Made by a program: the position numbers and the translations under genes. This document shows positions 1 through 64,000 of a stretch of DNA of 64,000 nt, piece after piece; positions within the stretch are counted from its first letter, which is position 1; each line of letters opens with the position of its first letter. The stretch covers positions 210 to 64,209 of the forward strand of contig JAYRIM010000017.1 of the NCBI GenBank assembly GCA_041906785.1, in the 5' to 3' direction. The stretch is from Candidatus Levyibacteriota bacterium (lineage in GTDB: Bacteria; Patescibacteriota; Microgenomatia; Levybacterales; UBA12049). The notes under the pieces were generated by a model. It worked only from the letters and a program-made list of their open reading frames with translations. It searched no databases and was not told the origin of the DNA.

Positions 1-478
1 GAATCAGAACTATTCGGCCTATTATCTCCCATCACGAAATATGTATCTTTTTCCACAAGTATTTCTTTATGATCTGGTAAAAATGGACCTCCATATGTCA
101 TAACTGTTTTTTCTAGATATTTCTCTTCGTTAAGCTTTTCTCCATTTAAGAAAACACCTCCGTTCTCAAGTTTTATTTGATCCCCTTCCACACCAATAAT
201 TCTTTTTACATATAATTTGTCTTCTTCTACTGGAGATTGAAAAACGATGACATCACCATGCTTAAGAGAATGAAAACGGACATCCAGAAGCGAGCTTAGA
301 AGAATTTCATGATTTTTATATGTTGGGAACATCGAATTTCCGCTTACTTCGTGAGGACGAAAAACGAACATGTAAAGAAGAAGAAAAAAAGAAATAATAA
401 ATAGAAACGATTGAGCATTATCAAGAATTTTCAAATAAACACGACGTAAAAACTCTTTCGTTTCTTCAGAATTATTCA
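1..478 (-). CDS. lepB: Signal peptidase I (S26 family), partial; the C-terminus runs off the window start
   Basis: The minus-strand translation from the ATG near 478 gives MNNSEETKEFLRRVYLKIL..., a TM segment, then a GNSMFPT motif (catalytic Ser box) and a GDNR motif. This ORF is not in the ORF track because it is truncated by the window edge. Confidence 0.7.
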
Positions 479-535
479 TAGTCTTTCTATATCTATTCTT
501 TCGAAACTCTTGAAGCTTGTCAATGAAGGAATGTG

Positions 536-916
536 TTAATGAAGCGTGTGTTTTTTATTACAGCTTGAATCTACAATATGCAATAACTCTTCAATATCGA
601 AAGGTTTAGGCAAAAAAGCATCCGCACCGCATTCTTTAATAGTTCTCTCAGCATTCGGATGTGCAGAAATCATAATAATTGGAATATTCTTCGTTTTTTC
701 CTGAGATTTTAAACGTTTGGCAATTTCCCGACCATCCTCTCCAGATAAAAGGACATCCAAGACAATAACATCAGGAAGGTCTCCATTTAACTGTAGTAAA
801 GCTGTACCACGGGATGCAGTACGAACATCATACCCCTCTTCCTGAAGCATAAATTCGAGTGCTTCTAATATACTTCGCTCGTCATCTACAACAAACACCT
901 TCTTCATATGTTCCAA
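536..916 (-). CDS. Stand-alone response-regulator receiver (CheY-like) protein
   Basis: 126 aa. VFVVDDE acidic pocket, phospho-acceptor Asp in VIVLDVLL, conserved downstream Lys (FLPKPF). No output domain. The true start is probably MKKVF at about 907. Confidence 0.8.
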   Translation of the reverse strand: MEHMKKVFVVDDERSILEALEFMLQEEGYDVRTASRGTALLQLNGDLPDVIVLDVLLSGEDGREIAKRLKSQEKTKNIPIIMISAHPNAERTIKECGADAFLPKPFDIEELLHIVDSSCNKKHTLH

Positions 917-1146
917 CTAACAACTATTAAAATATCACTATACAAGTTTTTAACCGCAAAGACCCATATGTTGTACTTTACCCTGCATCATTATATGTGG
1001 TCTAGCGAAGCCTGAATTAAATAAAGAAGTTACCCTATTAATCACTATACGAGTCCAATGTTAAAAAAAAGTAAGAGTTTTCACGCGCGTTATTTCACAT
1101 CTCTTACACATCCCATATTTTCTCATTACACCTAGCGAGTATCATA

Positions 1147-1914
1147 TTGCTGAGTCTCTCGGATATGTCAGAACCACTTCTTGGAAAGAAAAAAGAACAA
1201 GCAGAAAAGTTTTACGATAAATTAATTGCAATTCTTATCAAAGAAAATCTCCCATTTATGATCGGGGGAACATTTGCGTTTAATGAATATACTGGCCTAG
1301 ATCGTCCAACAGGAGATATTGATATTAAAACAACATATGAAGATCATCCTGCCGTTTTAAAAACATTAAATAAATCAGGTTATAAAACAGAACTTGTGGA
1401 AGACAAATTTAACTGGCTTGCGAAAGTGTACGATGAAAATGGATTTTATACAGATATCATTTATGCCGAAGGAAATGGCTTACATAAAGTGGAAAGACAG
1501 TGGTTTACCTATGCCCGGGAAGGTACAGTTCTAGGTCATAAAATAAAACTAGAGCCTGTCGAAGAATTGATGCGATCGAAAATGTACGTAAAAGCTCGAG
1601 GCAGAAATGACTCAGGAGATGTAGTAAATTTAATACTCCGTCAAGGAAAAACGATGGATTGGAAACTTTTGATGAAGAAAATGGAACCCCATTGGGAGTT
1701 GTTAATGGCAACCTTACTACTTTTTTTATTTATTTATCCATCAGAACGCGCTTGTATACCAGCTTGGGTCATGAAGGAACTTGTAGAAAAATTAGAAAAG
1801 AAATTAATAGAAGAGCCACCAAAAGAGAAAATAACCCGAGGAATGTTATTATCACAAGAATATAAAGTTGGTGTATCAAATTGGGGTTTTAAACCGATAA
1901 CTGAACTAAAATGA
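1147..1914 (+). CDS. Nucleotidyltransferase-fold protein (ANT(2'')/DUF2204-like minimal NTase)
   Basis: NLPFMIGGTFAFNEYTGLDRPTGDIDI matches the GG-x-(A/F)-x(7-10)-R-x-T-x-D-(I/L)-D-(I/L) signature of aminoglycoside-2''-adenylyltransferase-like NTases (compare the AadB N-terminus NLPLWIGGGWAIDARLGRVTRKHDDIDL). Confidence 0.55.
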   Translation: MLSLSDMSEPLLGKKKEQAEKFYDKLIAILIKENLPFMIGGTFAFNEYTGLDRPTGDIDIKTTYEDHPAVLKTLNKSGYKTELVEDKFNWLAKVYDENGFYTDIIYAEGNGLHKVERQWFTYAREGTVLGHKIKLEPVEELMRSKMYVKARGRNDSGDVVNLILRQGKTMDWKLLMKKMEPHWELLMATLLLFLFIYPSERACIPAWVMKELVEKLEKKLIEEPPKEKITRGMLLSQEYKVGVSNWGFKPITELK

Positions 1915-1984
1915 CAAATATGTCATCCTGAACTTGATTCAGGATCTCCTACGATACTGTTGGGGATGCCGAAACAAGTTCGGC

Positions 1985-2743
1985 ATGACATCCACTCAAC
2001 CAACATCAAAACTACGAATAGCTGCTCTTGGTGATATCCATGTAAAAGATACGTCTCGAGGAGAGCTAACTTCCTTGTTTGAAGAAATCTCCCAAACGGC
2101 AGACGTATTAGTTCTTTGCGGAGATCTAACGAATTGGGGACTTCCCTCTGAAGCAGAAATATTAGTAAAAGAATTAGCCGCCTGTACTTTACCTATAGTT
2201 GCTGTATTAGGGAACCATGATTTTGAAAGCGATAAGCAGGATGAGGTTACTCATATGTTACAAGGTAATAAAGTACACATGCTCTATGGTACAGAGTTTA
2301 TCTTCGAAAAGGATGGAAAAAAGTATGGATTCACTGGCGTAAAGGGATTTGGAGGAGGATTCCGCCCAAGCATGTGGGGACGATTTGGTGAACCCGAACA
2401 AAAAGCGTTTTATGACGCAATCGCAGGAGAAGTTCAACATCTAGAAAATGGTTTAAATGTACTCATGAGAACTGCAGATCTTTATAAAATGATCGTTCTT
2501 CTCCATTTCTCACCTATCCGTGAAACGTTACATGGAGAGTTGCAAGAGTTGTACCCTTTTTTAGGATCAACACGTCTAGAAGAAGTAATTGACCGTTATC
2601 CTGTCTCAGCTGTTTTTCATGGACATGCACATTTCGGATATGTAAAAGGAAAAACAGAAAAGTCAATTCCTGTTTATAATGTCGCCTATCCGTTAATGCA
2701 AAAAATATATCCACAACAGCCATATGGCCTTGTAGAAATTTAA
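1985..2743 (+). CDS. Metallophosphoesterase (calcineurin-like phosphoesterase)
   Basis: Motifs GDIHV, GDLTNWG, GNHD and GHAHFG appear in canonical order. The ORF track starts at 1934, but Met at 1985 (MTSTQ...) is the more likely start. Confidence 0.8.
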   Translation: MTSTQPTSKLRIAALGDIHVKDTSRGELTSLFEEISQTADVLVLCGDLTNWGLPSEAEILVKELAACTLPIVAVLGNHDFESDKQDEVTHMLQGNKVHMLYGTEFIFEKDGKKYGFTGVKGFGGGFRPSMWGRFGEPEQKAFYDAIAGEVQHLENGLNVLMRTADLYKMIVLLHFSPIRETLHGELQELYPFLGSTRLEEVIDRYPVSAVFHGHAHFGYVKGKTEKSIPVYNVAYPLMQKIYPQQPYGLVEI

Positions 2744-2776
2744 TAATTTTCTATTCTTTGTGTATAATGCTGAGGT

Positions 2777-3208
2777 ATGTCAAAAGAAAATGGATATATT
2801 GCTCAGCATATTACCACCGACGGAATAATTATCCCTGAAGATCTCGACCATTTCCCTATTGTTCACCTTCACCGTGCTGGTACGCATCATGAAGAATGGT
2901 TAGCAGCACGTGAGCGAGGTAGGATGTTGGATACCAACGACGGGCAGGAATTTATACAACTTGAAGACGGAACAATAGCTCGTTTACTACGAGTAGAACC
3001 AGCAGTAACTTTTAATGGTGAACACGAAAATCTAAATAATTTTAGAACAACGGCTGAACTGAATGATCCATCCATAATCGAGGGAACAGATCGAGTTCCT
3101 CCAGAAGGAGAAATTTTTCTACCAACATCAGAACTATCACAACCTATAGAGCTTGATTCAAATCGATTTGCAGAAAATTGGGTTATTCAGTATATTAATA
3201 AACCGTAG
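2777..3208 (+). CDS. Hypothetical protein (143 aa)
   Basis: Clean ORF immediately downstream of the NTase and phosphoesterase genes. No recognisable motif. Confidence 0.4.
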   Translation: MSKENGYIAQHITTDGIIIPEDLDHFPIVHLHRAGTHHEEWLAARERGRMLDTNDGQEFIQLEDGTIARLLRVEPAVTFNGEHENLNNFRTTAELNDPSIIEGTDRVPPEGEIFLPTSELSQPIELDSNRFAENWVIQYINKP

Positions 3209-3922
3209 CTACTCTATCTCTTTATACGCCTTCCCACTCAAAAATTGGTATGCTATACCTGAAAAACTCCCCCAGGAAAAATACCATAAGAACTCAGTGA
3301 GTGGTATACCTAAAATGTCTCCTCCTGTGATTAACCAATATTTCTCTGCATAGTGTGGACTTATAAAATCAAATAAAAAAATATAAATTGGGGAAATATA
3401 TAACATCAGAAATAAGCCCGAAAGCAGAGAGGGACTAAGCAGGTCTTTACGCATGAATACCATAATAAAAGTAATAGCGACCATTGTGAATGAAGAAACA
3501 AAAATAGAATTTATATGAAGATAATTTGTAAAATAAATTAGCGAGAAAAAACCTACTAGAAAAAAGAATAAAAATGTTTTATCTCTTGTAGGATACAATA
3601 CTTTTCCAATCTTTTTTCTTAAAATGACGAGATAGAGAGTCGAACCTAAACCGACAACACCAGCCCCAAATAAAACATCTTCCAAAGAAACCACAGCTCT
3701 ACCAAAGAGAGATTGTGGGCGCCAATAATCTTGAAAGTACCATAGTTCTGAAAGTGGACCGAGTATACTTCCTAAAAAGAACATCTTTAAAAGTAAACTA
3801 CGTAAATCAGTTCGTCTCCAAAAAATATACATTGCGGTTAAAAACACAGATAAACTTAGTAGAAGATATATATATTTTTCCATATTACTTTCCAAATCGA
3901 CGGTTTCTATTGGCAAATTCAT
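3209..3922 (-). CDS. Integral membrane protein (about 7 TM), function unknown
   Basis: Multiple hydrophobic helices (YIYLLLSLSVFLTAMYIFW, FFFLVGFFSLIYF, and others). Overlaps uppS by 38 nt, so the real start is probably MEKYIYLL at about 3883. Confidence 0.5.
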   Translation of the reverse strand: MNLPIETVDLESNMEKYIYLLLSLSVFLTAMYIFWRRTDLRSLLLKMFFLGSILGPLSELWYFQDYWRPQSLFGRAVVSLEDVLFGAGVVGLGSTLYLVILRKKIGKVLYPTRDKTFLFFFLVGFFSLIYFTNYLHINSIFVSSFTMVAITFIMVFMRKDLLSPSLLSGLFLMLYISPIYIFLFDFISPHYAEKYWLITGGDILGIPLTEFLWYFSWGSFSGIAYQFLSGKAYKEIE

Positions 3923-4571
3923 TCAATGCCATATCAAATGCTTTTGAATCAAAGTCTGGCCAATACGTTTTCGTAAAGTATAATTCAGAATACACAGATT
4001 GCCACGGCAATAACCCACTTAATCGTTGTTCGCCACCGGTTCGGATAATGAAATCGGGGTCTGGTTGTCCTTTTGTGTATAAATATGATGAAAATAATTC
4101 TTCAGTTACTTCTTTTTTTTCTTCTTGGATTAATTGGTTTACAGCATGCAGGATTTCAGCACGGCCTCCATAACTAAGACCGAAATTTACGGTAATTGCA
4201 GTATTATTCTTTGTCTGTTCTATAGCAGATTTTGATTGCTCAACAATTTCATGAGGAAATCGTTCTAATTCGCCTATTACTTGAATTTTAACCCCTTTTT
4301 TATGTAACGAATCAACATCTTCTTTTAATAATGTACGAAATAAACCTAAAAGATATGACACTTCTTCTTTTTCACGATTCCAATTTTCAGTAGAAAATGC
4401 CCAAAAGGTCAGATATGATATACCCAAAGCAATCGCATGATCGACAATTGGTTCGATGGCTTTATATCCGTTTTTATGGCCGACGAGAGTTGGCAACCCT
4501 TTTTCCCGTGCCCATCGTCTATTCCCATCTAAAATAAAAGCTACGTGACGGGGTAGAATACGTGAATTCAT
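3885..4571 (-). CDS. uppS: Undecaprenyl-diphosphate synthase (cis-prenyltransferase)
   Basis: HVAFILDGNRRWA, then FSTENWNR, and the RTGGEQRLSGLLPWQ C-terminal motif. Confidence 0.9.
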   Translation of the reverse strand: MNSRILPRHVAFILDGNRRWAREKGLPTLVGHKNGYKAIEPIVDHAIALGISYLTFWAFSTENWNREKEEVSYLLGLFRTLLKEDVDSLHKKGVKIQVIGELERFPHEIVEQSKSAIEQTKNNTAITVNFGLSYGGRAEILHAVNQLIQEEKKEVTEELFSSYLYTKGQPDPDFIIRTGGEQRLSGLLPWQSVYSELYFTKTYWPDFDSKAFDMALNEFANRNRRFGK

Positions 4572-4609
4572 GTGTGCTTATTATACTGTTGAGGATGGTA
4601 CTTCGCAAA

Positions 4610-6004
4610 TCAGGCTATCTTTTTAATTCGTGTCCCTTCATCAGTATCGATTACGTCATATCCCATTTTTTTAATAGTATTTCGAAGGTGGTCTGATTTC
4701 GTGAACTGTTTATTTCTTCGAAGCATATCACGCTCTTTTATAAGTTCCTGGATATCCTGGGGAACCAGATGTAAGTCAATATATTGGTTTTTCTTTTTCC
4801 ATTCTTGTAATCCTAGTCCCAATATTTCATCCATCTTAAAAAGACTATTTGATTTCGCAGCAGTTGGGACATCAGCTTTTACTAAATTCCATACAGCAGC
4901 CAATGCTTCAGATGTATTGAGATCATTATTAATCGCTTGCAAAAATCCTTGTTCATGATCAATACTTCTTCCTTGCGGTTCATCCAACCCCAATACAGCT
5001 TCACGCAAGTGATTCAATGCATTCTGTGCTGCATCAAGAGCGGCAAATGTAAAGTTCATTTCTTGTCGATAATGTGTTTGCAAATATAAATATCGAAGTG
5101 CCATTGGATCAAAACCTTCTTTTTCTAGATCATATATTCGATACGTATTTCCTTTACTCTTACTCATCTTTTCACCATTTACGAGCATATGATTTGTGTG
5201 TATCCAATAATTAACAAACTTTTCCCCTGTCGCCCCTTCAGATTGAGCTATTTCATCTGGATGATGAATTGGAAGATGGTCCACGCCGCCAGTATGTATA
5301 TCAAAATGATTTCCTAAATATTTCATACTCATCGCGCTACACTCTATATGCCATCCAGGAAATCCTTTTCCCCAAGGACTATCCCATTCCATGTCTCTCT
5401 TCTGACCTAAGTTTGTAGAAGGACTAAATTTCCAAAGAGCAAAATCGCGAGGGTTTCTTTTCTCTAGATTTACCTCAACTCGAGCACCTTCTTTAATTTC
5501 ATCAAGAGTTGAGAGTTTTCCATAATCTTTTAGTTTCGCTGTATCAAAATAAACGCCATCTGTAATCACATACGTAAATCCTTTTTTTTCCAACCGTTTA
5601 ATAAGATCAATTTGTTCTGAGATATGATCAGTCGCTTTCGCGAGAGTTGTTGGCAGCGTAAAATGCAGTACTTCATAATCCTTTAAAAATGCCTCTGTAT
5701 AAAATTCTGCGACTTCCCAGGCAGTTTTTCCTTCTTTCTTCGCAGACTTCTCCAATTTATCTTCCCCAGTATCTGCATCACTGACTAAATGTCCCACATC
5801 AGTGATATTCATGACGAAGTTTACATCGTATTTGTTATAGCGCAACGTTCTTACTAGAAGATCTGCTGTCATATATGAACGGAAATTTCCGATATGTGCA
5901 AATTGATAAACTGTCGGTCCGCAGGTATACATGCCAACGTGGGGCGAATGAAGAGGTGTAAAATCTTCGATTTGACGGGAAAGAGAATTATAAAGTTTTA
6001 ACAT
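4610..6004 (-). CDS. cysS: Cysteinyl-tRNA synthetase
   Basis: Class I HIGH box (HIGNFRSY) and KMSKS box (KMSKSKGN). Zn-binding Cys near the N-terminus (TCGPT). Confidence 0.95.
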   Translation of the reverse strand: MLKLYNSLSRQIEDFTPLHSPHVGMYTCGPTVYQFAHIGNFRSYMTADLLVRTLRYNKYDVNFVMNITDVGHLVSDADTGEDKLEKSAKKEGKTAWEVAEFYTEAFLKDYEVLHFTLPTTLAKATDHISEQIDLIKRLEKKGFTYVITDGVYFDTAKLKDYGKLSTLDEIKEGARVEVNLEKRNPRDFALWKFSPSTNLGQKRDMEWDSPWGKGFPGWHIECSAMSMKYLGNHFDIHTGGVDHLPIHHPDEIAQSEGATGEKFVNYWIHTNHMLVNGEKMSKSKGNTYRIYDLEKEGFDPMALRYLYLQTHYRQEMNFTFAALDAAQNALNHLREAVLGLDEPQGRSIDHEQGFLQAINNDLNTSEALAAVWNLVKADVPTAAKSNSLFKMDEILGLGLQEWKKKNQYIDLHLVPQDIQELIKERDMLRRNKQFTKSDHLRNTIKKMGYDVIDTDEGTRIKKIA

Positions 6005-6082
6005 AAAGGTGTTATGAGGCTAATTATACTAAATACATAATACTAAATACTAGATACAGTAAGGATTTTTTTCTAGGGATAG

Positions 6083-6108
6083 GCGCGGGGTCGTGAGACC
6101 CCGCGCCC
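6083..6108 (-). terminator. GC-rich perfect hairpin (11-bp stem, GGCGCGGGGTC-GTGA-GACCCCGCGCC) downstream of the GC-rich secreted-protein gene
   Basis: Perfect inverted repeat in an AT-rich context. No U-tract, so it may be a protective stem or processing site rather than an intrinsic terminator. Confidence 0.45.
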
Positions 6109-6146
6109 GATGTGCTCCCCAGGCTTAAACCGAAAAAGCTAAACCT

Positions 6147-6644
6147 TTAGTCCGAAATCCACCACCACGCGTAAAACCGCTCAGGGTAGACTCGAAGACG
6201 GATCGTGGGCCAAATTTGGATAATACTGTTAGTCCAGCCCATGGAGACCAACAGCTCTGTTCTCGTCAACTGGTAGAGTCGGGGATCAATACGCGGCCGC
6301 CAATCACCACGCTGTACGCGGTACCACCCACCATAAGCCACATTGTATGTGTATGGGTGATCCCAATGGATGGAACCCTGCTTGACGTTGTAGAATCCGA
6401 CGGAGTAGTGATACTCCCCGTCGTATTCTTCGTAGATATAGTTCCCGGGCATCCATGACCACGCCCCCTGTTGATCTCTCGCTGCAGCACCAGGCGGATC
6501 CTTTGGAGGTGTGGGTGGTTCTTGCAGCAACACATGGTCCTTGGTGTCGCGAGGCCCGTCAGCCAGAGTTGTCTGCGGGACAAGCAGAAATGCCAGCCCA
6601 CAAACCACAAGCACGAGTAGCGCAAAATTGCGCAGTGTCTTCAT
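6147..6644 (-). CDS. Secreted Trp/Tyr-rich protein on a GC-rich islet (signal peptide plus 140-aa domain)
   Basis: The N-terminal signal peptide is MKTLRNFALLVLVVCGLAFLLVP. The DNA is about 55% GC against roughly 36% in the flanks. YNVAYGGWYRVQRGDWRPR-type aromatic motifs are present. Confidence 0.6.
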   Translation of the reverse strand: MKTLRNFALLVLVVCGLAFLLVPQTTLADGPRDTKDHVLLQEPPTPPKDPPGAAARDQQGAWSWMPGNYIYEEYDGEYHYSVGFYNVKQGSIHWDHPYTYNVAYGGWYRVQRGDWRPRIDPRLYQLTRTELLVSMGWTNSIIQIWPTIRLRVYPERFYAWWWISD

Positions 6645-6891
6645 CTCTTATCTCCTTGTGATCATCTGCGGCTGCTAATAGCCGCAAGTCGGTAAATAGT
6701 TTTTCGGCTTTCCTGGGGCACAGACAAAAAATAACAGTATTTACTTTCTCTCTGTACCACAGGAAATATGTAAAAGTGCCAAGAAGGTGTATATTATAGG
6801 ATAAACTCATCAATAAAACAAATAAGTGGTTAAGAAGTATAAATATACTTTCTGTGTTATCCTTTTATATTTTTCATTTTTTATATTGTTT

Positions 6892-7371
6892 TTATCCTGC
6901 TACTCCTCTATTCGTTTCTGCTTTCGTCTGAGCTCGACCTACTGCAATAGGTTGCTTTTTCTCTGCTTCTTGTAACTCCTCCATTTTCATAGCTTCTTTT
7001 TCCTGTTCTTCACGTTCAAGCCTATCGGATACATTCTCCTCTGGTTTCGGACGGTTAAATGTAGGGTCATAATAAGTCTTTTTATGTTGTTCTACATGCA
7101 GTTTTTCTCTAATTGCCTTTAACTGCTGATCTTCTGCTGCTTTTTTCTGTTCAGGAGGTAGGTTATCTGTCGCTTGAGCAATTGCATCTTTATCAAGTGG
7201 TTTGTTTGGATCCATGTTCTGTACACCATATAACCCTTTTGTAATATCTTCCGTAGTTACACCCTGTGTATCAGTAGGTTTAATAACTTGTTGGGTTTGA
7301 GAAGCAGTTTGTTGCTTTGTCACAACTCCTTGTTCTACTAACGCTTCCTCTGATGTGAAATTTTTATTCAT
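6892..7371 (-). CDS. Hypothetical low-complexity (Q/E/K/T-rich) protein
   Basis: 159-aa ORF with no TM segment and a charged coiled-coil-like C-terminal half. Confidence 0.4.
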   Translation of the reverse strand: MNKNFTSEEALVEQGVVTKQQTASQTQQVIKPTDTQGVTTEDITKGLYGVQNMDPNKPLDKDAIAQATDNLPPEQKKAAEDQQLKAIREKLHVEQHKKTYYDPTFNRPKPEENVSDRLEREEQEKEAMKMEELQEAEKKQPIAVGRAQTKAETNRGVAG

Positions 7372-7381
7372 ATACGAATTA

Positions 7382-7801
7382 CTACGAATGTAATCCTAAT
7401 CTATCCGAATCAGGCAGATTAAGAATCCTCTTATATTCTAGGCTACTTCCATAGAAATTAACAAGAATACCTAGCTCGAGACTGGTTGCATGCAAATATG
7501 CCTTTATCTGCTTATAATCATTTTTTGTAAATATGGGTTTTACTTTTAATTCAACAACTATTTTTTCATATAAAAGAAAATCTAAATAATATTTTCCAAT
7601 CCCCTCACCATCAATTTTTAGATCCACCATAATTTCCCTCTTGAAAGGAATTCTATATTTACGCAGTTTTACCTCGACGGCACGTTGATAATATTTCTCT
7701 TGGTACCTATTACCTAATTCATTATGAACTTCAAAAAAGATTCCTGTTATTATGTAACTCAACTCGGGATAAAGCACTTTTTTATCAATATTTGGATTCA
7801 T
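7382..7801 (-). CDS. GxxExxY family protein (PD-(D/E)XK-like 'IVS-type' protein)
   Basis: 139 aa. The family hallmark GxxExxY is present as YPELSYIITGIFFEVHNELG, followed by DFLLYEKIVVELK and GILVNF motifs. The gene is bounded by ATTCGGAT/ATCCGAAT inverted motifs. Confidence 0.8.
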   Translation of the reverse strand: MNPNIDKKVLYPELSYIITGIFFEVHNELGNRYQEKYYQRAVEVKLRKYRIPFKREIMVDLKIDGEGIGKYYLDFLLYEKIVVELKVKPIFTKNDYKQIKAYLHATSLELGILVNFYGSSLEYKRILNLPDSDRLGLHS

Positions 7802-7829
7802 TCGGATGTAATTTGTAGGAATTCGGATA

Positions 7830-8441
7830 TCAATAAACTGACCTTCCTTCTAAAGCTCTCGTTAATGTACTACTATCAGCATATTCTAAATCAGCACCAA
7901 TAGGCAAACCACGCCCAATTCTCGTAATTTTGAGATTTGAGTTTTGAGATTTGAGATTTTTTGCAATATACATAGCAGTTGCTTCACCTTCCATTGTCGG
8001 ATTCGTCGCCAATATAACTTCATTGACTCTTTGACTCCCTGTCTCTCTGACTCTCTGTATTAACTGTCCAATATAAATCTCATCAGGACCAATATTATTT
8101 AATGGATCGATTTTCCCATGCAGCACATGATATACTCCCTTATAATGACCGCTTTTTTCTAGAGCGAGCACATCTAACGGCTGTTCTACGACACAAATAG
8201 TAGTTTTATCTCGTTGTGAATCACTGCAAATTGAACACGGATCCATTTCATCTACTGAATAACAAGTAGAACATATAACGGTATTTTGTTTTAACTTTTG
8301 AACTGCAGAAGCAAATGAATCGAGCTCATGCTGTGGCACATGCAATAGGTAAAAAGTCAACCGTTGTGCAGATTTCGGTCCGATACCAGGCAATCTTTCA
8401 AATGATTCAATTGTGTTTTGTATTGCTTTAGGAATTTTCAT
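7830..8441 (-). CDS. recR: Recombination protein RecR
   Basis: HhH (LPGIGPKSAQRL), C4 zinc finger (CSTCYSVDEMDPCSIC) and Toprim (ILATNPTMEGEATAMY). Confidence 0.95.
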   Translation of the reverse strand: MKIPKAIQNTIESFERLPGIGPKSAQRLTFYLLHVPQHELDSFASAVQKLKQNTVICSTCYSVDEMDPCSICSDSQRDKTTICVVEQPLDVLALEKSGHYKGVYHVLHGKIDPLNNIGPDEIYIGQLIQRVRETGSQRVNEVILATNPTMEGEATAMYIAKNLKSQNSNLKITRIGRGLPIGADLEYADSSTLTRALEGRSVY

Positions 8442-8507
8442 AAAAATAAGCGTCTAGTAAAGTAGCGTTTAGCGTAAAGTCAAATTGTAAAAACTAAACG
8501 CTAATCT

Positions 8508-9464
8508 TTAAACGCTAGACGCTTTCAATTCTTCTGCTATCTTATCAGCTATAGATAAAATCTCAAACTTAGCAAATCGCCTCTCCGGTGGAACAACCAC
8601 AGCATCAGTTGCAAAAATATTTGTCACTTCTGACTCCTGTAAAATACTCACTGCTTTTTCAGAAAAAAGTGGGTGGGTTATGAAAATATATTGTTCTTCT
8701 ACTCCTAATTTTTTAATAAACTTTACAGTTTCGATAATCGAACCCCCGGAAATCATATCATCAACGATAAGTGCACGTTTCCCTTTCAGATTGGTTTGCG
8801 TTGGCCCAATCTCTCCTGATTCTTGTGGTCCTTCAAGATGATCGATTACTACCTTTCCTGTATCAAGGTTTCGATGTTTCAGTGTCGCAACCCATGGCAT
8901 GTTATTAAGCAGTTCTGATATCTTTTGAATTCTTCGTAACCCTCCCATGTCGGGAGAGATAAGAATCGAATTGGAATCATTCCATCCTCTTTTTTTAATT
9001 TCTTCTGCAAAAACTGGTAACCCAGACAGATGACTAACTGGAATAGAAAATAATTCTGGAACTTTTATTGTATGGAAATCAAAACTAATAAATCTATCAA
9101 CTCTCAATGTTTCTAAAATTTTTATAATTACTTCGAGAGATACAGCTTCTCCATCCCGAAATACATGATCTTGACGCATGTAACCCATATACGGCATAAC
9201 AACAGTTATACTGGTCGCGCCACTTCGTTTTAACGCATCAAGAATTAAGAATAACTCGACATAATGCTGATCAACGGGGGTATTTGTGCTTTGGATGACC
9301 ACAACATGCTCATCTACTACACGTTCTTGGATCTGAATTCGTCTCTCACCATCAGGAAAAATAAAAATTTCCATTGGAGAAATTTGTAAATCTAACGCCG
9401 CTACAACTTTTTCTGCGAGTGGTTTATTCGAACTCCCGCTAAAAATTTTCATGTTATAAGTCAA
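8508..9464 (-). CDS. prs: Ribose-phosphate pyrophosphokinase
   Basis: MKIFSGSSNKPLAEKV N-terminus, PYMGYMRQD, and the PRPP-binding loop LIVDDMISGGSI. Confidence 0.9.
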   Translation of the reverse strand: MTYNMKIFSGSSNKPLAEKVVAALDLQISPMEIFIFPDGERRIQIQERVVDEHVVVIQSTNTPVDQHYVELFLILDALKRSGATSITVVMPYMGYMRQDHVFRDGEAVSLEVIIKILETLRVDRFISFDFHTIKVPELFSIPVSHLSGLPVFAEEIKKRGWNDSNSILISPDMGGLRRIQKISELLNNMPWVATLKHRNLDTGKVVIDHLEGPQESGEIGPTQTNLKGKRALIVDDMISGGSIIETVKFIKKLGVEEQYIFITHPLFSEKAVSILQESEVTNIFATDAVVVPPERRFAKFEILSIADKIAEELKASSV

Positions 9465-10015
9465 TTAATTTTTTTAAACATCCAGATTTCATCCAAAAAT
9501 CCTTCTTGATAACGCACAGCTTGAGGCATCCTTCCTGCTTCTACAAATCCAAGTTTTTCATAAACATGATATGCTCTATCATTCGTACTATATACCTTCA
9601 AATCGACCATAGTAAAGCCTAACTTTTCTGCTTCCTTGAGTAAAAGACTTAATAATTCAGTACCAATACCCTGTCCTCTAAATTCCTTTGCAACTGAAAT
9701 GCCTATTCGTCCAATATGTTCATTTCTTTTTCCTCTTCGAGAAATTCCACAGTTTCCTATTAAAACACCATTAACAAATGCATATAAATGACAACCATTT
9801 CTCAGTTCCATCTCTTCAAGAACATGCGCTAAATATTCTGCTTCTTGTTGCTTCGTCATTACTTCACCACCTAATCGTAAAAATGTGTCTTCAGCACTCA
9901 GCAAATTGATATACCGCAAAATCTCATCAAGATCTTCCCACCTTGGGTAACGGACAATAACGTGATTATCCATTTTAGAGATGAAGGTATGTATAATTTT
10001 TCCAGTTTCAAGCAT
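9461..10015 (-). CDS. GNAT family N-acetyltransferase
   Basis: Acetyl-CoA motif A (RGQGIGTELL) and a GNAT beta-strand pattern. Confidence 0.8.
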   Translation of the reverse strand: MLETGKIIHTFISKMDNHVIVRYPRWEDLDEILRYINLLSAEDTFLRLGGEVMTKQQEAEYLAHVLEEMELRNGCHLYAFVNGVLIGNCGISRRGKRNEHIGRIGISVAKEFRGQGIGTELLSLLLKEAEKLGFTMVDLKVYSTNDRAYHVYEKLGFVEAGRMPQAVRYQEGFLDEIWMFKKIN

Positions 10016-10018
10016 GAC

Positions 10019-10303
10019 TTATTTCATCCCTCCGAGTAAGCCTCCGAGACCTCCGCTCATAGATGCCAGTTCTTTCGCTGCTACTTCTTGAGACTTTTTA
10101 ATAGCTTCATTTACTGCGTCTTTAATATCGTTATCAGATGCATTACTTGTTTCTAATGTTTTAATTTTTGAATCACCTGTTATCTCAATATGCACATTTT
10201 TTTTATCAACAGCGATAATTTTCGCTTGTAAAAGTCGTTGAATTTGCATCGCTTGATCCCGCATCTTTTTTAATTCACCAAGTTGTCCAAATGGATTCAT
10301 CAT
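10019..10303 (-). CDS. ybaB: Nucleoid-associated protein YbaB/EbfC
   Basis: 94 aa. Family-typical N-terminus (MMNPFGQLGELKKMRDQAMQIQ) and C-terminal GGLGGLLGGM tail. Sits in the conserved dnaX-ybaB-recR neighbourhood. Confidence 0.85.
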   Translation of the reverse strand: MMNPFGQLGELKKMRDQAMQIQRLLQAKIIAVDKKNVHIEITGDSKIKTLETSNASDNDIKDAVNEAIKKSQEVAAKELASMSGGLGGLLGGMK

Positions 10304-10359
10304 AATCTACACCTCCTCCCATATAATTCTATTTTAGCATGTTCTACAAAAATAATGTC

Positions 10360-10470
10360 TATTCTCACGAATCTTGCGAAATGTTTACGAAATATGCGAA
10401 AAGAACAATAGTTATTTCGCGATATTCGCAAATAGATTCGTGATTTTCGTGAAAGATATGATACTAAAAT
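10360..10470. promoter_or_regulatory. Dyad-symmetric array of (A/G)CGAAAT / ATTTCG(C/T) motifs between dnaX and ybaB
   Basis: Three direct GCGAAAT-like words are followed by four inverted ATTTCGNGA-like words (ttgcgaaat...acgaaat...gcgaaaag // atttcgcgat attcgcaaa gattcgtga ttttcgtga). Confidence 0.35.
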
Positions 10471-10498
10471 CAGTTATTTATAACACGCTAAAAAAACC

Positions 10499-12118
10499 TT
10501 ACGACTTCAGTACTACTTCAACCTTTATAGTATTTCCAGTAAGAACTTTACATGCTTCTTCGAGAATAGCACGTGTTTTTGCTTGATCTAACCGTTCTTT
10601 GTGAAACGTATAAGCAGTTTCAATAACTAATGTTTTTTTATCAAATTGTTTTATCATACATCCACGTAAAACCCCCGCAATAGTATGATTGTGCTTTTTC
10701 ATTTCTCCGATAAGCGCTTGCCAGAAGCTCCCCAACCATTCTGCTGTAATCTCTGTATTTGAAGTTTGTAATAAATCGATTGATGGTTTCACATCTCCTG
10801 CTTTTTGTTCATCTGTTGCTATTTTTTCTTCACCATATAACGCCTTTACCCGCGCCAAATCCCCAAGTTGTTTTCTCATGCTCGCCACTGTAACTCCGTT
10901 ACTAGAAGGTTTGCTAATAGTTACCTTCGTAGTCTCTGTAACTTCGACCTTTTCCGTTTCATGTAAAGTTGTATAATCAATAATTGCTAATTCTAAAGGC
11001 AGCTGCGGCACAACTGCATACTTCATCTCCTGTATCACTCTACCCAATAAATCAAGCAAAACTTTTATTTGTTCAATAGGTAATTCTGCATTCTGAATTC
11101 TAGATTCTGAACTCTGTAAGACTCCAACTTTTACTAATAACAGGCTATGCAACGTGTCGAACAACTGTTCTGTAAAAGTTTTTATGTCTACACCCTCAGC
11201 CACGACTTGTTCGATACGTTTTATTCCTTCTTTAGTATCCTTTTTCTGCAAACTTTCAATAATACTTAATACTTGATATTTGATACTTGATACCTTATAT
11301 CGTTTTTCTAGAAGATCAAGCGTTATATGTTTCTCTCCCATCGAGACTAATTCTTCGAGAATCTTATGAGCATCACGAAATCCTCCATCTGCCAAATGGA
11401 CAATTGATTCAATAGCAGCTTCATCAATATCCAATTTCTCATTCTCTGCAATTCGTTTGAAAGAGCGGGCAATCTCTTCTTTTGTGGCAGGAGAAAACTG
11501 TACTTGAAAACATCGAGAGATAATCGTTGCAGGTACCTTTTGCAATTCTGTCGTACAAAGAATAAACATCGCATGAGCTGGAGGCTCTTCTAGGGTTTTT
11601 AAAAGTGCATTAAATGCCTCAGTAGTAAGCATGTGAACTTCATCTATGATATATATTTTTTTTCGAGCTGAGAGTGGAGAGAGTTTTATTTTTTCCCGTA
11701 AATCCCGAATCTCATCAATCCCTCGATTCGATGCTGCATCTATTTCAAGAACATCCAAATTCGCACCGTTTGTTATAGAAATACATTGCTCACATGCATT
11801 ACACGGCTCCAATCGGTTGTCAGTTGTGGGTTGTGAGTTATCAGTTAACTCTTCAGAAGACTTTTTATTTTTGAGTTTTAATTTTGAGTTTTGACTTTTG
11901 AATTTTGAATTGTTTTCACAATTCACAACCTTCGCAACAATTCTCGCCGTAGATGTTTTTCCTAAACCTTTCGGACCAGTGAAGAGAAAAGCATGGGGTG
12001 GTTCCGGTAAAGATAAAACAGCTGTTAATGTCTTTCTAATATATTCACTATCTAAGTCATCTATTTTTTGTGGACGATATTTTCTGTAATAAACCATACT
12101 ATGAAAATTAAAAATCAA
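10499..12118 (-). CDS. dnaX: DNA polymerase III subunit gamma/tau
   Basis: Walker A (GPKGLGKTS), zinc module (C...PCNACEQC), IYIIDEVHML, SRC motif (SRCFQ). A roughly 33-aa low-complexity insert (NSKFKSQNSKLKLKNKKSSEE...) splits the Zn module. Confidence 0.9.
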   Translation of the reverse strand: MIFNFHSMVYYRKYRPQKIDDLDSEYIRKTLTAVLSLPEPPHAFLFTGPKGLGKTSTARIVAKVVNCENNSKFKSQNSKLKLKNKKSSEELTDNSQPTTDNRLEPCNACEQCISITNGANLDVLEIDAASNRGIDEIRDLREKIKLSPLSARKKIYIIDEVHMLTTEAFNALLKTLEEPPAHAMFILCTTELQKVPATIISRCFQVQFSPATKEEIARSFKRIAENEKLDIDEAAIESIVHLADGGFRDAHKILEELVSMGEKHITLDLLEKRYKVSSIKYQVLSIIESLQKKDTKEGIKRIEQVVAEGVDIKTFTEQLFDTLHSLLLVKVGVLQSSESRIQNAELPIEQIKVLLDLLGRVIQEMKYAVVPQLPLELAIIDYTTLHETEKVEVTETTKVTISKPSSNGVTVASMRKQLGDLARVKALYGEEKIATDEQKAGDVKPSIDLLQTSNTEITAEWLGSFWQALIGEMKKHNHTIAGVLRGCMIKQFDKKTLVIETAYTFHKERLDQAKTRAILEEACKVLTGNTIKVEVVLKS

Positions 12119-12198
12119 AATTCAAAAGCGTTTGAGGAAAAGAAGAGTCTTTAACTTTTTACTTGAAATTTTGACTTTTGACTTTTAACTTTTGACTT

Positions 12199-12591
12199 TT
12201 ATTCATGGTGTATTCCTAGTAAGTGCATCATTGAATGCCTTATTAACTCATCTATTTTTTCATCTACTAATACTTCATCCCTCGCTGCTTCTACAAGAAC
12301 TTGAGGATAAGAAATAATAATATCTCCAAGCCGGGTAATTGTAGTATCCTGGGGCATAACTGTTGCCTCACCTTCGCCTAAGGGAAATGATAAGACATTG
12401 GTTGTTTTATCGAGATTACGATATTTTTTATTTAAAGCCTTCATTTTCCGATCCCCGACCACAGCTAAAGAAACTTCAACAGCTGTTGAAACACTATTCT
12501 CACTCAGCACAGAAAGTACTGTTTTCTTCATCCTTTTCCTGTTTACTTTATATCTGCTCTCAACAAAAATGAGAACTTTAGAAGAATTCAT
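12199..12591 (-). CDS. ybeY: rRNA maturation endoribonuclease YbeY
   Basis: C-terminal metal-binding H-x-x-x-H-x-x-x-x-x-H motif (HSMMHLLGIHHE). About 130 aa. Confidence 0.8.
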   Translation of the reverse strand: MNSSKVLIFVESRYKVNRKRMKKTVLSVLSENSVSTAVEVSLAVVGDRKMKALNKKYRNLDKTTNVLSFPLGEGEATVMPQDTTITRLGDIIISYPQVLVEAARDEVLVDEKIDELIRHSMMHLLGIHHE

Positions 12592-12691
12592 ATACGAATT
12601 TCTACAAACTAGATCCGAATTGTTCCGAATTATGAAATATTATTCGTAGCAATTAGGATTAAAAACATTTTTATTCGGATTTATTCGTAGC

Positions 12692-12874
12692 TTAGTGTGT
12701 TCGACGTTTTAAACGACGTAAATGCTGTTCTGCAAGCTTCTTTTTCTCTTGCTTGTTTAAATGAAAACGTCTATCTTTCACTTCTTGAATGATATTCGAC
12801 TCAACAACTTTACGAGTAAAGTTTTTAATAAGTTGGTCATCACTTTGGCCTGGTACTTTTTTAACAAAAACCAT
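12692..12874 (-). CDS. rpsU: 30S ribosomal protein bS21
   Basis: 60 aa, very basic, with the RRLKRR C-terminus. Strong SD (AAAGGAGGTG) 8 nt upstream. Confidence 0.85.
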   Translation of the reverse strand: MVFVKKVPGQSDDQLIKNFTRKVVESNIIQEVKDRRFHLNKQEKKKLAEQHLRRLKRRTH

Positions 12875-12894
12875 ATATTAATACACCTCCTTTA

Positions 12895-12978
12895 GGAAAG
12901 AACCAAAAGAGACAAAAGAGCCATAAGAGCCAGAGGTAATCACATTTGTCTCATTTGGCTCCTTGGTCTCCTCTGGAA
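12895..12978 (-). repeat. Imperfect hairpin made of 9-nt periodic CTC(N)T(N)TGG / CCA(N)A(N)GAG words in the rpsU 5' leader (copy 1 of 2)
   Basis: Left arm ccaaaagag-acaaaagag-ccataagag-ccagagg. Right arm catttgtct-catttggct-ccttggtct-cctctgg. The same word family recurs at 31741-31850 in the glyA leader. Confidence 0.5.
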
Positions 12979-13104
12979 CCTTTAACTTCCTATTTTACTC
13001 CAAATGCCCTATAGGTGCAAACTGAAGAACTACAAAAGACGCAAAGTTGCATAGTTACAAAGTTTCACAGTAAAAACTCTGCATCTATGAATCTTTGCAA
13101 CTCT

Positions 13105-13506
13105 TCAAGCACTCTGGAGCTTCTCTTTAATCTTCTCCAAGGATTCACGTAGCGGATGTTTAACAACACCTTGTAACGCATGACCTCCATCTGTCTCCCA
13201 GCGTGGAATAAGATGAATATGGAGATGAGGAACTCCTCGTTTTTCTTTATGATTAATACCTATTGTGATAGAATCACATTCTAAAGCTTTTTCTAACTTC
13301 TGTACGACGATTTGCGCAGTAGCCATCGCTTTTCCTAATTCTTCTTGTGTATACTCTAAAATATTATTTCCGTGCTTTTTAAGAATTACAAGAGTATGAC
13401 CTGGCGCTGAGGGTGTAACATCAAGAAATGCCATTGTCTCCTCTGTTTCATAAATCGAACTAACTGGTATTTCTTTTTTGACTATTTTACAAAATATATC
13501 ATCCAT
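13105..13506 (-). CDS. HIT family hydrolase (Hint-like)
   Basis: Histidine-triad motif HLHIHLIP. Confidence 0.85.
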   Translation of the reverse strand: MDDIFCKIVKKEIPVSSIYETEETMAFLDVTPSAPGHTLVILKKHGNNILEYTQEELGKAMATAQIVVQKLEKALECDSITIGINHKEKRGVPHLHIHLIPRWETDGGHALQGVVKHPLRESLEKIKEKLQSA

Positions 13507-13615
13507 AATATAAAATTGTTATATTGCTATAGTGTTTTATTGTTAAGTTAAATTCCTTCCCCCAAGAGAGAAGGTCAGGATGAGGAAACAATAGAGCAAT
13601 AAAACAATATAACAA
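13507..13615. repeat. Inverted-repeat pair of about 28 nt (TTGTTATATTGCTATAGTGTTTTATTG // CAATAGAGCAATAAAACAATATAACAA) enclosing a 45-nt spacer
   Basis: Visible by reverse-complement reading. Sits between the DHH phosphoesterase stop and the HIT start. Same architecture as the IR pairs that bound the four-helix-bundle cassettes, but with no cargo. Confidence 0.5.
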
Positions 13616-14635
13616 TTACTGATAGAGTTTTTCAAGCACTTTTATTATTTGATCTAAAGATAAAGTCGTGGGTACCATTTTCGGATTTTTAACACTTCCA
13701 TTTAATAGCATTTTTTTACTGACATGAAGAAACCAAGTCGCCCCAGCATCCATCTTTTTTAATTGCTCATACGCAAGAGTCAAATCAATTCCTTGTGAGA
13801 TTTCCGCCTTTGACCCCTTTGGCTCTTCTGTCTCATATATCCCCTCTGCTCTATTTGGAAGTGTTTTAATCGATACATGACCTCTTCTCGGATCTTTTCT
13901 AATAACTAATACATATCCTTTCTTCTGTGCTAACTTTACGACCGACTCATTCGCACTTAACAAACCTATTGCTTTTCCATACTTTGTCTTAAATTCAATA
14001 GCATTTCCTGCTTCTTCTCCGTCAATTTTTGATTTTTGCTCTCGGCCTGAGCTCGAGCCGAAGGCATTTTTAATTTTTAATTCTCTTTCTGCCCATACTT
14101 TATTTTCAAAGTATGATAATAAATAATCTAAATTCGTACAGCCGAATTCTACATAATAGTCATCCTCCCCAGGTTTTTTATACTGTAACCCTTCGTTAAT
14201 ACCGAAAAGTGAAAAATCATGGTAATCAGCATCTGCTTGGGGACGAAAAACTTCTTGGAAATGGTCATACGCTACGACAAGGGATACAATTCGTGAAATT
14301 GCTTCTACTGCTTGCTCTTTTAATGGCTGTTCTGATACCTGACGCTGGCTTTGGACGAAATCCCAAGCACGCTTAGCACCGCAAGTGTTTTGATCAGGTG
14401 TTTGATGATGATCCAATGGTCCTAGACCAGTGTCTACATGGATAATCTCTGTATTCCCAATAGTAAGTACAGGCTCGGATTCAAATTCGGGATGATTTTT
14501 AACTCTATCGCTTCGCAGACCAGCAGGTACAAATTCTATATCTGCCTTTTCCCAGCCAGGTAAGAAACGTTTTAATACCCAAACTGATGTAATCGCATCA
14601 AGGTCTGGCGACATATGAGTGACAATAATTTTCAT
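13616..14635 (-). CDS. DHH-family phosphoesterase (NrnA-like)
   Basis: N-terminal HMSPDLDAITS (DHH motif I/II) and GLGPLDHHQ (DHH motif III). Confidence 0.75.
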   Translation of the reverse strand: MKIIVTHMSPDLDAITSVWVLKRFLPGWEKADIEFVPAGLRSDRVKNHPEFESEPVLTIGNTEIIHVDTGLGPLDHHQTPDQNTCGAKRAWDFVQSQRQVSEQPLKEQAVEAISRIVSLVVAYDHFQEVFRPQADADYHDFSLFGINEGLQYKKPGEDDYYVEFGCTNLDYLLSYFENKVWAERELKIKNAFGSSSGREQKSKIDGEEAGNAIEFKTKYGKAIGLLSANESVVKLAQKKGYVLVIRKDPRRGHVSIKTLPNRAEGIYETEEPKGSKAEISQGIDLTLAYEQLKKMDAGATWFLHVSKKMLLNGSVKNPKMVPTTLSLDQIIKVLEKLYQ

Positions 14636-14861
14636 AATGGCTTTAAGTATACCATACCATTATTTTTAGTTTAAACTCCTATTTCTAAAGCATCAAAATT
14701 AAAAATGAAAAGATAAAAGTTAAAAATTGGATTTTATATTTTTTAATTTTGAATTGTAACTTTTCATTTTTCACTTTTAACTTTTAATTCCTTCCTAGAA
14801 CTATTTTTACTTGACAAATGATTAATGATACGGGATCATAAATATATACCAAAGTTTTTTT

Positions 14862-15314
14862 ATGGACCAAAATCAGCTTAACAATCTCGATCCAAAACTT
14901 CGTGAGGCTTATGAACGTGTCATGGGCACAACTACACCTCCAGGAAATCAAACAACTTCGGAATTAACTGTTGAAGATAAGCCAGCTGAACCGCAAACGC
15001 AGACGTTCACTCCTGAACCGTCAACATCACAAACTGACCATCCTGTTTCTACCGAAGAAAAACCCGTAGAGATGCGAGCTCCAGTCATGCCGCAGCCGGC
15101 ACCACAGACACAAGAACCAACCACCACCAATATGTTTACGGGTAATCCCCAAGTAGCTGCAGCCGGAACACAAACATTTCTCGCAGAAGAAGTAGCAGGA
15201 GCGAAACAAAGCTTAAAAATGATTCAACTATTATATATTGCAGGTGGAATTATTTTCTTCGTGGTGTATGCGTTATTCTGGATGAAGTTCTTCCAAGTCA
15301 CCCCTTCATTCTAG
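14862..15314 (+). CDS. Pro/Thr/Gln-rich protein with a C-terminal TM anchor
   Basis: Low-complexity PQT-rich region followed by IQLLYIAGGIIFFVVYALFWM. Confidence 0.4.
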   Translation: MDQNQLNNLDPKLREAYERVMGTTTPPGNQTTSELTVEDKPAEPQTQTFTPEPSTSQTDHPVSTEEKPVEMRAPVMPQPAPQTQEPTTTNMFTGNPQVAAAGTQTFLAEEVAGAKQSLKMIQLLYIAGGIIFFVVYALFWMKFFQVTPSF

Positions 15315-15362
15315 AATTTGTTGTTTTATTTCTTTAAATCTCTGAAGCTTTGACTCTCTTCT

Positions 15363-17702
15363 TTATCCTCGTTGATTAAATGCAGCTCCTATACTATCTG
15401 CGTTTGCAGCTCCAAATGCTCCAAGCGCTCCAGCCCCAAGAGCATATGGCATTCCACCAGTCTGGAATGCCGTGTATAAGCCAAGCGCAGCCAGCAATCC
15501 CCAAAGGAATTTCGTCTTAACATCCAGAAGTACGCCTGCTTGTTCTAATGCAGCGATTCGGCCTTTGATAGCTTTATTATTCTCAACGGCACCCATCACC
15601 ATAGTGCTATACTTATCAGCTATTAACTTCCATTCATGATCTTTCAGAGTTAGTGGTCCACTTCCCATCATAAGGAATCCACCCAGCTTATCTCTCATTG
15701 TTCTTTCAGACACAAATGACATAAATAATTTATTTCGATATTGTTCTTGCATACCTGTTAGAACCTCACGAAGTCTTTGTTGCGTCTTTTCATCGTATTG
15801 AGTTAATTGAACATTTCTCCACCAATCCGCATCAGCAGTCGTATCAACTCCCTGTGGAGCCACACCTAAATCACGTAACATGAGACGCTGTAAAGCTAAA
15901 TCACCATCTTTAGAACTTGGATCACCATTATATGCAAGATATAGAATATCAGTTCGAATGTTATCATAACGAACTGTTTTACTTCTCGTTTCATCATTAA
16001 GAAGAACCCATCTATCGCGAATAACCTCTCCTAATGTCTCCATATTTTTCGCTTTTTCCTCTTCACCTTTCTTTCTCGCTTCTTCTGCCTGGTCTTTTAT
16101 ATATGCATCTTGGATTTTATTCATGTCATCAATTCTGGCATCTAAAACATCCAAGACAGATTCAGAAAGAACATTATCAAGTCCATCAATTAAATCTGTT
16201 TCTTGCTCAAGCCTTCTTGCCCTACTTGATTTTAAGTTTTTCTCTGCTTCATCCTTTCTCGCTTTTATCGTCTCATCTGCTGCCTTCTTCGTCTGAGCAG
16301 CTTCAACAGCTTTTGCTGTATCTCCTGCAAATGAACTTACATATGCACCTCTTTGATCTTTTGTGGTATTTGTCGCAGCCATGATCGTATCGTAATCTTG
16401 GGCTTTACCAGTAAATTCCTGTTCTGCAGCATTTTTCGCATCATCATCTGCTCCTTTTCGGATTTCCTCGTTCTTTATTTTATCTCTTGCAGCTTTCTTG
16501 TCATCAATTAACTTTTTTAAACGAACTTCCTCTAATTGTGTAGCTCTTCTATCACCTCTCTGTATTTCCTCAAGCCTTTTTTCTAAATCTGTAACCTCTT
16601 TCTCTGCATTTCTATATTTTGTAATAAGCTTTATATCCTCATCCTTTAAACCTTTATTCTCAAATGCTTGAGCGCGGAGACCATGAACGACATCTTCAAA
16701 TGTCGCACCTTCTTCTAATTTCTTCTTAATACTAGCTGTAAAATTCTCTACAGTAAGATCTACTTCATTTCCGGTAGCTGGATCTATTCCTTTCACTTCA
16801 ACAGGTTTCACTCCGAAAGTCATCGCTGCTTTCGCTATAGCAGCAGCTTTTTCATCTAATGTCTTATCTGCTTCTTTTTTATCTTCCTCTGCTTTTATAC
16901 TAGCTTCATCTTTCTTTTCTGCAGTGAGACGTCCAGCTGCTGTTTTCATCTCTGCCATTTTTTCAAGAAGTTTCTGTCTCACTGCCGGATCACTCATTAA
17001 ATATACGTCCACAAAAGTACGTTGAGCATTTTGGTCTCTTACCTCGTTTAGCTGCTTACCATACAATTGTTGAATTGCTGGAGTGTTAATGAGAAGATCT
17101 AAACTTTGATCACGAAGCTCATAAAACTCATCTTCTGTCATCTTACCATCTTTTGTTGGAGTTTCTAATGCAGTTTCTAATAAAACAACTAGATAATCCC
17201 GTCCTGTTTTTTCAGCTTCAGCTTGTGCCCTCTGGACGATATCTGTATATGTGAGAACTTTATTCAGATTTTCTACTTGCTTCTCTCCTGCTTTAATTTT
17301 ATCCTTTAACTCTTTCACCTCATCGGGTGTTAACCCCTCCTCATCGATAACTGGTTCATCATTAACTTTTTTAACTGTCCCATCCGCTTCGGTTTTCACT
17401 CTACCCCCACCGAAAGACGCCTTCATCTCTTTCTGGGCTTTATCATCAAATGTGGCTTCTTTATCTGCCTTTTCCTTTCTATTCTTCGCTCGAGCTGCTT
17501 CAATCTCCGCTTTTCCATCTCGAGGAGCATCTGGCTTTCTCCGTGATCTGATGCGCTCTGCTGCTTCGAGGCTCTCCTGAATCTGGCGGTCTCGCTGTAA
17601 TCTTTGGAGCAATGGACGATCTGCCTGTCTATCTGTATGATAAACAGCTTCTGCATGAGTAATTCTCGCTGAATCGGGTGACGCTGGTGCTGCTGCTGCC
17701 AT
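15363..17702 (-). CDS. Large K/E-rich coiled-coil protein (779 aa) with a C-terminal membrane anchor
   Basis: Hundreds of residues of heptad-like charged sequence. The C-terminus FLWGLLAALGLYTAFQTGGMPYALGAGALGAFGAA is hydrophobic and Gly-zipper-like. Confidence 0.5.
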   Translation of the reverse strand: MAAAAPASPDSARITHAEAVYHTDRQADRPLLQRLQRDRQIQESLEAAERIRSRRKPDAPRDGKAEIEAARAKNRKEKADKEATFDDKAQKEMKASFGGGRVKTEADGTVKKVNDEPVIDEEGLTPDEVKELKDKIKAGEKQVENLNKVLTYTDIVQRAQAEAEKTGRDYLVVLLETALETPTKDGKMTEDEFYELRDQSLDLLINTPAIQQLYGKQLNEVRDQNAQRTFVDVYLMSDPAVRQKLLEKMAEMKTAAGRLTAEKKDEASIKAEEDKKEADKTLDEKAAAIAKAAMTFGVKPVEVKGIDPATGNEVDLTVENFTASIKKKLEEGATFEDVVHGLRAQAFENKGLKDEDIKLITKYRNAEKEVTDLEKRLEEIQRGDRRATQLEEVRLKKLIDDKKAARDKIKNEEIRKGADDDAKNAAEQEFTGKAQDYDTIMAATNTTKDQRGAYVSSFAGDTAKAVEAAQTKKAADETIKARKDEAEKNLKSSRARRLEQETDLIDGLDNVLSESVLDVLDARIDDMNKIQDAYIKDQAEEARKKGEEEKAKNMETLGEVIRDRWVLLNDETRSKTVRYDNIRTDILYLAYNGDPSSKDGDLALQRLMLRDLGVAPQGVDTTADADWWRNVQLTQYDEKTQQRLREVLTGMQEQYRNKLFMSFVSERTMRDKLGGFLMMGSGPLTLKDHEWKLIADKYSTMVMGAVENNKAIKGRIAALEQAGVLLDVKTKFLWGLLAALGLYTAFQTGGMPYALGAGALGAFGAANADSIGAAFNQRG

Positions 17703-17706
17703 AGTA

Positions 17707-18015
17707 TTATTTTTGCAATTTTTGTAACTCTTCCTGCACTTTTTTCATTAACTCATCTTTTTCAAACTCTAAATAAACCGGTCGATATACTTCCCATTGA
17801 TCTGCAAGTTGCTTAAGAAATAAAAGTAATTCACTTTTTGTTTTTAATATATCCAGTTTTGTTGCGATGAGTTCGGCTGAATCTTCAGAATCTTGCGCGT
17901 TGAAAAATTCTGGATTCTTCATTTCTAAACCTTTTATCATCGCATCAGCCAGTAATTCATATACACGTGACCGTAATTCTTCACTTATTGGCTGATTCTG
18001 ATTATCATCTGACAT
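17707..18015 (-). CDS. Small conserved protein, paralog A (102 aa)
   Basis: Shares an 80-aa core with the next gene (SEELR..VYE(L/M)LADAMI.GLEM.NP..FN..DSE.SAELIAT.LD..KTK.ELLLFLK.L.D.WEVYRPVYLEF). Confidence 0.5.
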   Translation of the reverse strand: MSDDNQNQPISEELRSRVYELLADAMIKGLEMKNPEFFNAQDSEDSAELIATKLDILKTKSELLLFLKQLADQWEVYRPVYLEFEKDELMKKVQEELQKLQK

Positions 18016-18067
18016 ATACTATATGGTACCATGATTCAATAGAAATTTCTTACAATCCTTTTTCGTC

Positions 18068-18529
18068 TTATTTAGAATCTGAACTCATTTCTTTTAAGCG
18101 TTTCATTGCTTCTTCTATAGAGATATGTTCCATTGATTCACCCTTATTGCTTTTCCATTCAACAATAATACCAGCATGCCTCAACACATCATGATCTCCT
18201 CGAGCAAACGCTCTTTGTAAGTCATCTGAGTCTAAAGCCATATGAACAGGAACGAATTCGAGATAGACTGGTCTATATACTTCCCATCTGTCAGAGAGTT
18301 TTTTAAGAAAGAGGAGTAATTCATGTTTTGTCTTTATCTGATCAAGTGTTGTTGCTATAAGTTCAGCAGATACTTCCGAATCTTTAACATTAAAAATGTC
18401 TGGATTTAGCATCTCTAGACCTGTAATCATTGCATCTGCAAGCATTTCATATACTTTTTTTCGAAGCTCTTCACTAACAGAGTCATCAGGATTTATGGAA
18501 TGGTGAGCATGAATATGCGGATGCGCCAT
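18068..18529 (-). CDS. Small conserved protein, paralog B (153 aa) with a His-rich N-terminus and a C-terminal extension
   Basis: MAHPHIHAHHSINPDD N-terminus. Same core as 17707..18015, plus a 50-aa tail. Confidence 0.5.
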   Translation of the reverse strand: MAHPHIHAHHSINPDDSVSEELRKKVYEMLADAMITGLEMLNPDIFNVKDSEVSAELIATTLDQIKTKHELLLFLKKLSDRWEVYRPVYLEFVPVHMALDSDDLQRAFARGDHDVLRHAGIIVEWKSNKGESMEHISIEEAMKRLKEMSSDSK

Positions 18530-18565
18530 AGCTTTTTTAATAGTATAAGGTAGTACTATCTACTG

Positions 18566-20323
18566 TCAAGAGCTCATCTTCTTTAATTCTTCAATTGCTT
18601 CAGAGAGTGTAAGAAGTTTCGTATTGCTTTCCCTTCTTACTTTCCATTCAACTTTATCTTGCGTTTTAGTACTGATCACCAATCTAACAGGAATACCTAT
18701 CAAATCAGCATCTGCAAATTTTTCTCCAGCGCCGACATTCTCTCTATCATCATACAAAACCTCAATCCCAGCAGCTTGTAACTTTTCATAAATATCTTCT
18801 GTTTCAGATTTGAGATTTGAATATTGAGTTTTGAGATTTATCAAATGAACCTGGTATGGCGCAACTGTTTCCGGCCAGATTATTCCTCGATCATCATGGA
18901 ATTTCTCTACAATAACGCCCATTAAACGTGAAGGTCCTATTCCATATGAACCCATATATACTTCTTTTTTCTCTCCATTTTCGTCTGTATAGTAATAATT
19001 AATTGCTTTTGTAAATTTCGTATTTAAAGGGAAAATATTACCAACTTCTGCCGCACGGAAAACCTCATACCTTTCACCTGTTTCAGGATATATGTCGCCA
19101 TCTTTTGCAATTTTAAAATCATAAAATTTTTCAGGAAGCTGGATATCTCGACCCCAATTTACGTTAACCGTATGATAATCTGTTTTGTTTGCACCACATT
19201 CGAAATTTTTACGGTTCGCTGTAGACTCATCAAAAAATACTTTAACATCTGAAGAAAGATTTAAAACGCCTGCATACCCTACTTCAGCACCTGTTACTTT
19301 TTTAACAACATCTGCAGAAGCCAATTTGATCGCTTTACATCCAATAATTTTAATTAATTTTTCTTCATTAATATCGTATCCTCCTCGAACAGCAGCCGCG
19401 ACAACATTACCCGTATCTGTCTCAAACAGTAACGTCTTAGTAGTTTTTTCAACAGGGATTTTTAGAAAAGCTGCAAGTTCTTCAACACCCACAATCCCTA
19501 CGCCTAACACATCTTCTCTATCCTTCATTTCTTCATCAGTATCATTAAGAGCCGGTGCCTGAGAAGGAGCAATCTCTCTATTAAAAGCTATGTTTTTTGA
19601 TTTTACATAGAAAACAGTATCTTCACCCGTTTCACAACGAGTTTGAAATTCATGTGAGAAGTTTTTCGTAAAATCTCCTCCGGATGCTAACGTTATAAAT
19701 GTATCCTTACCTATACCAACACGACGGAATACGTTCATATACACTTCTTTCGCTTTTTCATAATAATCTAATAAATCTTCCTCAGACGTATGGAAACTAT
19801 ATAAATCTTTCATACGGAACTCTCGACCGCGCATTAAACCTGATTTAGCGCGTGCTTCATTTCGGAATTTAGTCTGGATTTGATAAAAAGCGAACGGAAA
19901 ATCTTTATAACTTGTATTAAACTCTTTTGCCAAAGGAGTTACCATGTCTTCATGTGTACAACTCAGAATATATTCATTTGTGTTTTTCGATTGGGAAAGT
20001 TTATTCGCACCTGATGTTTTCATTAAAACGTCAACAGTTTCCAACCGTCCTGTTTGCTCCCATATTTCCTTAGGCGCAAGTGACGTCATGAGAATTTCAG
20101 TACCGATCTTATCCATTTCTTCACGAACGATTTGTTCAATTTTATTTAAAACGCGCAATCCCAGATGAAGAAATGTATAAACACCAGCCATTTCTTGGTG
20201 AATAAATCCAGACTTCTGCAATAATGTAGCATTTATAGACTCGAATTCTTTTGCGTTTTTTCTCGTTTTTATATACAGTTTCGAATATCTCATATGAATA
20301 ATTTCTTGTGTTAAGTATAGCAA
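18566..20323 (-). CDS. proS: Prolyl-tRNA synthetase (bacterial type with INS editing domain)
   Basis: Class II motifs. Editing-domain signatures (KTLLFETD, GAEVGYAGV). C-terminal anticodon-binding domain. The true start is probably MRYSK at about 20293. Confidence 0.95.
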   Translation of the reverse strand: MLYLTQEIIHMRYSKLYIKTRKNAKEFESINATLLQKSGFIHQEMAGVYTFLHLGLRVLNKIEQIVREEMDKIGTEILMTSLAPKEIWEQTGRLETVDVLMKTSGANKLSQSKNTNEYILSCTHEDMVTPLAKEFNTSYKDFPFAFYQIQTKFRNEARAKSGLMRGREFRMKDLYSFHTSEEDLLDYYEKAKEVYMNVFRRVGIGKDTFITLASGGDFTKNFSHEFQTRCETGEDTVFYVKSKNIAFNREIAPSQAPALNDTDEEMKDREDVLGVGIVGVEELAAFLKIPVEKTTKTLLFETDTGNVVAAAVRGGYDINEEKLIKIIGCKAIKLASADVVKKVTGAEVGYAGVLNLSSDVKVFFDESTANRKNFECGANKTDYHTVNVNWGRDIQLPEKFYDFKIAKDGDIYPETGERYEVFRAAEVGNIFPLNTKFTKAINYYYTDENGEKKEVYMGSYGIGPSRLMGVIVEKFHDDRGIIWPETVAPYQVHLINLKTQYSNLKSETEDIYEKLQAAGIEVLYDDRENVGAGEKFADADLIGIPVRLVISTKTQDKVEWKVRRESNTKLLTLSEAIEELKKMSS

Positions 20324-20766
20324 GGCTCTTCTGCAATAACAATTGGTTCTTCTCTTCGTTGAAATTGATGGATAACAGCATCAGTAAAAATAACAATCTC
20401 TACTCCATCACGAATTTGCTGCTTTCCCATTTTTCGTTCTTGTCCTTCTTCTGTTACGAAAGCCGTGACAGGAATTCTTCGATTATTTCTATGCTGTCTC
20501 CCTCCTAATACTCTCTGTAAGATAGTATTTTGACCAAAATCTATCCTTACTTCCTGACCAGTTCCATCAGAATTCGCAGGTGCAAAGGCTAAATTGATAA
20601 AACCATTTCCTGTTTCATGTTTTCCTGCTACGTCAGGAAGTTTTGCAATTGTATATATTCCTTCTGTAGTACCATTCTTTGAGAAGGTATGAATATCCAA
20701 ACCTTTTTTTGCAAGGAGATCTTCAGCTTTTATTCCAGTAATCTTTATTTCAGTCGTCATATGCAC
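20311..20766 (-). CDS. Hypothetical 151-aa protein immediately upstream of and overlapping proS
   Basis: Protein-like composition. There is a weak N-terminal resemblance (LLAKKGLDIHTF) to YbaK/ProX deacylases, but the GGxSPxG motif is absent. Left unassigned. Confidence 0.4.
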   Translation of the reverse strand: MHMTTEIKITGIKAEDLLAKKGLDIHTFSKNGTTEGIYTIAKLPDVAGKHETGNGFINLAFAPANSDGTGQEVRIDFGQNTILQRVLGGRQHRNNRRIPVTAFVTEEGQERKMGKQQIRDGVEIVIFTDAVIHQFQRREEPIVIAEEPCYT

Positions 20767-20810
20767 AAAAAAACCGCCCTTAATCCCGATCTCATCGGAA
20801 CAAGGACGGA
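20767..20810 (-). terminator. Intrinsic-terminator-like hairpin plus U7 tract abutting the start codon of the 20311..20766 ORF
   Basis: On the minus strand, ccgtcctt-[gttccgatgagatcgggatt]-aagggcgg is followed by ttttttt, then gtgcat-ATG. Confidence 0.5.
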
Positions 20811-21112
20811 AATAATTCTGTAACTCAAATTTTTGACTTTTAACTTTTGAGCTTTGAATTAATTCGTGGTACCACCTTGCTTTCGCTTGCTACAAAAAAT
20901 CCACCTTTCGGTGGAACAACAGAACTATAGCAATTGCTTATTTCTGCGCTCCGTTGCCGACACGCTTTATCGTATTTCTTGTCCTCCGTAGTTTTAACGA
21001 AGGACGGATACGGTTGACTTCCGTATTGCTCATCGCAATCAGCTCATTTGGCGGGAAACCAAACTTCTTGTCCTCCAAAGCTTTAGCGAAGGAGGAATAA
21101 CGCTTTATTAAT

Positions 21113-21148
21113 GAATATAATAAAACAACTAGCTAGCCTTGTCAATAA
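21113..21148 (-). promoter_or_regulatory. Near-consensus sigma70-type promoter (TTGACA-N17-TATTAT) firing into the structured leader
   Basis: The minus-strand sequence is cttatTGACAaggctagctagttgtttTATTATattc, located just after the gnd stop. Confidence 0.5.
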
Positions 21149-21154
21149 GTTTTT

Positions 21155-22126
21155 CTACTTAGTCTTTACTGCATGTCCTCCGAATTCTCTTCGCAATGCA
21201 GCAACCATCCTTGCGGCAAATGATGAGGAAATTGTAGTATCAGTACTTGACCTTCTCCGGAAATCCAGTGATTGTTCGATATTTTCTACTGGTACATGTT
21301 CCTCTCTTCCCTGTTTCACTGTCCATTCAGCTTCACCCGTAGCACTAATTACACCATCCAAACCTTCTAATCGAGGATCTTTCTCCAACGCTTCTTTTGC
21401 ACAATCAAGCAGGAAACTGGAAACTATAGTTCCTTTTTGCCAAAGTTTTGCAACATCAACCAAACTGAAATTATATGGCGCTTTCTCTAATACACCGAAA
21501 CCTTCACCAATCGCTTGCATCATGCCATATTCAATACCATTATGAACCATTTTTACGAAGTGCCCAGCTCCATCTATGCCGAAATACGCATGCCCTCCAT
21601 TTGGCTTTTTAAGAGTCTCCAAAATTGGCTCAATGTGAAAATATGCTGTTCTGTCTCCACCGACCATTAACGGATACCCATTTTCTGCAGCTTTAATACC
21701 TCCACTAACTCCTATTCCTAAATATCTTACACCTTTATCTCCAGCAATCTTACTTCTCCGTTCAGTATCTTTATAAAAAGAGTTTCCACCGTCTATTATT
21801 ATGTCTCCCTTTTCAACAAACTTAAGGATCTCTTGGAAAAGAGTTTCTGTCGCTTCTCCAGCTGGAACCATCATCCATAAAACGCGAGGTATTGTAAGAC
21901 TCTTCACAAGTGCTTGAATATCTACTGGAGCGATAAACCGTTCCTCCAAATGTTTTTCGCCTAGAACCAAACGAAATTGCTCAGTTACCTCTCTGCTTCT
22001 ATTCCACGCGACTACTACATGACCGTCGAGCAATAATTTCTCAACCATTCTCGTTCCCATTTTTCCAAGCCCCATAAATCCTACTTGCATAATCTCATTA
22101 TAAATTTCTCCATTCTCATTTCTCAA
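21155..22126 (-). CDS. gnd: 6-phosphogluconate dehydrogenase (decarboxylating), short NAD-binding form
   Basis: MQVGFMGLGKMGTRMVEKLL Rossmann N-terminus. 6PGDH C-terminal domain motifs (GHFVKMVHNGIEYG). Confidence 0.85.
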   Translation of the reverse strand: MRNENGEIYNEIMQVGFMGLGKMGTRMVEKLLLDGHVVVAWNRSREVTEQFRLVLGEKHLEERFIAPVDIQALVKSLTIPRVLWMMVPAGEATETLFQEILKFVEKGDIIIDGGNSFYKDTERRSKIAGDKGVRYLGIGVSGGIKAAENGYPLMVGGDRTAYFHIEPILETLKKPNGGHAYFGIDGAGHFVKMVHNGIEYGMMQAIGEGFGVLEKAPYNFSLVDVAKLWQKGTIVSSFLLDCAKEALEKDPRLEGLDGVISATGEAEWTVKQGREEHVPVENIEQSLDFRRRSSTDTTISSSFAARMVAALRREFGGHAVKTK

Positions 22127-22136
22127 CTCTCAATCT

Positions 22137-23585
22137 TTACTCTATCCACTTCCTACCATCTTTCTCAATAAGTTCTACTGCTTCTATCGGACCACTCGAT
22201 CCATCTTCATAAAAAGGAATATTAAATCTCTTTTTTTTATTTTCCTTACCCCACCCTTCTAAAATCGTTGTAATAAACTCCCAGGAACTTGAAAGTTCGT
22301 CTGAACGATTAAAAAGCATCTGATCGCCTGAAAAAATATCCAGTAATATTTTTTCATAAGCGTCAAATTTGCTATTTCCAAATTCTGTTTCGTAAGTAAA
22401 TTTCATAGTAACAGTACTAAAAGCAAGTTCATTTCCAGGTTTCTTTATGAGCAATCGTAAATTAATTCCTTCATTTGGCTGAATATAAATCGTAAGAATA
22501 TTTGGTCGTTCCCGCGAACCAAATTCTTTAAAAAGCCTATGGTTTGTTTGTTTAAAAACAAGAGAAATTTGTACTGCATTATTTCGCAATCTCTTGCCAG
22601 CACGGATAAAAAAGGGAACATCCGAAAATCTACCAGTATCTACAGCTAATTTCATAGCAACAAACGTTTCAGTTTTACTGTTTTCATGCACATCCTTTTC
22701 CTGTAAATAACTTTTATATTGACCGCGAACAACTGAAGAAATAACGTCTTCATTAAAACATCGTAGTGATTTAATTGCTTGCGCTCTAGCATCACGAACT
22801 GCTTCTCTCGAAAAACTCCTCGGCTGTTCCATGACAACAGTCGCTATAAGTTGCATGAGATGATTCTGTGCAACATCCCGAAGCATGCCTACCCCTTCAA
22901 AGAACTTTCCCCGTGTTCCAATTCCTTTTGTTTCCGCCCATGTTATCTGCACATGGTCGATATAGTTTCTATGCCAAACTGGCTCGAAAATACTATTTGC
23001 GAAACGAAATGCAAGCATGTTCTGTACTGTCTCTTTACCCAGATAATGGTCAACACGAAATATTTGTTCCTCATCGAAAATACTCGCTAGTTTCTCATCT
23101 AAATGTTGTGCTGTGATAAGATCTTTACCGAATGGTTTTTCAATAGCTATCCTTGTCCACCTTCCAGATTCACGTTTTCTTCCTTCTGATAAACCTGTAT
23201 TCTCAAGAAAATTTAAAATATTTTCGTAGTTGTCTGGAGGTGTGGCTAAATAGAATATACGCATAAGACTCGCTTTAAACGTAGCATCGAGTGCGTTTAA
23301 TCTTTCAATAAGAGCTTTATATCCTGCTTCTTCATCAAAAAATCCTTGCTGGTATGAAACATGTTCCAAAAATTCTTTACAGTCTTTTTTATCAATCACC
23401 ATATCTTTACAAATAGCATCTCGATAGGCATCATCTGACAAGTCACGTCGAGAAAAACCAATGATAAAAAACTGTTTTGGTAACATGTTCTGTTTAAATA
23501 GCGAAAAGAGAGAAGGAAGTAATTTATTACGTGCGAGGTCGCCAGTTGCGCCAAAAATGACGATAATAAATGGCGTTTGAATCAT
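22137..23585 (-). CDS. zwf: Glucose-6-phosphate 1-dehydrogenase
   Basis: FGATGDLA NADP motif. RIAIEKPFGKDL and DHYLGKE active-site signatures. Confidence 0.9.
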   Translation of the reverse strand: MIQTPFIIVIFGATGDLARNKLLPSLFSLFKQNMLPKQFFIIGFSRRDLSDDAYRDAICKDMVIDKKDCKEFLEHVSYQQGFFDEEAGYKALIERLNALDATFKASLMRIFYLATPPDNYENILNFLENTGLSEGRKRESGRWTRIAIEKPFGKDLITAQHLDEKLASIFDEEQIFRVDHYLGKETVQNMLAFRFANSIFEPVWHRNYIDHVQITWAETKGIGTRGKFFEGVGMLRDVAQNHLMQLIATVVMEQPRSFSREAVRDARAQAIKSLRCFNEDVISSVVRGQYKSYLQEKDVHENSKTETFVAMKLAVDTGRFSDVPFFIRAGKRLRNNAVQISLVFKQTNHRLFKEFGSRERPNILTIYIQPNEGINLRLLIKKPGNELAFSTVTMKFTYETEFGNSKFDAYEKILLDIFSGDQMLFNRSDELSSSWEFITTILEGWGKENKKKRFNIPFYEDGSSGPIEAVELIEKDGRKWIE

Positions 23586-23657
23586 TTTCTAGTATACTAC
23601 TTCATCAATTCTAAACATGCAATAAGGAAATTGAAGACTATTTAAAGAATACGATTT

Positions 23658-24452
23658 CTATAAAATGTACTGCTCCAAGAATACAACTACTTCCTGATTT
23701 ACTCTTTTCATCTGTTCAGCATCTGTTCGATATTTATGCCTAATCGGAAGTTCTACGAAACTTTTTGGATTAGCTGCTTGATCGTATATTGTTCGTACAT
23801 GGCCAAGAGATATCATCCTATCAAATGTCCCTGCGATGAAGAGTTTAGGAGCAGCGATTTTCCTTGCTGCTTCTATAGTGTTATATTCTGGATCTTGTCC
23901 ATCATCATAAAAAGTCACTGGCACCGAAAATTCTTCCTGTTTTCCATCTATAGTCGGATGATCTACATGGAACATTAAAGCATTTTCTCTCCACTGAGTC
24001 TGTCTATCTTGTAAGCGTTGAGCTACTCGTTGCGATGGCATAATTGCACAAATTCCTGATATTGGATGTCTTGCTCCATCAACAAGTGCGAGAAAAGCAC
24101 CCAGACTATGGCCAACATTAATTGTTTTAGAACCTATACCAAATTGTTTATCTGACCATTGGTAAAGTTCCTTAATATCGGCAAGCATTCGGCTAATTGT
24201 ATACTGCGTCATATCTGCTTCCTTATACTTTTCTCTTCCCTTCCATGTACCATATGGTACAAAACCAATTGTCGTTAATCCCAATTCATTTAGTTCTTTT
24301 GCCAATAGGTCTATGTGAGCATGCCAAGGAGATTCTAAAAATCCAGGAAACATATATGCCCTACCTCTTGAAGTAAAGTCTGGATCATTAATGACAGCTG
24401 AAAAAGAAGTATTGTCTCCTGCACTTGAAGGAATTTCAACTTCTGCTTTCAT
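23658..24452 (-). CDS. Alpha/beta-hydrolase fold protein
   Basis: Nucleophile elbow GHSLGA. Lies inside the pentose-phosphate operon. Confidence 0.7.
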   Translation of the reverse strand: MKAEVEIPSSAGDNTSFSAVINDPDFTSRGRAYMFPGFLESPWHAHIDLLAKELNELGLTTIGFVPYGTWKGREKYKEADMTQYTISRMLADIKELYQWSDKQFGIGSKTINVGHSLGAFLALVDGARHPISGICAIMPSQRVAQRLQDRQTQWRENALMFHVDHPTIDGKQEEFSVPVTFYDDGQDPEYNTIEAARKIAAPKLFIAGTFDRMISLGHVRTIYDQAANPKSFVELPIRHKYRTDAEQMKRVNQEVVVFLEQYIL

Positions 24453-24553
24453 GGCTGGATTGTATCACATGAAAAGAACCATCGTTAGATAAGTGAAAGA
24501 ATTGTTTGTAATTGTATAGTAGAACGCACTATGCATATAGCAATATATCCAAC

Positions 24554-25318
24554 TTAATAGAGCGTCTGATCAGTAATTACAACAGTCTTTTTTGCTATTT
24601 CCGGCCTCAAAAAAAACCGTGCAGGTACTTCTTCTTCTTTTCCTTGCTCAAACATAGATCGTAATGCTTGAACTTTTTCTTTTCCAAAAACGAGAAGAAT
24701 ATATACGTCAAGCATTGATAATCCAAGAAACGTCATAGTAACTCTTTTTTTAAAGGTACCATTAGAATCATCAAACCAATCTACCATTGAACATGCGTGA
24801 CTTTTTTCAAACAATGGATTTTCAAAATCTGAACGATTTGGAGCGATTCCTGCTGTATGTCCATCAGCTCCAATTCCTAAAATTCCAACAGTCTTGGAAT
24901 ACACAGTTAATAATGAACGGACGAGCTGATCATATCGCTCTGCAGTTTCTTCAATGCTTAATCCATGTAAGATTGAGTAGTAAGGAAAATTGAGGAGTTT
25001 AAGATATCGAAGTAACCCTGTCTGAAAAATCATTTTTTCATTACTATGTTCATGCATTACCTCTCCATATCGTTCGTCAATTAATCCGATAGCACCTGGG
25101 GAAAATTTCTCTTCTTTTGCTAGTTGTTCATATAAAGGTTTAGGGGTTGATCCACCTGATAGATATACCATTGTCTTCATATCAACAATGGCATAGAGAA
25201 TTTCTTTTGCTATTGTAATTCCTTGATCTTTATCAGCAACTGCGCAGAACAAAATATTTGAATATTCATGGGGATATAAACCATATGTGGCCAGGGTGGA
25301 TATAACACTTTTTCGCAC
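24554..25318 (-). CDS. pgl: 6-phosphogluconolactonase
   Basis: YLSGGSTP, IDERY, and GIGADGHTAGIAP motifs of the NagB/Pgl family. Confidence 0.8.
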   Translation of the reverse strand: MRKSVISTLATYGLYPHEYSNILFCAVADKDQGITIAKEILYAIVDMKTMVYLSGGSTPKPLYEQLAKEEKFSPGAIGLIDERYGEVMHEHSNEKMIFQTGLLRYLKLLNFPYYSILHGLSIEETAERYDQLVRSLLTVYSKTVGILGIGADGHTAGIAPNRSDFENPLFEKSHACSMVDWFDDSNGTFKKRVTMTFLGLSMLDVYILLVFGKEKVQALRSMFEQGKEEEVPARFFLRPEIAKKTVVITDQTLY

Positions 25319-25425
25319 ATGTATATTGTAACAAATCTATTAGCTTAAAACATAACCGTTCATGATGGATTAATCGTCTGCCAGATACCAAACATACCTG
25401 ACTTTGACGAACACGGTTATATTTT

Positions 25426-25941
25426 TTATAACGGTGCTACCGGCGCTACTACTGCTGCCGTTAAACCTGCCTCTACAGCTGCTGCAGGCGCTATTCCTGC
25501 TACTGCCGGCTCAACAACTGCTGACTCAACCCCAATTCCAGCTACTTGAGGAGCTATACCAGCTACTTCAATTCCTGGAGTAATACTTGCTGTCTGTACA
25601 TTAAATACTTCTACTCCAGTTCCAACTCCAGAAACAGGATTTACAACCTCTCCTCCTACTCCTGGGATTTGGCCTCCTGTTTCTAATCCTGTAGGATTCC
25701 CAGCAATCTGAGTTGCGGGTGTATTATCTAATGTATGTCTGGCAATTATCCTTCTCGTTACTTCGCTAGTGGCTCCCTGAATTACTCCCCGTGCAATTGC
25801 ACCCGAGACATCATGCCCTTCTCTTTGAGCATTCTTAATTGCCATCTGTCTTGCTGCCGCTTCTTGTACCTCTATAGGAACTTGTGAATATTCTCCCATA
25901 TTTCTCACCTCCTTCGAGTGCCATAGTCTTGACGAAGGCAC
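25426..25941 (-). CDS. Gly/Ala/Val-rich hypothetical protein
   Basis: Low-complexity GVG/AGI repeats. The likely start is MGEYSQ at about 25896. Confidence 0.35.
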   Translation of the reverse strand: MPSSRLWHSKEVRNMGEYSQVPIEVQEAAARQMAIKNAQREGHDVSGAIARGVIQGATSEVTRRIIARHTLDNTPATQIAGNPTGLETGGQIPGVGGEVVNPVSGVGTGVEVFNVQTASITPGIEVAGIAPQVAGIGVESAVVEPAVAGIAPAAAVEAGLTAAVVAPVAPL

Positions 25942-25995
25942 TCTTCGGTCGCCTTAATTTTGATGTTGGCGGCCCTTCGTCCGCCGAAGCTTTAA
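25921..25995. repeat. Cluster of GC-rich small hairpins with a CCTTCG/CGAAGG and GAAGCTTTA core
   Basis: cgaaggcactcttcg, ggcggcccttcgtccgcc and ccgccgaagctttaagcgaaggcgga. The last one is about 80% identical to cctccaaagctttagcgaaggagga at 21075-21100. Confidence 0.45.
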
Positions 25996-26168
25996 GCGAA
26001 GGCGGATTTCGCTGTAGATCAATTACAGTCGTAGAATAACAAAAAGAGGCCAGCACCTTCTTGACGCTATAATGACAGCTAGCTAACAAGATGCTTACAA
26101 AACATTGTGCTTGTAACTTGTAATGCAAGAGATTTTACGTAATACGTTATACGCTACACGTTTCACGA

Positions 26169-27377
26169 CTATTTGAACAACTGTGTGAGGTCTTTAAATG
26201 TAATAAGAAGAATGAGGATCATCAGGACTGTCATTCCCACAGTATGAATCATTCCTTCAATGCGAGGAGATACTTTTTTCCCTGTTATTCCTTCAAAAAG
26301 TATAAAGAATAACCGTCCCCCATCAAGAGCAGGAATAGGCAAAACATTAAAGAACGCTAATGAAATCGAAAGAATTCCAGCCAAGTTTAGAAACTGTAGA
26401 AATTGCTCTCTTACATCTGGAATCTGGCTTATCATCCCGCCCAAAGATACGACACCTACTGGCCCTGAAACACTTTGGCTTAATGGCTCAACCGACTGTC
26501 TCTTAAATGCTTCAGAGATAAATGACCCAAGAACTGAAAAATTATATGACATAAGATTTATTGGGTGGGTTATTCCAGAAAACGTTTTTTGTAATGGTGT
26601 CTCATAAAATAAGTACGCAACTGGAAAAAAGGCAATACCTGTCGGTCCTTCGTAGTTTGAATGTTTGGCTCGGGGTGTAATAGTTATAGTATGTTCTTCC
26701 CCCGTAATAATTTTTGCATGTTCAATTCGTACAGGTGCCCAAGTCATCGGAAGAGGTTTCCCTTTATATGCATTTACAGTTTTAATAATTTCCTCTACAT
26801 CACGTAACTGTTTATTATTAATAGAAAGAATTTTTGCAGGTGCTTTTATACCGGCTTTATCTGCTGGTGAGCCAGGAGTAACGTAAGAGATTATAGGTTC
26901 AGTATTCCCTTTTACATCGTTTACATTTATTTGTGTTACACCAAAAAACGTATGGTCTGCCAATAATGGAAGTTCAACTTTAAATCCGCTCATTCCGAGA
27001 AAAATATAGTAAATAAGAAATGCGAGTAACGCATTCATTACTACACCAGCGACAACGACACTTGCCCGTTGCCAAACTGGACGGGCGAAAAAAGCACGCT
27101 GCAAATCTTCCCCTGAAATATTTTCTGATGGATCTTTTGTCGATAGTTTTCCACCACCCGCTTCATCTTCACCAAACAATTTTACAAATCCGCCGATTGG
27201 TAGCCAGTTAATCGAATACACAGTTTCACCAACTTTTTTAGCCCATGCTTTCGGAGGAAAACCAAATCCAAATTCCTCAACTTTTATACCAAGTTTTTTT
27301 GCTACGAGAAAATGACCAAGTTCGTGGATTAAAACCAGAACACTTAATATAAATAATGTAATCAGAATACCAACCAT
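26169..27377 (-). CDS. rseP: RIP zinc metalloprotease (site-2 protease) RseP
   Basis: HELGHFLVAKK HExxH in TM1, a PDZ domain, and the C-terminal LDGG motif. Confidence 0.9.
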   Translation of the reverse strand: MVGILITLFILSVLVLIHELGHFLVAKKLGIKVEEFGFGFPPKAWAKKVGETVYSINWLPIGGFVKLFGEDEAGGGKLSTKDPSENISGEDLQRAFFARPVWQRASVVVAGVVMNALLAFLIYYIFLGMSGFKVELPLLADHTFFGVTQINVNDVKGNTEPIISYVTPGSPADKAGIKAPAKILSINNKQLRDVEEIIKTVNAYKGKPLPMTWAPVRIEHAKIITGEEHTITITPRAKHSNYEGPTGIAFFPVAYLFYETPLQKTFSGITHPINLMSYNFSVLGSFISEAFKRQSVEPLSQSVSGPVGVVSLGGMISQIPDVREQFLQFLNLAGILSISLAFFNVLPIPALDGGRLFFILFEGITGKKVSPRIEGMIHTVGMTVLMILILLITFKDLTQLFK

Positions 27378-27397
27378 AATTTTATTTTACCATGTCT

Positions 27398-27428
27398 ATA
27401 GCTTAGAGCATAGAGCATAGAGCTTAGG
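27398..27428. repeat. Left inverted repeat of four-helix-bundle cassette 1 (tagcttagagcatagagcatagagcttaggg)
   Basis: Reverse-complement partner at 27794-27824 (ccctatgccctaagctctctgctcttagcta). Confidence 0.7.
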
Positions 27429-27783
27429 GTTTTAAAATGGATGCTTTAAAAGCTCTTATTTTTTTAGATAATATTTCTGCCTTGTTATATAAATCTTTAT
27501 ATGTCTGATGAGAGATATAGTGTAACTCTTTTGCAACAAATAAATGTGATACTGCTTCATATAAAGACTTAACTGAAACATCAAGAAAATATGCAAATTC
27601 TTTCTTTGAAGAGCTCCCACTTCCTTCCGAAATATTTGCAGCAATAGAAGTTGCTGCCCTTCTTAATTGATCAACTAATGAGAAGAATTCCTCACGGGGA
27701 AATGTTTTTGTAATTATATAAATATCTTTAATGAACAATACAGAATCTTTCCAAATATCCAAAGTTTCAAATCTAAATGCCAT
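27424..27783 (-). CDS. Four-helix-bundle protein (TIGR02436, '23S rRNA intervening-sequence protein' family)
   Basis: DQLRRAATSIAANISEG hallmark. About 120 aa. Confidence 0.85.
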   Translation of the reverse strand: MAFRFETLDIWKDSVLFIKDIYIITKTFPREEFFSLVDQLRRAATSIAANISEGSGSSSKKEFAYFLDVSVKSLYEAVSHLFVAKELHYISHQTYKDLYNKAEILSKKIRAFKASILKP

Positions 27784-27793
27784 ATATAATCTA

Positions 27794-27824
27794 CCCTATG
27801 CCCTAAGCTCTCTGCTCTTAGCTA
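27794..27824. repeat. Right inverted repeat of four-helix-bundle cassette 1; overlaps the frr stop codon
   Basis: See the left arm at 27398-27428. Confidence 0.7.
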
Positions 27825-28373
27825 AATTTGTAGTAATTCTTCTTCCTTTTGTTTCCCCATACCATCAATCTCTGCCATAGCTTCATCGATAAGTTTCTGT
27901 ACTTCTTTTTCCAATCGTTTCTCGTCATCTTCAGGTAATTCCATTTTCTTTACGTCTTCAAGACTTTTATGACGCGCTTGACGAACCATTACTTTTCCAT
28001 TCTCCAGCTTATGTTGCATTAATTTTATAAGTTCTTGACGTCGTTCCTGAGATAACGGTGGAATACTTATACGAATAACATGCCCATCAACAGTAGGATT
28101 CATGCCAGTATTCGCTTCCTGAATCCCCTTTCTCATTTCTTCTATGATTGATTGATCAAAAGGAGTAATTACCAGAGTCTGAGGATCACTCGCTCCGACT
28201 GTCGCTAATTCCATTATTTTTAATCTTGTAGAACCGCCATACACACTAACAACAATATTTTCTACTAAAGCTGGGGTCGCGCGTCCTGTACGAATTGTTC
28301 CTAAATCGCCTTTTAAAAGATCGAGGATTTTCTGAACTTGCTGTTTTACTTCATGTTGTACTTTCTGGTCCAT
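27822..28373 (-). CDS. frr: Ribosome recycling factor
   Basis: Full-length RRF (183 aa) with conserved arginines (RTGRATPAL). Confidence 0.95.
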   Translation of the reverse strand: MDQKVQHEVKQQVQKILDLLKGDLGTIRTGRATPALVENIVVSVYGGSTRLKIMELATVGASDPQTLVITPFDQSIIEEMRKGIQEANTGMNPTVDGHVIRISIPPLSQERRQELIKLMQHKLENGKVMVRQARHKSLEDVKKMELPEDDEKRLEKEVQKLIDEAMAEIDGMGKQKEEELLQI

Positions 28374-28406
28374 AACTTTATATTAACACAAGAAACGTAA
28401 TAAAGG

Positions 28407-28507
28407 TTGCGGGTGACGCGAAGTGAAGTTATACAGGAGCGCAGCTCGTTGAAGCTTTGCTTCCCTAGAACGAGCACTGTATAACGAACGAGCGGCAGGA
28501 CCCGCAA
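28407..28507. repeat. Roughly 100-nt perfectly nested multi-stem hairpin in the tsf-frr spacer, where pyrH normally sits
   Basis: Nested pairs are ttgcgggt/acccgcaa, gttatacag/ctgtataac, gctcgtt/aacgagc and gaagc-ttt-gcttc. The central GAAGCTTT core is shared with the 21075 and 25966 elements. Confidence 0.55.
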
Positions 28508-28515
28508 TCAAATAT

Positions 28516-29007
28516 TTACTCTCCAATCGCAAATCTCTGGAAACGTTTAACAGCAATATTCTCTCCTAATTTCCCAATAACACCTTTAATAACATCTTGA
28601 ATCGTTTGAGAAGGCTCTCGAATATATTCTTGTTTTAACAATGCTTCGACATTCTCAGGATTCATTGCAGCAATCTGCATACCTATTTCTTTCGCCAAAT
28701 GTTTAAATTCATCTGTTCGAGCGACGAAGTCCGTTTCACAAGAAATCTCTACGAGAACGCCAACTTTTCCTCCACCATGTATATATGATTCAATCAATCC
28801 TTGACCGGTCGTTCTATCTGCTTTCTTCTCTGCAATAGCAGCAGCTCGTTTTTTAAGCCATTCTAAAGCTTTTTTATAATCTCCTTCTGATTCTTCTAAT
28901 GCGCGTCTACAATCAGCGATAGAAGCAGATGTTTCTTCACGAAGTTTTTTTAATGTCTGTAAATCGTAGTTTGCCATACTTTGTATATAGAAAATGGCGA
29001 ATGGCAA
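28516..29007 (-). CDS. tsf: Elongation factor Ts (short form)
   Basis: N-terminal UBA-like LKKLREETSASIADCRRAL, then TDFVARTDEF. Confidence 0.9.
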   Translation of the reverse strand: MPFAIFYIQSMANYDLQTLKKLREETSASIADCRRALEESEGDYKKALEWLKKRAAAIAEKKADRTTGQGLIESYIHGGGKVGVLVEISCETDFVARTDEFKHLAKEIGMQIAAMNPENVEALLKQEYIREPSQTIQDVIKGVIGKLGENIAVKRFQRFAIGE

Positions 29008-29031
29008 ATAGAAACTATTCGCTATTATCTA

Positions 29032-29892
29032 TTAGCTATTCGCTTTTTTTGTGGTTGTCTTTTCTGCCTTTTTCTCTTCAGTCTTTTCTGTCTCCTTTTT
29101 CGCTTTTCCCTTTGATACTTTTGATACCTCTGATACTTTTCCCTCTTCTTCTTTCTTCGCCTCTGGCTCCTCCGTCCCTTTCGCTGCCTTCTTCTTTCCT
29201 TCAATCCATGCATCGACAATATATGATGTAATCAATTTAATACTCCCAGCCGCATCGTCATTTGCTGGAATTGGATATGTAATAGGATCTGGATCTGCAT
29301 TTGTATCAACCATTCCAACAACTGGAATGCTCATTGCATTCGCTTCTCTAACAGCTAAATCCTCCATATGAGTATCAATGATAAAAAGAACATCTGGCAT
29401 CTTCGCCATATCTTGCGTACCGCCATAATAGATATTCAATTTTTGTTTTTCTTTCTCCCATAGTGAAACTTCTTTTTTCGTATATTTCGCTTTTTCAGTG
29501 TCATTTTGCAAACGTTGTGTTAAATCTTTTAATTTTTTATAGTTTTTAAGCACTTCGCCAGCATTTGTTAATGTACCGCCTATCCATCGTGCGGTAACTG
29601 TATATATATTATTTACTCCTTCATCTTGTGCACGTTTCAATTCCTCTTTCACAACAATTGCAGCTTGGCGTTTCGTTCCTAAAAGAAGAATCGTACTTTC
29701 TGGTTTTTCAGCAATTTCCTTAATAAAAGCAGCAGCCTTCTCTAAGCCTTCTTTTGTTTTCTCAAGGTCAATAATGTGGATATTATCACGGGCCTCAAAT
29801 ACGAAATCACGAGATTTCGGATTCTGTCGTGTTACTTGGTGACCAAAATGGCAACCAGCTTCAAGAAGTTCTTCAAGTGTTATTGTTCTCAT
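29032..29892 (-). CDS. rpsB: 30S ribosomal protein uS2 with a K/E-rich C-terminal tail
   Basis: GCHFGHQ, and LLLGTKRQA. The tail is encoded by tandem gatacttttgatac repeats. Confidence 0.95.
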   Translation of the reverse strand: MRTITLEELLEAGCHFGHQVTRQNPKSRDFVFEARDNIHIIDLEKTKEGLEKAAAFIKEIAEKPESTILLLGTKRQAAIVVKEELKRAQDEGVNNIYTVTARWIGGTLTNAGEVLKNYKKLKDLTQRLQNDTEKAKYTKKEVSLWEKEKQKLNIYYGGTQDMAKMPDVLFIIDTHMEDLAVREANAMSIPVVGMVDTNADPDPITYPIPANDDAAGSIKLITSYIVDAWIEGKKKAAKGTEEPEAKKEEEGKVSEVSKVSKGKAKKETEKTEEKKAEKTTTKKANS

Positions 29893-30041
29893 ATGTTCCT
29901 TCTTCGGCTCGCCGTATCCCGACTCAATCAGGAGTAGGCGGCTCCCTCCATCTGAAAATCCAACTTTAATAAGTCAGGAACAAGTATCAGATGTGTGTGA
30001 TTCGAGCATTATACACTACTCAGAAGCTTCCATGCAATAGT

Positions 30042-30428
30042 TTATGCAGCTTTTCGGTCTTCCGTCTCTGATTCCACGTCTTCTGTAATCCATGGATCAA
30101 CTCGTTCGATATAACCACCTTGTGGCCCATTGTTTTTAAAGCGAATGAGCTTCACTTTCGCCCCTGCTTCTATTTGCTCTTTCCATCGCTCTATAGCAAA
30201 ATCACTAAATCCTTGTGCGCGTAATGCAGCTTCTGACTGGGGTTTGAATTTCTGAACAGTAGCTTGTGTTTGTTCACGGATTGATTCAGCTTTTTTTGCT
30301 CCTCTATGAGGGAATTGTTTTTCAACAGCCTTTGTCTCTTTTATTGTTAAAGGTTTTCTCTCAGACTTAGTAGTAACTACTTTAGATGAATGCTCTGTTA
30401 TTATTTCTCCTTCACCCATGAAAGTCAC
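30042..30428 (-). CDS. Hypothetical protein (128 aa)
   Basis: Sits between glyA and rpsB. No recognisable motif. Confidence 0.4.
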   Translation of the reverse strand: MTFMGEGEIITEHSSKVVTTKSERKPLTIKETKAVEKQFPHRGAKKAESIREQTQATVQKFKPQSEAALRAQGFSDFAIERWKEQIEAGAKVKLIRFKNNGPQGGYIERVDPWITEDVESETEDRKAA

Positions 30429-30453
30429 CTCCTTTCGATTAATTAAAAGATTT

Positions 30454-31716
30454 CTATTTAATTCCTGGTACTGGAAACTGAAGAGAAAACGTCTTTACTT
30501 CTTTCGCAACTTTTTTTAATTCTTTCTCACTATCTTTACTCATGAGTGCTTTATCGATTAATGCAGCAACCGTTTCCATATCCCTTACTTTCATGCCACG
30601 TGTCGTAATAGCTGGGGTACCTAAGCGAATCCCTGAAGGATCAAGAGGTTTTCTCGGATCAAAAGGAATCATATTTTTATTAATCGATATACCAACTTGC
30701 TCTAAAACATGTTCTCCTTGTTTACCAGTAATTTCCTTACTGCCATAAAGATCAACCAGCATTAAGTGATTATCTGTCCCACCTGAAATGATTCTATATC
30801 CTCTTTTTTCTAATGCCTGTGCCAATGCTTGTGCATTCTTTATTACCTGAGCAGCATATTTCTTAAAAGATGGTTTTAATGCCTCACCAAAAGAGACAGC
30901 TTTCGCAGCATTAATATGGTCATGAGGTCCCCCTTGCACTCCTGGAAAAACAGCTTTCGCTATAGCAGGACCGAACTGTTCTTTCGCCATGATCATCGCA
31001 CCACGTGGACCACGTAGTGTCTTATGAGTTGTAGTTGAAACAACATCAAAATACGGAACTGGACTTTCTAATTGTCCTCCAGCTATTAAGCCAGCAATAT
31101 GAGCAATGTCTGCAAAAGTATATGCACCTATCTTATCCGCTATCTTTTTAAAGCGCTTCCAATCCATATTCCTACTGTATGCAGAAAACCCTGCAAGAAT
31201 CATTTTCGGTTTTTCTTTTAATGCGATTTTTTCAACTTCATCCATGTCGATAATCTCAGTTTTCTTATCAGCAAAATATGGAATTATTGTGTAAAGAATT
31301 CCTGAGAAGTTAAGTGGATGACCATGTGATAAATGTCCTCCTTGATCGAGAGAAAAACCTAACACTTTATCACCAGGTTTTAAAAGGGCCATATAAACCG
31401 CTAGATTCGCTGGGCTTCCTGACAGAGGCTGAACATTTACGTATTCAGCGCCAAAAAGTTTTTTCGCCCGTTCAATAGCGAGAGACTCTGCTTCATCTAT
31501 TACTTGATTTCCACCATAATATCGTTTTCCGGGATAACCTTCTGAATATTTGTTTGTTAAAACAGTACCCATTGCTTCTAAAACTGCTGGAGATACATAA
31601 TTTTCTGAAGCGATGAGTTCAATTCCTTCTTTTTGTCGTTTTTCTTCTGCTTTTACAATCGCGTATAACCGAGGATCTTCTTTTTTGAGGTACATCATTG
31701 TAGAGTACAATAGCAA
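30454..31716 (-). CDS. glyA: Serine hydroxymethyltransferase
   Basis: PLP lysine motif TTHKTLRGPRG, and ELIASEN. Confidence 0.95.
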   Translation of the reverse strand: MLLYSTMMYLKKEDPRLYAIVKAEEKRQKEGIELIASENYVSPAVLEAMGTVLTNKYSEGYPGKRYYGGNQVIDEAESLAIERAKKLFGAEYVNVQPLSGSPANLAVYMALLKPGDKVLGFSLDQGGHLSHGHPLNFSGILYTIIPYFADKKTEIIDMDEVEKIALKEKPKMILAGFSAYSRNMDWKRFKKIADKIGAYTFADIAHIAGLIAGGQLESPVPYFDVVSTTTHKTLRGPRGAMIMAKEQFGPAIAKAVFPGVQGGPHDHINAAKAVSFGEALKPSFKKYAAQVIKNAQALAQALEKRGYRIISGGTDNHLMLVDLYGSKEITGKQGEHVLEQVGISINKNMIPFDPRKPLDPSGIRLGTPAITTRGMKVRDMETVAALIDKALMSKDSEKELKKVAKEVKTFSLQFPVPGIK

Positions 31717-31740
31717 ATGTATTTTAAGAATTCAATAGGG

Positions 31741-31850
31741 TAACCCAGGGAAGGGAAAGAAGAGACAGATGAGCCAAATGGGTCAAAGGTCATATTATAG
31801 TTTGCTTATCACCTTTGTCTCCTCTGGCTCCTTGGTTCCTTTTGACTCTT
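31741..31850 (-). repeat. Second copy of the 9-nt-periodic hairpin element, in the glyA 5' leader
   Basis: gagacagatgagccaaatgg ... cacctttgtctcctctggctccttggttcc. Shares the tggctccttggt and tctcctctgg words with 12940-12975. Confidence 0.5.
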
Positions 31851-31854
31851 CGAT

Positions 31855-32910
31855 TTATCTATACCTCATGTGCGGAGTACCTTCGAGGTGTGCTGCTTGC
31901 GAAACATGATTGAAAATAGCTTTTCCCTGGAATTCCTTAATCGTTCTCGCACCTGCATAACTCATGCTGCTTCGTAGTCCACCGGATAATTCTGCTAGCA
32001 CTTCTGATACAGGACCTTTCTCTTTAATTGGAACTTCTACTCCTTCAGCAGCACGAAATTCATTTACTTGGGTTTTATTGTCTTTCATGTAGCTTGCACT
32101 AGCTTGTCCACGATAAACCAAGTTTCCTTTTTCGTCTCTTATCTTTGGAGCTTCAGCAGTCCCTGCGAAGAGAGACCCAATCATGACTAAATCTGCTCCA
32201 GCAGCGATTGCTTTCGCTACATCTTTCGGACCTTTTATTCCTCCATCTGCGATGACAAACAAGCCGCTGGCAACTGTATCGAACACTGCAGCTAACTGAG
32301 GCACTCCTACTCCAGCTACTTCACGAGTTATACAAACAGCGCCACCGCCAACACCGACTCGAGCGAAGCGTAATCCGAGTGACTTATATGACATTGCTTG
32401 TGTATATGTCGCGATATTTCCTGTAATCACATATAAATCGAGTTTCTCCTTAATTTCTACTGCAGTTTGTTTTACTTTCTCCATTCCTCCATGAGCCACA
32501 TCAAGAAGAATCATTTTCGCACCTTTCTTTTTCAACATCTCTGCATCATGTAGTGCATTTTTCATTCCGATTGCATAAAGACAAGGAACATCGTCTGCTG
32601 ATAAACGCGCACAAATTTCTAGTGAAGTATCCATTTCGCCCGCACGTGCACGAGGTAAACAGCCTATCCCACCCTCTTTTGCTAAAGCTCGAATGAGCTC
32701 TTCACTACCGACGGTATCCATGGGTGCGTTAATAATTGGAAGTGTTAATTTGTATGGACCAAATTGTACTGAAGTATCTATTTCTTTACGGGAACTGACA
32801 TCACTATCTTGAGTGATCAATGTTACGTCATCGTAGGTAATAGAAGAAGCAGTTGGCAGTTTTTCCCACGGTATTGTTTTTCCTAATCCTTGATAAAATA
32901 AACGAGACAT
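31855..32910 (-). CDS. guaB: IMP dehydrogenase / GMP reductase family protein (no CBS pair)
   Basis: TIM-barrel motifs ([10 protein letters not shown]), catalytic Cys loop ([11 protein letters not shown]), and GQASASYM. 351 aa, which is GuaC/IMPDH-delta-CBS-like. Confidence 0.75.
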
Positions 32911-32981
32911 AGAGAAGTCCCGTAATTTAGTATAGAGAATTCATTAAGCAAAAAGCAAGAGTGAATGTGATTTTGCTCACA

Positions 32982-33569
32982 TTACTGAAAAGCTAGATAC
33001 TTCTTCATCTTTTTCTCAAAATCTTCAAACGAATAGTAATATTCTGCCTTAATGCCAAACTTTCTTGCTGCTTTTACATTCTCTTTAAAATCATCCCAAA
33101 AAATCACTTCATCTTTATCTAATTTCTGATCATCAATGATATACTGAAAAAACTTGTGATCTGGTTTCAAATGGCCTATATGTCCTGAACCATAAAATTT
33201 ATGAACGACTTTCCCAAGCCCCACCACATCCCGAAGATATTCTGTTCTATATTTCTCATTATTTGTACCCACATAAATGGTAATTCCTTTTTTTCTAAGT
33301 TTTTCTATATATGAAAGTAATTCCTGATTTAATTCTCGTTCTCCTTCAAACCATTCTTTTAAAAGTTCATCAACACTACCTTCCCAACCCCATTCATGCA
33401 TATATTTTGGAAGCTCTTCTTTCAAATCAGCTTTTCCGACCAAACATTCTTGAAATACCCCCTCAAAAAACTTCTTCATCACATCTTCAGACAAACCGAG
33501 CCGTTTACTGAAATATTCCTTCCGAAAAACTAACACTCCATCTGCATCAAAAATAATTGTTTTTATCAT
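32982..33569 (-). CDS. HAD-superfamily hydrolase
   Basis: Motif I IIFDADGVLV. Motif IV at about WDDF. Confidence 0.8.
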   Translation of the reverse strand: MIKTIIFDADGVLVFRKEYFSKRLGLSEDVMKKFFEGVFQECLVGKADLKEELPKYMHEWGWEGSVDELLKEWFEGERELNQELLSYIEKLRKKGITIYVGTNNEKYRTEYLRDVVGLGKVVHKFYGSGHIGHLKPDHKFFQYIIDDQKLDKDEVIFWDDFKENVKAARKFGIKAEYYYSFEDFEKKMKKYLAFQ

Positions 33570-33582
33570 AAATAAGTATTAT

Positions 33583-33604
33583 GTAGTAAGTAGTATGTAT
33601 TATG
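33583..33604. repeat. Left inverted repeat of four-helix-bundle cassette 2 (gtagtaagtagtatgtattatg), built from 7-nt AGTAKTW words
   Basis: Near-perfect 22-nt reverse complement of 33973-33994 (cataatacatactacttactac). Confidence 0.75.
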
Positions 33605-33968
33605 AATTATTTTTTAAACTTTTTAGTAATCCATTAATAAGTTTACTTACTAAAATAGTTCTCTCAGCCAATTCCTGGAATTTTTCATTTGAGATATACT
33701 CTAAATCTCGAGCAATTAAGAGCTGGTTCTGTAGTTCTGTTAATGATCCTAAAGCCATATAAAGAAACTGCGCTTTTTCTTTTTTCGTTTGTCGTGAAAA
33801 CCCTTCTGCGATATTACTTGTTATAGAAATAACACAGCGACGCATTTGGTCTACTAAGCCGAACTTCTCATAATTTGGAAAAGTAAATAATATCTTATGA
33901 ACTTCAAGCACTATTTTGTGTCCTTCCTTCCAAGCATTCAGATCTGTAAACGATCTTATTTTATTCAT
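33600..33968 (-). CDS. Four-helix-bundle protein (TIGR02436 family), copy 2
   Basis: DQMRRCVISITSNIAEG hallmark. Confidence 0.85.
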   Translation of the reverse strand: MNKIRSFTDLNAWKEGHKIVLEVHKILFTFPNYEKFGLVDQMRRCVISITSNIAEGFSRQTKKEKAQFLYMALGSLTELQNQLLIARDLEYISNEKFQELAERTILVSKLINGLLKSLKNNS

Positions 33969-33972
33969 ACTA

Positions 33973-33994
33973 CATAATACATACTACTTACTAC
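33973..33994. repeat. Right inverted repeat of four-helix-bundle cassette 2; overlaps the last codons and stop of the downstream HIT gene
   Basis: See 33583-33604. Confidence 0.75.
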
Positions 33995-34445
33995 TAAAGT
34001 ATTTCTTCAATCTATCAGCATACACTTTCCTCTCCTCTGGTGTCGTGGAGATTTTATGCAATATATTTCCGTACAAATCGTCATTTTCATACCGTGGAAA
34101 GACATGCATATGATAATGAAATGCATGTTGATTACCTGCGGGTTCGTTATGCTGCGCTGTAGATATTCCATCACACATATATGCCTCTTTCAAAGCAAAA
34201 GCAACTTTTTTCACTGCATCATAAATATGATGACCAATCTCGTTTGGCAGATCATAGATGTTTTCGAAGTGCTGATTCGGAACGATAATGACATGTCCAA
34301 GATTATTTTTAATGAAAAAAGATGAGATAAACGCGGTAACCCACTGATTGGCGTAAACAATATCAGATCGTTTAATCAATGTTTGTGGAATTTCTAAACC
34401 TGCAACAGCAGGACAAATCGGACATTTGTATCCTTGTTCATTCAT
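33984..34445 (-). CDS. HIT family protein (second paralog, Cys-containing N-terminus)
   Basis: HYHMHVFPR histidine triad. CPICPA N-terminus. Confidence 0.8.
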   Translation of the reverse strand: MNEQGYKCPICPAVAGLEIPQTLIKRSDIVYANQWVTAFISSFFIKNNLGHVIIVPNQHFENIYDLPNEIGHHIYDAVKKVAFALKEAYMCDGISTAQHNEPAGNQHAFHYHMHVFPRYENDDLYGNILHKISTTPEERKVYADRLKKYFSSK

Positions 34446-34860
34446 GGATTTTCTTTTTCAACATTTTTTGAGCTTTTTCTTTTAATAGTCCATGCACTTC
34501 CGCAATATTAGTATATTGATAAAAACTAAAGTCTTTACCTGTCATACCTTTTACCATATTTGAAACTTTTGCATCCTTTTGAGCAATTGCTAATATAGGT
34601 TTCCTTAAAGCGAAAGCGACACCTAGTTCTACCCCTAACCCAGTTGAAGGATATGTACATTCTGCTAAAAATAAATCACATTTCTTAACGCAGTTTATAT
34701 CGAAATTAAAAACTTCCTGTGGGTCCATCGTTAAACCAGCTAAACCAACAAAATCGAGGATTTTATACTCATTTCTGAGAGAATTTTTAAAAGATTCAAC
34801 ATTATCACGAAATTCTTGTGTAGCATGGAGTAATGAACAGCCAACGTATATTTTAATCAT
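34438..34860 (-). CDS. Nucleoside 2-deoxyribosyltransferase-like Rossmann protein
   Basis: IYVGCSL...FLAEC...GVELGVAF pattern typical of the NDT/YtoQ flavodoxin-like family. Low confidence. Confidence 0.4.
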   Translation of the reverse strand: MIKIYVGCSLLHATQEFRDNVESFKNSLRNEYKILDFVGLAGLTMDPQEVFNFDINCVKKCDLFLAECTYPSTGLGVELGVAFALRKPILAIAQKDAKVSNMVKGMTGKDFSFYQYTNIAEVHGLLKEKAQKMLKKKIHE

Positions 34861-36662
34861 TTTGATTCAAGGGCTCGCAATTTTTTATCTATTTTCTTTT
34901 CAGATTCCCGACGGGAAAGAGAATAATCGTTCCAATCTGTCATTAATACTTGGAATAATGCAGGCGTTGCCTCTGTTGCTGCGTGAGCAATATGCTGGCA
35001 AACTTCACGATAATGCGGTCGTCCTTGCGGTCCAGTTCGTAATTCAACCATCCAATAAATTTCTCTCGCCGTCATAGTGATATACCAATGCTGTAAGTAC
35101 GCATTCGCTACTGCGTACTGGGCGATATATGGAGAAATTTTTGCCAATTTTTTAAAGACTTTTTCCGACTGTTCAAATGCTTTTTCTATATCGCGGAGAA
35201 ATGGAGATTTTCTCACTTCTTTTTCTAAATCATAACCCCAAACGACAGTAAATGGTTGTCTTTCTTGTGTAAGCTGTCTATGTCGATGCAGATCTCTATA
35301 ATCTCCTCCCCTCGCCCATAGTTCAAAGGTATAATGCGAGTTTTCAAATGCTCGTGGCACTTTTCTGAATCGGACTTCTTGGCGAGGAGCATCTTCGTTA
35401 CCAAATTTCCTTTCTTTTAGAAGATCATGCAGTAATTCTTTACGCTTACGAACTCCAAGTTTCTTTACATATTTTTTAATCTCTACAAGGGATGCGCCTT
35501 CAATACCTGAAAATATATAAGATGATAAAACATCAATGTCTGCATCTGGATTATAGGAAACCAATTTTACCCATTTTGACGACTTAGAAACAGTTTTAAC
35601 AGGATACACTTTTTTTACAAGTTCCTCTCGGAAAGCTTGAATATTTCTTCGATATAATTGCATTTGTGCACCACGTGGAGTCTTCGGGCGTCGGACGAAT
35701 GATGGCACAACTTTTTCAAGTTCATTTGCCATGAGTTGTCCCCACCATCGAATTTCACCTAACGGATGACATAATAATCTATTGATAAGATCTTCAAACG
35801 CTCTTCCATTTCCGAAAAGTGCGAAACTTGTTTGCGTAGACATCGGTAAAAGATCTCGAATATCATCAAAACGCTTTGCACTTCTTGAATTCTCGAACGA
35901 ACGATCGGTCTCATCATTACCTTTCGGATACAATTCTTTAATATAATCTACATATGGACCTGAGATAGATGAGTACATCTGGAATAATGTATCCATTGCT
36001 TTTTTATATTCTATTTCGACTGGTGTTCCTTTTATTTCACCTGGAATAAGATACTGAAATTCTCCATCTGGTCGTTTATCCCAGAACTGGACATAACGCG
36101 TCGATTTTTCTAGAGGTGAGATTCCTACTCTTTTATCTTCTATCTCTTTTGTTAATACCAACGATCCACCTTCGATACATAAATGAATACCCCCCATTTC
36201 AGCTATCGAATCATCACCATATTGAGCTAGCCAGGTATCGAAAAATTTCCTACCACGTTGGAGGTTCACTACTGCATCGATACCCTCCCCTTTATTCAAT
36301 CGATCAATAACGCTATTAAATAAATCTCGTGTCTTTATAGCTTCCTTTCGTTCACGTTCTGATAAATCTGACCAATTTTTTTGTAGTTCTGGTTTTACAA
36401 TTGGATCAATGTATTCTTTTAAAAACAACCGTCTCAGACTTTGTGTAGCCCGACTATATCGAGATGAAAGAGCACCAATGACCTCTTCAGGAAGATGCTG
36501 GGCGACGAACAGAGGTTTATCAACATTACTAAAAAAAGGTTTTAAATAGTTAACTTCTTCTTTTGTAAATTTTTCTGGCGTGTAAGGAATCGCAAATCGG
36601 GAAAGATTTTCTTCAGAAGGAAGTGTCTCGAAAGTATACTGACGTTTTAATTTACTTGCCAT
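34857..36662 (-). CDS. thyX: Flavin-dependent thymidylate synthase ThyX, long two-domain form (601 aa)
   Basis: ThyX RHRxxxxxxxS/Q signature (LHRHRQLTQERQ) in the C-terminal domain. A degenerate copy (SSRYSRATQS) sits in the N-terminal domain. Confidence 0.75.
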   Translation of the reverse strand: MASKLKRQYTFETLPSEENLSRFAIPYTPEKFTKEEVNYLKPFFSNVDKPLFVAQHLPEEVIGALSSRYSRATQSLRRLFLKEYIDPIVKPELQKNWSDLSERERKEAIKTRDLFNSVIDRLNKGEGIDAVVNLQRGRKFFDTWLAQYGDDSIAEMGGIHLCIEGGSLVLTKEIEDKRVGISPLEKSTRYVQFWDKRPDGEFQYLIPGEIKGTPVEIEYKKAMDTLFQMYSSISGPYVDYIKELYPKGNDETDRSFENSRSAKRFDDIRDLLPMSTQTSFALFGNGRAFEDLINRLLCHPLGEIRWWGQLMANELEKVVPSFVRRPKTPRGAQMQLYRRNIQAFREELVKKVYPVKTVSKSSKWVKLVSYNPDADIDVLSSYIFSGIEGASLVEIKKYVKKLGVRKRKELLHDLLKERKFGNEDAPRQEVRFRKVPRAFENSHYTFELWARGGDYRDLHRHRQLTQERQPFTVVWGYDLEKEVRKSPFLRDIEKAFEQSEKVFKKLAKISPYIAQYAVANAYLQHWYITMTAREIYWMVELRTGPQGRPHYREVCQHIAHAATEATPALFQVLMTDWNDYSLSRRESEKKIDKKLRALESK

Positions 36663-36715
36663 GATAATCTGTTCTATATTACCAAAATTATTACGAACGT
36701 CAATAGAGATTCATA

Positions 36716-37408
36716 TTGATTCTTATAGTTCAGTATGTTATAAAGCCAACAAGATATATGTTTAAGATCGAAAAACTAGATTTTCTCATCGCATTCTATA
36801 TTTTTTGTATTGTAACTTCAGAACTGATGGGAGGAAAAACATTTCCATTATTAAACATTGGTAATTTTAAATTAAATGCAAATGTTGCTATTTTCCTTTT
36901 TCCATTTATTTTTACTATCAATGACATAATCACAGAGGTATATGGAAAAGAACGAACAAGAAGTCTTATACGATCAGGATTAGTGATAGTCACATTCCTT
37001 TTTCTTTTTACTATTCTTGCAACAAATCTACCAGCTTCAGGAAGGTTTGTAAAAACAGAAGGTGCATATGATGCTGTTTTTGGACTTTCTACACGTATCG
37101 CAGCTGCAAGTCTTACGGCATTTGCCTTAGCCGAATTTTTTGATGTTTTTATTTTTATTAAACTTCGTCAAAAATTTGGTAAAAAAGCATTATGGTTCAG
37201 AAATAATATATCTAATTTTATTTCACAGTTTTTAGATACTACAATATTTATGACTCTGGCATTCTATGCTCTTGATAAATCTTTCTCAAACAATATATCC
37301 TTTCTTAGTAGCCTTATCCTTCCATATTGGTTATTAAAATGTTTTATGTCTGTTATAGAAACTCCTTTCGTGTATATTGGAGTTAAATGGCTGAGAAGTA
37401 ACAAGTGA
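36716..37408 (+). CDS. yhhQ: YhhQ/DUF165 family queuosine-precursor transporter
   Basis: TINDIITEVYG motif. 6 TM segments. Confidence 0.7.
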   Translation: MILIVQYVIKPTRYMFKIEKLDFLIAFYIFCIVTSELMGGKTFPLLNIGNFKLNANVAIFLFPFIFTINDIITEVYGKERTRSLIRSGLVIVTFLFLFTILATNLPASGRFVKTEGAYDAVFGLSTRIAAASLTAFALAEFFDVFIFIKLRQKFGKKALWFRNNISNFISQFLDTTIFMTLAFYALDKSFSNNISFLSSLILPYWLLKCFMSVIETPFVYIGVKWLRSNK

Positions 37409-37485
37409 TTTAAGATAATAAGAATTACGATTTAAGAATAAACGCTAATTTCTTTCATAAATCTTAAATCATAAATCGTAAATCT

Positions 37486-38019
37486 ATGTTTATAAACCTC
37501 GCAATGGTCAGTTCGGTAGATGGAAAGATAACGAAAGGATCTATGTCTGATATCGCCGACTGGACTTCTGAAGAAGATAAAGAACATTTCGCTAGTTTAA
37601 TTAAAAAAAATGATCTTATCATTATGGGTAAAAACACGTATATTGCAGCAAAACCAATCATGAAGTTAACACCAAAAAAACTTCGCATAGTTATAACCAG
37701 TAAGCCTGAACAATACGCGAAAGAAACTATTCCGAACCAATTAGAGTTTACATCAGATTCACCTAACAAATTGATTAAAAAACTCGAAAAAAGAGGCTAC
37801 AAAAAAGCTCTTCTTGTCGGTGGAAGCCACACAAATGCAGCATTCTTGAAAAAAAATCTCGTCGATAAATTACTTCTCACAGTGGAACCGAAACTTTTTG
37901 CTGCTGGAAAACCGCTTATCGCAGAAGAAAATCTCAATATTAATCTTCAACTGAAACAAGGAAAAAAGTTAAATGCTAGAGGAACGCTACTGCTCACTTA
38001 CGATATCGTCAAGTCGTAA
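37486..38019 (+). CDS. Dihydrofolate reductase-like protein (RibD C-terminal domain family)
   Basis: MVSSVDGKITKGS, then IMGKNTY, then LLVGGSHTNAAF. Confidence 0.75.
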   Translation: MFINLAMVSSVDGKITKGSMSDIADWTSEEDKEHFASLIKKNDLIIMGKNTYIAAKPIMKLTPKKLRIVITSKPEQYAKETIPNQLEFTSDSPNKLIKKLEKRGYKKALLVGGSHTNAAFLKKNLVDKLLLTVEPKLFAAGKPLIAEENLNINLQLKQGKKLNARGTLLLTYDIVKS

Positions 38020-38710
38020 CTAAAATTCCTTTTTTATATAAAACGTTTTTTACTTCGTCATGAATAGCTTCTCTACTTTTCATATTCCCGTTTTTATCAA
38101 TACAATTAATCATTACCCAATGAGGAAATTTCTTTACCAACCATTTATATGTCTCTACGGCATTTTTAAGATATGCCACATCTTTTTCCACAATATCTTT
38201 ATTTCTTCCTTTAGTATATGCTCTTCCATGCCTATCTTTATTTTGCATTAACTTTATAGACGTTTGATATGGTACGTAAAAATAAAGCACAATATCTTCT
38301 TGGGGAATTTTATTATATGTATATTCCAATTCTGTATCCCATTTTAAAAATTTCAATCTCTGGCGTTTCGGTAATCTTCCACATTGGTGGGCCAAATTAG
38401 AAGGAACATATCTATCAAGTACAATATATTCCCCATTGTTTAACCATTTGTCCATTTTCTCTTTTTCTCCAGCGCGGTCCATAGCATAGAGAACAGATAC
38501 TAAATATGGATTTACATCTGACAATGGCCCAAACTCACCTCTAAGAAATTGGTCAACCATTTTACCGAAAAAAGATATTCCATGTTGAGGGAATTTCAAT
38601 GTATTAACTGGAATATCTATTTTTTTGAAATATTCCAATAGCAAATTCATTTGTGTAGATTTACCAGCGCCGTCAGAACCTTCAATAACAATTAATTTCC
38701 CTTTTTTCAT
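38009..38710 (-). CDS. tmk: Thymidylate kinase-like dNMP kinase (paralog 1)
   Basis: P-loop IVIEGSDGAGKST (compare E. coli Tmk IVIEGLEGAGKTT). DRY-like LDRY motif. Confidence 0.75.
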   Translation of the reverse strand: MKKGKLIVIEGSDGAGKSTQMNLLLEYFKKIDIPVNTLKFPQHGISFFGKMVDQFLRGEFGPLSDVNPYLVSVLYAMDRAGEKEKMDKWLNNGEYIVLDRYVPSNLAHQCGRLPKRQRLKFLKWDTELEYTYNKIPQEDIVLYFYVPYQTSIKLMQNKDRHGRAYTKGRNKDIVEKDVAYLKNAVETYKWLVKKFPHWVMINCIDKNGNMKSREAIHDEVKNVLYKKGILVTT

Positions 38711-38758
38711 ACTTTGTGATTTATACTCAATACCAAATACTAAATACTTTATACTACT
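38711..38758. repeat. AGTAT heptad-repeat block (ATACTAAATACT family) between dut and tmk
   Basis: aatactaaatactttatac. Related copies at 6021-6060 and 39975-40030. Related also to the IR of cassette 2. Confidence 0.45.
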
Positions 38759-39202
38759 TTATCCCGTCGATCCATATCCTCCTCTGCTTTTTTCGCTTAT
38801 TTTTTCAACCTCAATAAAATCCGCTTTTTCTATAGGAATTAAGCATCCTTGTGCTAACCGTTCACCTTTTTCGACCACAACTTCCTCATCAGAGAAATTT
38901 AAAACTTGTAATAATATTTCATCTTCTGGTCCGTTATAATCTTGGTCAATAATACCAATCCCATGTGGAATCAGTAAACTTTTTTTTCTAGGTGTACTGG
39001 ACCGAGGAACAACAATAAACATATATCCGGTAGGTACTTCAATAATAATATTCAGTGGAATAAGACCTAGCTGTCTAGATCGAATAGCAATTTTCTTTCT
39101 ACTTTGGAGATCGAAACAGCACGCCCCTGTTGTCGCATAACTCGGCAAAGGTAGTGTTTTATCAATTCTTTTAATCTTTATTTGCATTTTTTCACTTTTC
39201 AT
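38759..39202 (-). CDS. dut: dUTP diphosphatase
   Basis: GIGIIDQDYNGP (dUTPase motif III). C-terminal RGGYGSTG motif V. Confidence 0.9.
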   Translation of the reverse strand: MKSEKMQIKIKRIDKTLPLPSYATTGACCFDLQSRKKIAIRSRQLGLIPLNIIIEVPTGYMFIVVPRSSTPRKKSLLIPHGIGIIDQDYNGPEDEILLQVLNFSDEEVVVEKGERLAQGCLIPIEKADFIEVEKISEKSRGGYGSTG

Positions 39203-39246
39203 ACATTAGGCTCTGCTCAGTATGACCTTGAGTCTTATCGAATGGG

Positions 39247-39993
39247 TCATTTTTCATTTTTATTTTTTAATTTCCCTAGAATATCATCTGTCACTTGTTC
39301 TACAGGTTTTTCCCCATCTATTAGAACAAACTCCTTCTTAAATTCTTTTATTAACCAACGATATCCAGCCACAACTTTCTCGAGTTTTTCTTTTTTTTCG
39401 TAGACATCATTTTCTGCTTTTCTGTCTTTCTTTTTTAATGACCTCCGTAAACCTTCTTCAGGACTAATATCTATATAAAAAACAATATCAGGAATAATAA
39501 ATTGGTGGTAGTGGGATAATAAACCCTGTGTTATAAGCATTCGATCAGCTCCTTCACGCGTAAAATTAACACCTTTATCCATTAATCCATAGGGAATCGC
39601 TGACCAAAAACATCGGTCTGAAATCACGACATGTCCTTTTTTTAATGCAGGGATTACTATTTCATCCTGGTTTATCGCACGATTCGCAGACATCCAGTAT
39701 TGAAATGCTTGACCAGAGATTGCAATCTCTCCTCGAAAAAATTGCATAATCTGCTCTCCGCCTGGAAGAGTTACACGAGGCTCGCTTGTCATAGTCACTT
39801 TTTTTCTCTTTTTTATGAAATATGTTTCTAAAGCTTTTGCTTGAGTCGTTTTTCCCGAACCATCTATGCCTTCAAGGGCTATATAGAAACCCTTAAATGG
39901 GTTCTTTTTTAATGAGATATCTAATTCGATATGGTATTCCATGTTTCGTATCGAGTATAGAGTATTTTGTATTTTGTATATCATTATTATCAC
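39247..39993 (-). CDS. Thymidylate kinase-like dNMP kinase (paralog 2)
   Basis: P-loop IALEGIDGSGKTTQ. SDRC motif (for DRY) further on. Confidence 0.7.
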   Translation of the reverse strand: MIIMIYKIQNTLYSIRNMEYHIELDISLKKNPFKGFYIALEGIDGSGKTTQAKALETYFIKKRKKVTMTSEPRVTLPGGEQIMQFFRGEIAISGQAFQYWMSANRAINQDEIVIPALKKGHVVISDRCFWSAIPYGLMDKGVNFTREGADRMLITQGLLSHYHQFIIPDIVFYIDISPEEGLRRSLKKKDRKAENDVYEKKEKLEKVVAGYRWLIKEFKKEFVLIDGEKPVEQVTDDILGKLKNKNEK

Positions 39994-40028
39994 TTCATAC
40001 TAAATACTTAATACTAGATACTTTATAC

Positions 40029-40616
40029 TTATTTTGAGAGGTTTTTCCAGTATTGGCTTGCAATTGGTTTAGGATTTTTACTAAATGGATTTTTATATTT
40101 TTTAGTTCCAAGAACTGCCTCACCATATGTATGTTCTGCTGGAGATGACAATAATGAGAATCGTATTTGCCCAATCGGCATATAAGGATAAATGATCATT
40201 GGTTGTTCTGTTAAATTTGTTATTTCCAATGTTATATGTCCAGCCCACCCGGGATCGACAAATCCAGCCGTCGCATGGATTACTAACCCCAGCCGTCCAA
40301 GCGACGATTTTCCTTCTACATTTGCTAACAGTTGATTACTAAGAGCAAACCATTCCGACGTAACACCTAAGATAAACTCCCGCGGATGAATGACAGTCCC
40401 TTGCTTTTCATCCATCACTTCGTATTCCATATATTCATCCACAGGTTTTTTTAAATCGATTACTGCGTTCTTTATTCTTCTTCTAGCGAAGGTAAGAATT
40501 GTAGGGGCGATATGAACATCAAGCGATGATGGTTGAAATGTTAATTTGTATGGGGATTGTATCTCAAGTTTTTTTTCTTTTAAGGCTTTTTTAATATCTC
40601 TATCAGATAGAACCAT
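40029..40616 (-). CDS. dcd: dCTP deaminase
   Basis: MVLSDRDIKKAL N-terminus, then GLVIHATAGFVDPGW and the conserved E-containing strand. Confidence 0.9.
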   Translation of the reverse strand: MVLSDRDIKKALKEKKLEIQSPYKLTFQPSSLDVHIAPTILTFARRRIKNAVIDLKKPVDEYMEYEVMDEKQGTVIHPREFILGVTSEWFALSNQLLANVEGKSSLGRLGLVIHATAGFVDPGWAGHITLEITNLTEQPMIIYPYMPIGQIRFSLLSSPAEHTYGEAVLGTKKYKNPFSKNPKPIASQYWKNLSK

Positions 40617-40797
40617 ATCTCAGGAGTATAGCAAAAAATGTTTGAAAGTACATCATGGATTTACGCTCTAAAAATATATTAAGTGAACATTTGCATTTAC
40701 CTTCTTTTTTTGTAAACTCCTTATATTCAGATTTACAAATAATGTTTGATACCCGAGCTTCAGATTTGCTTACTATTCGTTGCAAATCTGAAGTGGA

Positions 40798-41442
40798 GTG
40801 GTATATGATGAAAGTATGATCTATATCCCAAAAAAATTACTTCTTCTGTTTACCATTATTTTTATTCTCATAGGTGTTAATGTTTATCTATATTTGAAAA
40901 CTCCAAAGCTTCAACCAGAACCACAAGCAATTCCTAAACCGTTTACAATTAAAGTTACCCCTTCTGCATCTTCTTATAAAACTATCTATGGGAAAGGAAC
41001 AAATATTATTTATACCTCAAAGACTCCATATGCTTTAAGTGGAAGTGGTTTAATCGAAACTGTAGCTCAGGATGGAAAAACATATATTGGATATATAGTT
41101 GGACTTTTCCAGGGTTTTGAATCGATCGCAAACAGCACAGATAAATATGCGCTCATTAGTGAATATGATACAAATAAAGTATATAAAGTCCGCACATTTT
41201 GGGGAACAGAAAATACTCTATTAACAAAAGTCCTTCTGGAAGATTTAAATCAAATTGGTGATGATGTAGTCGGAAGAGGTTATTTAAAAAAAATTGGGAC
41301 TATTGTTGATCAATCCTCAAGATTTACACATGGTAAAGTCATTATTACAATGCTTATGCCTGCCAAAAACAATGGTATAGATATAGGACCTTTAAAAGAT
41401 ATAAATGCAAATTACCAATCAGAATGGATTGTCATGCGCTAA
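40798..41442 (+). CDS. Secreted/membrane-anchored hypothetical protein
   Basis: N-terminal TM segment LLLLFTIIFILIGVNVYLYL. Confidence 0.4.
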   Translation: MVYDESMIYIPKKLLLLFTIIFILIGVNVYLYLKTPKLQPEPQAIPKPFTIKVTPSASSYKTIYGKGTNIIYTSKTPYALSGSGLIETVAQDGKTYIGYIVGLFQGFESIANSTDKYALISEYDTNKVYKVRTFWGTENTLLTKVLLEDLNQIGDDVVGRGYLKKIGTIVDQSSRFTHGKVIITMLMPAKNNGIDIGPLKDINANYQSEWIVMR

Positions 41443-43684
41443 TACTATGAATAAATCTATATTGCATATTAGTATTATCTTTATTTTTTCAGTAATAGCT
41501 TTTTTTATAGTAACCTCAAATAATGAAACAGTATTTGCACAAATGACATGTTGTAATGATTGTTTAGGAGGTGTTTGCCAACCAGACGCCAATTGTGTAC
41601 CTCCAGGTGTAATATGTACAAATACATGCAGTAATCCCTTTGGGAGTTGTAGTGCAGGCCAAGGATGTTCATACGACACAAACTGTCCTGGATATCCAAA
41701 TGAAACATGTGTAAATGGGCAATGCGTGCAAGTGCCGCCAACCAATACTCCAGCACCTACGAGTACCCCAGAGCCAACAATTGGCGGAGGTAGCACTCCT
41801 GTACCAACCTCTTCAGGCTTACTCGCAGATGGTGCATCGTGCACTGGGAGCCCTCAATGTCAATCGGGTTATTGTTCTAGTACCACCCGTACTTGTGCTC
41901 CATTACTATCTTCAGGTAGCTGCACAACAGATCAACAATGTACATCTGGTTTTTGTAATAACAGCACACGTCTATGTGAGCAACCGCGAGCGAATGGAGC
42001 TATTTGTAATGAAGGGAACGAATGCCAATCTGGATACTGTAATGATTTTAATAGATGTGCTACTCCCTCTTCAGGATCTGCTTGTTTCGATGGTGGCGGT
42101 TGTGGACCTAACTATTACTGCACATCAGAGTTAAGTGCAAATCCGAATGGTCTTTGTCAACCAAAATTAAATAACGGACAAACATGTTCTGTAAACGTCC
42201 AGTGTACTTCTGGGTATTGCAACGGAATATGTCAAAATGACCCAGGAAATGCAGTACGACAACCTAACGGGTTTGCTTGCTCTGTAAATGAGAACTGCGC
42301 ATCAGATTACTGCTTAAATGGTTTTTGCCGTACAAATCCTAATCCTCCAACAAATACACCGACTCCACTTCCGACTAACACACCATTACCGACGAATACA
42401 CCTACACCGTTGCCAACAAACACACCAACTCCTTTACCGACGAATACACCTACAGCTACACCTCTACCACGATATACTGTCTCAGGAAACGTTTTTGTTG
42501 ACTTAAATAAAAATGCGAGAAAAGATGCAGGTGAATCAAACTATGGTGGAACTATAACAATCGACTCCTCCCAACGACCTGATCAGACTATTTACGGCGG
42601 CGGCACGTATTCACTACTAGGAATTTTAGATGAATCCAGAAATTTTACTGTTTCACTGACAAGTGCAATCCCGGTCGGGTATCAATTGGTATATCCTCTC
42701 GGTACTCCTCCATCATTTAATATCGGCATAGGTGCATCATGTAATGTACCTGATACAACAACTGGAGGAAGATGTGACGGGACCGGAAACGTATTAGATC
42801 TTAATTTCGCTATTACGAATTCAATTACCTGGTATCAAGTAAGAGGATCTGATATCCGTATTGATTCTGGCTTTACAAATAATGTACCTTCTTCACCTGC
42901 CTGTTCAGGCCCATATGCATCTATTGCAGGATCAAACCCGGCAAATTCACAAGGTATAATTTTTGCTGGAGATCAAACAAGCACATTTGGAGCTGGCCAG
43001 TCTTCAGCCAATGGATGGCTTGCAGGAGGTACAGCATACCCTGAAGTTTTTCGAGCAAATAGGACAACTTTTTCTACATCGTATGCGTCTGTACTTTCCG
43101 CTGCACAACAAGGCGGGCTTACGATACATGATTTAGCAACAGATCCTCTCACTTCAAGTGGATGCAATAATCTTAACTTCTGCGCTCTCCCTTCAAATCT
43201 GCCGAGCGGTGTTTATCAAGCTAACGCAAATATGACTATCTCGAATGCATTTACTGTGGGAGCGAGTACAAATATTATTATTCTCGTGAATGGTACATCA
43301 GCCATACGCGCAGGCATAACAGTCCCAACCGGATCAACCCTTACATATATCACAAAAGATGATCTCCTTATCGATAGGACTGTGGGACAAGTTCCAGCAT
43401 GTAACGGAGCGAATAATGTCGAGGGTGTTTTCGTTGCAGGAAGAAATGTTCTTGTTGAAGGAAATAATAACTGCAGCGTAGGAGCAGATATACAACTCCG
43501 ACTTGGTGGAACTCTTATTGCAAATGCAAACCGCCAGGGAGGATCTTTTACCAATAACCGCGATCTTTGTGCGCAGAATCCCAGTTACCCATCAATTCTT
43601 TTTTCAGAAAGGCCAGATTTTATATTAAACGCCCCGAATATTCTAAAAAGAAAAAATCTTATTTATCAGGAAGTAGCCCCATAA
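41405..43684 (+). CDS. Large Cys-rich surface protein: signal anchor, 8 or more C-x-SG-(Y/F)-C modules, PT-linker, SdrD/CnaB-like domain, C-terminal beta-rich domain
   Basis: Repeated CQSGYC/CTSGFC/CTSGYC modules. (PTNTPTPL)n linker. GNVFVDLNKNARKDAGE, a Ca-binding B-type repeat. Confidence 0.5.
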   Translation: MQITNQNGLSCANTMNKSILHISIIFIFSVIAFFIVTSNNETVFAQMTCCNDCLGGVCQPDANCVPPGVICTNTCSNPFGSCSAGQGCSYDTNCPGYPNETCVNGQCVQVPPTNTPAPTSTPEPTIGGGSTPVPTSSGLLADGASCTGSPQCQSGYCSSTTRTCAPLLSSGSCTTDQQCTSGFCNNSTRLCEQPRANGAICNEGNECQSGYCNDFNRCATPSSGSACFDGGGCGPNYYCTSELSANPNGLCQPKLNNGQTCSVNVQCTSGYCNGICQNDPGNAVRQPNGFACSVNENCASDYCLNGFCRTNPNPPTNTPTPLPTNTPLPTNTPTPLPTNTPTPLPTNTPTATPLPRYTVSGNVFVDLNKNARKDAGESNYGGTITIDSSQRPDQTIYGGGTYSLLGILDESRNFTVSLTSAIPVGYQLVYPLGTPPSFNIGIGASCNVPDTTTGGRCDGTGNVLDLNFAITNSITWYQVRGSDIRIDSGFTNNVPSSPACSGPYASIAGSNPANSQGIIFAGDQTSTFGAGQSSANGWLAGGTAYPEVFRANRTTFSTSYASVLSAAQQGGLTIHDLATDPLTSSGCNNLNFCALPSNLPSGVYQANANMTISNAFTVGASTNIIILVNGTSAIRAGITVPTGSTLTYITKDDLLIDRTVGQVPACNGANNVEGVFVAGRNVLVEGNNNCSVGADIQLRLGGTLIANANRQGGSFTNNRDLCAQNPSYPSILFSERPDFILNAPNILKRKNLIYQEVAP

Positions 43685-43702
43685 CCCACAACTCACAACT
43701 AA

Positions 43703-43760
43703 ATTCGATCATGTGTGATCGAATTTACATTCTTGACAGTACATCTTTAAAATGTACATA
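43703..43760 (+). promoter_or_regulatory. Operator-like palindrome (ATTCGATCA-TGTG-TGATCGAAT) followed by a TTGACA-N17-(T)ACATAAT promoter and a second GTACA...TGTAC dyad
   Basis: Read directly from sequence, immediately upstream of the cohesin-like gene. Confidence 0.5.
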
Positions 43761-44351
43761 ATGGTTACAAGAGCTATGTCGAAAAATGTATTGCTTCTGT
43801 TACTTGGACTCTTTCTTATTACTGTTGTTCTCCTTATCGTGACATTACAACGAGGAACGCCTGAACCATCATTAAAGCCACAATTGACAAAAAAGCCAAG
43901 CGGGACAATAGTGCCAGCAAATGCAAAATCAATATTAACATTACAACCAAATCCAGTTACTCTGAATGCAAACGGTAGTGGCTCAATAAATGTGGAATTG
44001 AATACAAATGAAAATGCAGTAACAGCTGTACAGTTAGAGTTAGCATACGATCCAGCTGTGTTATCAAACGTTACTATCGCTGCAGGCCCATTTCTAGGAA
44101 AACCAATAGAACTTTTAAAAAACATAGATAAATCAAAAGGCACAGTCACACTCATGTTAGGAATTACACCTGCACAGGATCCGGTCCAAGGTAAAGGAAT
44201 CGTCGCAACCATTGAATTTATGAGACTCGGAGCGACTACAGAAAAAACGACTGAATTCCAATTACTCAATTCTAGTCTTGTAACTGCATCTGGAATAGAT
44301 AATAGTGTCCTCCGCTCAGCTAAAGGAACCACAGTCGTCCTCGAACAATAA
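43752..44351 (+). CDS. Cohesin-like domain protein (membrane-anchored)
   Basis: N-terminal TM. VQLELAYDPAVLSNVTIAAGPFL resembles the type-I cohesin strand pattern (V-x-hydrophobic-x-YDP-x-hydrophobic-L). Confidence 0.5.
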   Translation: MYIMVTRAMSKNVLLLLLGLFLITVVLLIVTLQRGTPEPSLKPQLTKKPSGTIVPANAKSILTLQPNPVTLNANGSGSINVELNTNENAVTAVQLELAYDPAVLSNVTIAAGPFLGKPIELLKNIDKSKGTVTLMLGITPAQDPVQGKGIVATIEFMRLGATTEKTTEFQLLNSSLVTASGIDNSVLRSAKGTTVVLEQ

Positions 44352-44413
44352 CTAAAATAACTATTTTCCTCTTCTGTCTCCTCTGTCCCATCTGGCTTTT
44401 TGGACCCTTTAAG

Positions 44414-47200
44414 TTGAGATTCTCTACGTACTTGACGAAATACAGTAAATGCCTCTACTATAGTGGTATGTCACCTTTTTTAGAAAAGTTACGCCATCAT
44501 AAAAGCCTAACGGTAAGTCTCTTTCTATTTTTATTTTTAACATTACCTCTTCTTATATATGTGTTACAACAGCGTCAAGACATCCGCCAAAGAGCTTCCG
44601 AACAAACAAGTGTAATAAATATTCAAGCTAAAGGTACACCTTGTGAGAATACCTATCCTACGTTAATACTTAAAACAGACGGTACTGAGATTAAAAGATG
44701 GGAAAATGTTGGAAATGTTTTACAAACGTACTCCTACAGCGGAAGTTTGCCAAGTAATATAAACAATATTGTTATAGAGTTTCCAAATGATTGTTATCAA
44801 GATACCAATGAGGATCGCAATCTTTATATAGAGTCTATAGAATTTAACAGTAAAAAAATCTCTGGCAACACAGCAGGTGTCATTAACACTGCCTCAGGGA
44901 CCGGTGAAAATAAAAAATGGCTTTTTACGAATGGAGCTTTGATTTTCCCCACACAATTATTTGCTGAATCTGAAGCTCCAGTACCAGTAGGTATATCATG
45001 CACTGCAACTCCTGCATCAGATACAATTCTTTCCATGAATATGACATCTCCATCCACTGATGATTCTAGACTTACTCCTGTTAAAAATGCTGGTAAAGCC
45101 TATGTCGATTATCTTGCCACTAATACCCAAAACTATGTAGGCCTAGTAAACTATTCAAGTGGACTTCTTACTCTTACTACTAATTATACAGAAGTGAAAC
45201 AAAGTATTGATTGGACACCAGCACGTACATATACGAATAATAAACTTGCAGATGCACTTGATTTAGCATTTCGTGTATTGATTACAAGCACCCGAACAAA
45301 TGTACCTAAAAAAGTAATACTATTTACTGCTGATAAACAAGATCCTGCTGATAATTCGAGATTAATTACAACAGCTGGCTATTTCCAAAATGGACGCGAT
45401 TGGCAAATTTATACAATCGGTCTTGGATCGAATATTGACGAAAACATTTTACAAACAATTGCTTCTACCACAAAAGGGAAATATTATCATGTAGACCAGA
45501 TTGATCAGCTACAGGATGCATACTTATCTATAGAAAAAGGTACTATAAGTGGATCGGTATTTAATGACCTAAATACCAATGGAATTCGCGACCAAGGTGA
45601 ACCTGGAGAGTTCAATTGGCCAGTACACGTTTACTCAACATCATCTCCAAATCAAGTCCTAGAAATTCTTAAAACTGATACCAATGGAAACTATTCATTT
45701 AAAAAGTTTTGCGCAGGTCAAACATATACCTTAAAACCTGTTCAGAAACCAGGTTGGCAACAAACCTTACCTGCAAATAATGAAGGGTATACAGTCGCAG
45801 TGACGAAAGATAGTGTGAATGCAGATAAGAATTTTGGATTTAAAGTTCTCCCTAGCCCTACACCATCGCCGACTATAACTCCAACACAAACTCCACAAAC
45901 AGGGTCTGTTGATGTTGATGTGAATATTATTGGCGGTACAATTCCCTCAGGAAAATATCTTAAACTTCTCGCATGTGATAAAGGTCCTAATGGACCGGAA
46001 TGCGGCACGGCAACGAGAGATATGAAAACTATCAATACTTCAGGAACCGTAATTCTTAGTAACATTCCAGCAGGACAGACTATAACTGATATGCGTATAG
46101 CATATTATAACCAGGCTGGAGACCAAAATTTGGGAACCTTACCGAATTGGGAGCAAGTATTCAGTGTTAGCAATTGTCCAAACGCCGGACAACTTACCTG
46201 TACTGTTGATGTACCTGCTGGGGGAAAATCTTTAACCAAACCACGGTATACAATTGATCTGTCAAAAACGCAAGTCTTTTCGAAAATTGAACCGATCAAT
46301 ACTGCTACAGTTACCTATGGTTCAACAAAGTTTTCCTGGACACAACATCAAAACACAATGTATCAGTTCTATATCATTGAATATTATAACGCAGCAGGTG
46401 TAAGAGTATACCAAACATCTACACCATCATTAACCCAAACAGAAACTACGATTGACCTTTCTACTGTTGTAAACCCTGAAACAAGTCAACGGGCGTTTGA
46501 AGCTGGTAAGGATTATTACTGGCAAGTGTTTGCTAATAATGGTGGCTCTTCACAGGATGTAGCAAATAATAATGAAAAATGGAAATTTACTATTCTTAAT
46601 GGAGAACCAACGAGAACTCCTACTGTAGATCCTTCACATAGTGTTACATTAAATATTAATCTTTATCTTCATGGTCTTGGTAATAGTGGAGATAATGTAA
46701 GTACCCAAAGTGCCTTAAGTAATAAAAATCCTAACCGTAAAGTTAGGCCTGCATTTGTCGAATTATTAAACAATCAGGGACAGGTAGTAACTGGAAACCA
46801 AGGGACGATAACATATGCTAGTGAAAGCGGAAGTTTCGCTGGTTCAGTCGTTGTAGGTATCCCTTCGACTACACAAACTGTAAATGGACCATATACAGTC
46901 AGAGTTAAGAGCGACCAATATGTCACAAATAGAGTTGCTGGTATATTCAGTTTTGATTCTGGACAATCATATACACTTCCAGATACCACGCTTACTACCG
47001 GTGATGTTATAAATGATAATAAATTAAATATTCTTGACTATAACGTGCTATATGGCTGCTATACAGGTAGTATTTTAACAGTCGCTCGAAATTGTAATGA
47101 AACGAAAAAAGCTGCTGCAGATCTTACTGATGAAGGTACTGTTAATCAATATGATTTAAATCTCTTCATACGAGAACTCTCCGTCCAATCCGGTTTCTAA
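44414..47200 (+). CDS. 928-aa surface protein: TM anchor, vWA-like, CnaB/SdrD-B-like, FN3-like, conserved C-terminal module and dockerin-like tail
   Basis: vWA-like ILFTADKQDPADNS...IYTIGLGSNID. GSVFNDLNTNGIRDQGEPGE. C-terminal LYLHGLGNSGDN...NKNP module. GDVINDNKLNILDYNVL...ADLTDEGTVNQYDLNLFIREL resembles two dockerin Ca-binding segments. Confidence 0.6.
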   Translation: MRFSTYLTKYSKCLYYSGMSPFLEKLRHHKSLTVSLFLFLFLTLPLLIYVLQQRQDIRQRASEQTSVINIQAKGTPCENTYPTLILKTDGTEIKRWENVGNVLQTYSYSGSLPSNINNIVIEFPNDCYQDTNEDRNLYIESIEFNSKKISGNTAGVINTASGTGENKKWLFTNGALIFPTQLFAESEAPVPVGISCTATPASDTILSMNMTSPSTDDSRLTPVKNAGKAYVDYLATNTQNYVGLVNYSSGLLTLTTNYTEVKQSIDWTPARTYTNNKLADALDLAFRVLITSTRTNVPKKVILFTADKQDPADNSRLITTAGYFQNGRDWQIYTIGLGSNIDENILQTIASTTKGKYYHVDQIDQLQDAYLSIEKGTISGSVFNDLNTNGIRDQGEPGEFNWPVHVYSTSSPNQVLEILKTDTNGNYSFKKFCAGQTYTLKPVQKPGWQQTLPANNEGYTVAVTKDSVNADKNFGFKVLPSPTPSPTITPTQTPQTGSVDVDVNIIGGTIPSGKYLKLLACDKGPNGPECGTATRDMKTINTSGTVILSNIPAGQTITDMRIAYYNQAGDQNLGTLPNWEQVFSVSNCPNAGQLTCTVDVPAGGKSLTKPRYTIDLSKTQVFSKIEPINTATVTYGSTKFSWTQHQNTMYQFYIIEYYNAAGVRVYQTSTPSLTQTETTIDLSTVVNPETSQRAFEAGKDYYWQVFANNGGSSQDVANNNEKWKFTILNGEPTRTPTVDPSHSVTLNINLYLHGLGNSGDNVSTQSALSNKNPNRKVRPAFVELLNNQGQVVTGNQGTITYASESGSFAGSVVVGIPSTTQTVNGPYTVRVKSDQYVTNRVAGIFSFDSGQSYTLPDTTLTTGDVINDNKLNILDYNVLYGCYTGSILTVARNCNETKKAAADLTDEGTVNQYDLNLFIRELSVQSGF

Positions 47201-47320
47201 TCTAAGATTGTTAGCTAGAGTTGCCAGATAAAAGTTACCACGTAAATGATATTCATACAAGGTAATAAACGATGGATGAAAAGCAAAAGTTGTTATCAGA
47301 CAATACTAAAAGTTTTGTAA

Positions 47321-47386
47321 CTTACTGACAACTGACCCGCTTCGACCTGTCGAAGACGAGGCGAGCAACCGACAACTGATAACTGC
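47321..47386. repeat. Solo copies of the cassette-3 IR word (ACCGACAACTGATAACT; GACAACTGA x2) plus a cttcg-acctgt-cgaag hairpin
   Basis: 17/18 match to accgactactgataact at 58303-58320. Confidence 0.5.
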
Positions 47387-47453
47387 TTCTTCTTGACACT
47401 CACCTCCGAACTCTCTACTATAAAAATAGAGCCTAGATAGGCGAAAATACTAT

Positions 47454-48071
47454 ATGAGAAAAACAGTTTTACTTATTGTGTTTTTAATGGTCGTTGCAAT
47501 GATACTATTATTCGTTGCATTAACTGCACCACGCCAGCAAAAAAAAACTACGGCAGAAAATACACCACCGACTCCAACTCCTATCGCTAGTACTGTTCTT
47601 ACATTTAATCCCAGAACAGTTACAGTAGACGAAAATGGCATTGGCTCTGTCTCTATTGAAATAGATACCGGCTATAACCAAGTCACAGGCGTTCAACTAG
47701 AATTAGGTTTTGATCAAAATACGTTAATAAATGTTAAAGCTACTCCAGGAACTTTTCTCCCCAAAGCGGTTGTTCTTTTAGAGAATACGTCTGTAGCTGG
47801 AAGATATTCATATATGCTTGGTTTGCCGCTTGCAGGTAACCCAGTTAACGGAAAAGGTACAGTAGCCACGGTTCAATTCCAGGCAAATCCTCTGAGAACG
47901 CCACAAGCACAAACGATATTAACTATTATGCCAAAAAGTCTTATTACCTCCCTTGGAGTTGAAGGTTCTGTTTTAAAAAAAGCTGATACATTGACTATAC
48001 TATTACCTCAACCTACCACAACCGTTCAGACACCTACCGGTACACTGGTCAATCCAACGACTCAACAATAA
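47454..48071 (+). CDS. Cohesin-like domain protein, paralog of 43752..44351
   Basis: VQLELGFDQNTLINVKATPGTFL, and GKGTVATVQFQ against GKGIVATIEFM in the paralog. Confidence 0.5.
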   Translation: MRKTVLLIVFLMVVAMILLFVALTAPRQQKKTTAENTPPTPTPIASTVLTFNPRTVTVDENGIGSVSIEIDTGYNQVTGVQLELGFDQNTLINVKATPGTFLPKAVVLLENTSVAGRYSYMLGLPLAGNPVNGKGTVATVQFQANPLRTPQAQTILTIMPKSLITSLGVEGSVLKKADTLTILLPQPTTTVQTPTGTLVNPTTQQ

Positions 48072-48075
48072 AGGT

Positions 48076-50109
48076 ATGAAATTACAATCATATGTAAACA
48101 GAAAGTTGATCTATGCTTCTCTATTGCTCCTTCCTCTGTTTCTTATTGTCTTTCAGTTAGTTACATTTCGCCAAGATCCACGAAGCCGCGCTACTGGTTC
48201 TGTCCGGTTATTTGTGAATCCTGAGTCTTCTTCATCAAATCCTATTAGAAAAAATTTGAATGAAACTGTCGAATTGAAGTTAATGCTCGATCCGGCACAA
48301 GCAAGCGTATCTGTTGTGAAGGTCGAACTTATATATAACACGACAAATTTGCAGCTAGCAGAGACAAACGGTGTACAGTTTAATACAAATGCTTTTCCCT
48401 CTATGATAGATGGACCAGTAGTCAGAGATGGAAAAGTAGCTTTTACCGTCAGTATCGGTGCTGATGCTACAAAAGCGATCACTTCACAAACAGAAGTCGC
48501 TACAGTGCGTCTAAAGACTCTCGCCACTACTACAAGTCCTTTAGAAATAAAGTATGGAGATAATAGTGTTGTTGTTTCAGTCGGACCAAGTGAAACATTA
48601 GATGATAATGTACTTGGCACAAAAGATTCTGCGTATATCGAAGTTGGAACAAATTTCCCGACAGGCGCTACCACACCAATTCCCCCACCTATTGGAGGTT
48701 GTCCTTATGACATCCCTGATGCTTCGGTTCCAATAAGTTTAGTTAATACAGGTTCTCAAGTCTGGGTAACAAATTATGACAATAATACTATTTCCAGAAT
48801 CGCATTGGATGGGTCAAAAGCAGGTGAAAGCCTTACTGAAAATGGTTTGAATGGACCTACAGGAATCGCTCTGATAGGAAACGAAGTATGGGTCGCAAAT
48901 TATGATAATAATACGATCTCTTTCTTTAATCTTGACGGTACGTCAGCAGCTTCTCCTTTGACACTTCCAAATAACTCAGATTCCCCTGAACAACGCGGTA
49001 TTTTAGGTTTCGCCAAAACAGATAATGAAGTTTGGTTAAGTGATCAAAAAAACAATGTCATTTTTAGACTCAAAACAGATAAACAGTTAGCTGGTGATCC
49101 TATTAAGATTCCAGGAATTGTAGGCATGAGATTTATTACAACAGTAGGCCAAGAAGTTTGGGTAGTCAGTAACCCGACATTAAACCCTTCAAGCGCTGAT
49201 GGAAAAATTTATCGATTAAAATTTGATGGGACAAGTGCTGGGTCACCAATTGTTAACAGCAAATTGATTAATCCAACACATATTCTCGCAGTAGGAAATG
49301 AGATTTGGGTAACAGATGAATTAGAAACCAATTTCGTTCGCTTTAAACAAAACGGTGATTTTATAGGGATCATAGATATGTATGAACTGGCATATGTAAA
49401 TAGTGGCATGGCTGTCGTAAATGGAAAAGTATGGATTATTGAAGGATTTGAAAATCTTATTAATATTCTTGATTCTCAGGGAAGAAACCTTTGCGGTAAT
49501 ATCGAACCGACAGTCTCCGTACGACCTACTCAGAATCCTGACAGAACAACACTTGAATTAAAACTCTTACTCCATGGCATTGGTAAAGCTGGAGATAATA
49601 CGAATCCCACCGGTAATTCATTTAGTAATAAGAATCCTGTTACACAAGAACGTACGATAAGTATTCAACTCGTAAATGAGGATAATGAAATTATTGCTAC
49701 GAAAATTGCACCAGCTTTTTATAGTAAAGACCAAGGGCTTTATTTTAGCAATGTGATTATAAATGATACTATTCCTACCGGTGACTATGTTGTAAAAGTA
49801 AAATCTGATGGATATTTACGGCAACTAATGCCTGGATTCTTTTCACTGCAGCCTGGTAAAAAGTTTGCTATGCCAGTTACACAACTTACAGCCGGAGATA
49901 TTAACGGAGATAATACGCTGAATGTGCTTGATTATAATGTACTCTATGATTGTGGGTACGGTAAAATTAATCCAAAACCGATGATTGATCCTGGATCAGC
50001 TTTTAAATCACCAGCTTGTCAATCACACGCCCAAAAAGAACTAGCAGATTTAACAGATAATGGTACGGTCGATAATAAAGATTATAATCTCTTCATCCGC
50101 GAGTTCTAG
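48076..50109 (+). CDS. 677-aa surface protein: TM anchor, cohesin-like domain, 6-bladed beta-propeller (YVTN/NHL-like), conserved C-terminal module and dockerin-like tail
   Basis: Six (V/I)W(V/L)(T/A/S)... blades (VWVTNYDNNTISR, VWVANYDNNTISF, VWLSDQKNNVIFR, VWVVSNP, IWVTDELETNFVR, VWIIEGFENLINI). LLLHGIGKAGDN...NKNP module. GDINGDNTLNVLDYNVL...ADLTDNGTVDNKDYNLFIREF. Confidence 0.6.
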   Translation: MKLQSYVNRKLIYASLLLLPLFLIVFQLVTFRQDPRSRATGSVRLFVNPESSSSNPIRKNLNETVELKLMLDPAQASVSVVKVELIYNTTNLQLAETNGVQFNTNAFPSMIDGPVVRDGKVAFTVSIGADATKAITSQTEVATVRLKTLATTTSPLEIKYGDNSVVVSVGPSETLDDNVLGTKDSAYIEVGTNFPTGATTPIPPPIGGCPYDIPDASVPISLVNTGSQVWVTNYDNNTISRIALDGSKAGESLTENGLNGPTGIALIGNEVWVANYDNNTISFFNLDGTSAASPLTLPNNSDSPEQRGILGFAKTDNEVWLSDQKNNVIFRLKTDKQLAGDPIKIPGIVGMRFITTVGQEVWVVSNPTLNPSSADGKIYRLKFDGTSAGSPIVNSKLINPTHILAVGNEIWVTDELETNFVRFKQNGDFIGIIDMYELAYVNSGMAVVNGKVWIIEGFENLINILDSQGRNLCGNIEPTVSVRPTQNPDRTTLELKLLLHGIGKAGDNTNPTGNSFSNKNPVTQERTISIQLVNEDNEIIATKIAPAFYSKDQGLYFSNVIINDTIPTGDYVVKVKSDGYLRQLMPGFFSLQPGKKFAMPVTQLTAGDINGDNTLNVLDYNVLYDCGYGKINPKPMIDPGSAFKSPACQSHAQKELADLTDNGTVDNKDYNLFIREF

Positions 50110-50112
50110 GAG

Positions 50113-51759
50113 TCAGCTGAGTCGTTCATCTGTATGGAGTTTATATGTCTGACGTGTTGCCCATGCTTGATCGGCATACTGAAAAGGCAATAATTGTAAT
50201 TGACTAGGTACAACTCTACTCCCAACTAAAACGTCTTTAGGAACAGTTAATCCAGCAAATATCCGATCTGCTTTTCTTCCCGCCATATCTTGATACCAAC
50301 TATCTAAAATCTCTTCAATATTACCATCTCTGGCTACTACATGAGGCTGCTGTTTTTCTAGAAAAACTTCTCTTCTCCCTCCATTTCTAGGATAAAAAGC
50401 TGCCTCACGTAAAATATACGCTTTTGGATCAGCCATTATATTATTTTCTCTAACAAAATCATTTAATAAACCTCTATCGAAATAGGCACGCACTCTATAG
50501 ATATCTTGAGCTGTTTTTACTCTATCTCTGACTAGCCCAAAAAAGTTTTCAATCTCACCTTCATCTGCTCCATTAAAATGTAAAAGTAATAAATGACTTA
50601 ATGCATGTAGACGTTCTCGAATAGCAACATAGTACAAATCATGATCTAACAATGAGAGAGATTCATCAATAGCTTCTCCTTCAGACTGTCCCACGTTTCT
50701 CAGGGTAAATCCGCCTCGGAACGAATCGCGATAAGTAGCTATTAAATTCATTAAAGCTGCATCAACATCTTTTTGTCGTAAGACTTTCTCTAAAACTCCG
50801 CGTACACTTTTAGGAACTGCCTCCTGGGCTGCGATAGCGGTTTGGGCATCTGGAAAAAAATTCCCAGCTCGTAAAGCAGTACCCTGCCTAAAACGCTTAT
50901 TATAGTCAGACTCTCTTGTAACTTCCCCTAAAATGTTGTTACCAAATAAAAAAACAGGTGACGAAACATCACGAAGAAAAAAATCCTGGCTCATCGTCAC
51001 CATTTTCGCCCAGTATTCTCTATATCGAATATCCTCTGGGGTTAATACTCTATTCGGAGGGAATTCAGCATATGTTGCTTGTACGACAAGACGCTCTAAC
51101 TCACCAATCATAAATGGCGAAGCCATAGCACCTTGCGCACGAACTGTATGGTTCACAGCTCTATATGCTGTATTTTTCGCAATTGTATATATAGGTAATC
51201 CCAATGGTGTATATGGATGATATTCTGTAAACGCTCGGAGATCTCTTCTGTTATATATAGTCACACGCGAATTATGAATATCTTCTAGAAATGTTTCAAA
51301 AGATACTTCACTTTCATCCATTCTCAAAGCACCCTTTACACGATTGACAAGCCCAATCATATCTGCAGCTTGTGCATGGAAGCTTCGGAATTGGCGTTCC
51401 GTCGGTACATCTGCAATATTCTCGTCCAAAATATTTGCAGATACTGCTTCAGCAAGCCCATATGCAAAAGCAGCTTTTCCAACTGTATATCCATCGTTCC
51501 CATTAGTAGTTATTTCGTTCAGGCGAAAACAGAATGAAGCAAGTGAGTCCAAGTATCTCCTTTCTGATTCAGAAAAAGCTAATCGAGCAATTGAACCTTC
51601 GAGAGCATCAACAGTTGCCATTGCATCTTGTTTAAAACTAACCTGTGCTGCTTCAATATCAGCATTCTCTGGGGGTTTAAATAATGACGCGTCTCTTTGT
51701 AATAAATCATGCGGTAATGCTGATTCATCACCTTGTTGTATTCTTTCACTGATACTCAT
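50113..51759 (-). CDS. Hypothetical 548-aa protein (ORFan island gene A)
   Basis: Long clean ORF with slightly elevated GC. No recognisable motif. Confidence 0.4.
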   Translation of the reverse strand: MSISERIQQGDESALPHDLLQRDASLFKPPENADIEAAQVSFKQDAMATVDALEGSIARLAFSESERRYLDSLASFCFRLNEITTNGNDGYTVGKAAFAYGLAEAVSANILDENIADVPTERQFRSFHAQAADMIGLVNRVKGALRMDESEVSFETFLEDIHNSRVTIYNRRDLRAFTEYHPYTPLGLPIYTIAKNTAYRAVNHTVRAQGAMASPFMIGELERLVVQATYAEFPPNRVLTPEDIRYREYWAKMVTMSQDFFLRDVSSPVFLFGNNILGEVTRESDYNKRFRQGTALRAGNFFPDAQTAIAAQEAVPKSVRGVLEKVLRQKDVDAALMNLIATYRDSFRGGFTLRNVGQSEGEAIDESLSLLDHDLYYVAIRERLHALSHLLLLHFNGADEGEIENFFGLVRDRVKTAQDIYRVRAYFDRGLLNDFVRENNIMADPKAYILREAAFYPRNGGRREVFLEKQQPHVVARDGNIEEILDSWYQDMAGRKADRIFAGLTVPKDVLVGSRVVPSQLQLLPFQYADQAWATRQTYKLHTDERLS

Positions 51760-51791
51760 GAGTTTATTGTATAATAAACCACAAAGAAGAT

Positions 51792-52877
51792 ATGGAAGAA
51801 AACATAGTACTTACACCCTCTGTACCGATTCTTTGTATGAACCGAGATAAGGAAGCAATAAGGTTTGCTCTCGAACGTTTACGCTCAAGTGAACCTTCTT
51901 CAATTATTGGATTAGCTGGTTCAGGAAAGGATATTATTTTCTCTTCTTTAGTTGAAACTTTACAAAATCAACCATCGCATTACAAACTTATTGCAAAACA
52001 CTGTACATCAGTAGAAGACCTTCATGCACTTCTTAATGAAATAGAACAAGTAACTGCCTTTATAATTTGTATCATCAATTTTTCTCTGCAAGAAGATGCA
52101 TCCTGGTTTATTGAAAAATTGAATGAAATCCGTGAAAAAAGAGAGACACAATTTGTGAGTATCATTATCTCGTATATAAAACCAGTGCTCATATCTCTTC
52201 AACAAAAATCAAAAATCCTACTACGGTCTACGTACATCCTCACACCGATAACACAAGAAGATGCTGATTTTTTATTACGCGATTTCCAGCGTCGTTTTAC
52301 TTACAAACCTTCAGAAGAAGAAAAAAAAGAAATCTATTTTTGGAGTACCGGTTATGTGGGGTTATTTAAATCACTCTACCTTACAGCAAAGGACAATAAT
52401 TTTAAAAAATTTGATGAAGAATTTCTTATAAAGCAAGAACCTGTCTTAGTAAGGCTACAAAATATTTTTGATGATGTCTCTGAAGAACAATTTAGAAACG
52501 TTTTACAAAAACGTCTTTCAGAACAAGATGGATTCTTTCTTCAAAAGATAGGATTGATAGATGAATCATGTGAAATATATAATAAATTATTGAGACATTT
52601 CATTCTAGATAAAGTTCATTTGTCTCATAATGATCTTTCTTTATTACTAACTGAGAAGGAGTCACAAATATTTGCTTATTTTAAGCAACACGAAAATATT
52701 TTGGTAAAAAGAAGTAGTATTGCTGAAGTTATATGGAACGACTCTATTGAAGAGCATTACTCGGATTGGGCTATTGATCAATTTATTCATAAAATAAGAG
52801 AAAAAATGGTAAAAACAGCAAATCCATTTAAAATTATTACTAAAAAAGGCCAGGGTTTTATTTTTGTAGCTACATAG
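51792..52877 (+). CDS. Putative regulator: degenerate P-loop NTPase N-domain plus C-terminal OmpR/PhoB-type winged helix (island gene B)
   Basis: Walker-A-like IIGLAGSGKD. The C-terminal segment AEVIWNDSIEEHYSDWAIDQFIHKIREKM...IITKKGQGFIFV matches the trans_reg_C pattern (...VW....R.VD.HI..LR.K......I.TVRG.GY.F). Confidence 0.55.
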   Translation: MEENIVLTPSVPILCMNRDKEAIRFALERLRSSEPSSIIGLAGSGKDIIFSSLVETLQNQPSHYKLIAKHCTSVEDLHALLNEIEQVTAFIICIINFSLQEDASWFIEKLNEIREKRETQFVSIIISYIKPVLISLQQKSKILLRSTYILTPITQEDADFLLRDFQRRFTYKPSEEEKKEIYFWSTGYVGLFKSLYLTAKDNNFKKFDEEFLIKQEPVLVRLQNIFDDVSEEQFRNVLQKRLSEQDGFFLQKIGLIDESCEIYNKLLRHFILDKVHLSHNDLSLLLTEKESQIFAYFKQHENILVKRSSIAEVIWNDSIEEHYSDWAIDQFIHKIREKMVKTANPFKIITKKGQGFIFVAT

Positions 52878-52883
52878 TGACAA

Positions 52884-54602
52884 TTATTTAAGGGGTTCGG
52901 AGCCGTAACCAAGTTTAACAAATGGTATAACACACCAATTTCTTCTCAATTTATCAGCTAGTACAGGTAAAGCGACTGAGTACTGTTCTATCAATCGAGA
53001 CGAAATAGAATAATAGGGATAATATAATATCGCCATCCGTTTCCGAAGGTTATTAATACCTATACCTACGCTAAAATTTTCTACACCTTTTGATCGTAAG
53101 TATTGAAAAAACTCATCATCCGTTAATAATCCCCATTTTATGGGTAAATCATCCCACTCGATTTTAGCAATTTCTCTCCACTCTTCTTCAGAAAGAGGAT
53201 CACGAACGATTTCTTGAACGATAATTGGTAATGCTGCACCTGTAAATTGTTGTGGATCAGTAAAATTACCAGAAGAATCTACCACTCTACCTTCTTTTCT
53301 ATTTTTCCGTATCAAGCTAGCAGAGAGTTCTATGCTCCCAGGAAGATTTGCTTCTTCATATGAAAAAACAGTAAATGTTGGGATTTTATAGGGAGGATAC
53401 CCACCTTCTGAAACACGAATACATTCTTCGTCATGCTCACCATATGGATAGGTATGAACTGGGTTGTCAGATTCTAGCTTACCAGTTTTCTGTTTTTCTG
53501 TTTGCTCAACTGATTGACTGATGACTGACTCACTGCTTGCTGACAGCTGAGAACTGAAAACTGATGACTGATCAGGATGCATATTATTTAAGAACCCACT
53601 AAATGTACTTGTTAATAACAACATAAATCGAGTTTCCAACTCCTCTTCTGCTTGTTTGTTTCGTTCTTCCAAATATGGATAAACATTTTTAATTCTGCGT
53701 GCTATAGATGGATGCAGTTGCTCTTTCATGTCAGCAATTGCTTTCCAGAACGCTTTCGCAGAGTTTATATAATTTCTTCTCCAATCAAGTATAAATGCAC
53801 GTTTTTCAAATAGTTCCTTCACTTTTTCATCTCGTGCAATCTCTTCTGTTGAAATAATTTTTCCTTCTTTGACAAATCGTTCGATCGTATCAGATAAAAA
53901 TTCCTTCCCATTCTTCATTACATAATCGAAGACCCTATCGGTTTCTAAACCCATATACATATATCCAGTATGCGGATCAAAACTTATTTGGATTGCATGA
54001 ATTCGTTTTTCTTTTCCATATGTATTCTCCACAAAAAGCTTTGTCGCTTTTGCCATCTGCAACTTATGTGATACATCTGCAAATAATCCGGCATCTTGAG
54101 GATCACGGCCTTTTAATTGTTCTTCCTGGAAACGAGCTGCACAGCCGAGATGACTGTCAAATACTTCAACAATAGAATCGAGGTTAAAATCTGTATATGC
54201 GCGTTGAATATACCGAGCGAAGTCTGACTCTTCTTTTAGTTTCAATTGTCCATCTGTTCCTCGAACAAATTCCCGCAGAATACCGCCAGGAACCTTAATA
54301 CTACTTCCTATACCTGCTGATGCACCATGCATCAATACACGTAGTACACGGCCATCAATACAGAGATTCCAAAATATTTTAACCGGTAATAAACTATTTG
54401 CGAATTTCTTAATTTTTATATAGTCTTCAGAAGAAACTTCTTCCGCTCTTGCATTATTATCTTTTATAAAATCTTTGAAAAAATGACGGAGATAATCATA
54501 ATTCTCCTTAGCACGTGGATTTGGAAGAAGTTTATTATATGCCTCAAGCCGATCTATAAGCTGATCTATTTGTTTAAATAATGTTGACCCACCAGTAAGC
54601 AT
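52884..54602 (-). CDS. Hypothetical 572-aa protein (island gene C) with a beta-carbonic-anhydrase-like CxDxR...HxxC signature
   Basis: Cys81-Ile-Asp-Gly-Arg85 (NLCIDGRV), then about 70 aa on, IVEVFDSH151LGC154AA. The spacing and flanking beta-strand are consistent with the beta-CA zinc site. The rest of the protein is unassignable. Confidence 0.4.
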   Translation of the reverse strand: MLTGGSTLFKQIDQLIDRLEAYNKLLPNPRAKENYDYLRHFFKDFIKDNNARAEEVSSEDYIKIKKFANSLLPVKIFWNLCIDGRVLRVLMHGASAGIGSSIKVPGGILREFVRGTDGQLKLKEESDFARYIQRAYTDFNLDSIVEVFDSHLGCAARFQEEQLKGRDPQDAGLFADVSHKLQMAKATKLFVENTYGKEKRIHAIQISFDPHTGYMYMGLETDRVFDYVMKNGKEFLSDTIERFVKEGKIISTEEIARDEKVKELFEKRAFILDWRRNYINSAKAFWKAIADMKEQLHPSIARRIKNVYPYLEERNKQAEEELETRFMLLLTSTFSGFLNNMHPDQSSVFSSQLSASSESVISQSVEQTEKQKTGKLESDNPVHTYPYGEHDEECIRVSEGGYPPYKIPTFTVFSYEEANLPGSIELSASLIRKNRKEGRVVDSSGNFTDPQQFTGAALPIIVQEIVRDPLSEEEWREIAKIEWDDLPIKWGLLTDDEFFQYLRSKGVENFSVGIGINNLRKRMAILYYPYYSISSRLIEQYSVALPVLADKLRRNWCVIPFVKLGYGSEPLK

Positions 54603-54786
54603 AACTCTACCAATTGTTTATTATAGCAGCTTTTGTCTAAAACAGATAGACAAATCGGTCAGAATTAATTCAGAATCTGCTCAAGCTAATAGCTCAACTA
54701 TAGGTTATAGTACTCAAAAATAAAGATACTATTCTTACCATCCTGACATTTAAAGGGAAATTTAGTATACTTTACGTTTGTGAAAT

Positions 54787-56478
54787 ATGGCGCTACCAGA
54801 TCTAGAACGAATAATTCTTAGAAGAACTCAAGCTGAACATTTAAGAATTCACCAAAATGGTAAAGCTCGACTTGAAATCTCTGAGATTGGAGAAGCTACT
54901 CCTACAGGACACGAATTCCATGTGGCATTAGCGCAAGCTCTTGGTGAAGCTGTTCGTACAGATATAACAGCTGAGAATAGATATGAAGAGCAAATTATTG
55001 ATGGGCGGATGCAAAAACGACCCGGAGGGTTAGCTGCTTCATATTATCAAGAAGACAAAGTATTCGCTGAATCACTACCTGTACAACCCGATGGTAAACC
55101 CGCAGAATTTGCCGTAGCAGCACATTCAGATCTTCGAGGACCTGAAGTTGATGCTCTTATTGGTCTTGACTTCACTGTTAACGCAGGTAATGTACTGCTT
55201 GAGGCTCAACGTCACCGAATAAATATAGCTAGTATTGTCGGTGATGACTTCTATGATGTTGATGATGCTACACGCCAGAAGAAACTCGACGCTGTTCGAA
55301 CAGCAGTTATTACCCGAAAAGCGGAAGTGTTTACACAAAGGACCATTGACCATAGCCCAAGTGGAAATAGTAGGCTTGCAGAAGTTCGTGCACATGCAGG
55401 TCATTTGGAATGTGGCCGGTCGGATGGAGATAGAGCTCGTACACTCGCAGAATATATTGATTATGCAAATAGAGTTGTTGAGGATGGCGTTCAGAATATC
55501 TCTCCCTTTATAGATGCACGTGGCGGAAACGTTCTTGGCCTTGATCCAATCTACCGTGAACAAGGTAGAGCAGTTTTTAGAAGATACCCTTCAACCCAAG
55601 CTTATTATGAGGCTCATTGTGTCGATGATAATATGCCTAACGAAGCAGCAAGAGTAACAGGACAGTCAAAAAAAGCTAGACGGTTTAATGTAGACCATGA
55701 TTTCCCAAAGGATCCATCACTCCATGAAGGAACTGAAAACCGAACAATCTCTCATGAACATCATGTAGCAGTAATGGTCATCGCAGATAAAGATAGTGAG
55801 GCAGACCGAAAATTAGCTGCTGCAGCCGCAGCGAGAACAAATATGAGAACTAGCAGGGTAAATGATGGCTCGCAAGAAGAACAAGAAGCAGGATCAGCTG
55901 CTCTAGTCTTCCTTGACAGTGTAAAAAACCTGGAAGGGTATATGGCTGGCCTGCCAGGTTTAGCTCATGCAGTAGGTGCTGGCGGTGATACAAATAGACT
56001 AGGTCTATTAGCTTGGGGGGGTTCAGATATTTATGCCGCGCAAACAAAAGGAAAATGGAATACAGTTAGATGGCCACATATGACAGGTGTTGTCATCCAA
56101 GATAGGACTGAAGAAAAAGTGATATCTGTCGAGAGTAAAGAAGAACAACCAAAAATGCCTCTTGTCCTTGTCACAAGACAGGTTGTCGAAAAAATGGGTG
56201 GAAGAACAGCATTCCTCAATAGTATTGGCGTTGTTGACCCAGAACATCCTGAGGAAAATGAATACTTACAGACAGTTATGATAATTGATTCTGAAACAGG
56301 TGAAACACATAATTTATATACTGATCCACGAAAACCCACAAGAAATACAAACGAATTTCAACGGCAAACTGATCCAAATGTGACGGGAAGAGTATTTAGG
56401 GTATCACCTTATTTTCCTGATGAAATTGTAGTAGCTGATCCACGTAGGGCGCAACCTCGACAAATATTTGGAAGATAA
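54787..56478 (+). CDS. Hypothetical 563-aa protein (island gene D)
   Basis: Long clean ORF with higher GC than the flanks. No recognisable motif. Confidence 0.4.
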   Translation: MALPDLERIILRRTQAEHLRIHQNGKARLEISEIGEATPTGHEFHVALAQALGEAVRTDITAENRYEEQIIDGRMQKRPGGLAASYYQEDKVFAESLPVQPDGKPAEFAVAAHSDLRGPEVDALIGLDFTVNAGNVLLEAQRHRINIASIVGDDFYDVDDATRQKKLDAVRTAVITRKAEVFTQRTIDHSPSGNSRLAEVRAHAGHLECGRSDGDRARTLAEYIDYANRVVEDGVQNISPFIDARGGNVLGLDPIYREQGRAVFRRYPSTQAYYEAHCVDDNMPNEAARVTGQSKKARRFNVDHDFPKDPSLHEGTENRTISHEHHVAVMVIADKDSEADRKLAAAAAARTNMRTSRVNDGSQEEQEAGSAALVFLDSVKNLEGYMAGLPGLAHAVGAGGDTNRLGLLAWGGSDIYAAQTKGKWNTVRWPHMTGVVIQDRTEEKVISVESKEEQPKMPLVLVTRQVVEKMGGRTAFLNSIGVVDPEHPEENEYLQTVMIIDSETGETHNLYTDPRKPTRNTNEFQRQTDPNVTGRVFRVSPYFPDEIVVADPRRAQPRQIFGR

Positions 56479-56540
56479 GTACTTTATAATTCTCTCCACG
56501 TAAAAAGTAATTAAAAATTGCTATAATACTTCTACATGGC

Positions 56541-57941
56541 ATGAAAGAATATCTCGTAACGCTTATTGTTCTCTATCTTCGTTTCTTTGCAGTTAAAACA
56601 CTAAAAAATCACCGACCTACAATCATCGGTATTACTGGTACAGCAGGAAAATCTTCAGCCCGCGATATGATCAACGGGATATTAAAAGACCACTATGCGA
56701 CAAAAGTCGTGCATGGAAACTCTGAGACAGGCATTCCTCTCGGAATCATGGGTATTAAACCGAAGAGTCTGGGATTTGAAACATTTACAAAGAGTGTTTT
56801 TGATTGGCTAACTATTATTTTTCGCGCACCCTTCTCTACGCACCACCTGAAAGGTGTCAAATATCTGATCGTAGAAATGGGAATCGATGATCCTTTTCCA
56901 CCAAAAAATATGGAGTATCTCCTCTCAATAGTAAAACCCGATATCAGTATTTTTCTTAATGTGGGTGCGATGCATACCATGCAATTTGAAAAATTACTTC
57001 CAAATTCTTCAAAAGGAACAAGAAGTTGGTTTAATAATGATCAGGAAAAAACTGAATATCTTATCGGACGAATAGCTGATGAAAAAGCGAAAATCATTAC
57101 TGAATCTGGGTGTAAAATCGGTATTTATAATGCTGATAATTCCTACATCTTAGAAACTATCCGTCAATATGCAAATAAAGCTACAACCCTTCTAACGTTC
57201 GGCAGTAAACCCAACAATTCATTAACATATAAAAAATATGCAGTTGATCTACATGGTACAACCTTTACATTTGAGTACGCTAACGGCGAAATTATCATAC
57301 AAATTTTAGGCTATCTTCTACCAGAAACCTATAGAGAGACTATCGCTGCAGCTATTCTAGCCGGATTACAAACAGGATTAACTATAAAACAAATAATTGA
57401 GTCTCTCGAAAAGAATTTCTCATTACCGAAAGGGAGAGCGACATTACTAAAAGGCATACATGATAGTATACTTATCGATTCTTCATATAATGCCTCGCGG
57501 ATAGCAGTAGAAGGTATGTTAGGACTCGTCTCTGTGTTAAAAAAAGAAACGAAACGACCTACTGTATTCATTATGGGTGATATGCGGGAACTTGGTAGTG
57601 AGACACAATACGAACATGAAACAGTGGCAGAGAAAATTATTGGAACTGTAGATTATCTCTATTTGGTAGGACCTCAAACCAGAAGGTATGTGCTTCCGGT
57701 TATTCAACAACGTGAAGACACATTTAGAGAAATACGCTGGTTTGAATCATCAACACGCGCTGGAGATCATGTAAAAGAAACGCTTCCCGAACACGCTATT
57801 GTATTAATAAAAGGTTCCCAAAATACAATATTTCTCGAAGAAGCAGTGAAATTATTACTAAATGATAAAAGTGATGAATCTAAACTTTGTCGACAAGAAG
57901 ACTTTTGGATGAAGAGAAAAAAAGTGATCAGTAATCAGTAG
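56541..57941 (+). CDS. murF: Mur ligase family protein, probably UDP-MurNAc-tripeptide--D-Ala-D-Ala ligase
   Basis: IIGITGTAGKSS P-loop, DSSYNAS, and a Mur ligase C-terminal domain. Its stop codon lies inside the left IR of the adjacent cassette. Confidence 0.75.
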   Translation: MKEYLVTLIVLYLRFFAVKTLKNHRPTIIGITGTAGKSSARDMINGILKDHYATKVVHGNSETGIPLGIMGIKPKSLGFETFTKSVFDWLTIIFRAPFSTHHLKGVKYLIVEMGIDDPFPPKNMEYLLSIVKPDISIFLNVGAMHTMQFEKLLPNSSKGTRSWFNNDQEKTEYLIGRIADEKAKIITESGCKIGIYNADNSYILETIRQYANKATTLLTFGSKPNNSLTYKKYAVDLHGTTFTFEYANGEIIIQILGYLLPETYRETIAAAILAGLQTGLTIKQIIESLEKNFSLPKGRATLLKGIHDSILIDSSYNASRIAVEGMLGLVSVLKKETKRPTVFIMGDMRELGSETQYEHETVAEKIIGTVDYLYLVGPQTRRYVLPVIQQREDTFREIRWFESSTRAGDHVKETLPEHAIVLIKGSQNTIFLEEAVKLLLNDKSDESKLCRQEDFWMKRKKVISNQ

Positions 57942-57952
57942 TCAGTTATCAG
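57926..57952. repeat. Left inverted repeat of four-helix-bundle cassette 3 (gatcagtaatcagtagtcagttatcag); overlaps the murF stop
   Basis: Partner at 58290-58319 (ctgataactgattaccgactactgataact). Confidence 0.7.
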
Positions 57953-58280
57953 CTAAGGAACGCGAAAAAGCATTTATTTGCCTACCTAAAAATTTAAAAT
58001 CTTCTTGAAGGAGATCCGTATTAATTCCATATACAATTGCCACAACTTGAAGTAATGCAACCGTTTCATTTGCAGAACCTGAAGCAATTTGGAGATAATT
58101 TTGAAATTGCTTAGTTGACCTGCAGTACCCTTCAGTAATATTTGCAGCAACTGAAATTGCCGCTCGACGTATTTGATCAATCAGCGCAAAGTCTTTAAGT
58201 AACTGAGGATTGTTACGAGTTAAAATATATACTTCTGCGACTAACGCTAGAGCTTTCTTGTATATCTTCAACTTTTCCAT
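57942..58280 (-). CDS. Four-helix-bundle protein (TIGR02436 family), copy 3
   Basis: DQIRRAAISVAANITEG hallmark. Confidence 0.85.
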   Translation of the reverse strand: MEKLKIYKKALALVAEVYILTRNNPQLLKDFALIDQIRRAAISVAANITEGYCRSTKQFQNYLQIASGSANETVALLQVVAIVYGINTDLLQEDFKFLGRQINAFSRSLADN

Positions 58281-58289
58281 CTGTTTTCA

Positions 58290-58319
58290 CTGATAACTGA
58301 TTACCGACTACTGATAACT
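58290..58319. repeat. Right inverted repeat of four-helix-bundle cassette 3; reaches the stop codon of 58318..59424
   Basis: See 57926-57952. Confidence 0.7.
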
Positions 58320-59424
58320 ACCTTCCTCCCTGGACTGACAATTCACGAATAAAGAGATTATAATCATAGTGATTTACTGTTCCCTCATCTGTTAAATCAG
58401 CCATATTCTTCTGCTCTGTTGTACAAGCTCTTGCTCGTGTAATAATCGTTCCAGTGTAACATCCATAAAGAATATTATAATCGAGAATATTTAGTTGGTT
58501 ATCAGTCACTACGTCACCTGTTACAAGAGTCATCGCAGGTAAAGAAACTGTTTGACCTGGGGTGAGAAGTTGTATTCCTGGAAAAGCATTTCGTAAATAC
58601 TGATCAGACTTCAATGTCACGATATAGTTTCCTTGTGTAATATCTGTGCCCAAATCTGCACTTCCTGTAAACGAACCGCTTTCTGAAGCATATTGCATCC
58701 GAGATGTAGCTATAGCGATACGTCTGTTTGCACTATCTAATACTTCTATCGAAACAGCCCTATCTTTTCTTCGAGGATTTTTATTACTTAAACTATTGGC
58801 ATTAGGGTTCGCATTATCTCCACTGTTCCCTAATCCATGAAGAAATATATTGTAATTTATCTGCACTAGCGGGCGCGGTGTAGGCGTAGCAGTCGGTTGC
58901 GGTGTCGATGATGGGTTTGGTGTTACTGTCGCTGATGGCCGAGGTGTGGCTGTTGGAATAGCTGTTGGCTGTGGAATATCTCTATCGTTTACATATGGGG
59001 TAGGAGTTGCTGACGGTTCACAACGGGTTTGAGTACAATCACTTGGGCAACTGCATGCATCTTCATTAAAGTCACATGTTCTATCACCACAATACGGAGC
59101 ACATGCATTTGATGTGCATGTACATATTACATCCCAACATCTCCAATCATATCCGCCGCACGGTGTAAATGAACACTGTACACCATAACTAATATGCCCT
59201 AGGGTTGAACAAGAGTTACCAGTATTACCTGAATCACCATCAGTTGAAATGTTTGTCTCTGAACAACGAGGGTTATCACCACCTACACAGCTATAGTATT
59301 TTGTTCCGCACGCTTGAGCAAAAACTGAAGGAATATTTTGAAATACAAAAATAAACAGGATAATAAAAAAAACTACAAATCTCATGCTTTCTTCCACTGT
59401 AGCATTGAGGAAAAGAAGTGTCAA
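58318..59424 (-). CDS. Secreted Cys-rich protein with PT linker, conserved C-terminal module and dockerin-like tail
   Basis: Signal/TM at the N-terminus. A 30-Cys N-domain. The (TPxPSAT)n linker. IFLHGLGNSGDN...NKNP module. GDVVTDNQLNILDYNIL...ADLTDEGTVNHYDYNLFIREL. Confidence 0.55.
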   Translation of the reverse strand: MTLLFLNATVEESMRFVVFFIILFIFVFQNIPSVFAQACGTKYYSCVGGDNPRCSETNISTDGDSGNTGNSCSTLGHISYGVQCSFTPCGGYDWRCWDVICTCTSNACAPYCGDRTCDFNEDACSCPSDCTQTRCEPSATPTPYVNDRDIPQPTAIPTATPRPSATVTPNPSSTPQPTATPTPRPLVQINYNIFLHGLGNSGDNANPNANSLSNKNPRRKDRAVSIEVLDSANRRIAIATSRMQYASESGSFTGSADLGTDITQGNYIVTLKSDQYLRNAFPGIQLLTPGQTVSLPAMTLVTGDVVTDNQLNILDYNILYGCYTGTIITRARACTTEQKNMADLTDEGTVNHYDYNLFIRELSVQGGR

Positions 59425-59512
59425 ACAGCATCGCTAAACGTGTAACTTGTCGCGCAAATCATATAGTTAGAACTTTTCTTGCGTTATAAGTTATACGCTA
59501 CAGGTTTTACGT

Positions 59513-60325
59513 TTATAAGGTGGCAAAAATCATAGAGCAAGATTTTCCTGAACAGGCAATCCCGGCTTTTGTATAAGAAGCGTTTTGAATAATACCTCTA
59601 TGGATTGGTGAATTTAACCACCACTGCACTGCACCTTCTTCAGTATTGTAGTAGATAATAATTTCAGAAGAAGGATAAGAGAGGTTTTTGGCATAAAAAC
59701 CAGCATGCATATTACCATTTACGAAAATCTCATCGAAGAGCTCAGGAGCGCGTTCCTTGGCTATCTGCATGATAGATTCATTTCTCTCGACAGGTTGTAA
59801 TCCGATAGAAATTCTATGCTGATTCACAAGATTAAAAATGACATCTGAGTTAAGAGTATAATCTTCGGTATCTGGTGTAATAGTTGAGGCTGAAGCTACT
59901 TCCTGCATGGGTGTCACATATGCTATAGTTATAACCTCATTTGATACGGCCATCACGGTTTGGTCATCTGACATGTCCTCTCTCATATCTTCATTTGCTG
60001 CAGCAGCATATATACCTTTATCTTGGTTGAATATAAGAGAAGGTTCTTTTCGTATGGTATATACGAACTCGTTTCTTTCTTTAAACGAGGCTATCTTCAC
60101 TGTTCGCAAATAAGGTGGTATAAGTTGAGGCTGGTTATTTTTATTCACTGCTTCGCCAGATACCGTCTGGTGTCTGGCTTCGCTCTGCTTGTCCGCCGTA
60201 GCCTCGGCGGAGGCGGAACCGTCAACATCCGAATAAGAAGCACTAACCAACGAAGGCTGAATAAGGGGAAATATAGTATTTACTGCGAGAAACGCAGTAA
60301 GTACGTTTTTTCCTGCCTGAAACAT
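59513..60325 (-). CDS. Secreted CAP/SCP/PR-1-like domain protein
   Basis: Signal peptide. C-terminal VQWWLNSPIHRGIIQNASYTKAGIA resembles the CAP3/CAP4 motifs (W.NS..H..N.L....VGCA). Confidence 0.6.
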   Translation of the reverse strand: MFQAGKNVLTAFLAVNTIFPLIQPSLVSASYSDVDGSASAEATADKQSEARHQTVSGEAVNKNNQPQLIPPYLRTVKIASFKERNEFVYTIRKEPSLIFNQDKGIYAAAANEDMREDMSDDQTVMAVSNEVITIAYVTPMQEVASASTITPDTEDYTLNSDVIFNLVNQHRISIGLQPVERNESIMQIAKERAPELFDEIFVNGNMHAGFYAKNLSYPSSEIIIYYNTEEGAVQWWLNSPIHRGIIQNASYTKAGIACSGKSCSMIFATL

Positions 60326-60427
60326 AAATATCGTGGTATATTATCAAAAAACAGAGGAAATGTCAAATATTATAGGGCTGGGCCTTGAGGATAATACATA
60401 TTATTTAGTCATAAACTATAGGCTTAC

Positions 60428-61582
60428 TTAACTTCGAAGTACTGCACCAATTGCTGCACCCTGCGCACACGCGTATGGAACACTCTCTTTTGTAGTAAAA
60501 GAATTGATACGACGTCCTACATTCTTTTCTAATAAATCGTCTACCCTTTTTCTAAAACCCGGTACTTCACAAACAACTCCCCCGTGGTAGACTATTGTAC
60601 TTGGGTTATTTACTTCCCATATACCCATAATTTGTCCCGCAACTTTTGCACCAAATGCTACATTCTGAGCAGCTTGATCATATAAAGCTGCTGCAAGTGC
60701 ATCTCCACCTGCCATCCTCTTTGCGATTTCTCGTCCTGATAAATATTCACCTCTATGCTTCATCCATTGATGTTCTATCCCCTTACCTGCTCCTACCATT
60801 TCAATACATGTATCAGTATTTCCGAACATTCCACACTGTCCTTTTTCCCCATAATTATTCAATGCTTTAGGTACTGAAACATGTCCTGTTTCTGAAGCTA
60901 CTATATAAGACTCACCTTCTTTTCCATCGGGGACGTTATCAGTAAATCCAGCAATACCTAATCCAGTACCGACAATAATGTATTCTACCCGCTGATTTAC
61001 TCCTGTCTCTCGAGCTAAATGAACTAAACTAGCTCGCAATCCTGAAGCTGCATCATTTCCGAATGCTCTCAGTGTAGGAAAAAGTCTTAAAAAATCTCCT
61101 CCATACTCTGAAACTAAAGCCTCATATAGTGCTTTCATATTAGGAGCATCCTGAGGACGAGTTCCAATTGCGGGTCCGGCAAATGAAATTCCAACAGGGA
61201 TACCGTCTTGTACGGCTTCATTTGCAATTCTCTCTAAACGCGTCAAATATCCATGTCCTCCAGAACTTTTATATATTTCAACTGTTTTTTCATCGGGTTC
61301 TAAGACGCCCTCTTTATTTACTGTCCAACCTACTTTTGTAAAGTTTGTTCCTCCAAGGTCAATACTTACGGCCTGCACTCCTGAACGTTGTCTTAAAAGA
61401 TCTACCTCATTTACTGGGTCGAGTGCAGGGCCTTTCTGTGCGTGAATAGTTTCCCACGTATAGTGATCAGTAGGAGGCAGCTCAACTGCTCGCCGAAGAG
61501 TAAGTATATCTCCAGTATATGGAGGATCAAAATCTGGCTTTGCCATTTTTTTGGATTGTACCATATCTCTCTTCTGTGTCAA
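60428..61582 (-). CDS. ROK family sugar kinase (glucokinase-like)
   Basis: IDLGGTN, GNDAA, GTGLG. Zinc motif CGMFGNTDTCIE (C-x-C-G-x2-G-C-x-E). Confidence 0.8.
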   Translation of the reverse strand: MTQKRDMVQSKKMAKPDFDPPYTGDILTLRRAVELPPTDHYTWETIHAQKGPALDPVNEVDLLRQRSGVQAVSIDLGGTNFTKVGWTVNKEGVLEPDEKTVEIYKSSGGHGYLTRLERIANEAVQDGIPVGISFAGPAIGTRPQDAPNMKALYEALVSEYGGDFLRLFPTLRAFGNDAASGLRASLVHLARETGVNQRVEYIIVGTGLGIAGFTDNVPDGKEGESYIVASETGHVSVPKALNNYGEKGQCGMFGNTDTCIEMVGAGKGIEHQWMKHRGEYLSGREIAKRMAGGDALAAALYDQAAQNVAFGAKVAGQIMGIWEVNNPSTIVYHGGVVCEVPGFRKRVDDLLEKNVGRRINSFTTKESVPYACAQGAAIGAVLRS

Positions 61583-61635
61583 TTATAGAACACTAACAGA
61601 CAATAAGCTAAGTAGTTTTGATACAATAATTCTAT

Positions 61636-62346
61636 ATGGCGTCCCAACTTATGAAACCTTTAATAAATGATTTTATCATGGTCTTTCTTGCAATTGTTAG
61701 TATTGGACTTTTAATTTATGACTTTACAGCAACAAATGCAGTAAAAAACCAACAGCTTATCCATACTATTGACCTTATTATTGCATGTGTATTTTTAGTT
61801 GAATTCCTCTTCCATTTTACTAGGGCAAAAGATAAAAAAGTTTTTTTTCGAAAACGCTGGTGGGAGCTTTTAGCAGCCATCCCCATATCAACGACAACAA
61901 CCCAATTTTTAAGAACACTAAAAATCGTCAGAATAATTCCTCTACTAGAAAGTTTACGGTTTGTCCGTCTGGCTGTACGGCTTCGACTATTACTGGATGC
62001 ATCACAGTACTTCACTCATCATGCCTACCCAATTTATGCTGCAACGATAGCGTTTTCAGTCATTACACTCGGTGCACTGGGTTTCCATTATTTTGAGTAT
62101 GGAACAAATCCTCATGTTAAAACTTTTTTTGACAGCGTTTGGTGGGCTATCGTTACGACAACAACAATAGGATATGGTGATATTTATCCTATTACTGTAG
62201 GAGGAAGAGTTGTTGCTATTTTCCTTATCTTTACCGGAATCAGTGCGCTCGGAGCATTCATAGCTGCGGTAGATGCCTATTTCGTAAATAAAAATAAAAA
62301 AGAAATACTTGAGAAGATAACAGAAACGATTGAAGAAAAAGGGTAA
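61636..62346 (+). CDS. Potassium channel (S4-like helix plus pore domain)
   Basis: Selectivity filter TTTIGYGD. Preceding helix with Arg every third residue ([26 protein letters not shown]). Two TM segments flank the P-loop. Confidence 0.8.
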
Positions 62347-62564
62347 TTTTGTTATGCAACTCCAAGTGTGGGTTCGGATGGAATCGGACCATCTACTTCT
62401 TCATTATCAGTGAAGCGTTCTACCGGTGAACTACGAACCCATGATGAACACATAGTATTTTACCAAATTTGAGGACAAAGGCCAATGCGCTTTAAAAAGC
62501 TATCAGTTATCGGTCATTAGTCGTCAGAAACTCATAACCTACAACTTACAACTATAACTAGATA

Positions 62565-62786
62565 CTATTTACTTCCTGCAGCTTTTCTCCCTACCTCTCC
62601 TACACCAGCTCCCACTAATCCTACTTCGAACAATGTCTCTCCAATTGTTAATCCTGCTAACGCGCCAATAATGCCGACAAGGCCCACCACAGTACCTGCG
62701 TTTCTAATGAAAAGTCCTGTTTTTTCTGCAAAATTTTTTTGTTCTGGACCTGCCATATTACTGAAGAGGTACCTTTCCTCTTTCAA
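62565..62786 (-). CDS. Small Gly-zipper membrane protein (73 aa)
   Basis: VVGLVGIIGALAGLTIG. Confidence 0.3.
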   Translation of the reverse strand: MKEERYLFSNMAGPEQKNFAEKTGLFIRNAGTVVGLVGIIGALAGLTIGETLFEVGLVGAGVGEVGRKAAGSK

Positions 62787-63108
62787 AAATCACTTTTGCA
62801 ACACTTCTTCCTACTTTTTCCGCTCCTCTCAAAACTTTTCCAGTTTCCTGCTGAACAATATATTTACCGACTCCATTCCAAACTTCTGTAACCGTTGAAC
62901 CAATAACGAGATTTACTGCTTTTATGCCTACACCAAGTGCTTCAGCAGAAGATTTTACCATTGCATCAGCGATATCATAACCTTTTTGTTTTTCCATATT
63001 TCTGTTTTCATTATATGGAAATAGAGAAAAAATAACTTGATAAAAACTTAACAAAATACTTTCATTAAGCTGGTTGGGCAGCTGAACCCCTTCCTTGTAA
63101 TCGTTCAA
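62758..63108 (-). CDS. Small hypothetical protein (the start may be the internal Met at about 62998)
   Basis: ORF only. Confidence 0.3.
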   Translation of the reverse strand: MNDYKEGVQLPNQLNESILLSFYQVIFSLFPYNENRNMEKQKGYDIADAMVKSSAEALGVGIKAVNLVIGSTVTEVWNGVGKYIVQQETGKVLRGAEKVGRSVAKVIFERGKVPLQ

Positions 63109-63274
63109 TTATTTTTACTTGTGCATGATCAATAGCAGCCGCAACAGCTAATACACCTGCCCACCCCCACTGGCCGAATAAAGCAAGTACTCCAGCACCA
63201 ACAGCTTCAACATTTCTAAGCTTTGTATTTATATCTTTATACCATCCTGTAAATCCTTCTTTTCCTCTACTCAT
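63065..63274 (-). CDS. Small membrane protein (69 aa)
   Basis: AVGAGVLALFGQWGWAGVLAVAAAI hydrophobic segment. Confidence 0.3.
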   Translation of the reverse strand: MSRGKEGFTGWYKDINTKLRNVEAVGAGVLALFGQWGWAGVLAVAAAIDHAQVKIIERLQGRGSAAQPA

Positions 63275-63388
63275 AGATCTTTGAAAAGAATTATAACATA
63301 AATATTCACTATAGGCTCAGCTATTACTATTGTCTTATTGATGCCTAGATTCGTATATGGTAAGATTGACGAAGCTAATTTTCTCTTT

Positions 63389-63461
63389 GGCGCAGTGGCG
63401 AAGTAGCTAACGCAGCTGTCTGCAGAACAGCCATTCAGGGGTGCAACTCCCCTCTGCGCCT
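63389..63461 (+). tRNA. tRNA-Cys (anticodon GCA), 73 nt, no encoded CCA
   Basis: The cloverleaf folds by hand. The acceptor GGCGCAG/CTGCGCC is 7/7. The anticodon stem GCTGT/ACAGC is 5/5, with loop C-U-GCA-G-A. The variable loop is 5 nt. The T stem AGGGG/CCCCT is 5 bp. The discriminator U73 is the Cys identity element. T-loop TGCAACT (G55) and C19 are unusual. Confidence 0.7.
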
Positions 63462-63485
63462 CAAGCAAGTAGCAAGTAGCAAGTT
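63462..63485 (+). repeat. Tandem heptamer (AGCAAGT)x3 immediately 3' of tRNA-Cys
   Basis: caagcaagtagcaagtagcaagttgc. Confidence 0.6.
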
Positions 63486-63501
63486 GCAAAAGGATTAAAC
63501 G

Positions 63502-63927
63502 TTATCTGAAGAATCGTTTGCGGGTAACCAGAAGACCCAAACCGAGGGTTAAGAATAACGCTGATTGACTCATATCATTAATTTTTGCCTGTTCACGTGC
63601 CTCACGGACTCCATCCAGACAATTTTGTTTCATTATCTTTTCCTGTTCTTTTTCTTCTTTTGAAGGCGTACGAGATTTACCATCAGGTGTAAAGTATGGT
63701 TGAGGATATGTACAATCCTGCTCACGTGGACCATAAAATCCTGGCATCATGAAACTAAACGCATAAACACCAGTAGAAGGGTACTTTTCGAATGCCATCA
63801 TATTAATCGCCGTGCGTACTGCCCCAAAAATACCAAGTAAAAGCAGAACAATGGCGATAAAAGTAACCCAAGGATAAACGCGAGATTCACTTGTTTTCTT
63901 ATCCATAACTTTTAAAGAATACCACAT
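63502..63927 (-). CDS. Membrane protein, hypothetical (141 aa)
   Basis: Two TM segments flank a charged loop. Confidence 0.4.
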   Translation of the reverse strand: MWYSLKVMDKKTSESRVYPWVTFIAIVLLLLGIFGAVRTAINMMAFEKYPSTGVYAFSFMMPGFYGPREQDCTYPQPYFTPDGKSRTPSKEEKEQEKIMKQNCLDGVREAREQAKINDMSQSALFLTLGLGLLVTRKRFFR

Positions 63928-64000
63928 CAGCTTACAACTTACAACTAAAGATTATCTCCCTGGCTGCACTTTCAATTCTCGAAGGAATAAATTGTAATCA

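Follow-up and report, generated by a model that had tools for sequence, protein, structure and literature searches.

Short tandem arrays of 7-nucleotide units are dispersed through the window, that is, the whole 64-kb stretch of DNA analysed here, and are found across the lineage that comprises this Microgenomates-like CPR bacterium and its relatives. The arrays represent a known kind of bacterial simple repeat, found here in a new lineage and with unusual features, and are not a mobile element. We consider it probable that they are heptamer repeats of the STRR/LSSR type that are generated by slippage, evolve concertedly, and are confined by selection to spacers and to loops that tolerate them.

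Abundance and diversity of the arrays

TRF called 33 period-7 arrays in the window, compared with 1.8 in dinucleotide shuffles of the sequence, and 8 arrays of period 14, compared with 0.25 in shuffles; a strict scan permitting almost no mismatches returns only 3 period-7 runs. Individual arrays comprise 3 to 9 tandem units, which are A/T-rich and of many different sequences. They are ~10-fold over-represented, as judged from the 64-kb window and the relatives' loci. By ORF-based gene calls, 8.4% of intergenic bases lie in arrays, compared with 0.93% of coding bases, a ~9-fold greater density between genes. The period of 7 was overlooked in the initial annotation of this DNA, whose sites are a small subset of the 33 arrays, many of which have unrelated units.

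The longest array in the window (65 nucleotides, 53508-53572, minus strand; TRF) consists of nine copies of AACTGAT, a rotation of TAACTGA, and is in frame within a 572-amino-acid protein that has no Pfam match. TAACTGA is also found at 58289-58319, at 57923-57952 as its reverse complement, in dnaX (11813-11848), and in a related locus (L084, 11643-11662). Its rotations account for 3-4 of 32 window arrays, and more than 20 other units are repeated.

Among these 32 arrays there are 24 distinct unit types. Identical units are shared by 8 pairs of arrays, compared with 2.4 expected from composition (P=0.006). Pairs with at most one mismatch amount to 0.117 within genomes and 0.103 between genomes, and a genome-specific unit repertoire, which would suggest trans-copying, is therefore unsupported. 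Certain units (CAGAATT, TAACTGA and AGTATTT) recur across species at non-orthologous places, which hints at unit preferences or function.

The closest named relatives are Ca. Roizmanbacteria, and also Patescibacteria. Loci of relatives contain 2.6-8.2 arrays per 10 kb, and the figure for 80 RecR loci (446 kb) is 2.94. The window has 5.2 arrays per 10 kb, compared with 0.54 in dnaX loci of other phyla (1.16 Mb). This out-of-clade control was taken from a scan of GTDB species representatives with the window's DnaX, in which no match exceeded 49% identity. Genes of the closest relative (L086) have ~75% nucleotide identity to those of the window, and orthologous spacers in both contain arrays whose units are unrelated; turnover of arrays is observed between species. 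When 88 loci were compared all against all by megablast, the only match above 88% identity was a single one of 79 nucleotides, and the flank-gap-flank pattern around a perfect (AGTTATG)x5 array of locus L082 had 0 matches in metagenome contigs.

In-frame arrays in recR and proS

The initial annotation had pointed to an exact 16-mer common to recR and proS, and this observation is borne out. TTGAGTTTTGAGATTT occurs at 7937-7952, within the intact ORF of recR (7830-8441, minus strand; 203 amino acids, E=2e-63 to the solved RecR chain 3vdp), and at 18824-18839, within the intact ORF of proS (18566-20293, minus strand; 575 amino acids from a homology-supported start, P0121 being 100% identical). 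When up to 2 mismatches are permitted, it has 6 matches in the window where 0.23 are expected, a count that none of 100 shuffles attains. The arrays that contain the two copies, as delimited by TRF, lie slightly off the positions first given for them. The recR array (7929-7959, minus strand) comprises 4.4 copies of ATCTCAA in the sense direction and encodes NLKSQNSNLK, at which RecR carries ...AKNLKSQNSNLKITR; its placement draws also on the DNA of orthologous sites and on the hot-spot profile described below. The proS array (18802-18839, minus strand) comprises the sense units AATCTCA and AAACTCA and encodes NLKTQYSNLKSE, at which ProRS carries ...INLKTQYSNLKSETE. The variant AAACTCA is present in both arrays, and the 16-mer is shared because the two arrays have the same unit. 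The earlier view that such sharing is improbable by chance holds for the count of 16-mer matches, although identical units in general, while exceeding the expectation from composition, are not rare.

It is extremely improbable that these sequences are due to chance, to biased codon usage, or to selection on the protein for a K/S/Q/N-rich linker. A-rich codon usage does make codons for Lys, Asn, Ser and Gln alike, but the 16-mer matches and the arrays both far exceed their expected numbers, and arrays are equally present in non-coding DNA. At coding sites, identity at lag 7 is 0.72-0.97, compared with ~0.1-0.5 at lags 3, 6 and 9. The periodicity is thus at the nucleotide level and therefore does not arise from a bias for Lys, Ser and Gln codons, which had been put forward as an alternative. 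Protein-level heptad selection is ruled out because the period is 7 rather than 21 nucleotides. Three units read through all three frames to give a 7-amino-acid peptide repeat, and therefore the encoded peptides are K/S/Q/N-rich.

Periodicity in recR is confined to two hot spots, A and B. When 35-nucleotide windows with lag-7 identity of at least 0.6 are scored in 62 RecR orthologues, they are found only at residues ~124-133 (peak 16% of species) and ~157-167 (peak 21%), and elsewhere in 0%. The array with the 16-mer occupies hot spot A, where the units across species include ATCTCAA, AGTTAAA, ATTTCAA, ATATCAA, AAAATCC and GAATTAC. Hot spot B contains a period-8 array of GAGAGTCA-type units (8024-8057, minus strand; TRF); all units at this site are 8 nucleotides long in the window and 7 nucleotides long in relatives (GCATAGA, CAGAGGA). 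Orthologous RecR sites hold diverged arrays in register, and the array region is of equal length in clade orthologues and only 2 amino acids longer than in 3vdp. Comparison of orthologous DNA suggests that hot spot A has long held the recR array. The initial annotation had proposed that the same sequence in orthologues would mark it as ancestral rather than inserted, and ATCTCAA is indeed present at the same site in five relatives (L087, L096, L104, L110 and L118). The array, being common to the relatives' site, is therefore ancestral within the lineage by that standard.

A different element is also found at RecR site A. GC-rich palindromes are inserted there in frame in L092, L099 and L115, and copies of them occur in spacers of the window. 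In some distant relatives, later palindrome insertions have split the recR array.

The proS array segment aligns position by position with its counterparts in Pseudomonas ProRS and most clade orthologues, and shows no net insertion or change in length. The array is missing in the closest relative, and two ProRS orthologues (P0123 and P0124) retain N-V or N-L where the array encodes Asn-Leu. These alignments suggest that the proS array arose more recently, through re-patterning of a variable loop in the anticodon-binding domain. It was probably nucleated on the same Asn-Leu-Lys codons (AAT CTC AAA) that are present in recR, and this would account for the shared 16-mer.

Alternatively, the two arrays, which are 10.9 kb apart on the same strand, could be linked by ectopic copying through gene conversion or template switching. 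We regard this as unlikely. In its favour, the exact 16-mer extends over one canonical and one variant unit, the two arrays differ in age (recR old, proS young), and the window has more identical units than expected. However, the identity ends after 16 nucleotides, sharing of units within genomes is hardly above that between genomes, and the Asn-Leu-Lys codons at both sites can nucleate the same unit.

Arrays in dnaX

The dnaX gene (10499-12097, minus strand) encodes 532 amino acids from a homology-supported start, MVYYRKYRPQ, and P0001 is 100% identical to it. A third variant of the repeat was reported in this gene, in a long insert between the first two cysteines of the zinc module, and both are present: Cys1 (TGT, 11920-11918) and Cys2 (TGT, 11803-11801) are separated by 38 residues, compared with 8 in E. 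coli gamma/tau, so that ~30 amino acids are extra. The attribution of the insert to one word family applies only to its first half, which is an array of TTTTGAx units (11862-11911, minus strand; TRF), or TTCAAAA, GTCAAAA and CTCAAAA in the sense direction. The second half is a separate array (11813-11848, minus strand; delimited from TRF at 11816-11839 and from the sequence) with the sense units TAACTGA, TAACTCA, CAACCCA, CAACTGA and CAACCGA, and these variants avoid stop codons.

Two additional sites are found in dnaX. Site 2 (11082-11116, minus strand; TRF) has five CAGAATT-type units that encode QSSESRIQNAEL, part of a loop with a predicted helix on either side, and site 3 (11262-11293, minus strand; TRF) has GTATCAA-type units that encode VSSIKYQVLSI inside a predicted helix. 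Among 31 DnaX orthologues, 7-nucleotide periodic windows are present at the zinc insert in 7 species, at site 2 in 5 and at site 3 in 4. In 40 orthologues the zinc-module insert varies continuously from 0 to ~50 amino acids and contains 7-amino-acid periodic peptides, and in an AlphaFold model the arrays map to a loop and to a protrusion modelled with low confidence. The zinc-module arrays appear to sit in a clade-wide hypervariable insert. At site 2, unit identity is 0.84 within species and 0.68 between species. L081 and L083 both have a perfect CAGAATT x5 array there, with 32 array bases identical, whereas elsewhere in dnaX only 47% of identical residues use the same codons.

Alignment of orthologues of DnaX, RecR and ProRS reveals net inserted residues in DnaX only. 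The proposal that the repeats were inserted thus applies to dnaX, but neither to recR, whose array region is of constant length in the clade, nor to proS. Within conserved proteins, arrays are restricted to a small number of recurrent hot spots, namely RecR sites A and B, the DnaX zinc loop, and DnaX sites 2 and 3. These hold related or different units depending on the species, often with total length unchanged.

The initial annotation had named, as one of two possibilities, a mobile simple repeat, which would enter genes in frame as well as spacers. Such an element would be in keeping with the common unit of the recR and proS arrays, including the variant AAACTCA, and with the lack of a proS array in L086. 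The clade does have a real dispersed in-frame element, but it is another one, the GC-rich palindromes at RecR site A. The arrays lack shared or conserved flanks, terminal repeats and target duplications, and they grade into coding sequence. Neither recR nor proS is longer than array-free orthologues, and the dnaX loop, which alone varies, does so continuously. Moreover, the recR array is common to distant relatives, in some of which it is split by later palindromes; the unit types are many; and orthologous sites elsewhere hold arrays of related or different units, diverged in register. We therefore judge a mobile repeat to be very unlikely. MITE-, REP- or IS-like elements were also considered and rejected, as the arrays have no discrete boundaries, no conserved termini, and no filled and empty sites that differ by one element.

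Origin of the arrays

The first interpretation of these sites is partly supported, in that a slippage-prone simple repeat tolerated in frame agrees with the anatomy of tandem heptamers, from which we infer slippage itself as the origin of the arrays. Under the slippage model, arrays would arise and homogenise through replication slippage or template switching in a 7-nucleotide register, which would amount to concerted evolution. Selection would purge arrays that break the reading frame or the protein fold, and arrays would survive in spacers and surface loops. Within genes, the survivors would be only those outcomes that preserve both frame and length. Homogenisation would cause each position of the unit to serve as codon position 1, 2 and 3, which would leave no truly synonymous site and can explain perfect arrays common to proteins that are only ~60% identical. 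Several points count against this model. A slip by one unit is a frameshift, which should be costly in essential genes and is awkward to reconcile with long persistence, and the model leaves the 7-nucleotide register without explanation. Identical units are in excess of the expectation from composition, with some of them recurring across species, and intergenic arrays persist at orthologous spacers although their sequence has turned over completely.

Intergenic arrays and predicted hairpins

Units related to those in recR, proS and dnaX were reported in three spacers, and all three contain them. The ybeY/dnaX spacer (12104-12200, minus strand; TRF) has a GTCAAAA array (12169-12200) with an inverted partner, TTTTGAA/TTTTGAT (12104-12127), and the predicted hairpin has a z-score of -3.06 relative to shuffles. 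The orthologous spacer in L086 has different units and a predicted hairpin with z -6.9. A divergent spacer (14687-14789, no strand assigned; TRF) contains an inverted pair of AAAATTA and CTTTTAA/ATTTTTA arrays (z -1.95). The third site is a single GTCAAAA/GTTAAAA array (20831-20855, minus strand; TRF) within a conserved 388-nucleotide non-coding region, for which Rfam has no family. Folding predictions against shuffles also gave z -7.7 for the dnaX/ybaB spacer of L085, -5.3 for window positions 13507-13620, and -5.3 for the RRF/M50 spacer of L086, and single arrays are predicted to be unstructured (z ~0). Many intergenic arrays are thus inverted pairs that are predicted to fold as hairpins. 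Arrays and predicted hairpins are retained at orthologous spacers despite complete turnover of sequence, suggesting that at least the intergenic arrays are under selection rather than simply tolerated.

The strongest flanking inverted repeats in the window surround three genes for proteins of the PF05635 family (23S rRNA IVS protein) and one PDDEXK_3 gene, with flank scores of 39-46, compared with a median of 15 and a next-best score of 21. The PF05635 genes were assigned with Pfam E-values of 2e-36, 4e-33 and 2e-23. The gene at 27424-27783 lies between inverted AGAGCAT-type arrays (27400-27821, minus strand) and is missing from the orthologous spacer in L086. The gene at 33600-33968 lies between the arms of a 22-nucleotide perfect inverted repeat of heptamer-type units (33573-33994, minus strand), and a 22-bp terminal stem is predicted to close this cassette (33565-34000). 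The gene at 57942-58280 lies between inverted arrays of the AGTTATC/TAACTGA family (57923-58319, minus strand). In relatives, strong flanking inverted repeats are likewise found at PF05635, PDDEXK_3, TrpR-like, IS200-like and some dnaX genes.

A tentative possibility, compatible with an origin by slippage, is that the arrays, or at least the intergenic ones, are cis-acting elements. Inverted pairs might form A/U-rich stems for RNA processing of the RNase III type, for termination or for RNA stability, and single A/U-rich arrays before start codons might serve translation initiation. Most inverted pairs fold far better than shuffles (z -3.06 to -7.7), the top flanking inverted repeats bracket the same classes of gene in the window and in relatives, many arrays end 0-27 nucleotides upstream of a start codon, and a role in translation initiation has been proposed for the TAACTGA repeats of Beggiatoaceae (PMC4679880). 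However, proximity to start codons is nearly unavoidable in spacers of 15-50 nucleotides, single arrays lack predicted structure, the great diversity of units argues against a sequence-specific binding factor, and the in-frame arrays are left unaccounted for.

A broader version of this idea seems rather doubtful to us. The arrays could be the material of a lineage-specific operon punctuation, kept at fixed positions, including those in essential genes, by active copying or homogenisation in a 7-nucleotide register. Inverted pairs would then be sequence-independent double-stranded RNA stems that bracket PF05635/Avd-like, PDDEXK_3, TrpR-like and some dnaX genes, either as signals for processing or stability or as places where small selfish gene cassettes could land, much like rRNA intervening sequences but within mRNA operons, and in-gene arrays would be spill-over into permissive loops.

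Relationship to known repeats

STRR sequences were reportedly described from cyanobacteria by Mazel and colleagues in 1990. The classical STRR consensus units are CCCCAGT, TTGGTCA and CAACAGT. The window arrays match the heptameric LSSR/STRR type in their head-to-tail 7-nucleotide unit, in their over-representation and dispersal, and in their predominance between genes. They depart from classical STRRs in that their units are A/T-rich and diverse rather than of these consensus types, and in that the closest relatives are Ca. Roizmanbacteria and Patescibacteria rather than cyanobacteria. They are thus the same kind of repeat, yet not STRRs sensu stricto.

Heptameric long SSRs (Mrazek et al. 2007) and the hypothesis of polymerase slippage are described in PMC4692102 and PMC4679880. 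LSSR/STRR repeats resemble the present arrays in being short 7-nucleotide tandem arrays that are dispersed, mostly intergenic, often inside operons and patchy by lineage. They are also alike in that array length and sequence vary between related genomes while the same genes flank them, with slippage hypothesised but unproven. LSSR/STRR repeats have one to three G/C-rich consensus units, in contrast to the many A/T-rich units here. The CPR/Microgenomates host, the arrays at hot spots of essential housekeeping proteins, and the frequent inverted intergenic pairs further set the present arrays apart.

TAACTGA repeats in marine Beggiatoaceae, cyanobacteria and Bacteroidetes (MacGregor 2015; PMC4679880) share with the window a unit length of 7 and the TAACTGA unit itself. 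In both cases a few copies are in frame. Many arrays here, like those repeats, lie close upstream of starts in spacers that often have no Shine-Dalgarno sequence, a position that the short spacers of the window make nearly unavoidable. Heptamers related to TAACTGA are rarely repeated in the Beggiatoaceae BOGUAY genome (PMC4679880), whereas TAACTGA is only one of the many repeated units here. Most in-frame copies in that genome are terminal in the protein or belong to hypothetical proteins (PMC4679880), and those described here are internal to RecR, ProRS and DnaX.

Borg tandem repeats (PMC9879509) are similarly fast-evolving, occur both in and between genes, and add low-complexity or disordered segments to proteins. 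The units of Borg repeats within genes are multiples of 3 nucleotides, unlike the 7-nucleotide units here, which encode a 7-amino-acid peptide repeat and in which a change by a single unit would break the frame. The phase-variable SSRs of Haemophilus and Neisseria (PMC2651432, PMC3315296) also have units that are not multiples of 3 inside coding sequence, but they belong to surface and virulence genes. The arrays here are short and internal to the essential genes recR, proS and dnaX, in which an on/off switch would be lethal. The arrays do not fit a phase-variable contingency locus, in which unit changes switch a dispensable, typically surface, gene on and off, since frameshifts would abolish essential functions.

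The PF05635 cassettes resemble the 23S rRNA IVS of Coxiella and Leptospira (PMC4990558), in which an S23p ORF lies in a long stem formed by flanking inverted repeats; the stem here is predicted. Unlike those IVS (PMC4990558), the cassettes have predicted stems made from heptamer arrays and lie between protein-coding genes (RRF/M50, HIT/next and others) rather than in a 23S rRNA helix, from which RNase III excises the IVS, and no rRNA was found in the window.

Rickettsia palindromic elements, which Ogata and colleagues are said to have reported in 2000, are inserted in frame in protein genes. They are comparable to the GC-rich palindromes at RecR site A in being dispersed, in spacers as well as in frame within conserved proteins, but differ from the heptamer arrays, which are direct repeats without fixed boundaries.

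Implications

Since 1990, heptamer repeats have been known from a few bacterial lineages as an oddity that lacks an explanation. In the literature searched, we came across no detailed account of such repeats in CPR bacteria, and nothing relevant emerged on heptamer or tandem repeats in Patescibacteria, CPR, Microgenomates or Roizmanbacteria. A practical consequence is that apparent inserts in CPR proteins are inflated by these arrays, which can also lead alignment, gene calling and the assignment of start codons astray. The dozens of species with different units at the same few codon positions of universal proteins constitute a natural experiment that shows directly where RecR, DnaX and ProRS tolerate arbitrary sequence with a 7-amino-acid period. 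Perfect arrays that are conserved at the nucleotide level across saturated synonymous divergence offer a clean signature by which concerted evolution could be told apart from selection at the DNA or RNA level. Finally, the association of arrays with predicted hairpins around small Avd-like/IVS-protein genes points to a role in RNA processing or in cassette insertion.

Heptanucleotide arrays in the window

The repeats in recR, proS, dnaX and the intergenic spacers are tandem arrays with a 7-nt unit. On the sense strand, this unit is ATCTCAA in recR, AATCTCA in proS, TTCAAAA, GTCAAAA or CTCAAAA in dnaX, and GTCAAAA in the spacers. These repeats are a small fraction of a far larger phenomenon, as Tandem Repeats Finder detects 33 arrays with a 7-nt period across the 64-kb window, versus 1.8 in dinucleotide-preserving shuffles. 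Arrays of period 14 (8 versus 0.25) and period 21 (2 versus 0) are also in excess, and other periods are near expectation. Units are diverse, and on the plus strand include ATACTAA, CTAAACG, AATTCTG, GTTGTGA, AGCATAG, CTATTAG, ACTGATA and AGCAAGT. Based on ORF-based gene calls, arrays cover 8.4% of intergenic bases in the window versus 0.93% of coding bases. In several cases, a short spacer separating co-directional genes is little more than a single array, which sometimes provides a stop or start codon. Our statistics are drawn from these 64 kb and ~0.55 Mb of relatives' loci.

The longest array (53508-53572, 65 nt) has nine copies of AACTGAT, equivalent to a TAACTGA unit, and lies in frame within a 572-aa ORF that has no Pfam match, where it encodes DQSSVFSSQLSASSESVISQSV. 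In the region 63389-63489, an AGCAAGT array of 3.7 copies begins 2 nt downstream of tRNA-Cys (63389-63462, plus strand). In one syntenic relative (L082, 17549-17586), a perfect (AGTTATG)x5 array fills the gap separating a signal-peptidase stop codon from the next gene. Each unit contains ATG, and the downstream gene's ATG start resides within the last one.

The 16-mer shared by recR and proS

The 16-mer TTGAGTTTTGAGATTT occurs exactly twice in the window (7937-7952 and 18824-18839). As the initial annotation proposed, one copy is in recR (7830-8441; match to solved RecR chain 3vdp, E = 2e-63) and the other in proS (18566-20293; match to a solved ProRS, E = 9e-109), both of which are intact minus-strand genes. 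The encoded peptides, KNLKSQNSNLK in RecR and NLKTQYSNLKSE in ProRS, also agree with that annotation, and its features are real, although its positions are ~10 nt off. When as many as two mismatches are tolerated, the 16-mer has six matches versus 0.23 expected, a number reached in 0 of 100 shuffles. Related words are present in all three spacers to which the same word family had been assigned.

The simplest explanation for the sharing is that two arrays are built on one unit, and each array could nucleate on Asn-Leu-Lys codons (AAT CTC AAA). Among 32 arrays, eight pairs have identical units, versus 2.4 expected from composition. That the proS array is instead an ectopic copy of the recR array seems improbable to us.

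Are the coding arrays insertions?

The initial annotation regarded these sites as in-frame insertions, and alignment of orthologues supports this idea for dnaX, but not for recR or proS, whose segments align without net insertion. The length of the recR array region is the same in all five clade orthologues that were compared first, and exceeds that in 3vdp by just two residues. Moreover, an ATCTCAA/AACTCAA array is found at the same site in L087, a Roizmanbacteria-type relative, with 31 of 36 nt identical to that of the window (hand count), and in four further relatives (L096, L104, L110 and L118), three of which have it split by a later GC-rich palindromic insertion. The recR array is therefore old, not a recent insertion. 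The proS segment can be aligned without gaps to Pseudomonas ProRS and to most of 35 clade orthologues. The closest relative, L086, has a different sequence there that is 12 aa longer. The site is thus a fast-evolving loop, where the array of the window displaced an earlier sequence with zero net gain.

In dnaX (10499-12097), the first and second Cys of the zinc module are 38 residues apart versus 8 in E. coli gamma/tau. The insert is real and hypervariable throughout the clade: it ranges from 0 to ~50 residues across 40 orthologues, and many versions contain 7-aa periodic peptides such as KLKIEKG-KLKINAK. In the window, it consists of two different arrays (11862-11911 and 11813-11848, minus strand), the second of TAACTGA/CAACTGA type with unit variants that avoid stop codons that a perfect array would create. 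An AlphaFold model of DnaX (mean pLDDT 80.6) places the insert in a protruding helix along which confidence declines; a segment with pLDDT <50 comes next.

Hot spots and probable concerted evolution

Arrays recur at a few positions in RecR and DnaX. We scanned 62 RecR orthologues codon by codon in 35-nt windows, and 1.4% of 12,072 windows reached a lag-7 identity of at least 0.6. All are from two sites: site A (7929-7959, minus strand; residues ~157-167), which is the recR array already discussed, and site B (8024-8057, minus strand; residues ~124-133). These peak at 21% and 16% of species, respectively, versus 0% at every other position. Units at site A vary by species, and include ATCTCAA, AGTTAAA, perfect ATTTCAA x4.5, ATATCAA, AAAATCC and GAATTAC. 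In the same scan of 31 DnaX orthologues, arrays are found in the zinc-module insert (seven species), site 2 (11082-11116; five species) and site 3 (11262-11293; four species). In the AlphaFold model, site 2 falls in a loop that joins two predicted helices, and site 3 is within a helix.

The periodicity is a property of the nucleotide sequence. Coding arrays have lag-7 identities of 0.72-0.97 versus ~0.1-0.5 at lags 3, 6 and 9, so their period is 7 nt, and neither 3 nor 21. Therefore, codon bias or protein-level selection cannot yield it, and the concern that the 16-mer might merely reflect Lys/Ser/Gln codon usage is removed.

DnaX site 2 has five units in one register in all species. In relatives L081 and L083, it is a perfect CAGAATT array that is identical across 32 nt, and in the rest of dnaX identical residues share the same codon in just 47% of cases. 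Units at this site average an identity of 0.84 within species versus 0.68 between species. At RecR site B, every unit in the window is 8 nt long (lag-8 identity 0.75, lag-7 0.03), versus 7 nt in relatives (L081 5084-5112; L083 4965-4994), and it looks as if a unit variant 1 nt longer spread over the entire array. These patterns are hallmarks of within-array concerted evolution. If arrays are homogenized, each unit position would be read as codon positions 1, 2 and 3, so that no change would be silent, and this can explain unit conservation without a nucleic-acid function.

Distribution among lineages

Candidatus Roizmanbacteria and "Patescibacteria group" bacteria provide the best-matching named proteins, and the GTDB species set contains no close relative. 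We compared syntenic DNA from seven relatives, including five with DnaX 57-62% identical to that of the window (L081-L085), L086 (ProRS 81% identical, genes ~75% identical in nucleotides) and L087, and also 80 metagenomic RecR loci totalling 446 kb. Period-7 arrays per 10 kb number 2.6-8.2 in L081-L086, just 1.1 in L087 and 2.94 in the RecR loci (0 to 12.8 among those of at least 5 kb), versus 0.54 in dnaX loci of other phyla (1.16 Mb). The trait is thus lineage-wide yet patchy. One of 80 out-of-clade control loci, from an uncultured bacterium (GTDB contig CAZQNI010000008.1; 37% GC), has 7.1 arrays per 10 kb with AATTGAA, TTTAAAA and other units; either the trait extends to another lineage or a CPR relative has been misfiled.

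Intergenic hairpins and bracketed genes

Intergenic arrays occur singly or as inverted pairs. Single arrays are unstructured (folding z-scores ~0), and inverted pairs are predicted to fold into long A/U-rich hairpins. Examples are in the ybeY-dnaX spacer (12104-12200, z -3.06), whose L086 orthologue has wholly different units (z -6.9), at 13507-13620 (z -5.3), and in the dnaX-ybaB spacer of L085 (z -7.7). Where the window and L086 have orthologous spacers, arrays or hairpins are mostly present in both, but their units, which have turned over, are unrelated. A putative cis-acting RNA role for intergenic arrays and hairpins is plausible given such predicted folds and would be compatible with an origin by slippage, but we propose it only tentatively.

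A second dispersed hairpin family, with arms of period-9 arrays (GGAGACCAA/GGAGCCAAA-type and complements), is found in spacers at 12897-12970, 31717-31854 and 44333-44413, one of them upstream of an S21 gene.

When 67 window genes were ranked by complementarity of both flanks, the top four were three genes for PF05635 (23S rRNA intervening-sequence protein, Avd-like) and one PDDEXK_3 gene, with scores of 39-46, compared with a median of 15 and 21 for the next-ranked gene. The PF05635 cassettes (27400-27821, 33573-33994 and 57923-58319) are bracketed by ~30-nt inverted repeats that are heptamer arrays, and ~30-nt inverted repeats also bracket the PDDEXK_3 region (7372-7829); one cassette has a predicted 22-bp closing stem. 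The PF05635 gene at 27424-27783 is missing from the orthologous L086 spacer, where an empty array hairpin stands, and the L086 PF05635 gene is in another spacer, which spans only 10 nt in the window. In relatives, PF05635, PDDEXK_3, TrpR-like and IS200-like genes are likewise bracketed, and in some species dnaX is.

The brackets around whole dnaX genes (L083 1430-1454 and 3194-3226; L082 around 9904-9938; L157 1705-3348) are inverted heptamer arrays with flank scores of 30-54. They form long-range complementary 5' and 3' flanks of the kind that bracket rRNAs.

GC-rich palindromes

A GC-rich palindromic element, CCTTCG..AAAGC..GGMGGAC, has three copies in window spacers (20981-21003, 21070-21092 and 25979-26002, minus strand) versus 0.01 expected. 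Several relatives (L092, L099 and L115) also have it inserted in frame at RecR site A, encoding peptides such as SSFAKASADKQ, and other GC-rich palindromes occupy this site in L096, L104, L110, L154 and L167. It looks like a selfish insert in the style of Rickettsia palindromic elements. Two copies and an array (20831-20855) are within a 388-nt non-coding region between two genes (20767-21154), which is partly 76% identical to L086 8598-8811, gives no hit in Rfam at a cutoff as loose as E<=1, and may be an unrecognized RNA.

Relationship to known repeat systems

Heptameric long simple sequence repeats have been described in lineages such as Nostoc, Xanthomonas and Burkholderia (Mrazek et al. 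2007, cited via PMC4692102 and PMC4679880). In Beggiatoaceae, cyanobacteria and Bacteroidetes, TAACTGA arrays lie upstream of start codons and are occasionally in frame (PMC4679880), and this very unit occurs in several arrays described here. However, the present arrays differ from these systems in host lineage, unit diversity, recurrent internal positions in essential proteins and the inverted-pair architecture around small genes, which is reminiscent of rRNA intervening sequences that carry an S23p ORF (PMC4990558). In the literature we searched, heptamer repeats had not been reported for CPR bacteria.

The initial annotation had suggested a mobile or slippage-prone repeat. We consider it very unlikely that the arrays are a mobile element. 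The best-supported reading, which we regard as probable, is a system of heptanucleotide simple repeats of the STRR or long-SSR kind, with an origin by slippage or template switching and subsequent selective filtering. Our data show that the arrays exist, are enriched, recur at hot spots, turn over and are homogeneous in nucleotide sequence; slippage as their mechanism, and why the register is 7 nt, are inferences on our part. Arrays would be generated and homogenized by slippage or template switching in this register, and selection would then confine them to spacers and a few permissive protein loops.

What the first reader, a model, noticed from the sequence alone, without database searches (positions are those of the whole stretch)
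12592..12690. Solo or 'empty' copies of the cassette inverted-repeat families are scattered at operon junctions
The repeat words that bound the cassettes recur without cargo at several sites.

- **ATTCGGAT/ATCCGAAT/ATTCGTAG family (GxxExxY cassette):** at 12592-12690 it forms an IR pair around a 40-nt spacer just upstream of ybeY. Gene starts at 7371 and 12591 also share the 15-mer ATTCATATACGAATT.
- **ACCGACWACTGATAACT family (cassette 3):** recurs at 47321-47386 upstream of a cohesin gene.
- **AGTATT heptad family (cassette 2):** recurs upstream of cysS (6021-6060), between dut and tmk (38711-38758) and between dcd and tmk2 (39994-40028).
- **13507-13615:** holds an unrelated 28-nt IR pair with only a 45-nt loop.

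This is the pattern expected for MITE-like empty sites or excision footprints. It argues the cassettes are, or were, mobile. Alternatively the words are protein-binding heptads or promoter elements, since several contain TATAAT-like -10 boxes on the coding strand (for example tagtataat before cysS).
Basis: seen in the sequence. Interest (0 to 1): 0.6.

Follow-up and report, generated by a model that had tools for sequence, protein, structure and literature searches.

The report
Gene-less copy of nuclease-cassette hairpin arms
The 100-base spacer between rpsU and ybeY is a gene-less copy of the inverted word arrays that flank a small nuclease gene inserted between housekeeping genes in this uncultured (CPR) lineage; this nuclease–array pairing did not turn up in my limited literature search.

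Summary
The repeats are real, and the core claim holds for one family. On the coding (minus) strand, spacer 12592-12691 reads three NNNCGAAT words, a short loop, then three ATTCGNNN words, spaced 10 or about 21-31 nt apart. The last word abuts the ybeY start codon.

- **Link to the cassette.** Across 36 distinct relatives of the window's GxxExxY (PD-(D/E)XK nuclease) gene from metagenomes, CGAAT is 37-fold enriched upstream and ATTCG 20-fold enriched downstream, strictly oriented.
- **Occupied and empty sites.** At recR|next-gene, relatives carry an intact gene, a nonsense-interrupted gene, a gene-less hairpin with homologous arms, or nothing. Cassettes also sit at other junctions.
- **Same junction elsewhere.** One relative (L144) has a gene-less array at rpsU|ybeY too. 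No relative sampled had a gene there.
- **Unsupported parts.** I found no target-site duplications, no high copy number and no promoter. Links of the AGTATT and ACTGATAACT arrays to the four-helix-bundle cassettes are marginal (p about 0.03 and 0.01).
- **Wider setting.** Those arrays belong to a lineage-wide 7-nt periodicity of intergenic DNA.
- **Closest analogues.** These are rRNA intervening sequences, with or without their ORF, and REPIN/RAYT.
- **Open question.** Whether the arms act as RNA stems or as DNA or protein-binding sites is untested.

The parts
12592..12691 (-). Gene-less CGAAT/ATTCG inverted word array filling the rpsU|ybeY spacer from stop to start. The 5' arm words are CTACGAAT (12683-12690), ATCCGAAT (12673-12680) and CTACGAAT (12642-12649). 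The 3' arm words are ATTCGGAA (12623-12630), ATTCGGAT (12613-12620) and ATTCGTAT (12592-12599), which abuts the ybeY ATG at 12591.
7372..7410 (-). 3' arm of the GxxExxY cassette (ATTCGGAT, ATTAGGATTA, ATTCGTAG, ATTCGTAT). It overlaps the last codons of the gene and ends 2 nt before the ATG of the next gene (7371).
   Evidence: (D14)
7382..7801 (-). GxxExxY / PDDEXK_3 gene (139 aa). It has the PD-(D/E)XK nuclease fold with E35, D74, E84 and K86 invariant.
7800..7829 (-). 5' arm of the GxxExxY cassette (ATCCGAAT, CCTACAAAT, ATCCGAATG). It runs from 1 nt after the recR stop codon into the cassette start codon.
10304..10498 (-). dnaX|ybaB spacer holding a diverged CGAA(T/A)-type hairpin (z = -3.2). 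Relatives L081, L082 and L140 have a CGAAT-type gene-less hairpin at the same junction.
28998..29042 (-). Short GCGAAT / ATTCGC hairpin at the rpsB|tsf junction; a weak solo array.
13514..13617 (-). Inverted repeat of 31-nt arms built from 8-nt words (TTGTTATA, TTGTTTTA, TTGCTCTA) with a 42-nt loop containing a small G+C hairpin.
   Evidence: (I13)
39948..40028 (-). Gene-less heptad hairpin (GTATnnn x5 / nnnATAC x5) between dcd and tmk2.
38711..38758 (-). One-armed GTATnnn heptad array between dut and tmk.
6021..6060 (-). One-armed GTATnnn heptad array upstream of cysS. It is 31/32 identical to an array at frr|rseP in another genome (L109).
47321..47386 (+). Two direct TAACTGA-like heptad stretches around a small G+C hairpin. 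They are not an inverted pair. A promoter-like site follows at 47393-47421.
27378..27821 (-). Four-helix-bundle (TIGR02436 / S23p) cassette 1 with GCTCTAT-type heptad inverted arms. Orthologues in L091 and L135 have co-varying arms.
33570..33994 (-). Four-helix-bundle cassette 2 with GTAGTAA-type heptad inverted arms (28 nt, 93% complementary).
   Evidence: (I14)
57914..58328 (-). Four-helix-bundle cassette 3 with TAACTGA-type heptad inverted arms (39 nt, 79% complementary).
   Evidence: (I6)

Best explanation
**What it is.** The rpsU-ybeY spacer is an ORF-less member of a cassette family found in this Patescibacteria (CPR) lineage. A full member is a small GxxExxY gene, encoding a minimal PD-(D/E)XK nuclease, inserted between two co-directional housekeeping genes. 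On its 5' side are two to six words of the form T..AT[A/C]CGAAT. On its 3' side are the inverse words ATTCG[G/T]AT. Words are mostly 10 nt apart (then 13 or 11). The arrays fill the spacers from the upstream stop codon to the downstream start codon.

**Shown.** The two arms are complementary to each other. Their variable positions co-vary between arms. The 3' arm is a conserved module of about 45 nt and four words that ends at the next gene's ATG.

**Inferred.**
- The arms pair and loop out the inserted ORF, most simply in the polycistronic transcript. This is the topology of rRNA intervening sequences, which RNase III cuts out. It would let a selfish ORF sit in an operon while the flanking cistrons are brought back together or separated by processing.
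- The gene-less form arises when the ORF decays or is deleted and the paired arms are kept.
- The spacer at 12592-12691 is such a form. It retains both arms, a short loop and the ATG-abutting last word, and it now serves as the intercistronic hairpin and 5' leader of ybeY.
For: - **Arrays go with the gene.** In 36 distinct cassettes, CGAAT occurs at 25.9 per kb in the 100 nt upstream against 0.7 per kb background. ATTCG occurs at 18.0 per kb downstream against 0.9. The opposite orientation is at background, and spacing peaks at 10 nt.
- **Clusters sit next to genes.** Of 84 word clusters in 1.47 Mb of held DNA, 65 lie next to a GxxExxY gene.
- **The solo spacer matches the cassette arms.** It has the same word set, and its 3' arm aligns without gaps to the cassette 3' arms of the window, L084, L085, L088 and L140, and to the gene-less recR site of L141. 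The match is 25/30, which 0 of 200 shuffles reached.
- **Series at recR|next-gene.** The gene is intact in the window, the P0005 contig and L084-L088. It carries an in-frame TAA in L140. L141 (about 138 nt) and L081 (223 nt) have gene-less hairpins. L082 has 49 nt and L144 has 18 nt with no array.
- **Other junctions are occupied elsewhere.** These are ybeY|dnaX in L082, and tsf|frr in 20 or more loci where the window has a 142-nt unrelated hairpin.
- **Cassettes are embedded in operons.** They are co-directional with the upstream neighbour in 27 of 30 cases and with the downstream neighbour in 34 of 35, with gaps of tens of nt.
- **The arms pair.** The cassette minimum-free-energy fold closes with a stem between the recR stop region and the next gene's start region. 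Cognate arms pair at -37.0 kcal/mol against -30.4 for non-cognate arms. Variable triplets are shared between cognate arms with Jaccard 0.18 against 0.073, which 0 of 5000 permutations reached.
- **Precedent.** The Coxiella 23S IVS has an ORF in the loop, a 28-bp terminal inverted-repeat stem cut by RNase III, tandem heptamers before the ORF and a decaying ORF (PMC4990558). In CPR, ORF-containing and ORF-less insertions occur at the same rRNA sites (PMC11270868).
- **The cargo looks like an active nuclease.** E35, D74, E84 and K86 are invariant. The model has pLDDT 87, and its best structural matches are Cas4 and lambda-exonuclease-type nucleases.
Against: - There are no transcript data, so RNA-level pairing and RNase III cutting are pure inference.
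- The solo spacer folds only marginally better than shuffles (z = -1.8 to -2.0).
- Mismatches in the arms show no G.U over A.C excess: 59:48, 10:4 and 13:14. Selection on the sense RNA is therefore not demonstrated, and a DNA-level role is equally allowed.
- The phasing of 10-11 nt matches the DNA helical repeat, which fits protein binding on one face of the helix.
- None of the five relatives with sequence at rpsU|ybeY has a gene there. L144 has a gene-less array at the same junction. The array may therefore never have held a gene there, or may be kept for a function of its own.
- At tsf|frr the window's gene-less hairpin is unrelated to CGAAT arms. Not every hairpin is a cassette remnant.
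- The loci were retrieved by similarity to the GxxExxY protein, so the ratio of gene-linked to solo arrays is biased.
Confidence: 0.6

Rival explanations
1. The CGAAT words are phased binding sites on DNA (or RNA) for a protein, possibly the GxxExxY nuclease itself. The arrays at rpsU|ybeY would then be an operator- or iteron-like control or recognition site. Complementarity of the two arms would be a by-product of inverted binding sites.
For: - The core CGAAT is invariant while neighbouring bases vary.
- Spacing peaks at 10 nt, then 13 and 11, close to one DNA helical turn.
- There is no G.U over A.C asymmetry.
- The array persists without a gene at the same junction in L144.
- The cargo has an intact nuclease active site and a DNA-nuclease-like fold.
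Against: - No binding protein has been identified.
- The variable positions co-vary between the two arms. Binding-site models do not need this, although inverted duplication could produce it.
- Many other spacers carry hairpins built from unrelated words with periods of 7 or 8 nt. A single specific binder cannot explain those.
Confidence: 0.22
2. The solo array is a non-autonomous mobile element of the MITE or REPIN type. It would have been copied into the rpsU|ybeY spacer in trans by the cassette-encoded nuclease, rather than being a cassette that lost its gene.
For: - The architecture parallels REPIN/RAYT: a gene flanked by inverted copies of a repeat whose gene-less inverted pairs lie in extragenic space (PMC3116915 and PMC3337134, abstracts only, listed).
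- Within the window the solo array and the cassette share their particular word variants, including a 15-mer found only at these two sites.
- Assemblies of relatives break inside such spacers.
Against: - There is only one clear solo array in 64 kb.
- It is only about 78% identical to the cassette arm.
- No target-site duplication can be defined.
- The same junction carries a diverged solo array in L144, which indicates age rather than a recent jump.
- PD-(D/E)XK enzymes of this family have no demonstrated transposition activity (function listed as unknown in PMC3424549).
Confidence: 0.12
3. The arrays are promoter elements, or simple slippage-generated repeats or chance words in A+T-rich spacers, unconnected to the cassettes.
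For: - Heptanucleotide tandem repeats are the commonest long simple repeats in bacteria and are ascribed to slippage (Mrazek 2007, as summarised in PMC4679880).
- The intergenic DNA here has a general 7-nt periodicity.
- The last unit of several GTATnnn arrays resembles a -10 box.
- The window-wide count of ATTCGKAD is only modestly above shuffles.
Against: - The CGAAT family has a period of 10, not 7.
- Enrichment is 20- to 37-fold and strictly oriented next to one gene family across many genomes.
- Clustering is extreme and the 25/30 match was reached by 0 of 200 shuffles.
- No sigma-70-like site lies on the sense strand in 12592-12691, nor in the three AGTATT spacers.
- This explanation remains viable only for the AGTATT and TAACTGA-like arrays.
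Confidence: 0.05

Closest known systems
23S (and 16S) rRNA intervening sequences carrying the S23p / four-helix-bundle ORF (Coxiella, Leptospira; also CPR rRNA insertions)
   Same: - The ORF sits in the loop of a long stem formed by terminal inverted repeats.
- Tandem heptamers with variable copy number lie just upstream of the ORF.
- ORF-less versions exist, and the ORF decays while the stem is kept (PMC4990558; PMC11270868).
- The window's three TIGR02436 genes have exactly this layout.
   Different: - Here the elements sit between protein-coding genes, not in rRNA helices.
- The family behind this finding carries a PD-(D/E)XK nuclease rather than S23p.
- Its arms are 10-nt-phased CGAAT words.
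- RNase III excision is untested.
REP / REPIN elements and their RAYT transposase
   Same: - A single gene is flanked by inverted copies of a short repeat.
- Gene-less inverted pairs of that repeat occupy extragenic spaces.
- Persistence is long and largely vertical (PMC3116915, PMC3337134 and bioRxiv 10.1101/2021.07.10.451892, abstracts only, listed).
   Different: - The enzyme class differs: a PD-(D/E)XK nuclease rather than a Y1 HUH transposase.
- The arms are arrays of phased words rather than one palindrome.
- Very few solo copies were seen: one clear copy in 64 kb.
- Trans-mobilisation has not been shown.
Intergenic heptamer tandem repeats (TAACTGA repeats of Beggiatoaceae, Cyanobacteria and Bacteroidetes; long simple sequence repeats; cyanobacterial STRR, the last from my own knowledge)
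   Same: - These are 7-nt tandem words in spacers that often end next to a start codon lacking a Shine-Dalgarno sequence, and they change in 7-nt steps (PMC4679880).
- The arms of cassette 3 contain the very word TAACTGA.
- The AGTATT arrays behave in the same way.
   Different: - Here many arrays come as inverted pairs and bracket four-helix-bundle genes. That paper does not report this (it describes one inverted repeat among 170 sets).
- The CGAAT family has a period of 10 and a conserved core.
MITEs and excision footprints
   Same: They are short, non-coding, intergenic and have inverted ends.
   Different: No target-site duplication was found, copy number is low, copies are only about 78% alike, and the array is present at the orthologous site in a distant relative.
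Intercistronic RNase III processing hairpins (phage T7 early region; from my own knowledge and reference B10 of PMC4990558)
   Same: This is a functional comparison only: stem-loops between co-transcribed genes that allow cistrons to be separated.
   Different: There is no sequence relationship, and processing has not been tested here.

Membership tests
GxxExxY cassette arm family (defined here) | Two or more NNNCGAAT words on the sense strand followed by two or more ATTCGNNN words, about 10 nt apart (or multiples) | tested here: met
   In the spacer (sense strand) CGAAT lies at offsets 13, 23 and 54, and ATTCG at 70, 80 and 101. The family spacing peaks at 10 nt.
GxxExxY cassette arm family (defined here) | [quoted passage not shown] | tested here: met
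   The solo 3' arm aligns without gaps to the cassette 3' arms, and ATTCGTAT is followed by ATG.
GxxExxY cassette arm family (defined here) | A GxxExxY gene, or a recognisable remnant of one, between the arms | tested here: not met
   Only about 40 nt lie between the arms, and tblastn found the single gene at 7382-7801 in the window. This is what makes the spacer the gene-less form.
rRNA intervening sequence (IVS) | Inserted in a 23S or 16S rRNA helix | tested here: not met
   The site lies between rpsU and ybeY. The Rfam scan found only one tRNA and no rRNA in the window.
rRNA intervening sequence (IVS) | Terminal inverted repeats forming a stem that encloses the insert | tested here: met
   The cassette fold closes with the flanks paired. 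Cognate arms pair better than non-cognate arms. The solo stem is weak.
rRNA intervening sequence (IVS) | Excision by RNase III | not testable with these tools
   This needs transcript end-mapping or an enzyme assay.
REPIN / RAYT | Associated gene is a Y1 (HUH) tyrosine transposase | tested here: not met
   The gene matches TIGR04256 and PF13366, has invariant D74, E84 and K86, and folds like Cas4 and lambda exonuclease.
REPIN / RAYT | Tens to hundreds of gene-less copies per genome | tested here: inconclusive
   One clear and two weak solo arrays were found in 64 kb. The whole genome is not available.
MITE | Target-site duplication flanking the element | tested here: not met
   The arms run from the stop codon to the start codon with no flanking direct repeat. 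Occupied and empty orthologous spacers cannot be aligned.
MITE | Multiple near-identical copies within a genome | tested here: not met
   The best within-window match is 78% over 45 nt (D14).
Heptamer tandem repeats (LSSR / TAACTGA type) | Tandem units of 7 nt | tested here: not met
   For the CGAAT family the period is 10-13 nt. The feature is met for the AGTATT, TAACTGA-like and other arrays: the lag-7 match is 0.351 against about 0.28.
Intrinsic terminator | G+C-rich stem followed by a T run | tested here: not met
   None was reported in 12592-12691.
Sigma-70 promoter | -35 and -10 hexamers at 16-18 nt on the sense strand | tested here: not met
   There is no site in 12592-12691 on the minus strand. 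This was a simple consensus scan only.

The most novel reading that the evidence does not exclude
GxxExxY (PDDEXK_3) nucleases and their phased, inverted CGAAT arrays form an undescribed class of operon-embedded selfish element in CPR bacteria. The nuclease would recognise or cut its own arrays, in DNA or in the transcript. Gene-less arrays such as 12592-12691 would be its non-autonomous partners or relics. More broadly, the heptamer repeats long known from Cyanobacteria, Beggiatoaceae and Bacteroidetes, phyla from which I recall (not checked here) many four-helix-bundle and GxxExxY genes, would be the arms and relics of such IVS-like cassettes.
Probability: 0.25. Interest if true: 0.8.

Novelty: new variant of a known kind. 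Interest (0 to 1): 0.6.

Why it matters
- **A testable handle on an uncharacterised family.** GxxExxY/PDDEXK_3 is a widespread protein family listed as function unknown (PMC3424549). A conserved, oriented, phased DNA motif that travels with the gene gives a concrete substrate or binding-site candidate to test.
- **A wider role for the IVS layout.** The ORF-in-a-stem layout known from rRNA intervening sequences is shown here to also organise spacers between protein-coding genes in reduced CPR genomes. Such elements appear to turn over at fixed operon junctions.
- **A possible source for bacterial heptamer repeats.** Their origin and spread are unexplained (PMC4679880).
- **Practical consequences.** These repeats break metagenome assemblies and mislead start-codon calls (ybeY and tmk2 here).

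Tried and rejected
- **Genome-contig scan with DnaX.** It was saturated by a universal motif. The best hits were 34% identical, so it gave no close relatives.
- **Exact look-ups of the window's own YbeY and DnaX.** Neither is on record, so the source contig could not be fetched.
- **P0005 contig.** Only the gene table was returned, with no DNA, so its 151-nt rpsU|ybeY spacer could not be read.
- **G.U versus A.C mismatch asymmetry.** This was meant to separate RNA-level from DNA-level selection. It showed no asymmetry and is inconclusive.
- **Stop-codon / start-codon juxtaposition across 24 cassettes.** Predicted duplexes ran to the limits of the segments supplied, so the symmetric offsets are not interpretable. 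I keep only the single-cassette fold as an observation.
- **Rfam.** No family matched in the spacers, only sub-threshold miRNA-hairpin matches.
- **PDB by sequence for GxxExxY.** Nothing matched. The fold search was needed instead.
- **Promoter reading.** No sigma-70-like site lies in the relevant spacers.
- **Terminator reading.** No T-run hairpin lies in 12592-12691.
- **Solo relatives of cassette 1 arms.** There are none above chance (34 of 200 shuffles).
- **Literature.** Searches for GxxExxY/PDDEXK_3 and for CPR intergenic repeats found no description of these arrays.

Full report
**Setting**

The window has 37% G+C and is mostly a run of minus-strand housekeeping genes. The gene order includes recR 7830-8441, dnaX 10499-12118, ybeY 12199-12591, rpsU 12692-12874 and a HIT protein 13105-13506. 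DnaX, YbeY and GxxExxY homologues are named Patescibacteria, Levybacteria, Roizmanbacteria or Dojkabacteria. The exact proteins sit on a 68-kb NCBI contig. The organism is therefore an uncultured CPR bacterium.

**Observation**

Read on the coding strand, spacer 12592-12691 is:

TAA-GC-CTACGAAT-AA-ATCCGAAT-(loop with TAATCCTAAT and CTACGAAT)-ATTCGGAA-CA-ATTCGGAT-CTAGTTTGTAGAA-ATTCGTAT-ATG.

- The words ATTCG[G/T]A are only mildly over-represented across the window: 26 against 15.7 expected.
- They are extremely clustered. Six lie in this spacer and five flank the GxxExxY gene at 7382-7801.
- The 15-mer shared by the two gene starts occurs nowhere else in the window.
- The best match of the cassette arms to any other spacer is 25/30 here. 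No shuffle out of 200 exceeded 22.
- The fold is only marginal (z = -1.8).
- The inverted repeat at 13514-13617 is robust (z = -4.7).

**What the words belong to**

A metagenome scan with the window's GxxExxY protein returned 56 loci at 40-74% identity. Almost every one shows arrays of NNNCGAAT upstream of the gene and ATTCGNNN downstream.

- Over 36 distinct cassettes, CGAAT occurs at 25.9 per kb upstream and ATTCG at 18.0 per kb downstream. Background is 0.7-0.9 per kb, and the opposite orientation is at background.
- Spacing peaks at 10 nt, then 13 and 11. It is not 7.
- The unit consensus is T..AT[A/C]CGAAT.
- The 3' arm is a conserved four-word module ending at the next gene's ATG. The window's solo array and a second one in L144 align to it.
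- Cassettes are co-directional with both neighbours and fill the spacers.
- The arms pair in the predicted cassette fold.
- Cognate arms fit each other better than arms from other cassettes.

The protein keeps the PD-(D/E)XK catalytic residues. A confident model (pLDDT 87) is closest to Cas4 and lambda-exonuclease-type nucleases. The literature I could search lists the family's function as unknown.

**Occupied and empty sites**

Synteny HIT-rpsU-ybeY-dnaX-ybaB-...-prs-recR-[GxxExxY]-178aa-cysS is conserved in relatives with 55-64% DnaX identity.

*recR|178aa junction*

| State | Where |
|---|---|
| Intact gene | window, P0005 contig, L084-L088 |
| Gene with one in-frame TAA, otherwise intact | L140 |
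| Gene-less hairpin, arms CAAAT/ATTTG, homologous to cassette arms | L141 |
| Gene-less hairpin, 223 nt | L081 |
| 49 nt, no array | L082 |
| 18 nt, no array | L144 |

*Other junctions*
- ybeY|dnaX holds a GxxExxY gene in L082 but 80 nt of heptads in the window.
- tsf|frr holds the gene in 20 or more loci. The window has a 142-nt hairpin of unrelated sequence there.

*rpsU|ybeY junction itself*
- No sampled relative has a gene at this junction.
- L144 has a 65-nt gene-less CGAAT array, again ending ATTCGTATG.
- L142 has a different hairpin, and L082 and L083 have almost no spacer.

**The heptad families**

Intergenic DNA of the window has a clear 7-nt periodicity. The same-base match at lags 7, 14 and 21 is 0.351, 0.326 and 0.317, against about 0.28 elsewhere. 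Coding DNA shows only the 3-nt period. Related CPR loci show the same periodicity, while 80 control loci from other bacteria do not. Nearly every spacer holds arrays of some 7-, 8- or 10-nt word, often as inverted pairs with significant folds.

- The three four-helix-bundle genes (TIGR02436, the S23p family) each sit between inverted heptad arrays with locus-specific words. So do their relatives in other loci. Orthologous cassettes have arms that changed on both sides together.
- At one junction, frr|rseP, different genomes carry different elements:
  - a four-helix-bundle cassette;
  - a CGAAT solo array;
  - a GTATnnn array 31/32 identical to window 6026-6057;
  - TTTTCAA hairpins;
  - CCTAATT hairpins;
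  - a GIY-YIG-type hairpin.
- Spacers are thus occupied by a turning-over population of periodic-word elements.
- The specific links claimed between the AGTATT arrays and cassette 2, and between 47321-47386 and cassette 3, are marginal (6 of 200 and 2 of 200 shuffles).
- 47321-47386 is not an inverted pair and lies next to a promoter-like site.
- The dcd|tmk2 array does have a second arm (39948-39979) and is a real gene-less hairpin (z = -3.45).

**Mechanism**

*Shown*
- The arrays are a specific, oriented attribute of the GxxExxY cassette.
- The two arms are complementary and co-vary.
- Cassettes are embedded in operons.
- Genes decay in place, and gene-less hairpins with homologous arms occupy orthologous sites.

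*Inferred*
- The arms pair to loop out the insert, as in rRNA intervening sequences.
- In those sequences an S23p ORF lies in a stem cut by RNase III, tandem heptamers precede the ORF, and the ORF decays while the RNA stem is kept (PMC4990558).
- CPR rRNA insertions occur with and without ORFs at the same sites (PMC11270868).

*Undecided*
- Whether the arms act as RNA or as DNA is open. There is no G.U over A.C bias, and the 10-11-nt phasing would suit a DNA-binding protein, possibly the nuclease itself.
- Promoter and terminator readings are not supported.

**Comparison with known elements, and novelty**

The closest known kinds are:
- rRNA intervening sequences (same layout, different host site and cargo);
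- REPIN/RAYT (same gene-plus-solo-repeat logic, different enzyme and copy number);
- intergenic heptamer repeats such as TAACTGA (PMC4679880). That word itself occurs in the arms of cassette 3.

None of the papers I could find describes GxxExxY genes bracketed by phased CGAAT arrays, or IVS-like cassettes between protein-coding genes in CPR. The library is incomplete, so this is absence of evidence only. I rate the finding a new variant of a known kind.

**Verdict**

The cassette link is well above chance for the CGAAT family and only marginal for the two heptad families.
"Gene-less copy of the cassette arms" is right, and mobility over evolutionary time is supported.
- "MITE-like" or "excision footprint" is not supported. 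Decay in place, or a retained hairpin, fits better.

Noticed in passing
window 11816-11918 (also 11261-11288 and 7925-7962): dnaX carries a 27-aa in-frame insertion (FKSQNSKLKLKNKKSSEELTDNSQPTTDN) that is absent from a 60%-identical homologue. It is encoded by heptad words (the TTTTGAG family plus CTGATAACT-like words). Heptad arrays also lie inside recR and further into dnaX, so the periodic words invade coding DNA.
   Followed up: partly
window 12531-12591: The public record's YbeY is 110 aa (P0121), but 128-aa homologues align across the whole 130-aa ORF. ATG 12591, which abuts the last array word, is therefore the likelier start.
   Followed up: partly
window 39941-39993: tmk2 probably starts at ATG 39943 rather than GTG 39993. 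The first 17 codons of the long ORF are the loop and 3' arm of a heptad hairpin, and the kinase domain starts at residue 40.
   Followed up: partly
L081 1-46, L140 1-83, L141 1-83: Three independent contigs from relatives all begin inside the ybeY|dnaX spacer. Many GxxExxY hits sit on contigs of about 1 kb. Assemblies appear to break at these repeats.
   Followed up: no
L081 3197-3460, L140 2541-2828, L118 4025-4110: Small GIY-YIG genes (87-95 aa) occupy spacers in relatives. They are flanked by a different, G+C-richer hairpin repeat (GTCATCCTGAAC...GTTCAGCATGAC). The same hairpin type occurs without a gene at frr|rseP in L118.
   Followed up: no
window 6060-6660: A 165-aa ORF (6147-6644) of visibly higher G+C than its surroundings (judged by eye from the sequence) has no family match. 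It is followed by a G+C-rich hairpin (about 6081-6110). It is probably foreign DNA in a 37% G+C genome.
   Followed up: no
window 20767-21154: This 388-nt spacer folds strongly (z = -4.75) and holds two copies of a 35-nt hairpin unit (20976-21010 and 21065-21099). No Rfam family reaches its gathering score. It may be an unannotated RNA gene.
   Followed up: no
window 26135-26172 and 59479-59516: Two spacers share an ACGTnnn heptad array at 82% identity, which is another word family with two copies in the window.
   Followed up: no
window 12907-12975, 31750-31850, 13807-13848, 44364-44394: GGAGCCA/GGAGACA heptad hairpins recur in two spacers (40 nt, 85% complementary between loci). Related words occur inside a gene and in a divergent spacer.
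   Followed up: no
L109 3954-3985 (also L110, L136) versus window 6026-6057: A GTATCTAGTATTTAGTATTA[A/T]GTATTTAGTAT array is 31/32 identical between different genomes at different junctions. That is too close for independent slippage, so it is a discrete conserved or transferred element.
   Followed up: partly
window 28374-28515: The tsf|frr spacer holds a GxxExxY cassette in 20 or more related loci. In the window it is a 142-nt G+C-richer imperfect hairpin with no CGAAT words. In cassette-bearing genomes the first frr codons (MNSD / MDSD) are themselves array words.
   Followed up: partly
window 63389-63462: ARAGORN predicts a tRNA-Cys on the + strand inside a region that the ORF list covers with a minus-strand ORF (63271-63489). 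Rfam at gathering threshold reported only the tRNA-Ile at 62369-62440.
   Followed up: no

Follow-up and report, generated by a model that had tools for sequence, protein, structure and literature searches.

A 9-nucleotide-periodic hairpin in an rpsU leader is probably one copy of a lineage-specific dispersed palindromic repeat

Why should two intergenic hairpins, one in front of the ribosomal protein gene rpsU and the other upstream of glyA, be built from the same 9-nucleotide words? The question arises in a 64-kb stretch of DNA, analyzed as a whole and called the window below, that has a G+C content of 37%. Its genes are closest to those of uncultured Patescibacteria (CPR), and the HIT protein has homologues labelled Saccharimonadales. 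The initial annotation, which described arrays of CTC-N-T-N-TGG words at the two loci, had offered two answers, a structure common to both genes that controls translation or sequesters the Shine-Dalgarno (SD) sequence, or a small dispersed repeat element. We favor the second, with a probability of roughly 0.6. The two hairpins, designated e1 and e2, would be full copies, and two further loci, e3 and e4, partial copies, of a lineage-specific dispersed palindromic repeat of ~75 to 100 nt (Table 1).

Both hairpins are real. Each is imperfect, 75 to 95 nt in length, and has a purine-rich arm of 9-nt words (CCANANGAG) leading through a short loop into a pyrimidine-rich arm (CTCNTNTGG). An arm consists of three to five degenerate 9-nt words in tandem, reading GRG-NCA-AAK on the purine arm, with the complement on the pyrimidine arm. 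Both loci do contain tggctccttggt and tctcctctgg, the words previously listed as common to them. Identity at a lag of 9 nt was 0.53 to 0.69 compared with 0.28 to 0.37 in shuffled sequences, each arm giving P ≤ 0.007, and it peaked again at a lag of 18; a two-word pattern, CTCNTNTGGNTCNTNTGG, matched 13 times in the window with up to two mismatches, against 1.19 matches expected. The word arrays first described are thus present at both loci. In e1, the inverted arms (12903 to 12937 and 12942 to 12976) are 35 nt each, 74% complementary, and separated by a 4-nt gap, in agreement with the inverted blocks and the imperfect hairpin of about 35 bp that had been proposed. The e1 sequence is identical in an independent Logan assembly.

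Folding gave negative z scores at both loci, making them more stable than shuffled controls. The mRNA strand of e1, which is the minus strand, had z scores of -3.1 to -3.9 at -38 to -40.5 kcal/mol; its plus strand folded 11 kcal/mol less stably, at -27.1 kcal/mol with a z score of -1.6. For e2, the two strands gave similar values, that of the minus strand being -35.9 kcal/mol (z = -2.8 to -3.4). Strong hairpins are common in the intergenic DNA of the window; z fell below -4 in 7 of 30 intergenic regions, and hairpins separate most co-directional gene pairs. The distinguishing feature of e1 and e2 is their common 9-nt word structure, not the mere presence of a hairpin.

Table 1. Elements, flanking features, and metagenome copies; numbers are window positions, and L-numbers denote other sequences
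Feature	Location	Strand	Description and evidence
e1	12894-12991	-	Full element; rpsU 5'-UTR hairpin (predicted placement); inverted repeat, fold, lag-9 periodicity, nhmmer E = 4e-15
e2	31759-31851	-	Full element; fold, word arrays on both strands, nhmmer E = 7e-13
e3	44360-44404	+	Half element, pyrimidine arm only; pattern and weight-matrix matches, nhmmer E = 8e-4
e4	13811-13840	-	30-nt in-frame insertion (IYETEEPKGS) with purine-arm words, in DHH-family gene 13616-14635; nhmmer E = 1.6e-3
Weak word trace	29074-29133	+	K/E-rich C-terminal tail of rpsB; weight-matrix score 20-23
rpsU (bS21)	12692-12874	-	Downstream of e1; Pfam Ribosomal_S21, E = 6.9e-8
rpsU SD, GGAGGTG	12884-12890	-	3' of the hairpin; from sequence; unpaired in predicted folds
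Predicted rpsU promoter	12992-13020	-	TTGCAC (13020-13015), 17-nt spacer, TAAAAT (12997-12992); promoter scan
HIT-family gene	13105-13506	-	Other flank of e1
Putative glyA promoter	31707-31735	-	TTGAAT (31735-31730), 17-nt spacer, TATTGT (31712-31707); sequence and conservation in L002
IMPDH/GMP-reductase-like gene	31855-32910	-	Upstream of e2; stop codon at 31855
topA copy	L056		In frame, between Toprim and Topoisom_bac domains; EEAKGTKEPKGTKVKKTFGSSGSFGTSGSS
folD copy	L048		In frame
rplL copy	L051/L059		N-terminal extension, in frame
Type IV pilin-like gene copy	L023		Prepilin leader, MRSKGDKGIKGDKGSKGKFFPFGAFGSSGTFGTSQFG followed by FTLIELL
476-aa ORF copy	L040/L029/L085 and L073		Same site in two diverged orthologues
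ORF copy	L052		C-terminal end
dnaX half copy	L046

The position of e1 relative to rpsU can be predicted with some detail. A predicted promoter, whose hexamers and spacing recur in front of rpsU in four related contigs (L014, L016, L096, and L097), lies upstream of e1 and would place it inside the rpsU 5' UTR. The element begins ~10 nt or less from the predicted mRNA 5' end and finishes 3 nt before the SD. The earlier assignment of both loci to 5' UTRs therefore stands for e1, with its conserved predicted promoter, and fails for e2, which lies upstream of the putative glyA promoter. Neither the rpsU SD nor the ATG showed any pairing in minimum-free-energy or centroid folds, and an SD-sequestering translational operator at rpsU was rejected on the grounds that both are free. 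One frame that runs across e1 has no stop over 38 codons (KVPEETKEPNETNVITSGSYGSFVSFGSFLKEVY). This frame has stop codons at both ends and no ATG, and an upstream open reading frame or an N-terminal extension of bS21 was likewise rejected; no comparable leader open reading frame was found in the rpsU leaders of the relatives.

The location of e1 raises the question of whether it is a dedicated cis-regulatory RNA of rpsU, acting as a 5' stabilizing stem-loop, an RNase III site, or a bS21-responsive element, with the words incidental and e2 unrelated or secondary. We consider this unlikely. It would fit the placement of e1 between a conserved promoter and the SD, and the better fold of the mRNA strand (-38.0 kcal/mol and z = -3.9, against the values given above for the other strand). 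In each of the four related contigs, moreover, a separate hairpin immediately precedes the rpsU SD; the z scores are -2.8, -1.1, -1.8, and -1.9 in the order listed above. Those hairpins, however, have no sequence in common and are weak by z score in two of the four cases, and none is related in sequence to e1 or to the 9-nt words. A conserved ribosomal-protein leader RNA was rejected as well, the rpsU leaders of the four relatives being unrelated except for the presence of a hairpin. Since they lack common sequence and cannot be aligned, covariation is not demonstrable, and the conservation and covariation that had been suggested as a check gave only unrelated orthologous sequences. The element is also found in front of a promoter (e2), within genes (e4 and the metagenome copies described below), and as a half copy (e3), and the co-directional intergenic regions of the window commonly carry hairpins in any case. 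In Flavobacteria, bS21 is known to autoregulate at the translation-initiation region of rpsU (PMC9976891), by a mechanism that involves an anti-SD sequestered by bS21 and the SD itself, with no upstream hairpin. The gene is the same and the leader at the e1 locus also has a strong SD, but the e1 hairpin leaves that SD free, and the flavobacterial mechanism needs anti-SD sequestration in Bacteroidia ribosomes.

Some role for a leader hairpin may remain, given that e1 lies in the rpsU 5' UTR and that every relative examined has a hairpin 5' of the SD. As modeled, e1 could form a stable stem-loop on the rpsU mRNA that changes mRNA stability or processing without occluding the SD. Any such influence on rpsU would be secondary. 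The fold advantage of the mRNA strand and the presence of a hairpin in all five rpsU leaders would also fit selection on RNA structure.

The setting of e2 is different. Its upstream end is 3 nt past the stop codon of an IMPDH/GMP-reductase-like gene, and 12 nt separate its other end from the -35 box of the putative glyA promoter. The promoter block, CCCTATTGAAWTC...TATYGTACTCTACARTG, is kept upstream of glyA in L002; the sequence between e2 and glyA, CCCTATTGAATTC...TATTGTACTCTACAATG, has the counterpart CCCTATTGAAATC...TATCGTACTCTACAGTG there. In the window and in L002, the putative promoter takes the form TTGAAW-17-TATYGT and ends 7 nt before the start codon (ATG at 31699), with no SD. It scores below the threshold of the consensus scan and owes its assignment to this conservation. 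With so short a distance to the ATG and no SD, glyA looks leaderless, and, because the putative promoter lies downstream of e2, we infer that e2 lies outside the glyA mRNA, belonging instead to the 3' region of the upstream gene. No sequence related to e2 was found at the glyA-upstream site of L002, where a weak hairpin (z = -1.1) occupies the equivalent place.

Known RNA classes do not account for either locus. An Rfam scan of the whole window at gathering thresholds found a single tRNA and no other family. A permissive cmscan of positions 12600 to 13200 and 31600 to 31950 gave only miRNA-precursor-like matches, scoring 12 to 27 bits against gathering scores of 34 to 150. The ZTP riboswitch (RF01750), for which a cmscan of the glyA leader had been advised, gave no match, and it was rejected along with any other Rfam cis-regulatory leader, the sub-threshold matches being to generic hairpins. 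An intrinsic terminator at e1 or e2 was also rejected, as the terminator scan returned no site at either. Translational control or SD sequestration common to the two genes, the first of the two original proposals, is thus not supported: the rpsU SD is unpaired, glyA looks leaderless, no Rfam family matches, the element is missing from the orthologous sites of five relatives, and copies lie inside genes.

The position of e2 immediately after a stop codon and before the putative glyA promoter suggests another function, that e2 and possibly other copies serve as a transcription terminator or a 3'-end stabilizing hairpin of the IMPDH/GMP-reductase-like gene. This would be compatible with the other readings, and both the weak hairpin at the same place in L002 and the hairpins between most co-directional gene pairs of the window agree with it. 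We nevertheless regard it as very unlikely. Besides the empty terminator scan, the e2 stem is rich in A/U and G:U pairs and is followed by UCUUCUUUCCC with no U run, whereas a canonical terminator with a GC stem and U7 is present elsewhere in the window, near position 20770. A terminator at e2 would also leave e1, e3, and e4 unexplained.

The two loci are not the only ones, as the initial annotation had them. Partial copies of the element are also found at 13805 to 13849 and at e3, and there is a weak trace in rpsB, so that several loci of one genome share the palindromic repeat, with two full and two partial copies in 64 kb. The word array at 13805 to 13849 contains e4, an insertion of exactly 30 nt, in frame, that is missing from both orthologues of the DHH gene (L014, positions 9000 to 9920, and L016, positions 1818 to 2816). 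It is identical to the e2 arm at 26 of 28 bases. The sequences flanking e4, GAGGGG and AAGGGG, are only suggestive of a target-site duplication, and they come from one precisely bounded insertion. The e3 half element follows a cohesin-domain gene, whose stop codon is at 44351, and precedes the gene for a CBM60/VWA/dockerin protein, with a probable ATG at 44468; it does not fold into a hairpin (z = +0.15). The trace in the rpsB tail was not significant in the profile search (nhmmer E = 9.3), and its membership in the family is doubtful.

The words are essentially confined to this genome among the closest relatives available, whose proteins are 45 to 85% identical to those of the window and whose synteny is conserved. 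A scan of a genome collection with the G6PD protein yielded one close relative, L002, the rest being Acidobacteria or Actinobacteria. A weight matrix of the words identified five loci in the 64-kb window and one weak match in ~67 kb from five relatives, this sole match being the orthologue of the rpsB tail; on 170 kb of unrelated loci, it gave zero matches. The orthologous sites of e1 and e2 in the relatives hold unrelated sequence with no 9-nt words. Since hairpins of similar length and unrelated sequence occupy those sites, the difference looks like replacement rather than simple insertion. One outcome named at the outset as refuting the proposal was that only the two copies exist and that they are not conserved in relatives. 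The five relatives do lack the words, but e3 and e4 add to the two copies.

Copies outside the window were sought with a degenerate 26-nt pattern, TYTGNCYCNTNTGGCTCNTYKGTYYC, built from five arms of e1, e2, and e4. In the window, it gave five matches at three loci, against none in shuffled sequences, the pattern having been made from those same arms. It also matched 77 metagenome stretches and two viral contigs; the two viral matches were low-complexity coding sequence, and neither was of the hairpin type. In most of the metagenome matches, a pyrimidine-type array stood alone, antisense to coding sequence of low complexity. In 6 of 63 nonredundant matches, a strong purine array preceded the pyrimidine array at a distance of no more than 110 nt; in none did one follow it. 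When a two-arm rule was applied to 731 kb, all hairpin-type arrangements had the order purine arm, loop, pyrimidine arm, and the reverse order did not occur. Together, the two scans gave about nine independent cases of this polarity. Since the metagenome loci were retrieved with a pattern from e1, e2, and e4, the likeness of their pyrimidine arms to those elements is partly by construction. The search pattern played no part in a profile restricted to the purine arm and loop, and this profile still ranked e1, e2, and e4 first (E = 1e-3 to 2e-2). An nhmmer profile made from seven metagenome copies only (alignment A5, 65% mean column identity) recovered all four window elements, with the E values listed in Table 1, and had no match in the relatives. 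Because the 9-nt registers in which the arms pair are shifted, RNAalifold on the same seven copies gave a weak consensus only, of 11 pairs and -2.75 kcal/mol.

Most of the metagenome copies with this two-arm arrangement are in frame within genes (Table 1). In the pilin-like case, the adjoining pilin gene has a leader with the pyrimidine arm only, and the predicted peptide across the TopA copy reads ...GTKEPKGTKVKKTFGSSGSFGTSG... All coding copies have the same codon phase, GGN-ACN-AAG-GAG-CCA-AAG ... TTT-GGC-TCT-TCT-GGC. In this phase, e1 is open across both arms, and the purine arm of e2 keeps the frame of the upstream gene beyond its stop codon. For the copy-bearing TopA, the closest homologues with an assigned name are from Patescibacteria and Microgenomates. 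Among close homologues, the same topA loop is empty in some lineages and has other insertions in others. At the peptide level, a profile of nine element peptides gave one match (E = 2.9), and the virtual peptide of e1 had no match among 1.84 billion representatives.

Variation at such sites might also arise locally. Slippage by 9 nt (three codons), together with intrastrand template switching that perfects quasi-palindromes, could generate palindromes repeatedly, the words then being convergent products of codon and composition constraints and not copies. Consistent with this, the number of units varies among copies, the arms pair in shifted registers, and the topA loop of a related organism (L098/L100) has a 9-nt-periodic palindrome with different words (GTACCACGR). 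In addition, lineage-specific in-frame indels fold slightly better than controls (median z of -0.61 versus 0.04, Mann-Whitney P = 0.009), and other hairpins of similar length are found at the e1 and e2 sites of relatives. Even so, local origin strikes us as quite unlikely. The same words recur at four loci in 64 kb and are essentially absent from five relatives, which is not what universal constraints would produce; e1 and e2, being intergenic, are free of coding constraint yet share words and codon phase with the coding copies; e2 and e4 are identical at 26 of 28 bases, as noted; and a strict polarity of about 9:0 is unexpected under symmetric template switching. On the preferred reading, the copies would have arisen by copying or mobilization and not locally. 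Two points temper this reading: the count of two full and two partial copies comes from 64 kb of the genome, and the similarity between copies derives largely from a degenerate 9-nt consensus, so convergence of low-complexity sequence is possible. Neither the window nor the e4 boundaries yielded a transposase, a terminal signature, or a clear target-site duplication.

Judged by published descriptions, the elements appear to behave most like the Rickettsia palindromic elements (RPEs), which are ~100 to 150 bp in length and form sequence families restricted to Rickettsia (Ogata et al. 2000, via PMC10969869). RPEs are likewise short dispersed palindromic repeats in the small genome of a host-dependent bacterium, and no mobilizing enzyme is known for them either. 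Some of their copies are intergenic, and others interrupt unrelated housekeeping genes in frame, inserting a peptide segment into the protein. Correspondingly, e4 and the copies in topA, folD, rplL, the pilin leader, and the 476-aa open reading frame are in frame in genes; e4 is missing from both orthologues of its gene, and the topA loop insertion is present in some close homologues and absent from others. Unlike the RPEs, for which no internal 9-nt periodicity is reported, the elements described here are 75 to 100 nt in length, consist of degenerate 9-nt words with a fixed polarity, and reside in Patescibacteria-type genomes. They would be RPE-like as a functional class, by comparison of descriptions, and not members of an RPE sequence family.

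Other known palindromes are less similar. REPINs also have two inverted halves with a short spacer forming a hairpin of ~100 nt, are nonautonomous, and can proliferate in a lineage-specific manner. They lie outside genes, however, and go with a RAYT that is present in a single copy between its own REPs, whereas the present elements are partly inside genes. REPINs and REPs are mobilized by RAYT (Y1) transposases, and a REP half is an imperfect palindrome of 20 to 40 nt (PMC3116915, PMC3337134). The arms here are direct 9-nt arrays, purine or pyrimidine rich and not self-complementary. A Y1_Tnp protein encoded next to topA in L100 had no homologue in the 64-kb window by tblastn, and its gene is flanked by a different REP-like hairpin, which gave no sign of a link to this Y1/RAYT in the 64 kb covered. 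In relation to MITEs, it may be observed that the whole element is an inverted repeat. PARCELs resemble the coding copies in their dyad symmetry within translated DNA and their patchy distribution, but they form tandem arrays of a 25-residue amphipathic domain in open reading frames of unknown function, often for membrane proteins, and are not single hairpin-sized insertions in housekeeping genes or UTRs, as the elements here are. Palindromes in the mitochondrial protein genes of Nematomorpha (PMC6649704) are inverted repeats with both arms translated, as would hold for the coding copies described here; they differ in being mitochondrial, up to 284 bp, perfect, and not assembled from short periodic words.

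A dispersed palindromic repeat, the reading preferred here, builds directly on the anatomy of the elements, their recurrence, their lack at orthologous sites, and the copies lying in frame in coding sequence; the e3, e4, and metagenome copies extend the repeat as originally suggested. The repeat would have spread recently in its source lineage, probably Patescibacteria (CPR); relatives at ~70 to 80% protein identity lack it. Related copies occur in other uncultured bacteria, one of them with Patescibacteria as its nearest named relatives. The period equals three codons, and in one frame, in either orientation, the element gives a hydrophilic K/E/T/P/G stretch followed by a flexible G/S/F stretch. 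A three-codon period and a tolerated peptide would allow copies to persist in intergenic DNA, in UTRs, and in frame in permissive loops and termini of proteins.

More tentatively, and at somewhat less than even odds, CPR genomes may host a whole class of 9-nt-periodic, purine-then-pyrimidine palindromic insertion elements in UTRs, intergenic DNA, and core-protein genes, as a counterpart of the Rickettsia elements, with word families that differ by lineage and with spread based on the hairpin. The core proteins in question would be TopA, FolD, L7/L12, DnaX, and pilin leader peptides, at loops and termini, and each element would appear in the protein as a K/E/T/P/G-rich segment paired with a G/S/F-rich one. 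A limited literature search, which is no proof of novelty, found no account of such elements in CPR. As a practical caution, 5'-UTR hairpins like e1 are easily taken for dedicated riboregulators. If the class is widespread, it would be the second clear case, after Rickettsia, of palindromes, whether selfish or mutationally generated, in essential protein genes of reduced genomes, and it would help to account for lineage-specific insertions in CPR proteins, for the frequent long intergenic hairpins of these bacteria, and for the fast turnover of their leader sequences.

Elements of the same purine-then-pyrimidine family of 9-nt words as e1 (in the rpsU 5' UTR) and e2 (upstream of glyA) were found within coding sequence in the metagenome locus L023. 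There, two neighbouring type IV pilin-like genes (L023:384-1606) have unusually long prepilin leader peptides that are built from the palindromic element, complete with both arms in the first gene but reduced to the pyrimidine arm in the second. The G|FTLIEL cleavage motif follows immediately after the element in each leader.

Among Patescibacteria, the TopA loop flanked by EAIAWH and RITFHEIT is a hot spot of lineage-specific insertion, as seen in the topA loci of related organisms (L098:3001-5130, L100:1001-3109, and L099:3001-5040). The loop of L098 and L100 contains a different 9-nt-periodic palindrome, made of GTACCACGR and YCGTGGTAC words and folding at -31 and -42 kcal/mol, respectively; that of L099 contains yet another insertion, and other homologues have none. 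The Y1 transposase gene next to the L100 topA is flanked on both sides by copies of one REP-like hairpin, CCAAGGTGGCGTATCTGTTCCACCTCCGAGGTGGAATGCTATTGRCACCTTGG, and homologues of this transposase gene are also carried by two other loci, L018 and L089.

Several in-frame indels among the orthologues in the window and in the relatives' loci L002, L014, and L016 are themselves small perfect palindromes (see the table). Across 26 indels from that comparison, fold z scores were modestly lower than those of control segments (median -0.61 versus 0.04, p=0.009). Of two further lineage-specific insertions in the window, the one in the DHH-family gene holds a small GC-rich hairpin, TCGGCTCGAGCTCAGGCCGA, and the one in dnaX contains a repeated unit, CAAAAxT, with a length of about 7 nt.

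Features of the window and of related loci
Feature	Position	Strand	Location or detail
Highly structured intergenic region, 388 nt	20767-21154	minus	5' of ORF 20311-20766 and proS
AT-rich near-perfect palindrome, ~100 nt, TTGTTATATTGTTTTATTGC...GCAATATAACAA	13507-13615		between DHH-family gene and HIT gene; z -5.6
Lineage-specific in-frame insertion, 23 aa (IKNAFGSSSGREQKSKIDGEEAG)	14012-14080		DHH-family gene
Lineage-specific in-frame insertion, 28 aa, low complexity (FKSQNSKLKLKNKKSSEELTDNSQPTTD)	11819-11902		dnaX
Palindromic in-frame indel, ATTCCGGCGGACGCCGGAAT			L016 dnaX
Palindromic in-frame indel, CCAACCTCCCAGGTTGG			L002 proS
Palindromic in-frame indel, AATGGCAGGCCATT			L016 cysS
Y1 transposase gene (IS200/RAYT-like, PF01797)	L100:3110-4000		adjoins topA
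Sigma-70-like site GAGACA-16-TATAAT	31794-31821	minus	10/12 matches; inside e2

The intergenic DNA of the window holds further structured elements. The region upstream of proS folds at -120 kcal/mol (z -5.7) and contains a T-box-like motif, GGTGGTACCACG, and a canonical terminator, GGGCGGTTTTTTT; the sequence GGAGGACAAGAA is present in it twice. With a cutoff as lenient as E <= 1, Rfam still gave no match to this region, which could represent a divergent T-box leader or some other non-coding RNA. The AT-rich palindrome near the HIT gene is a long hairpin of another kind than e1 and e2. Finally, three sites share the motif AGTTGCAAAG(A/T)T... with CATAGAT/GCAGAG-type words after it: 13060-13104 in the window, where it forms a hairpin 5' of the rpsU promoter, L014:10403-10445, and L002:2760-2795. 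The gene whose stop codon it directly follows differs between the sites: in the window and L014 this is HIT, in L002 the IMPDH-like gene. The motif could represent a further small repeat or a signal for 3' ends.

The contig carrying L002 and L014, CAZEJU010000012.1, is publicly labelled 'uncultured Gammaproteobacteria bacterium'. Given its synteny with the Patescibacteria-like window and the 45-85% identity of the proteins, that label looks wrong.

From its upstream sequence, glyA appears to be leaderless. A putative TTGAAT-17-TATTGT promoter (31707-31735), kept in L002, ends 7 nt 5' of the ATG at 31699, a start that has no SD; the TTG start at 31716 taken from the ORF listing falls inside this promoter. 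The sigma-70-like site within e2 has its -10 box in the hairpin loop, and chance alone would give about 0.6 sites of that kind in this region. If active, this site would give glyA an 88-nt leader that includes the pyrimidine arm of e2.
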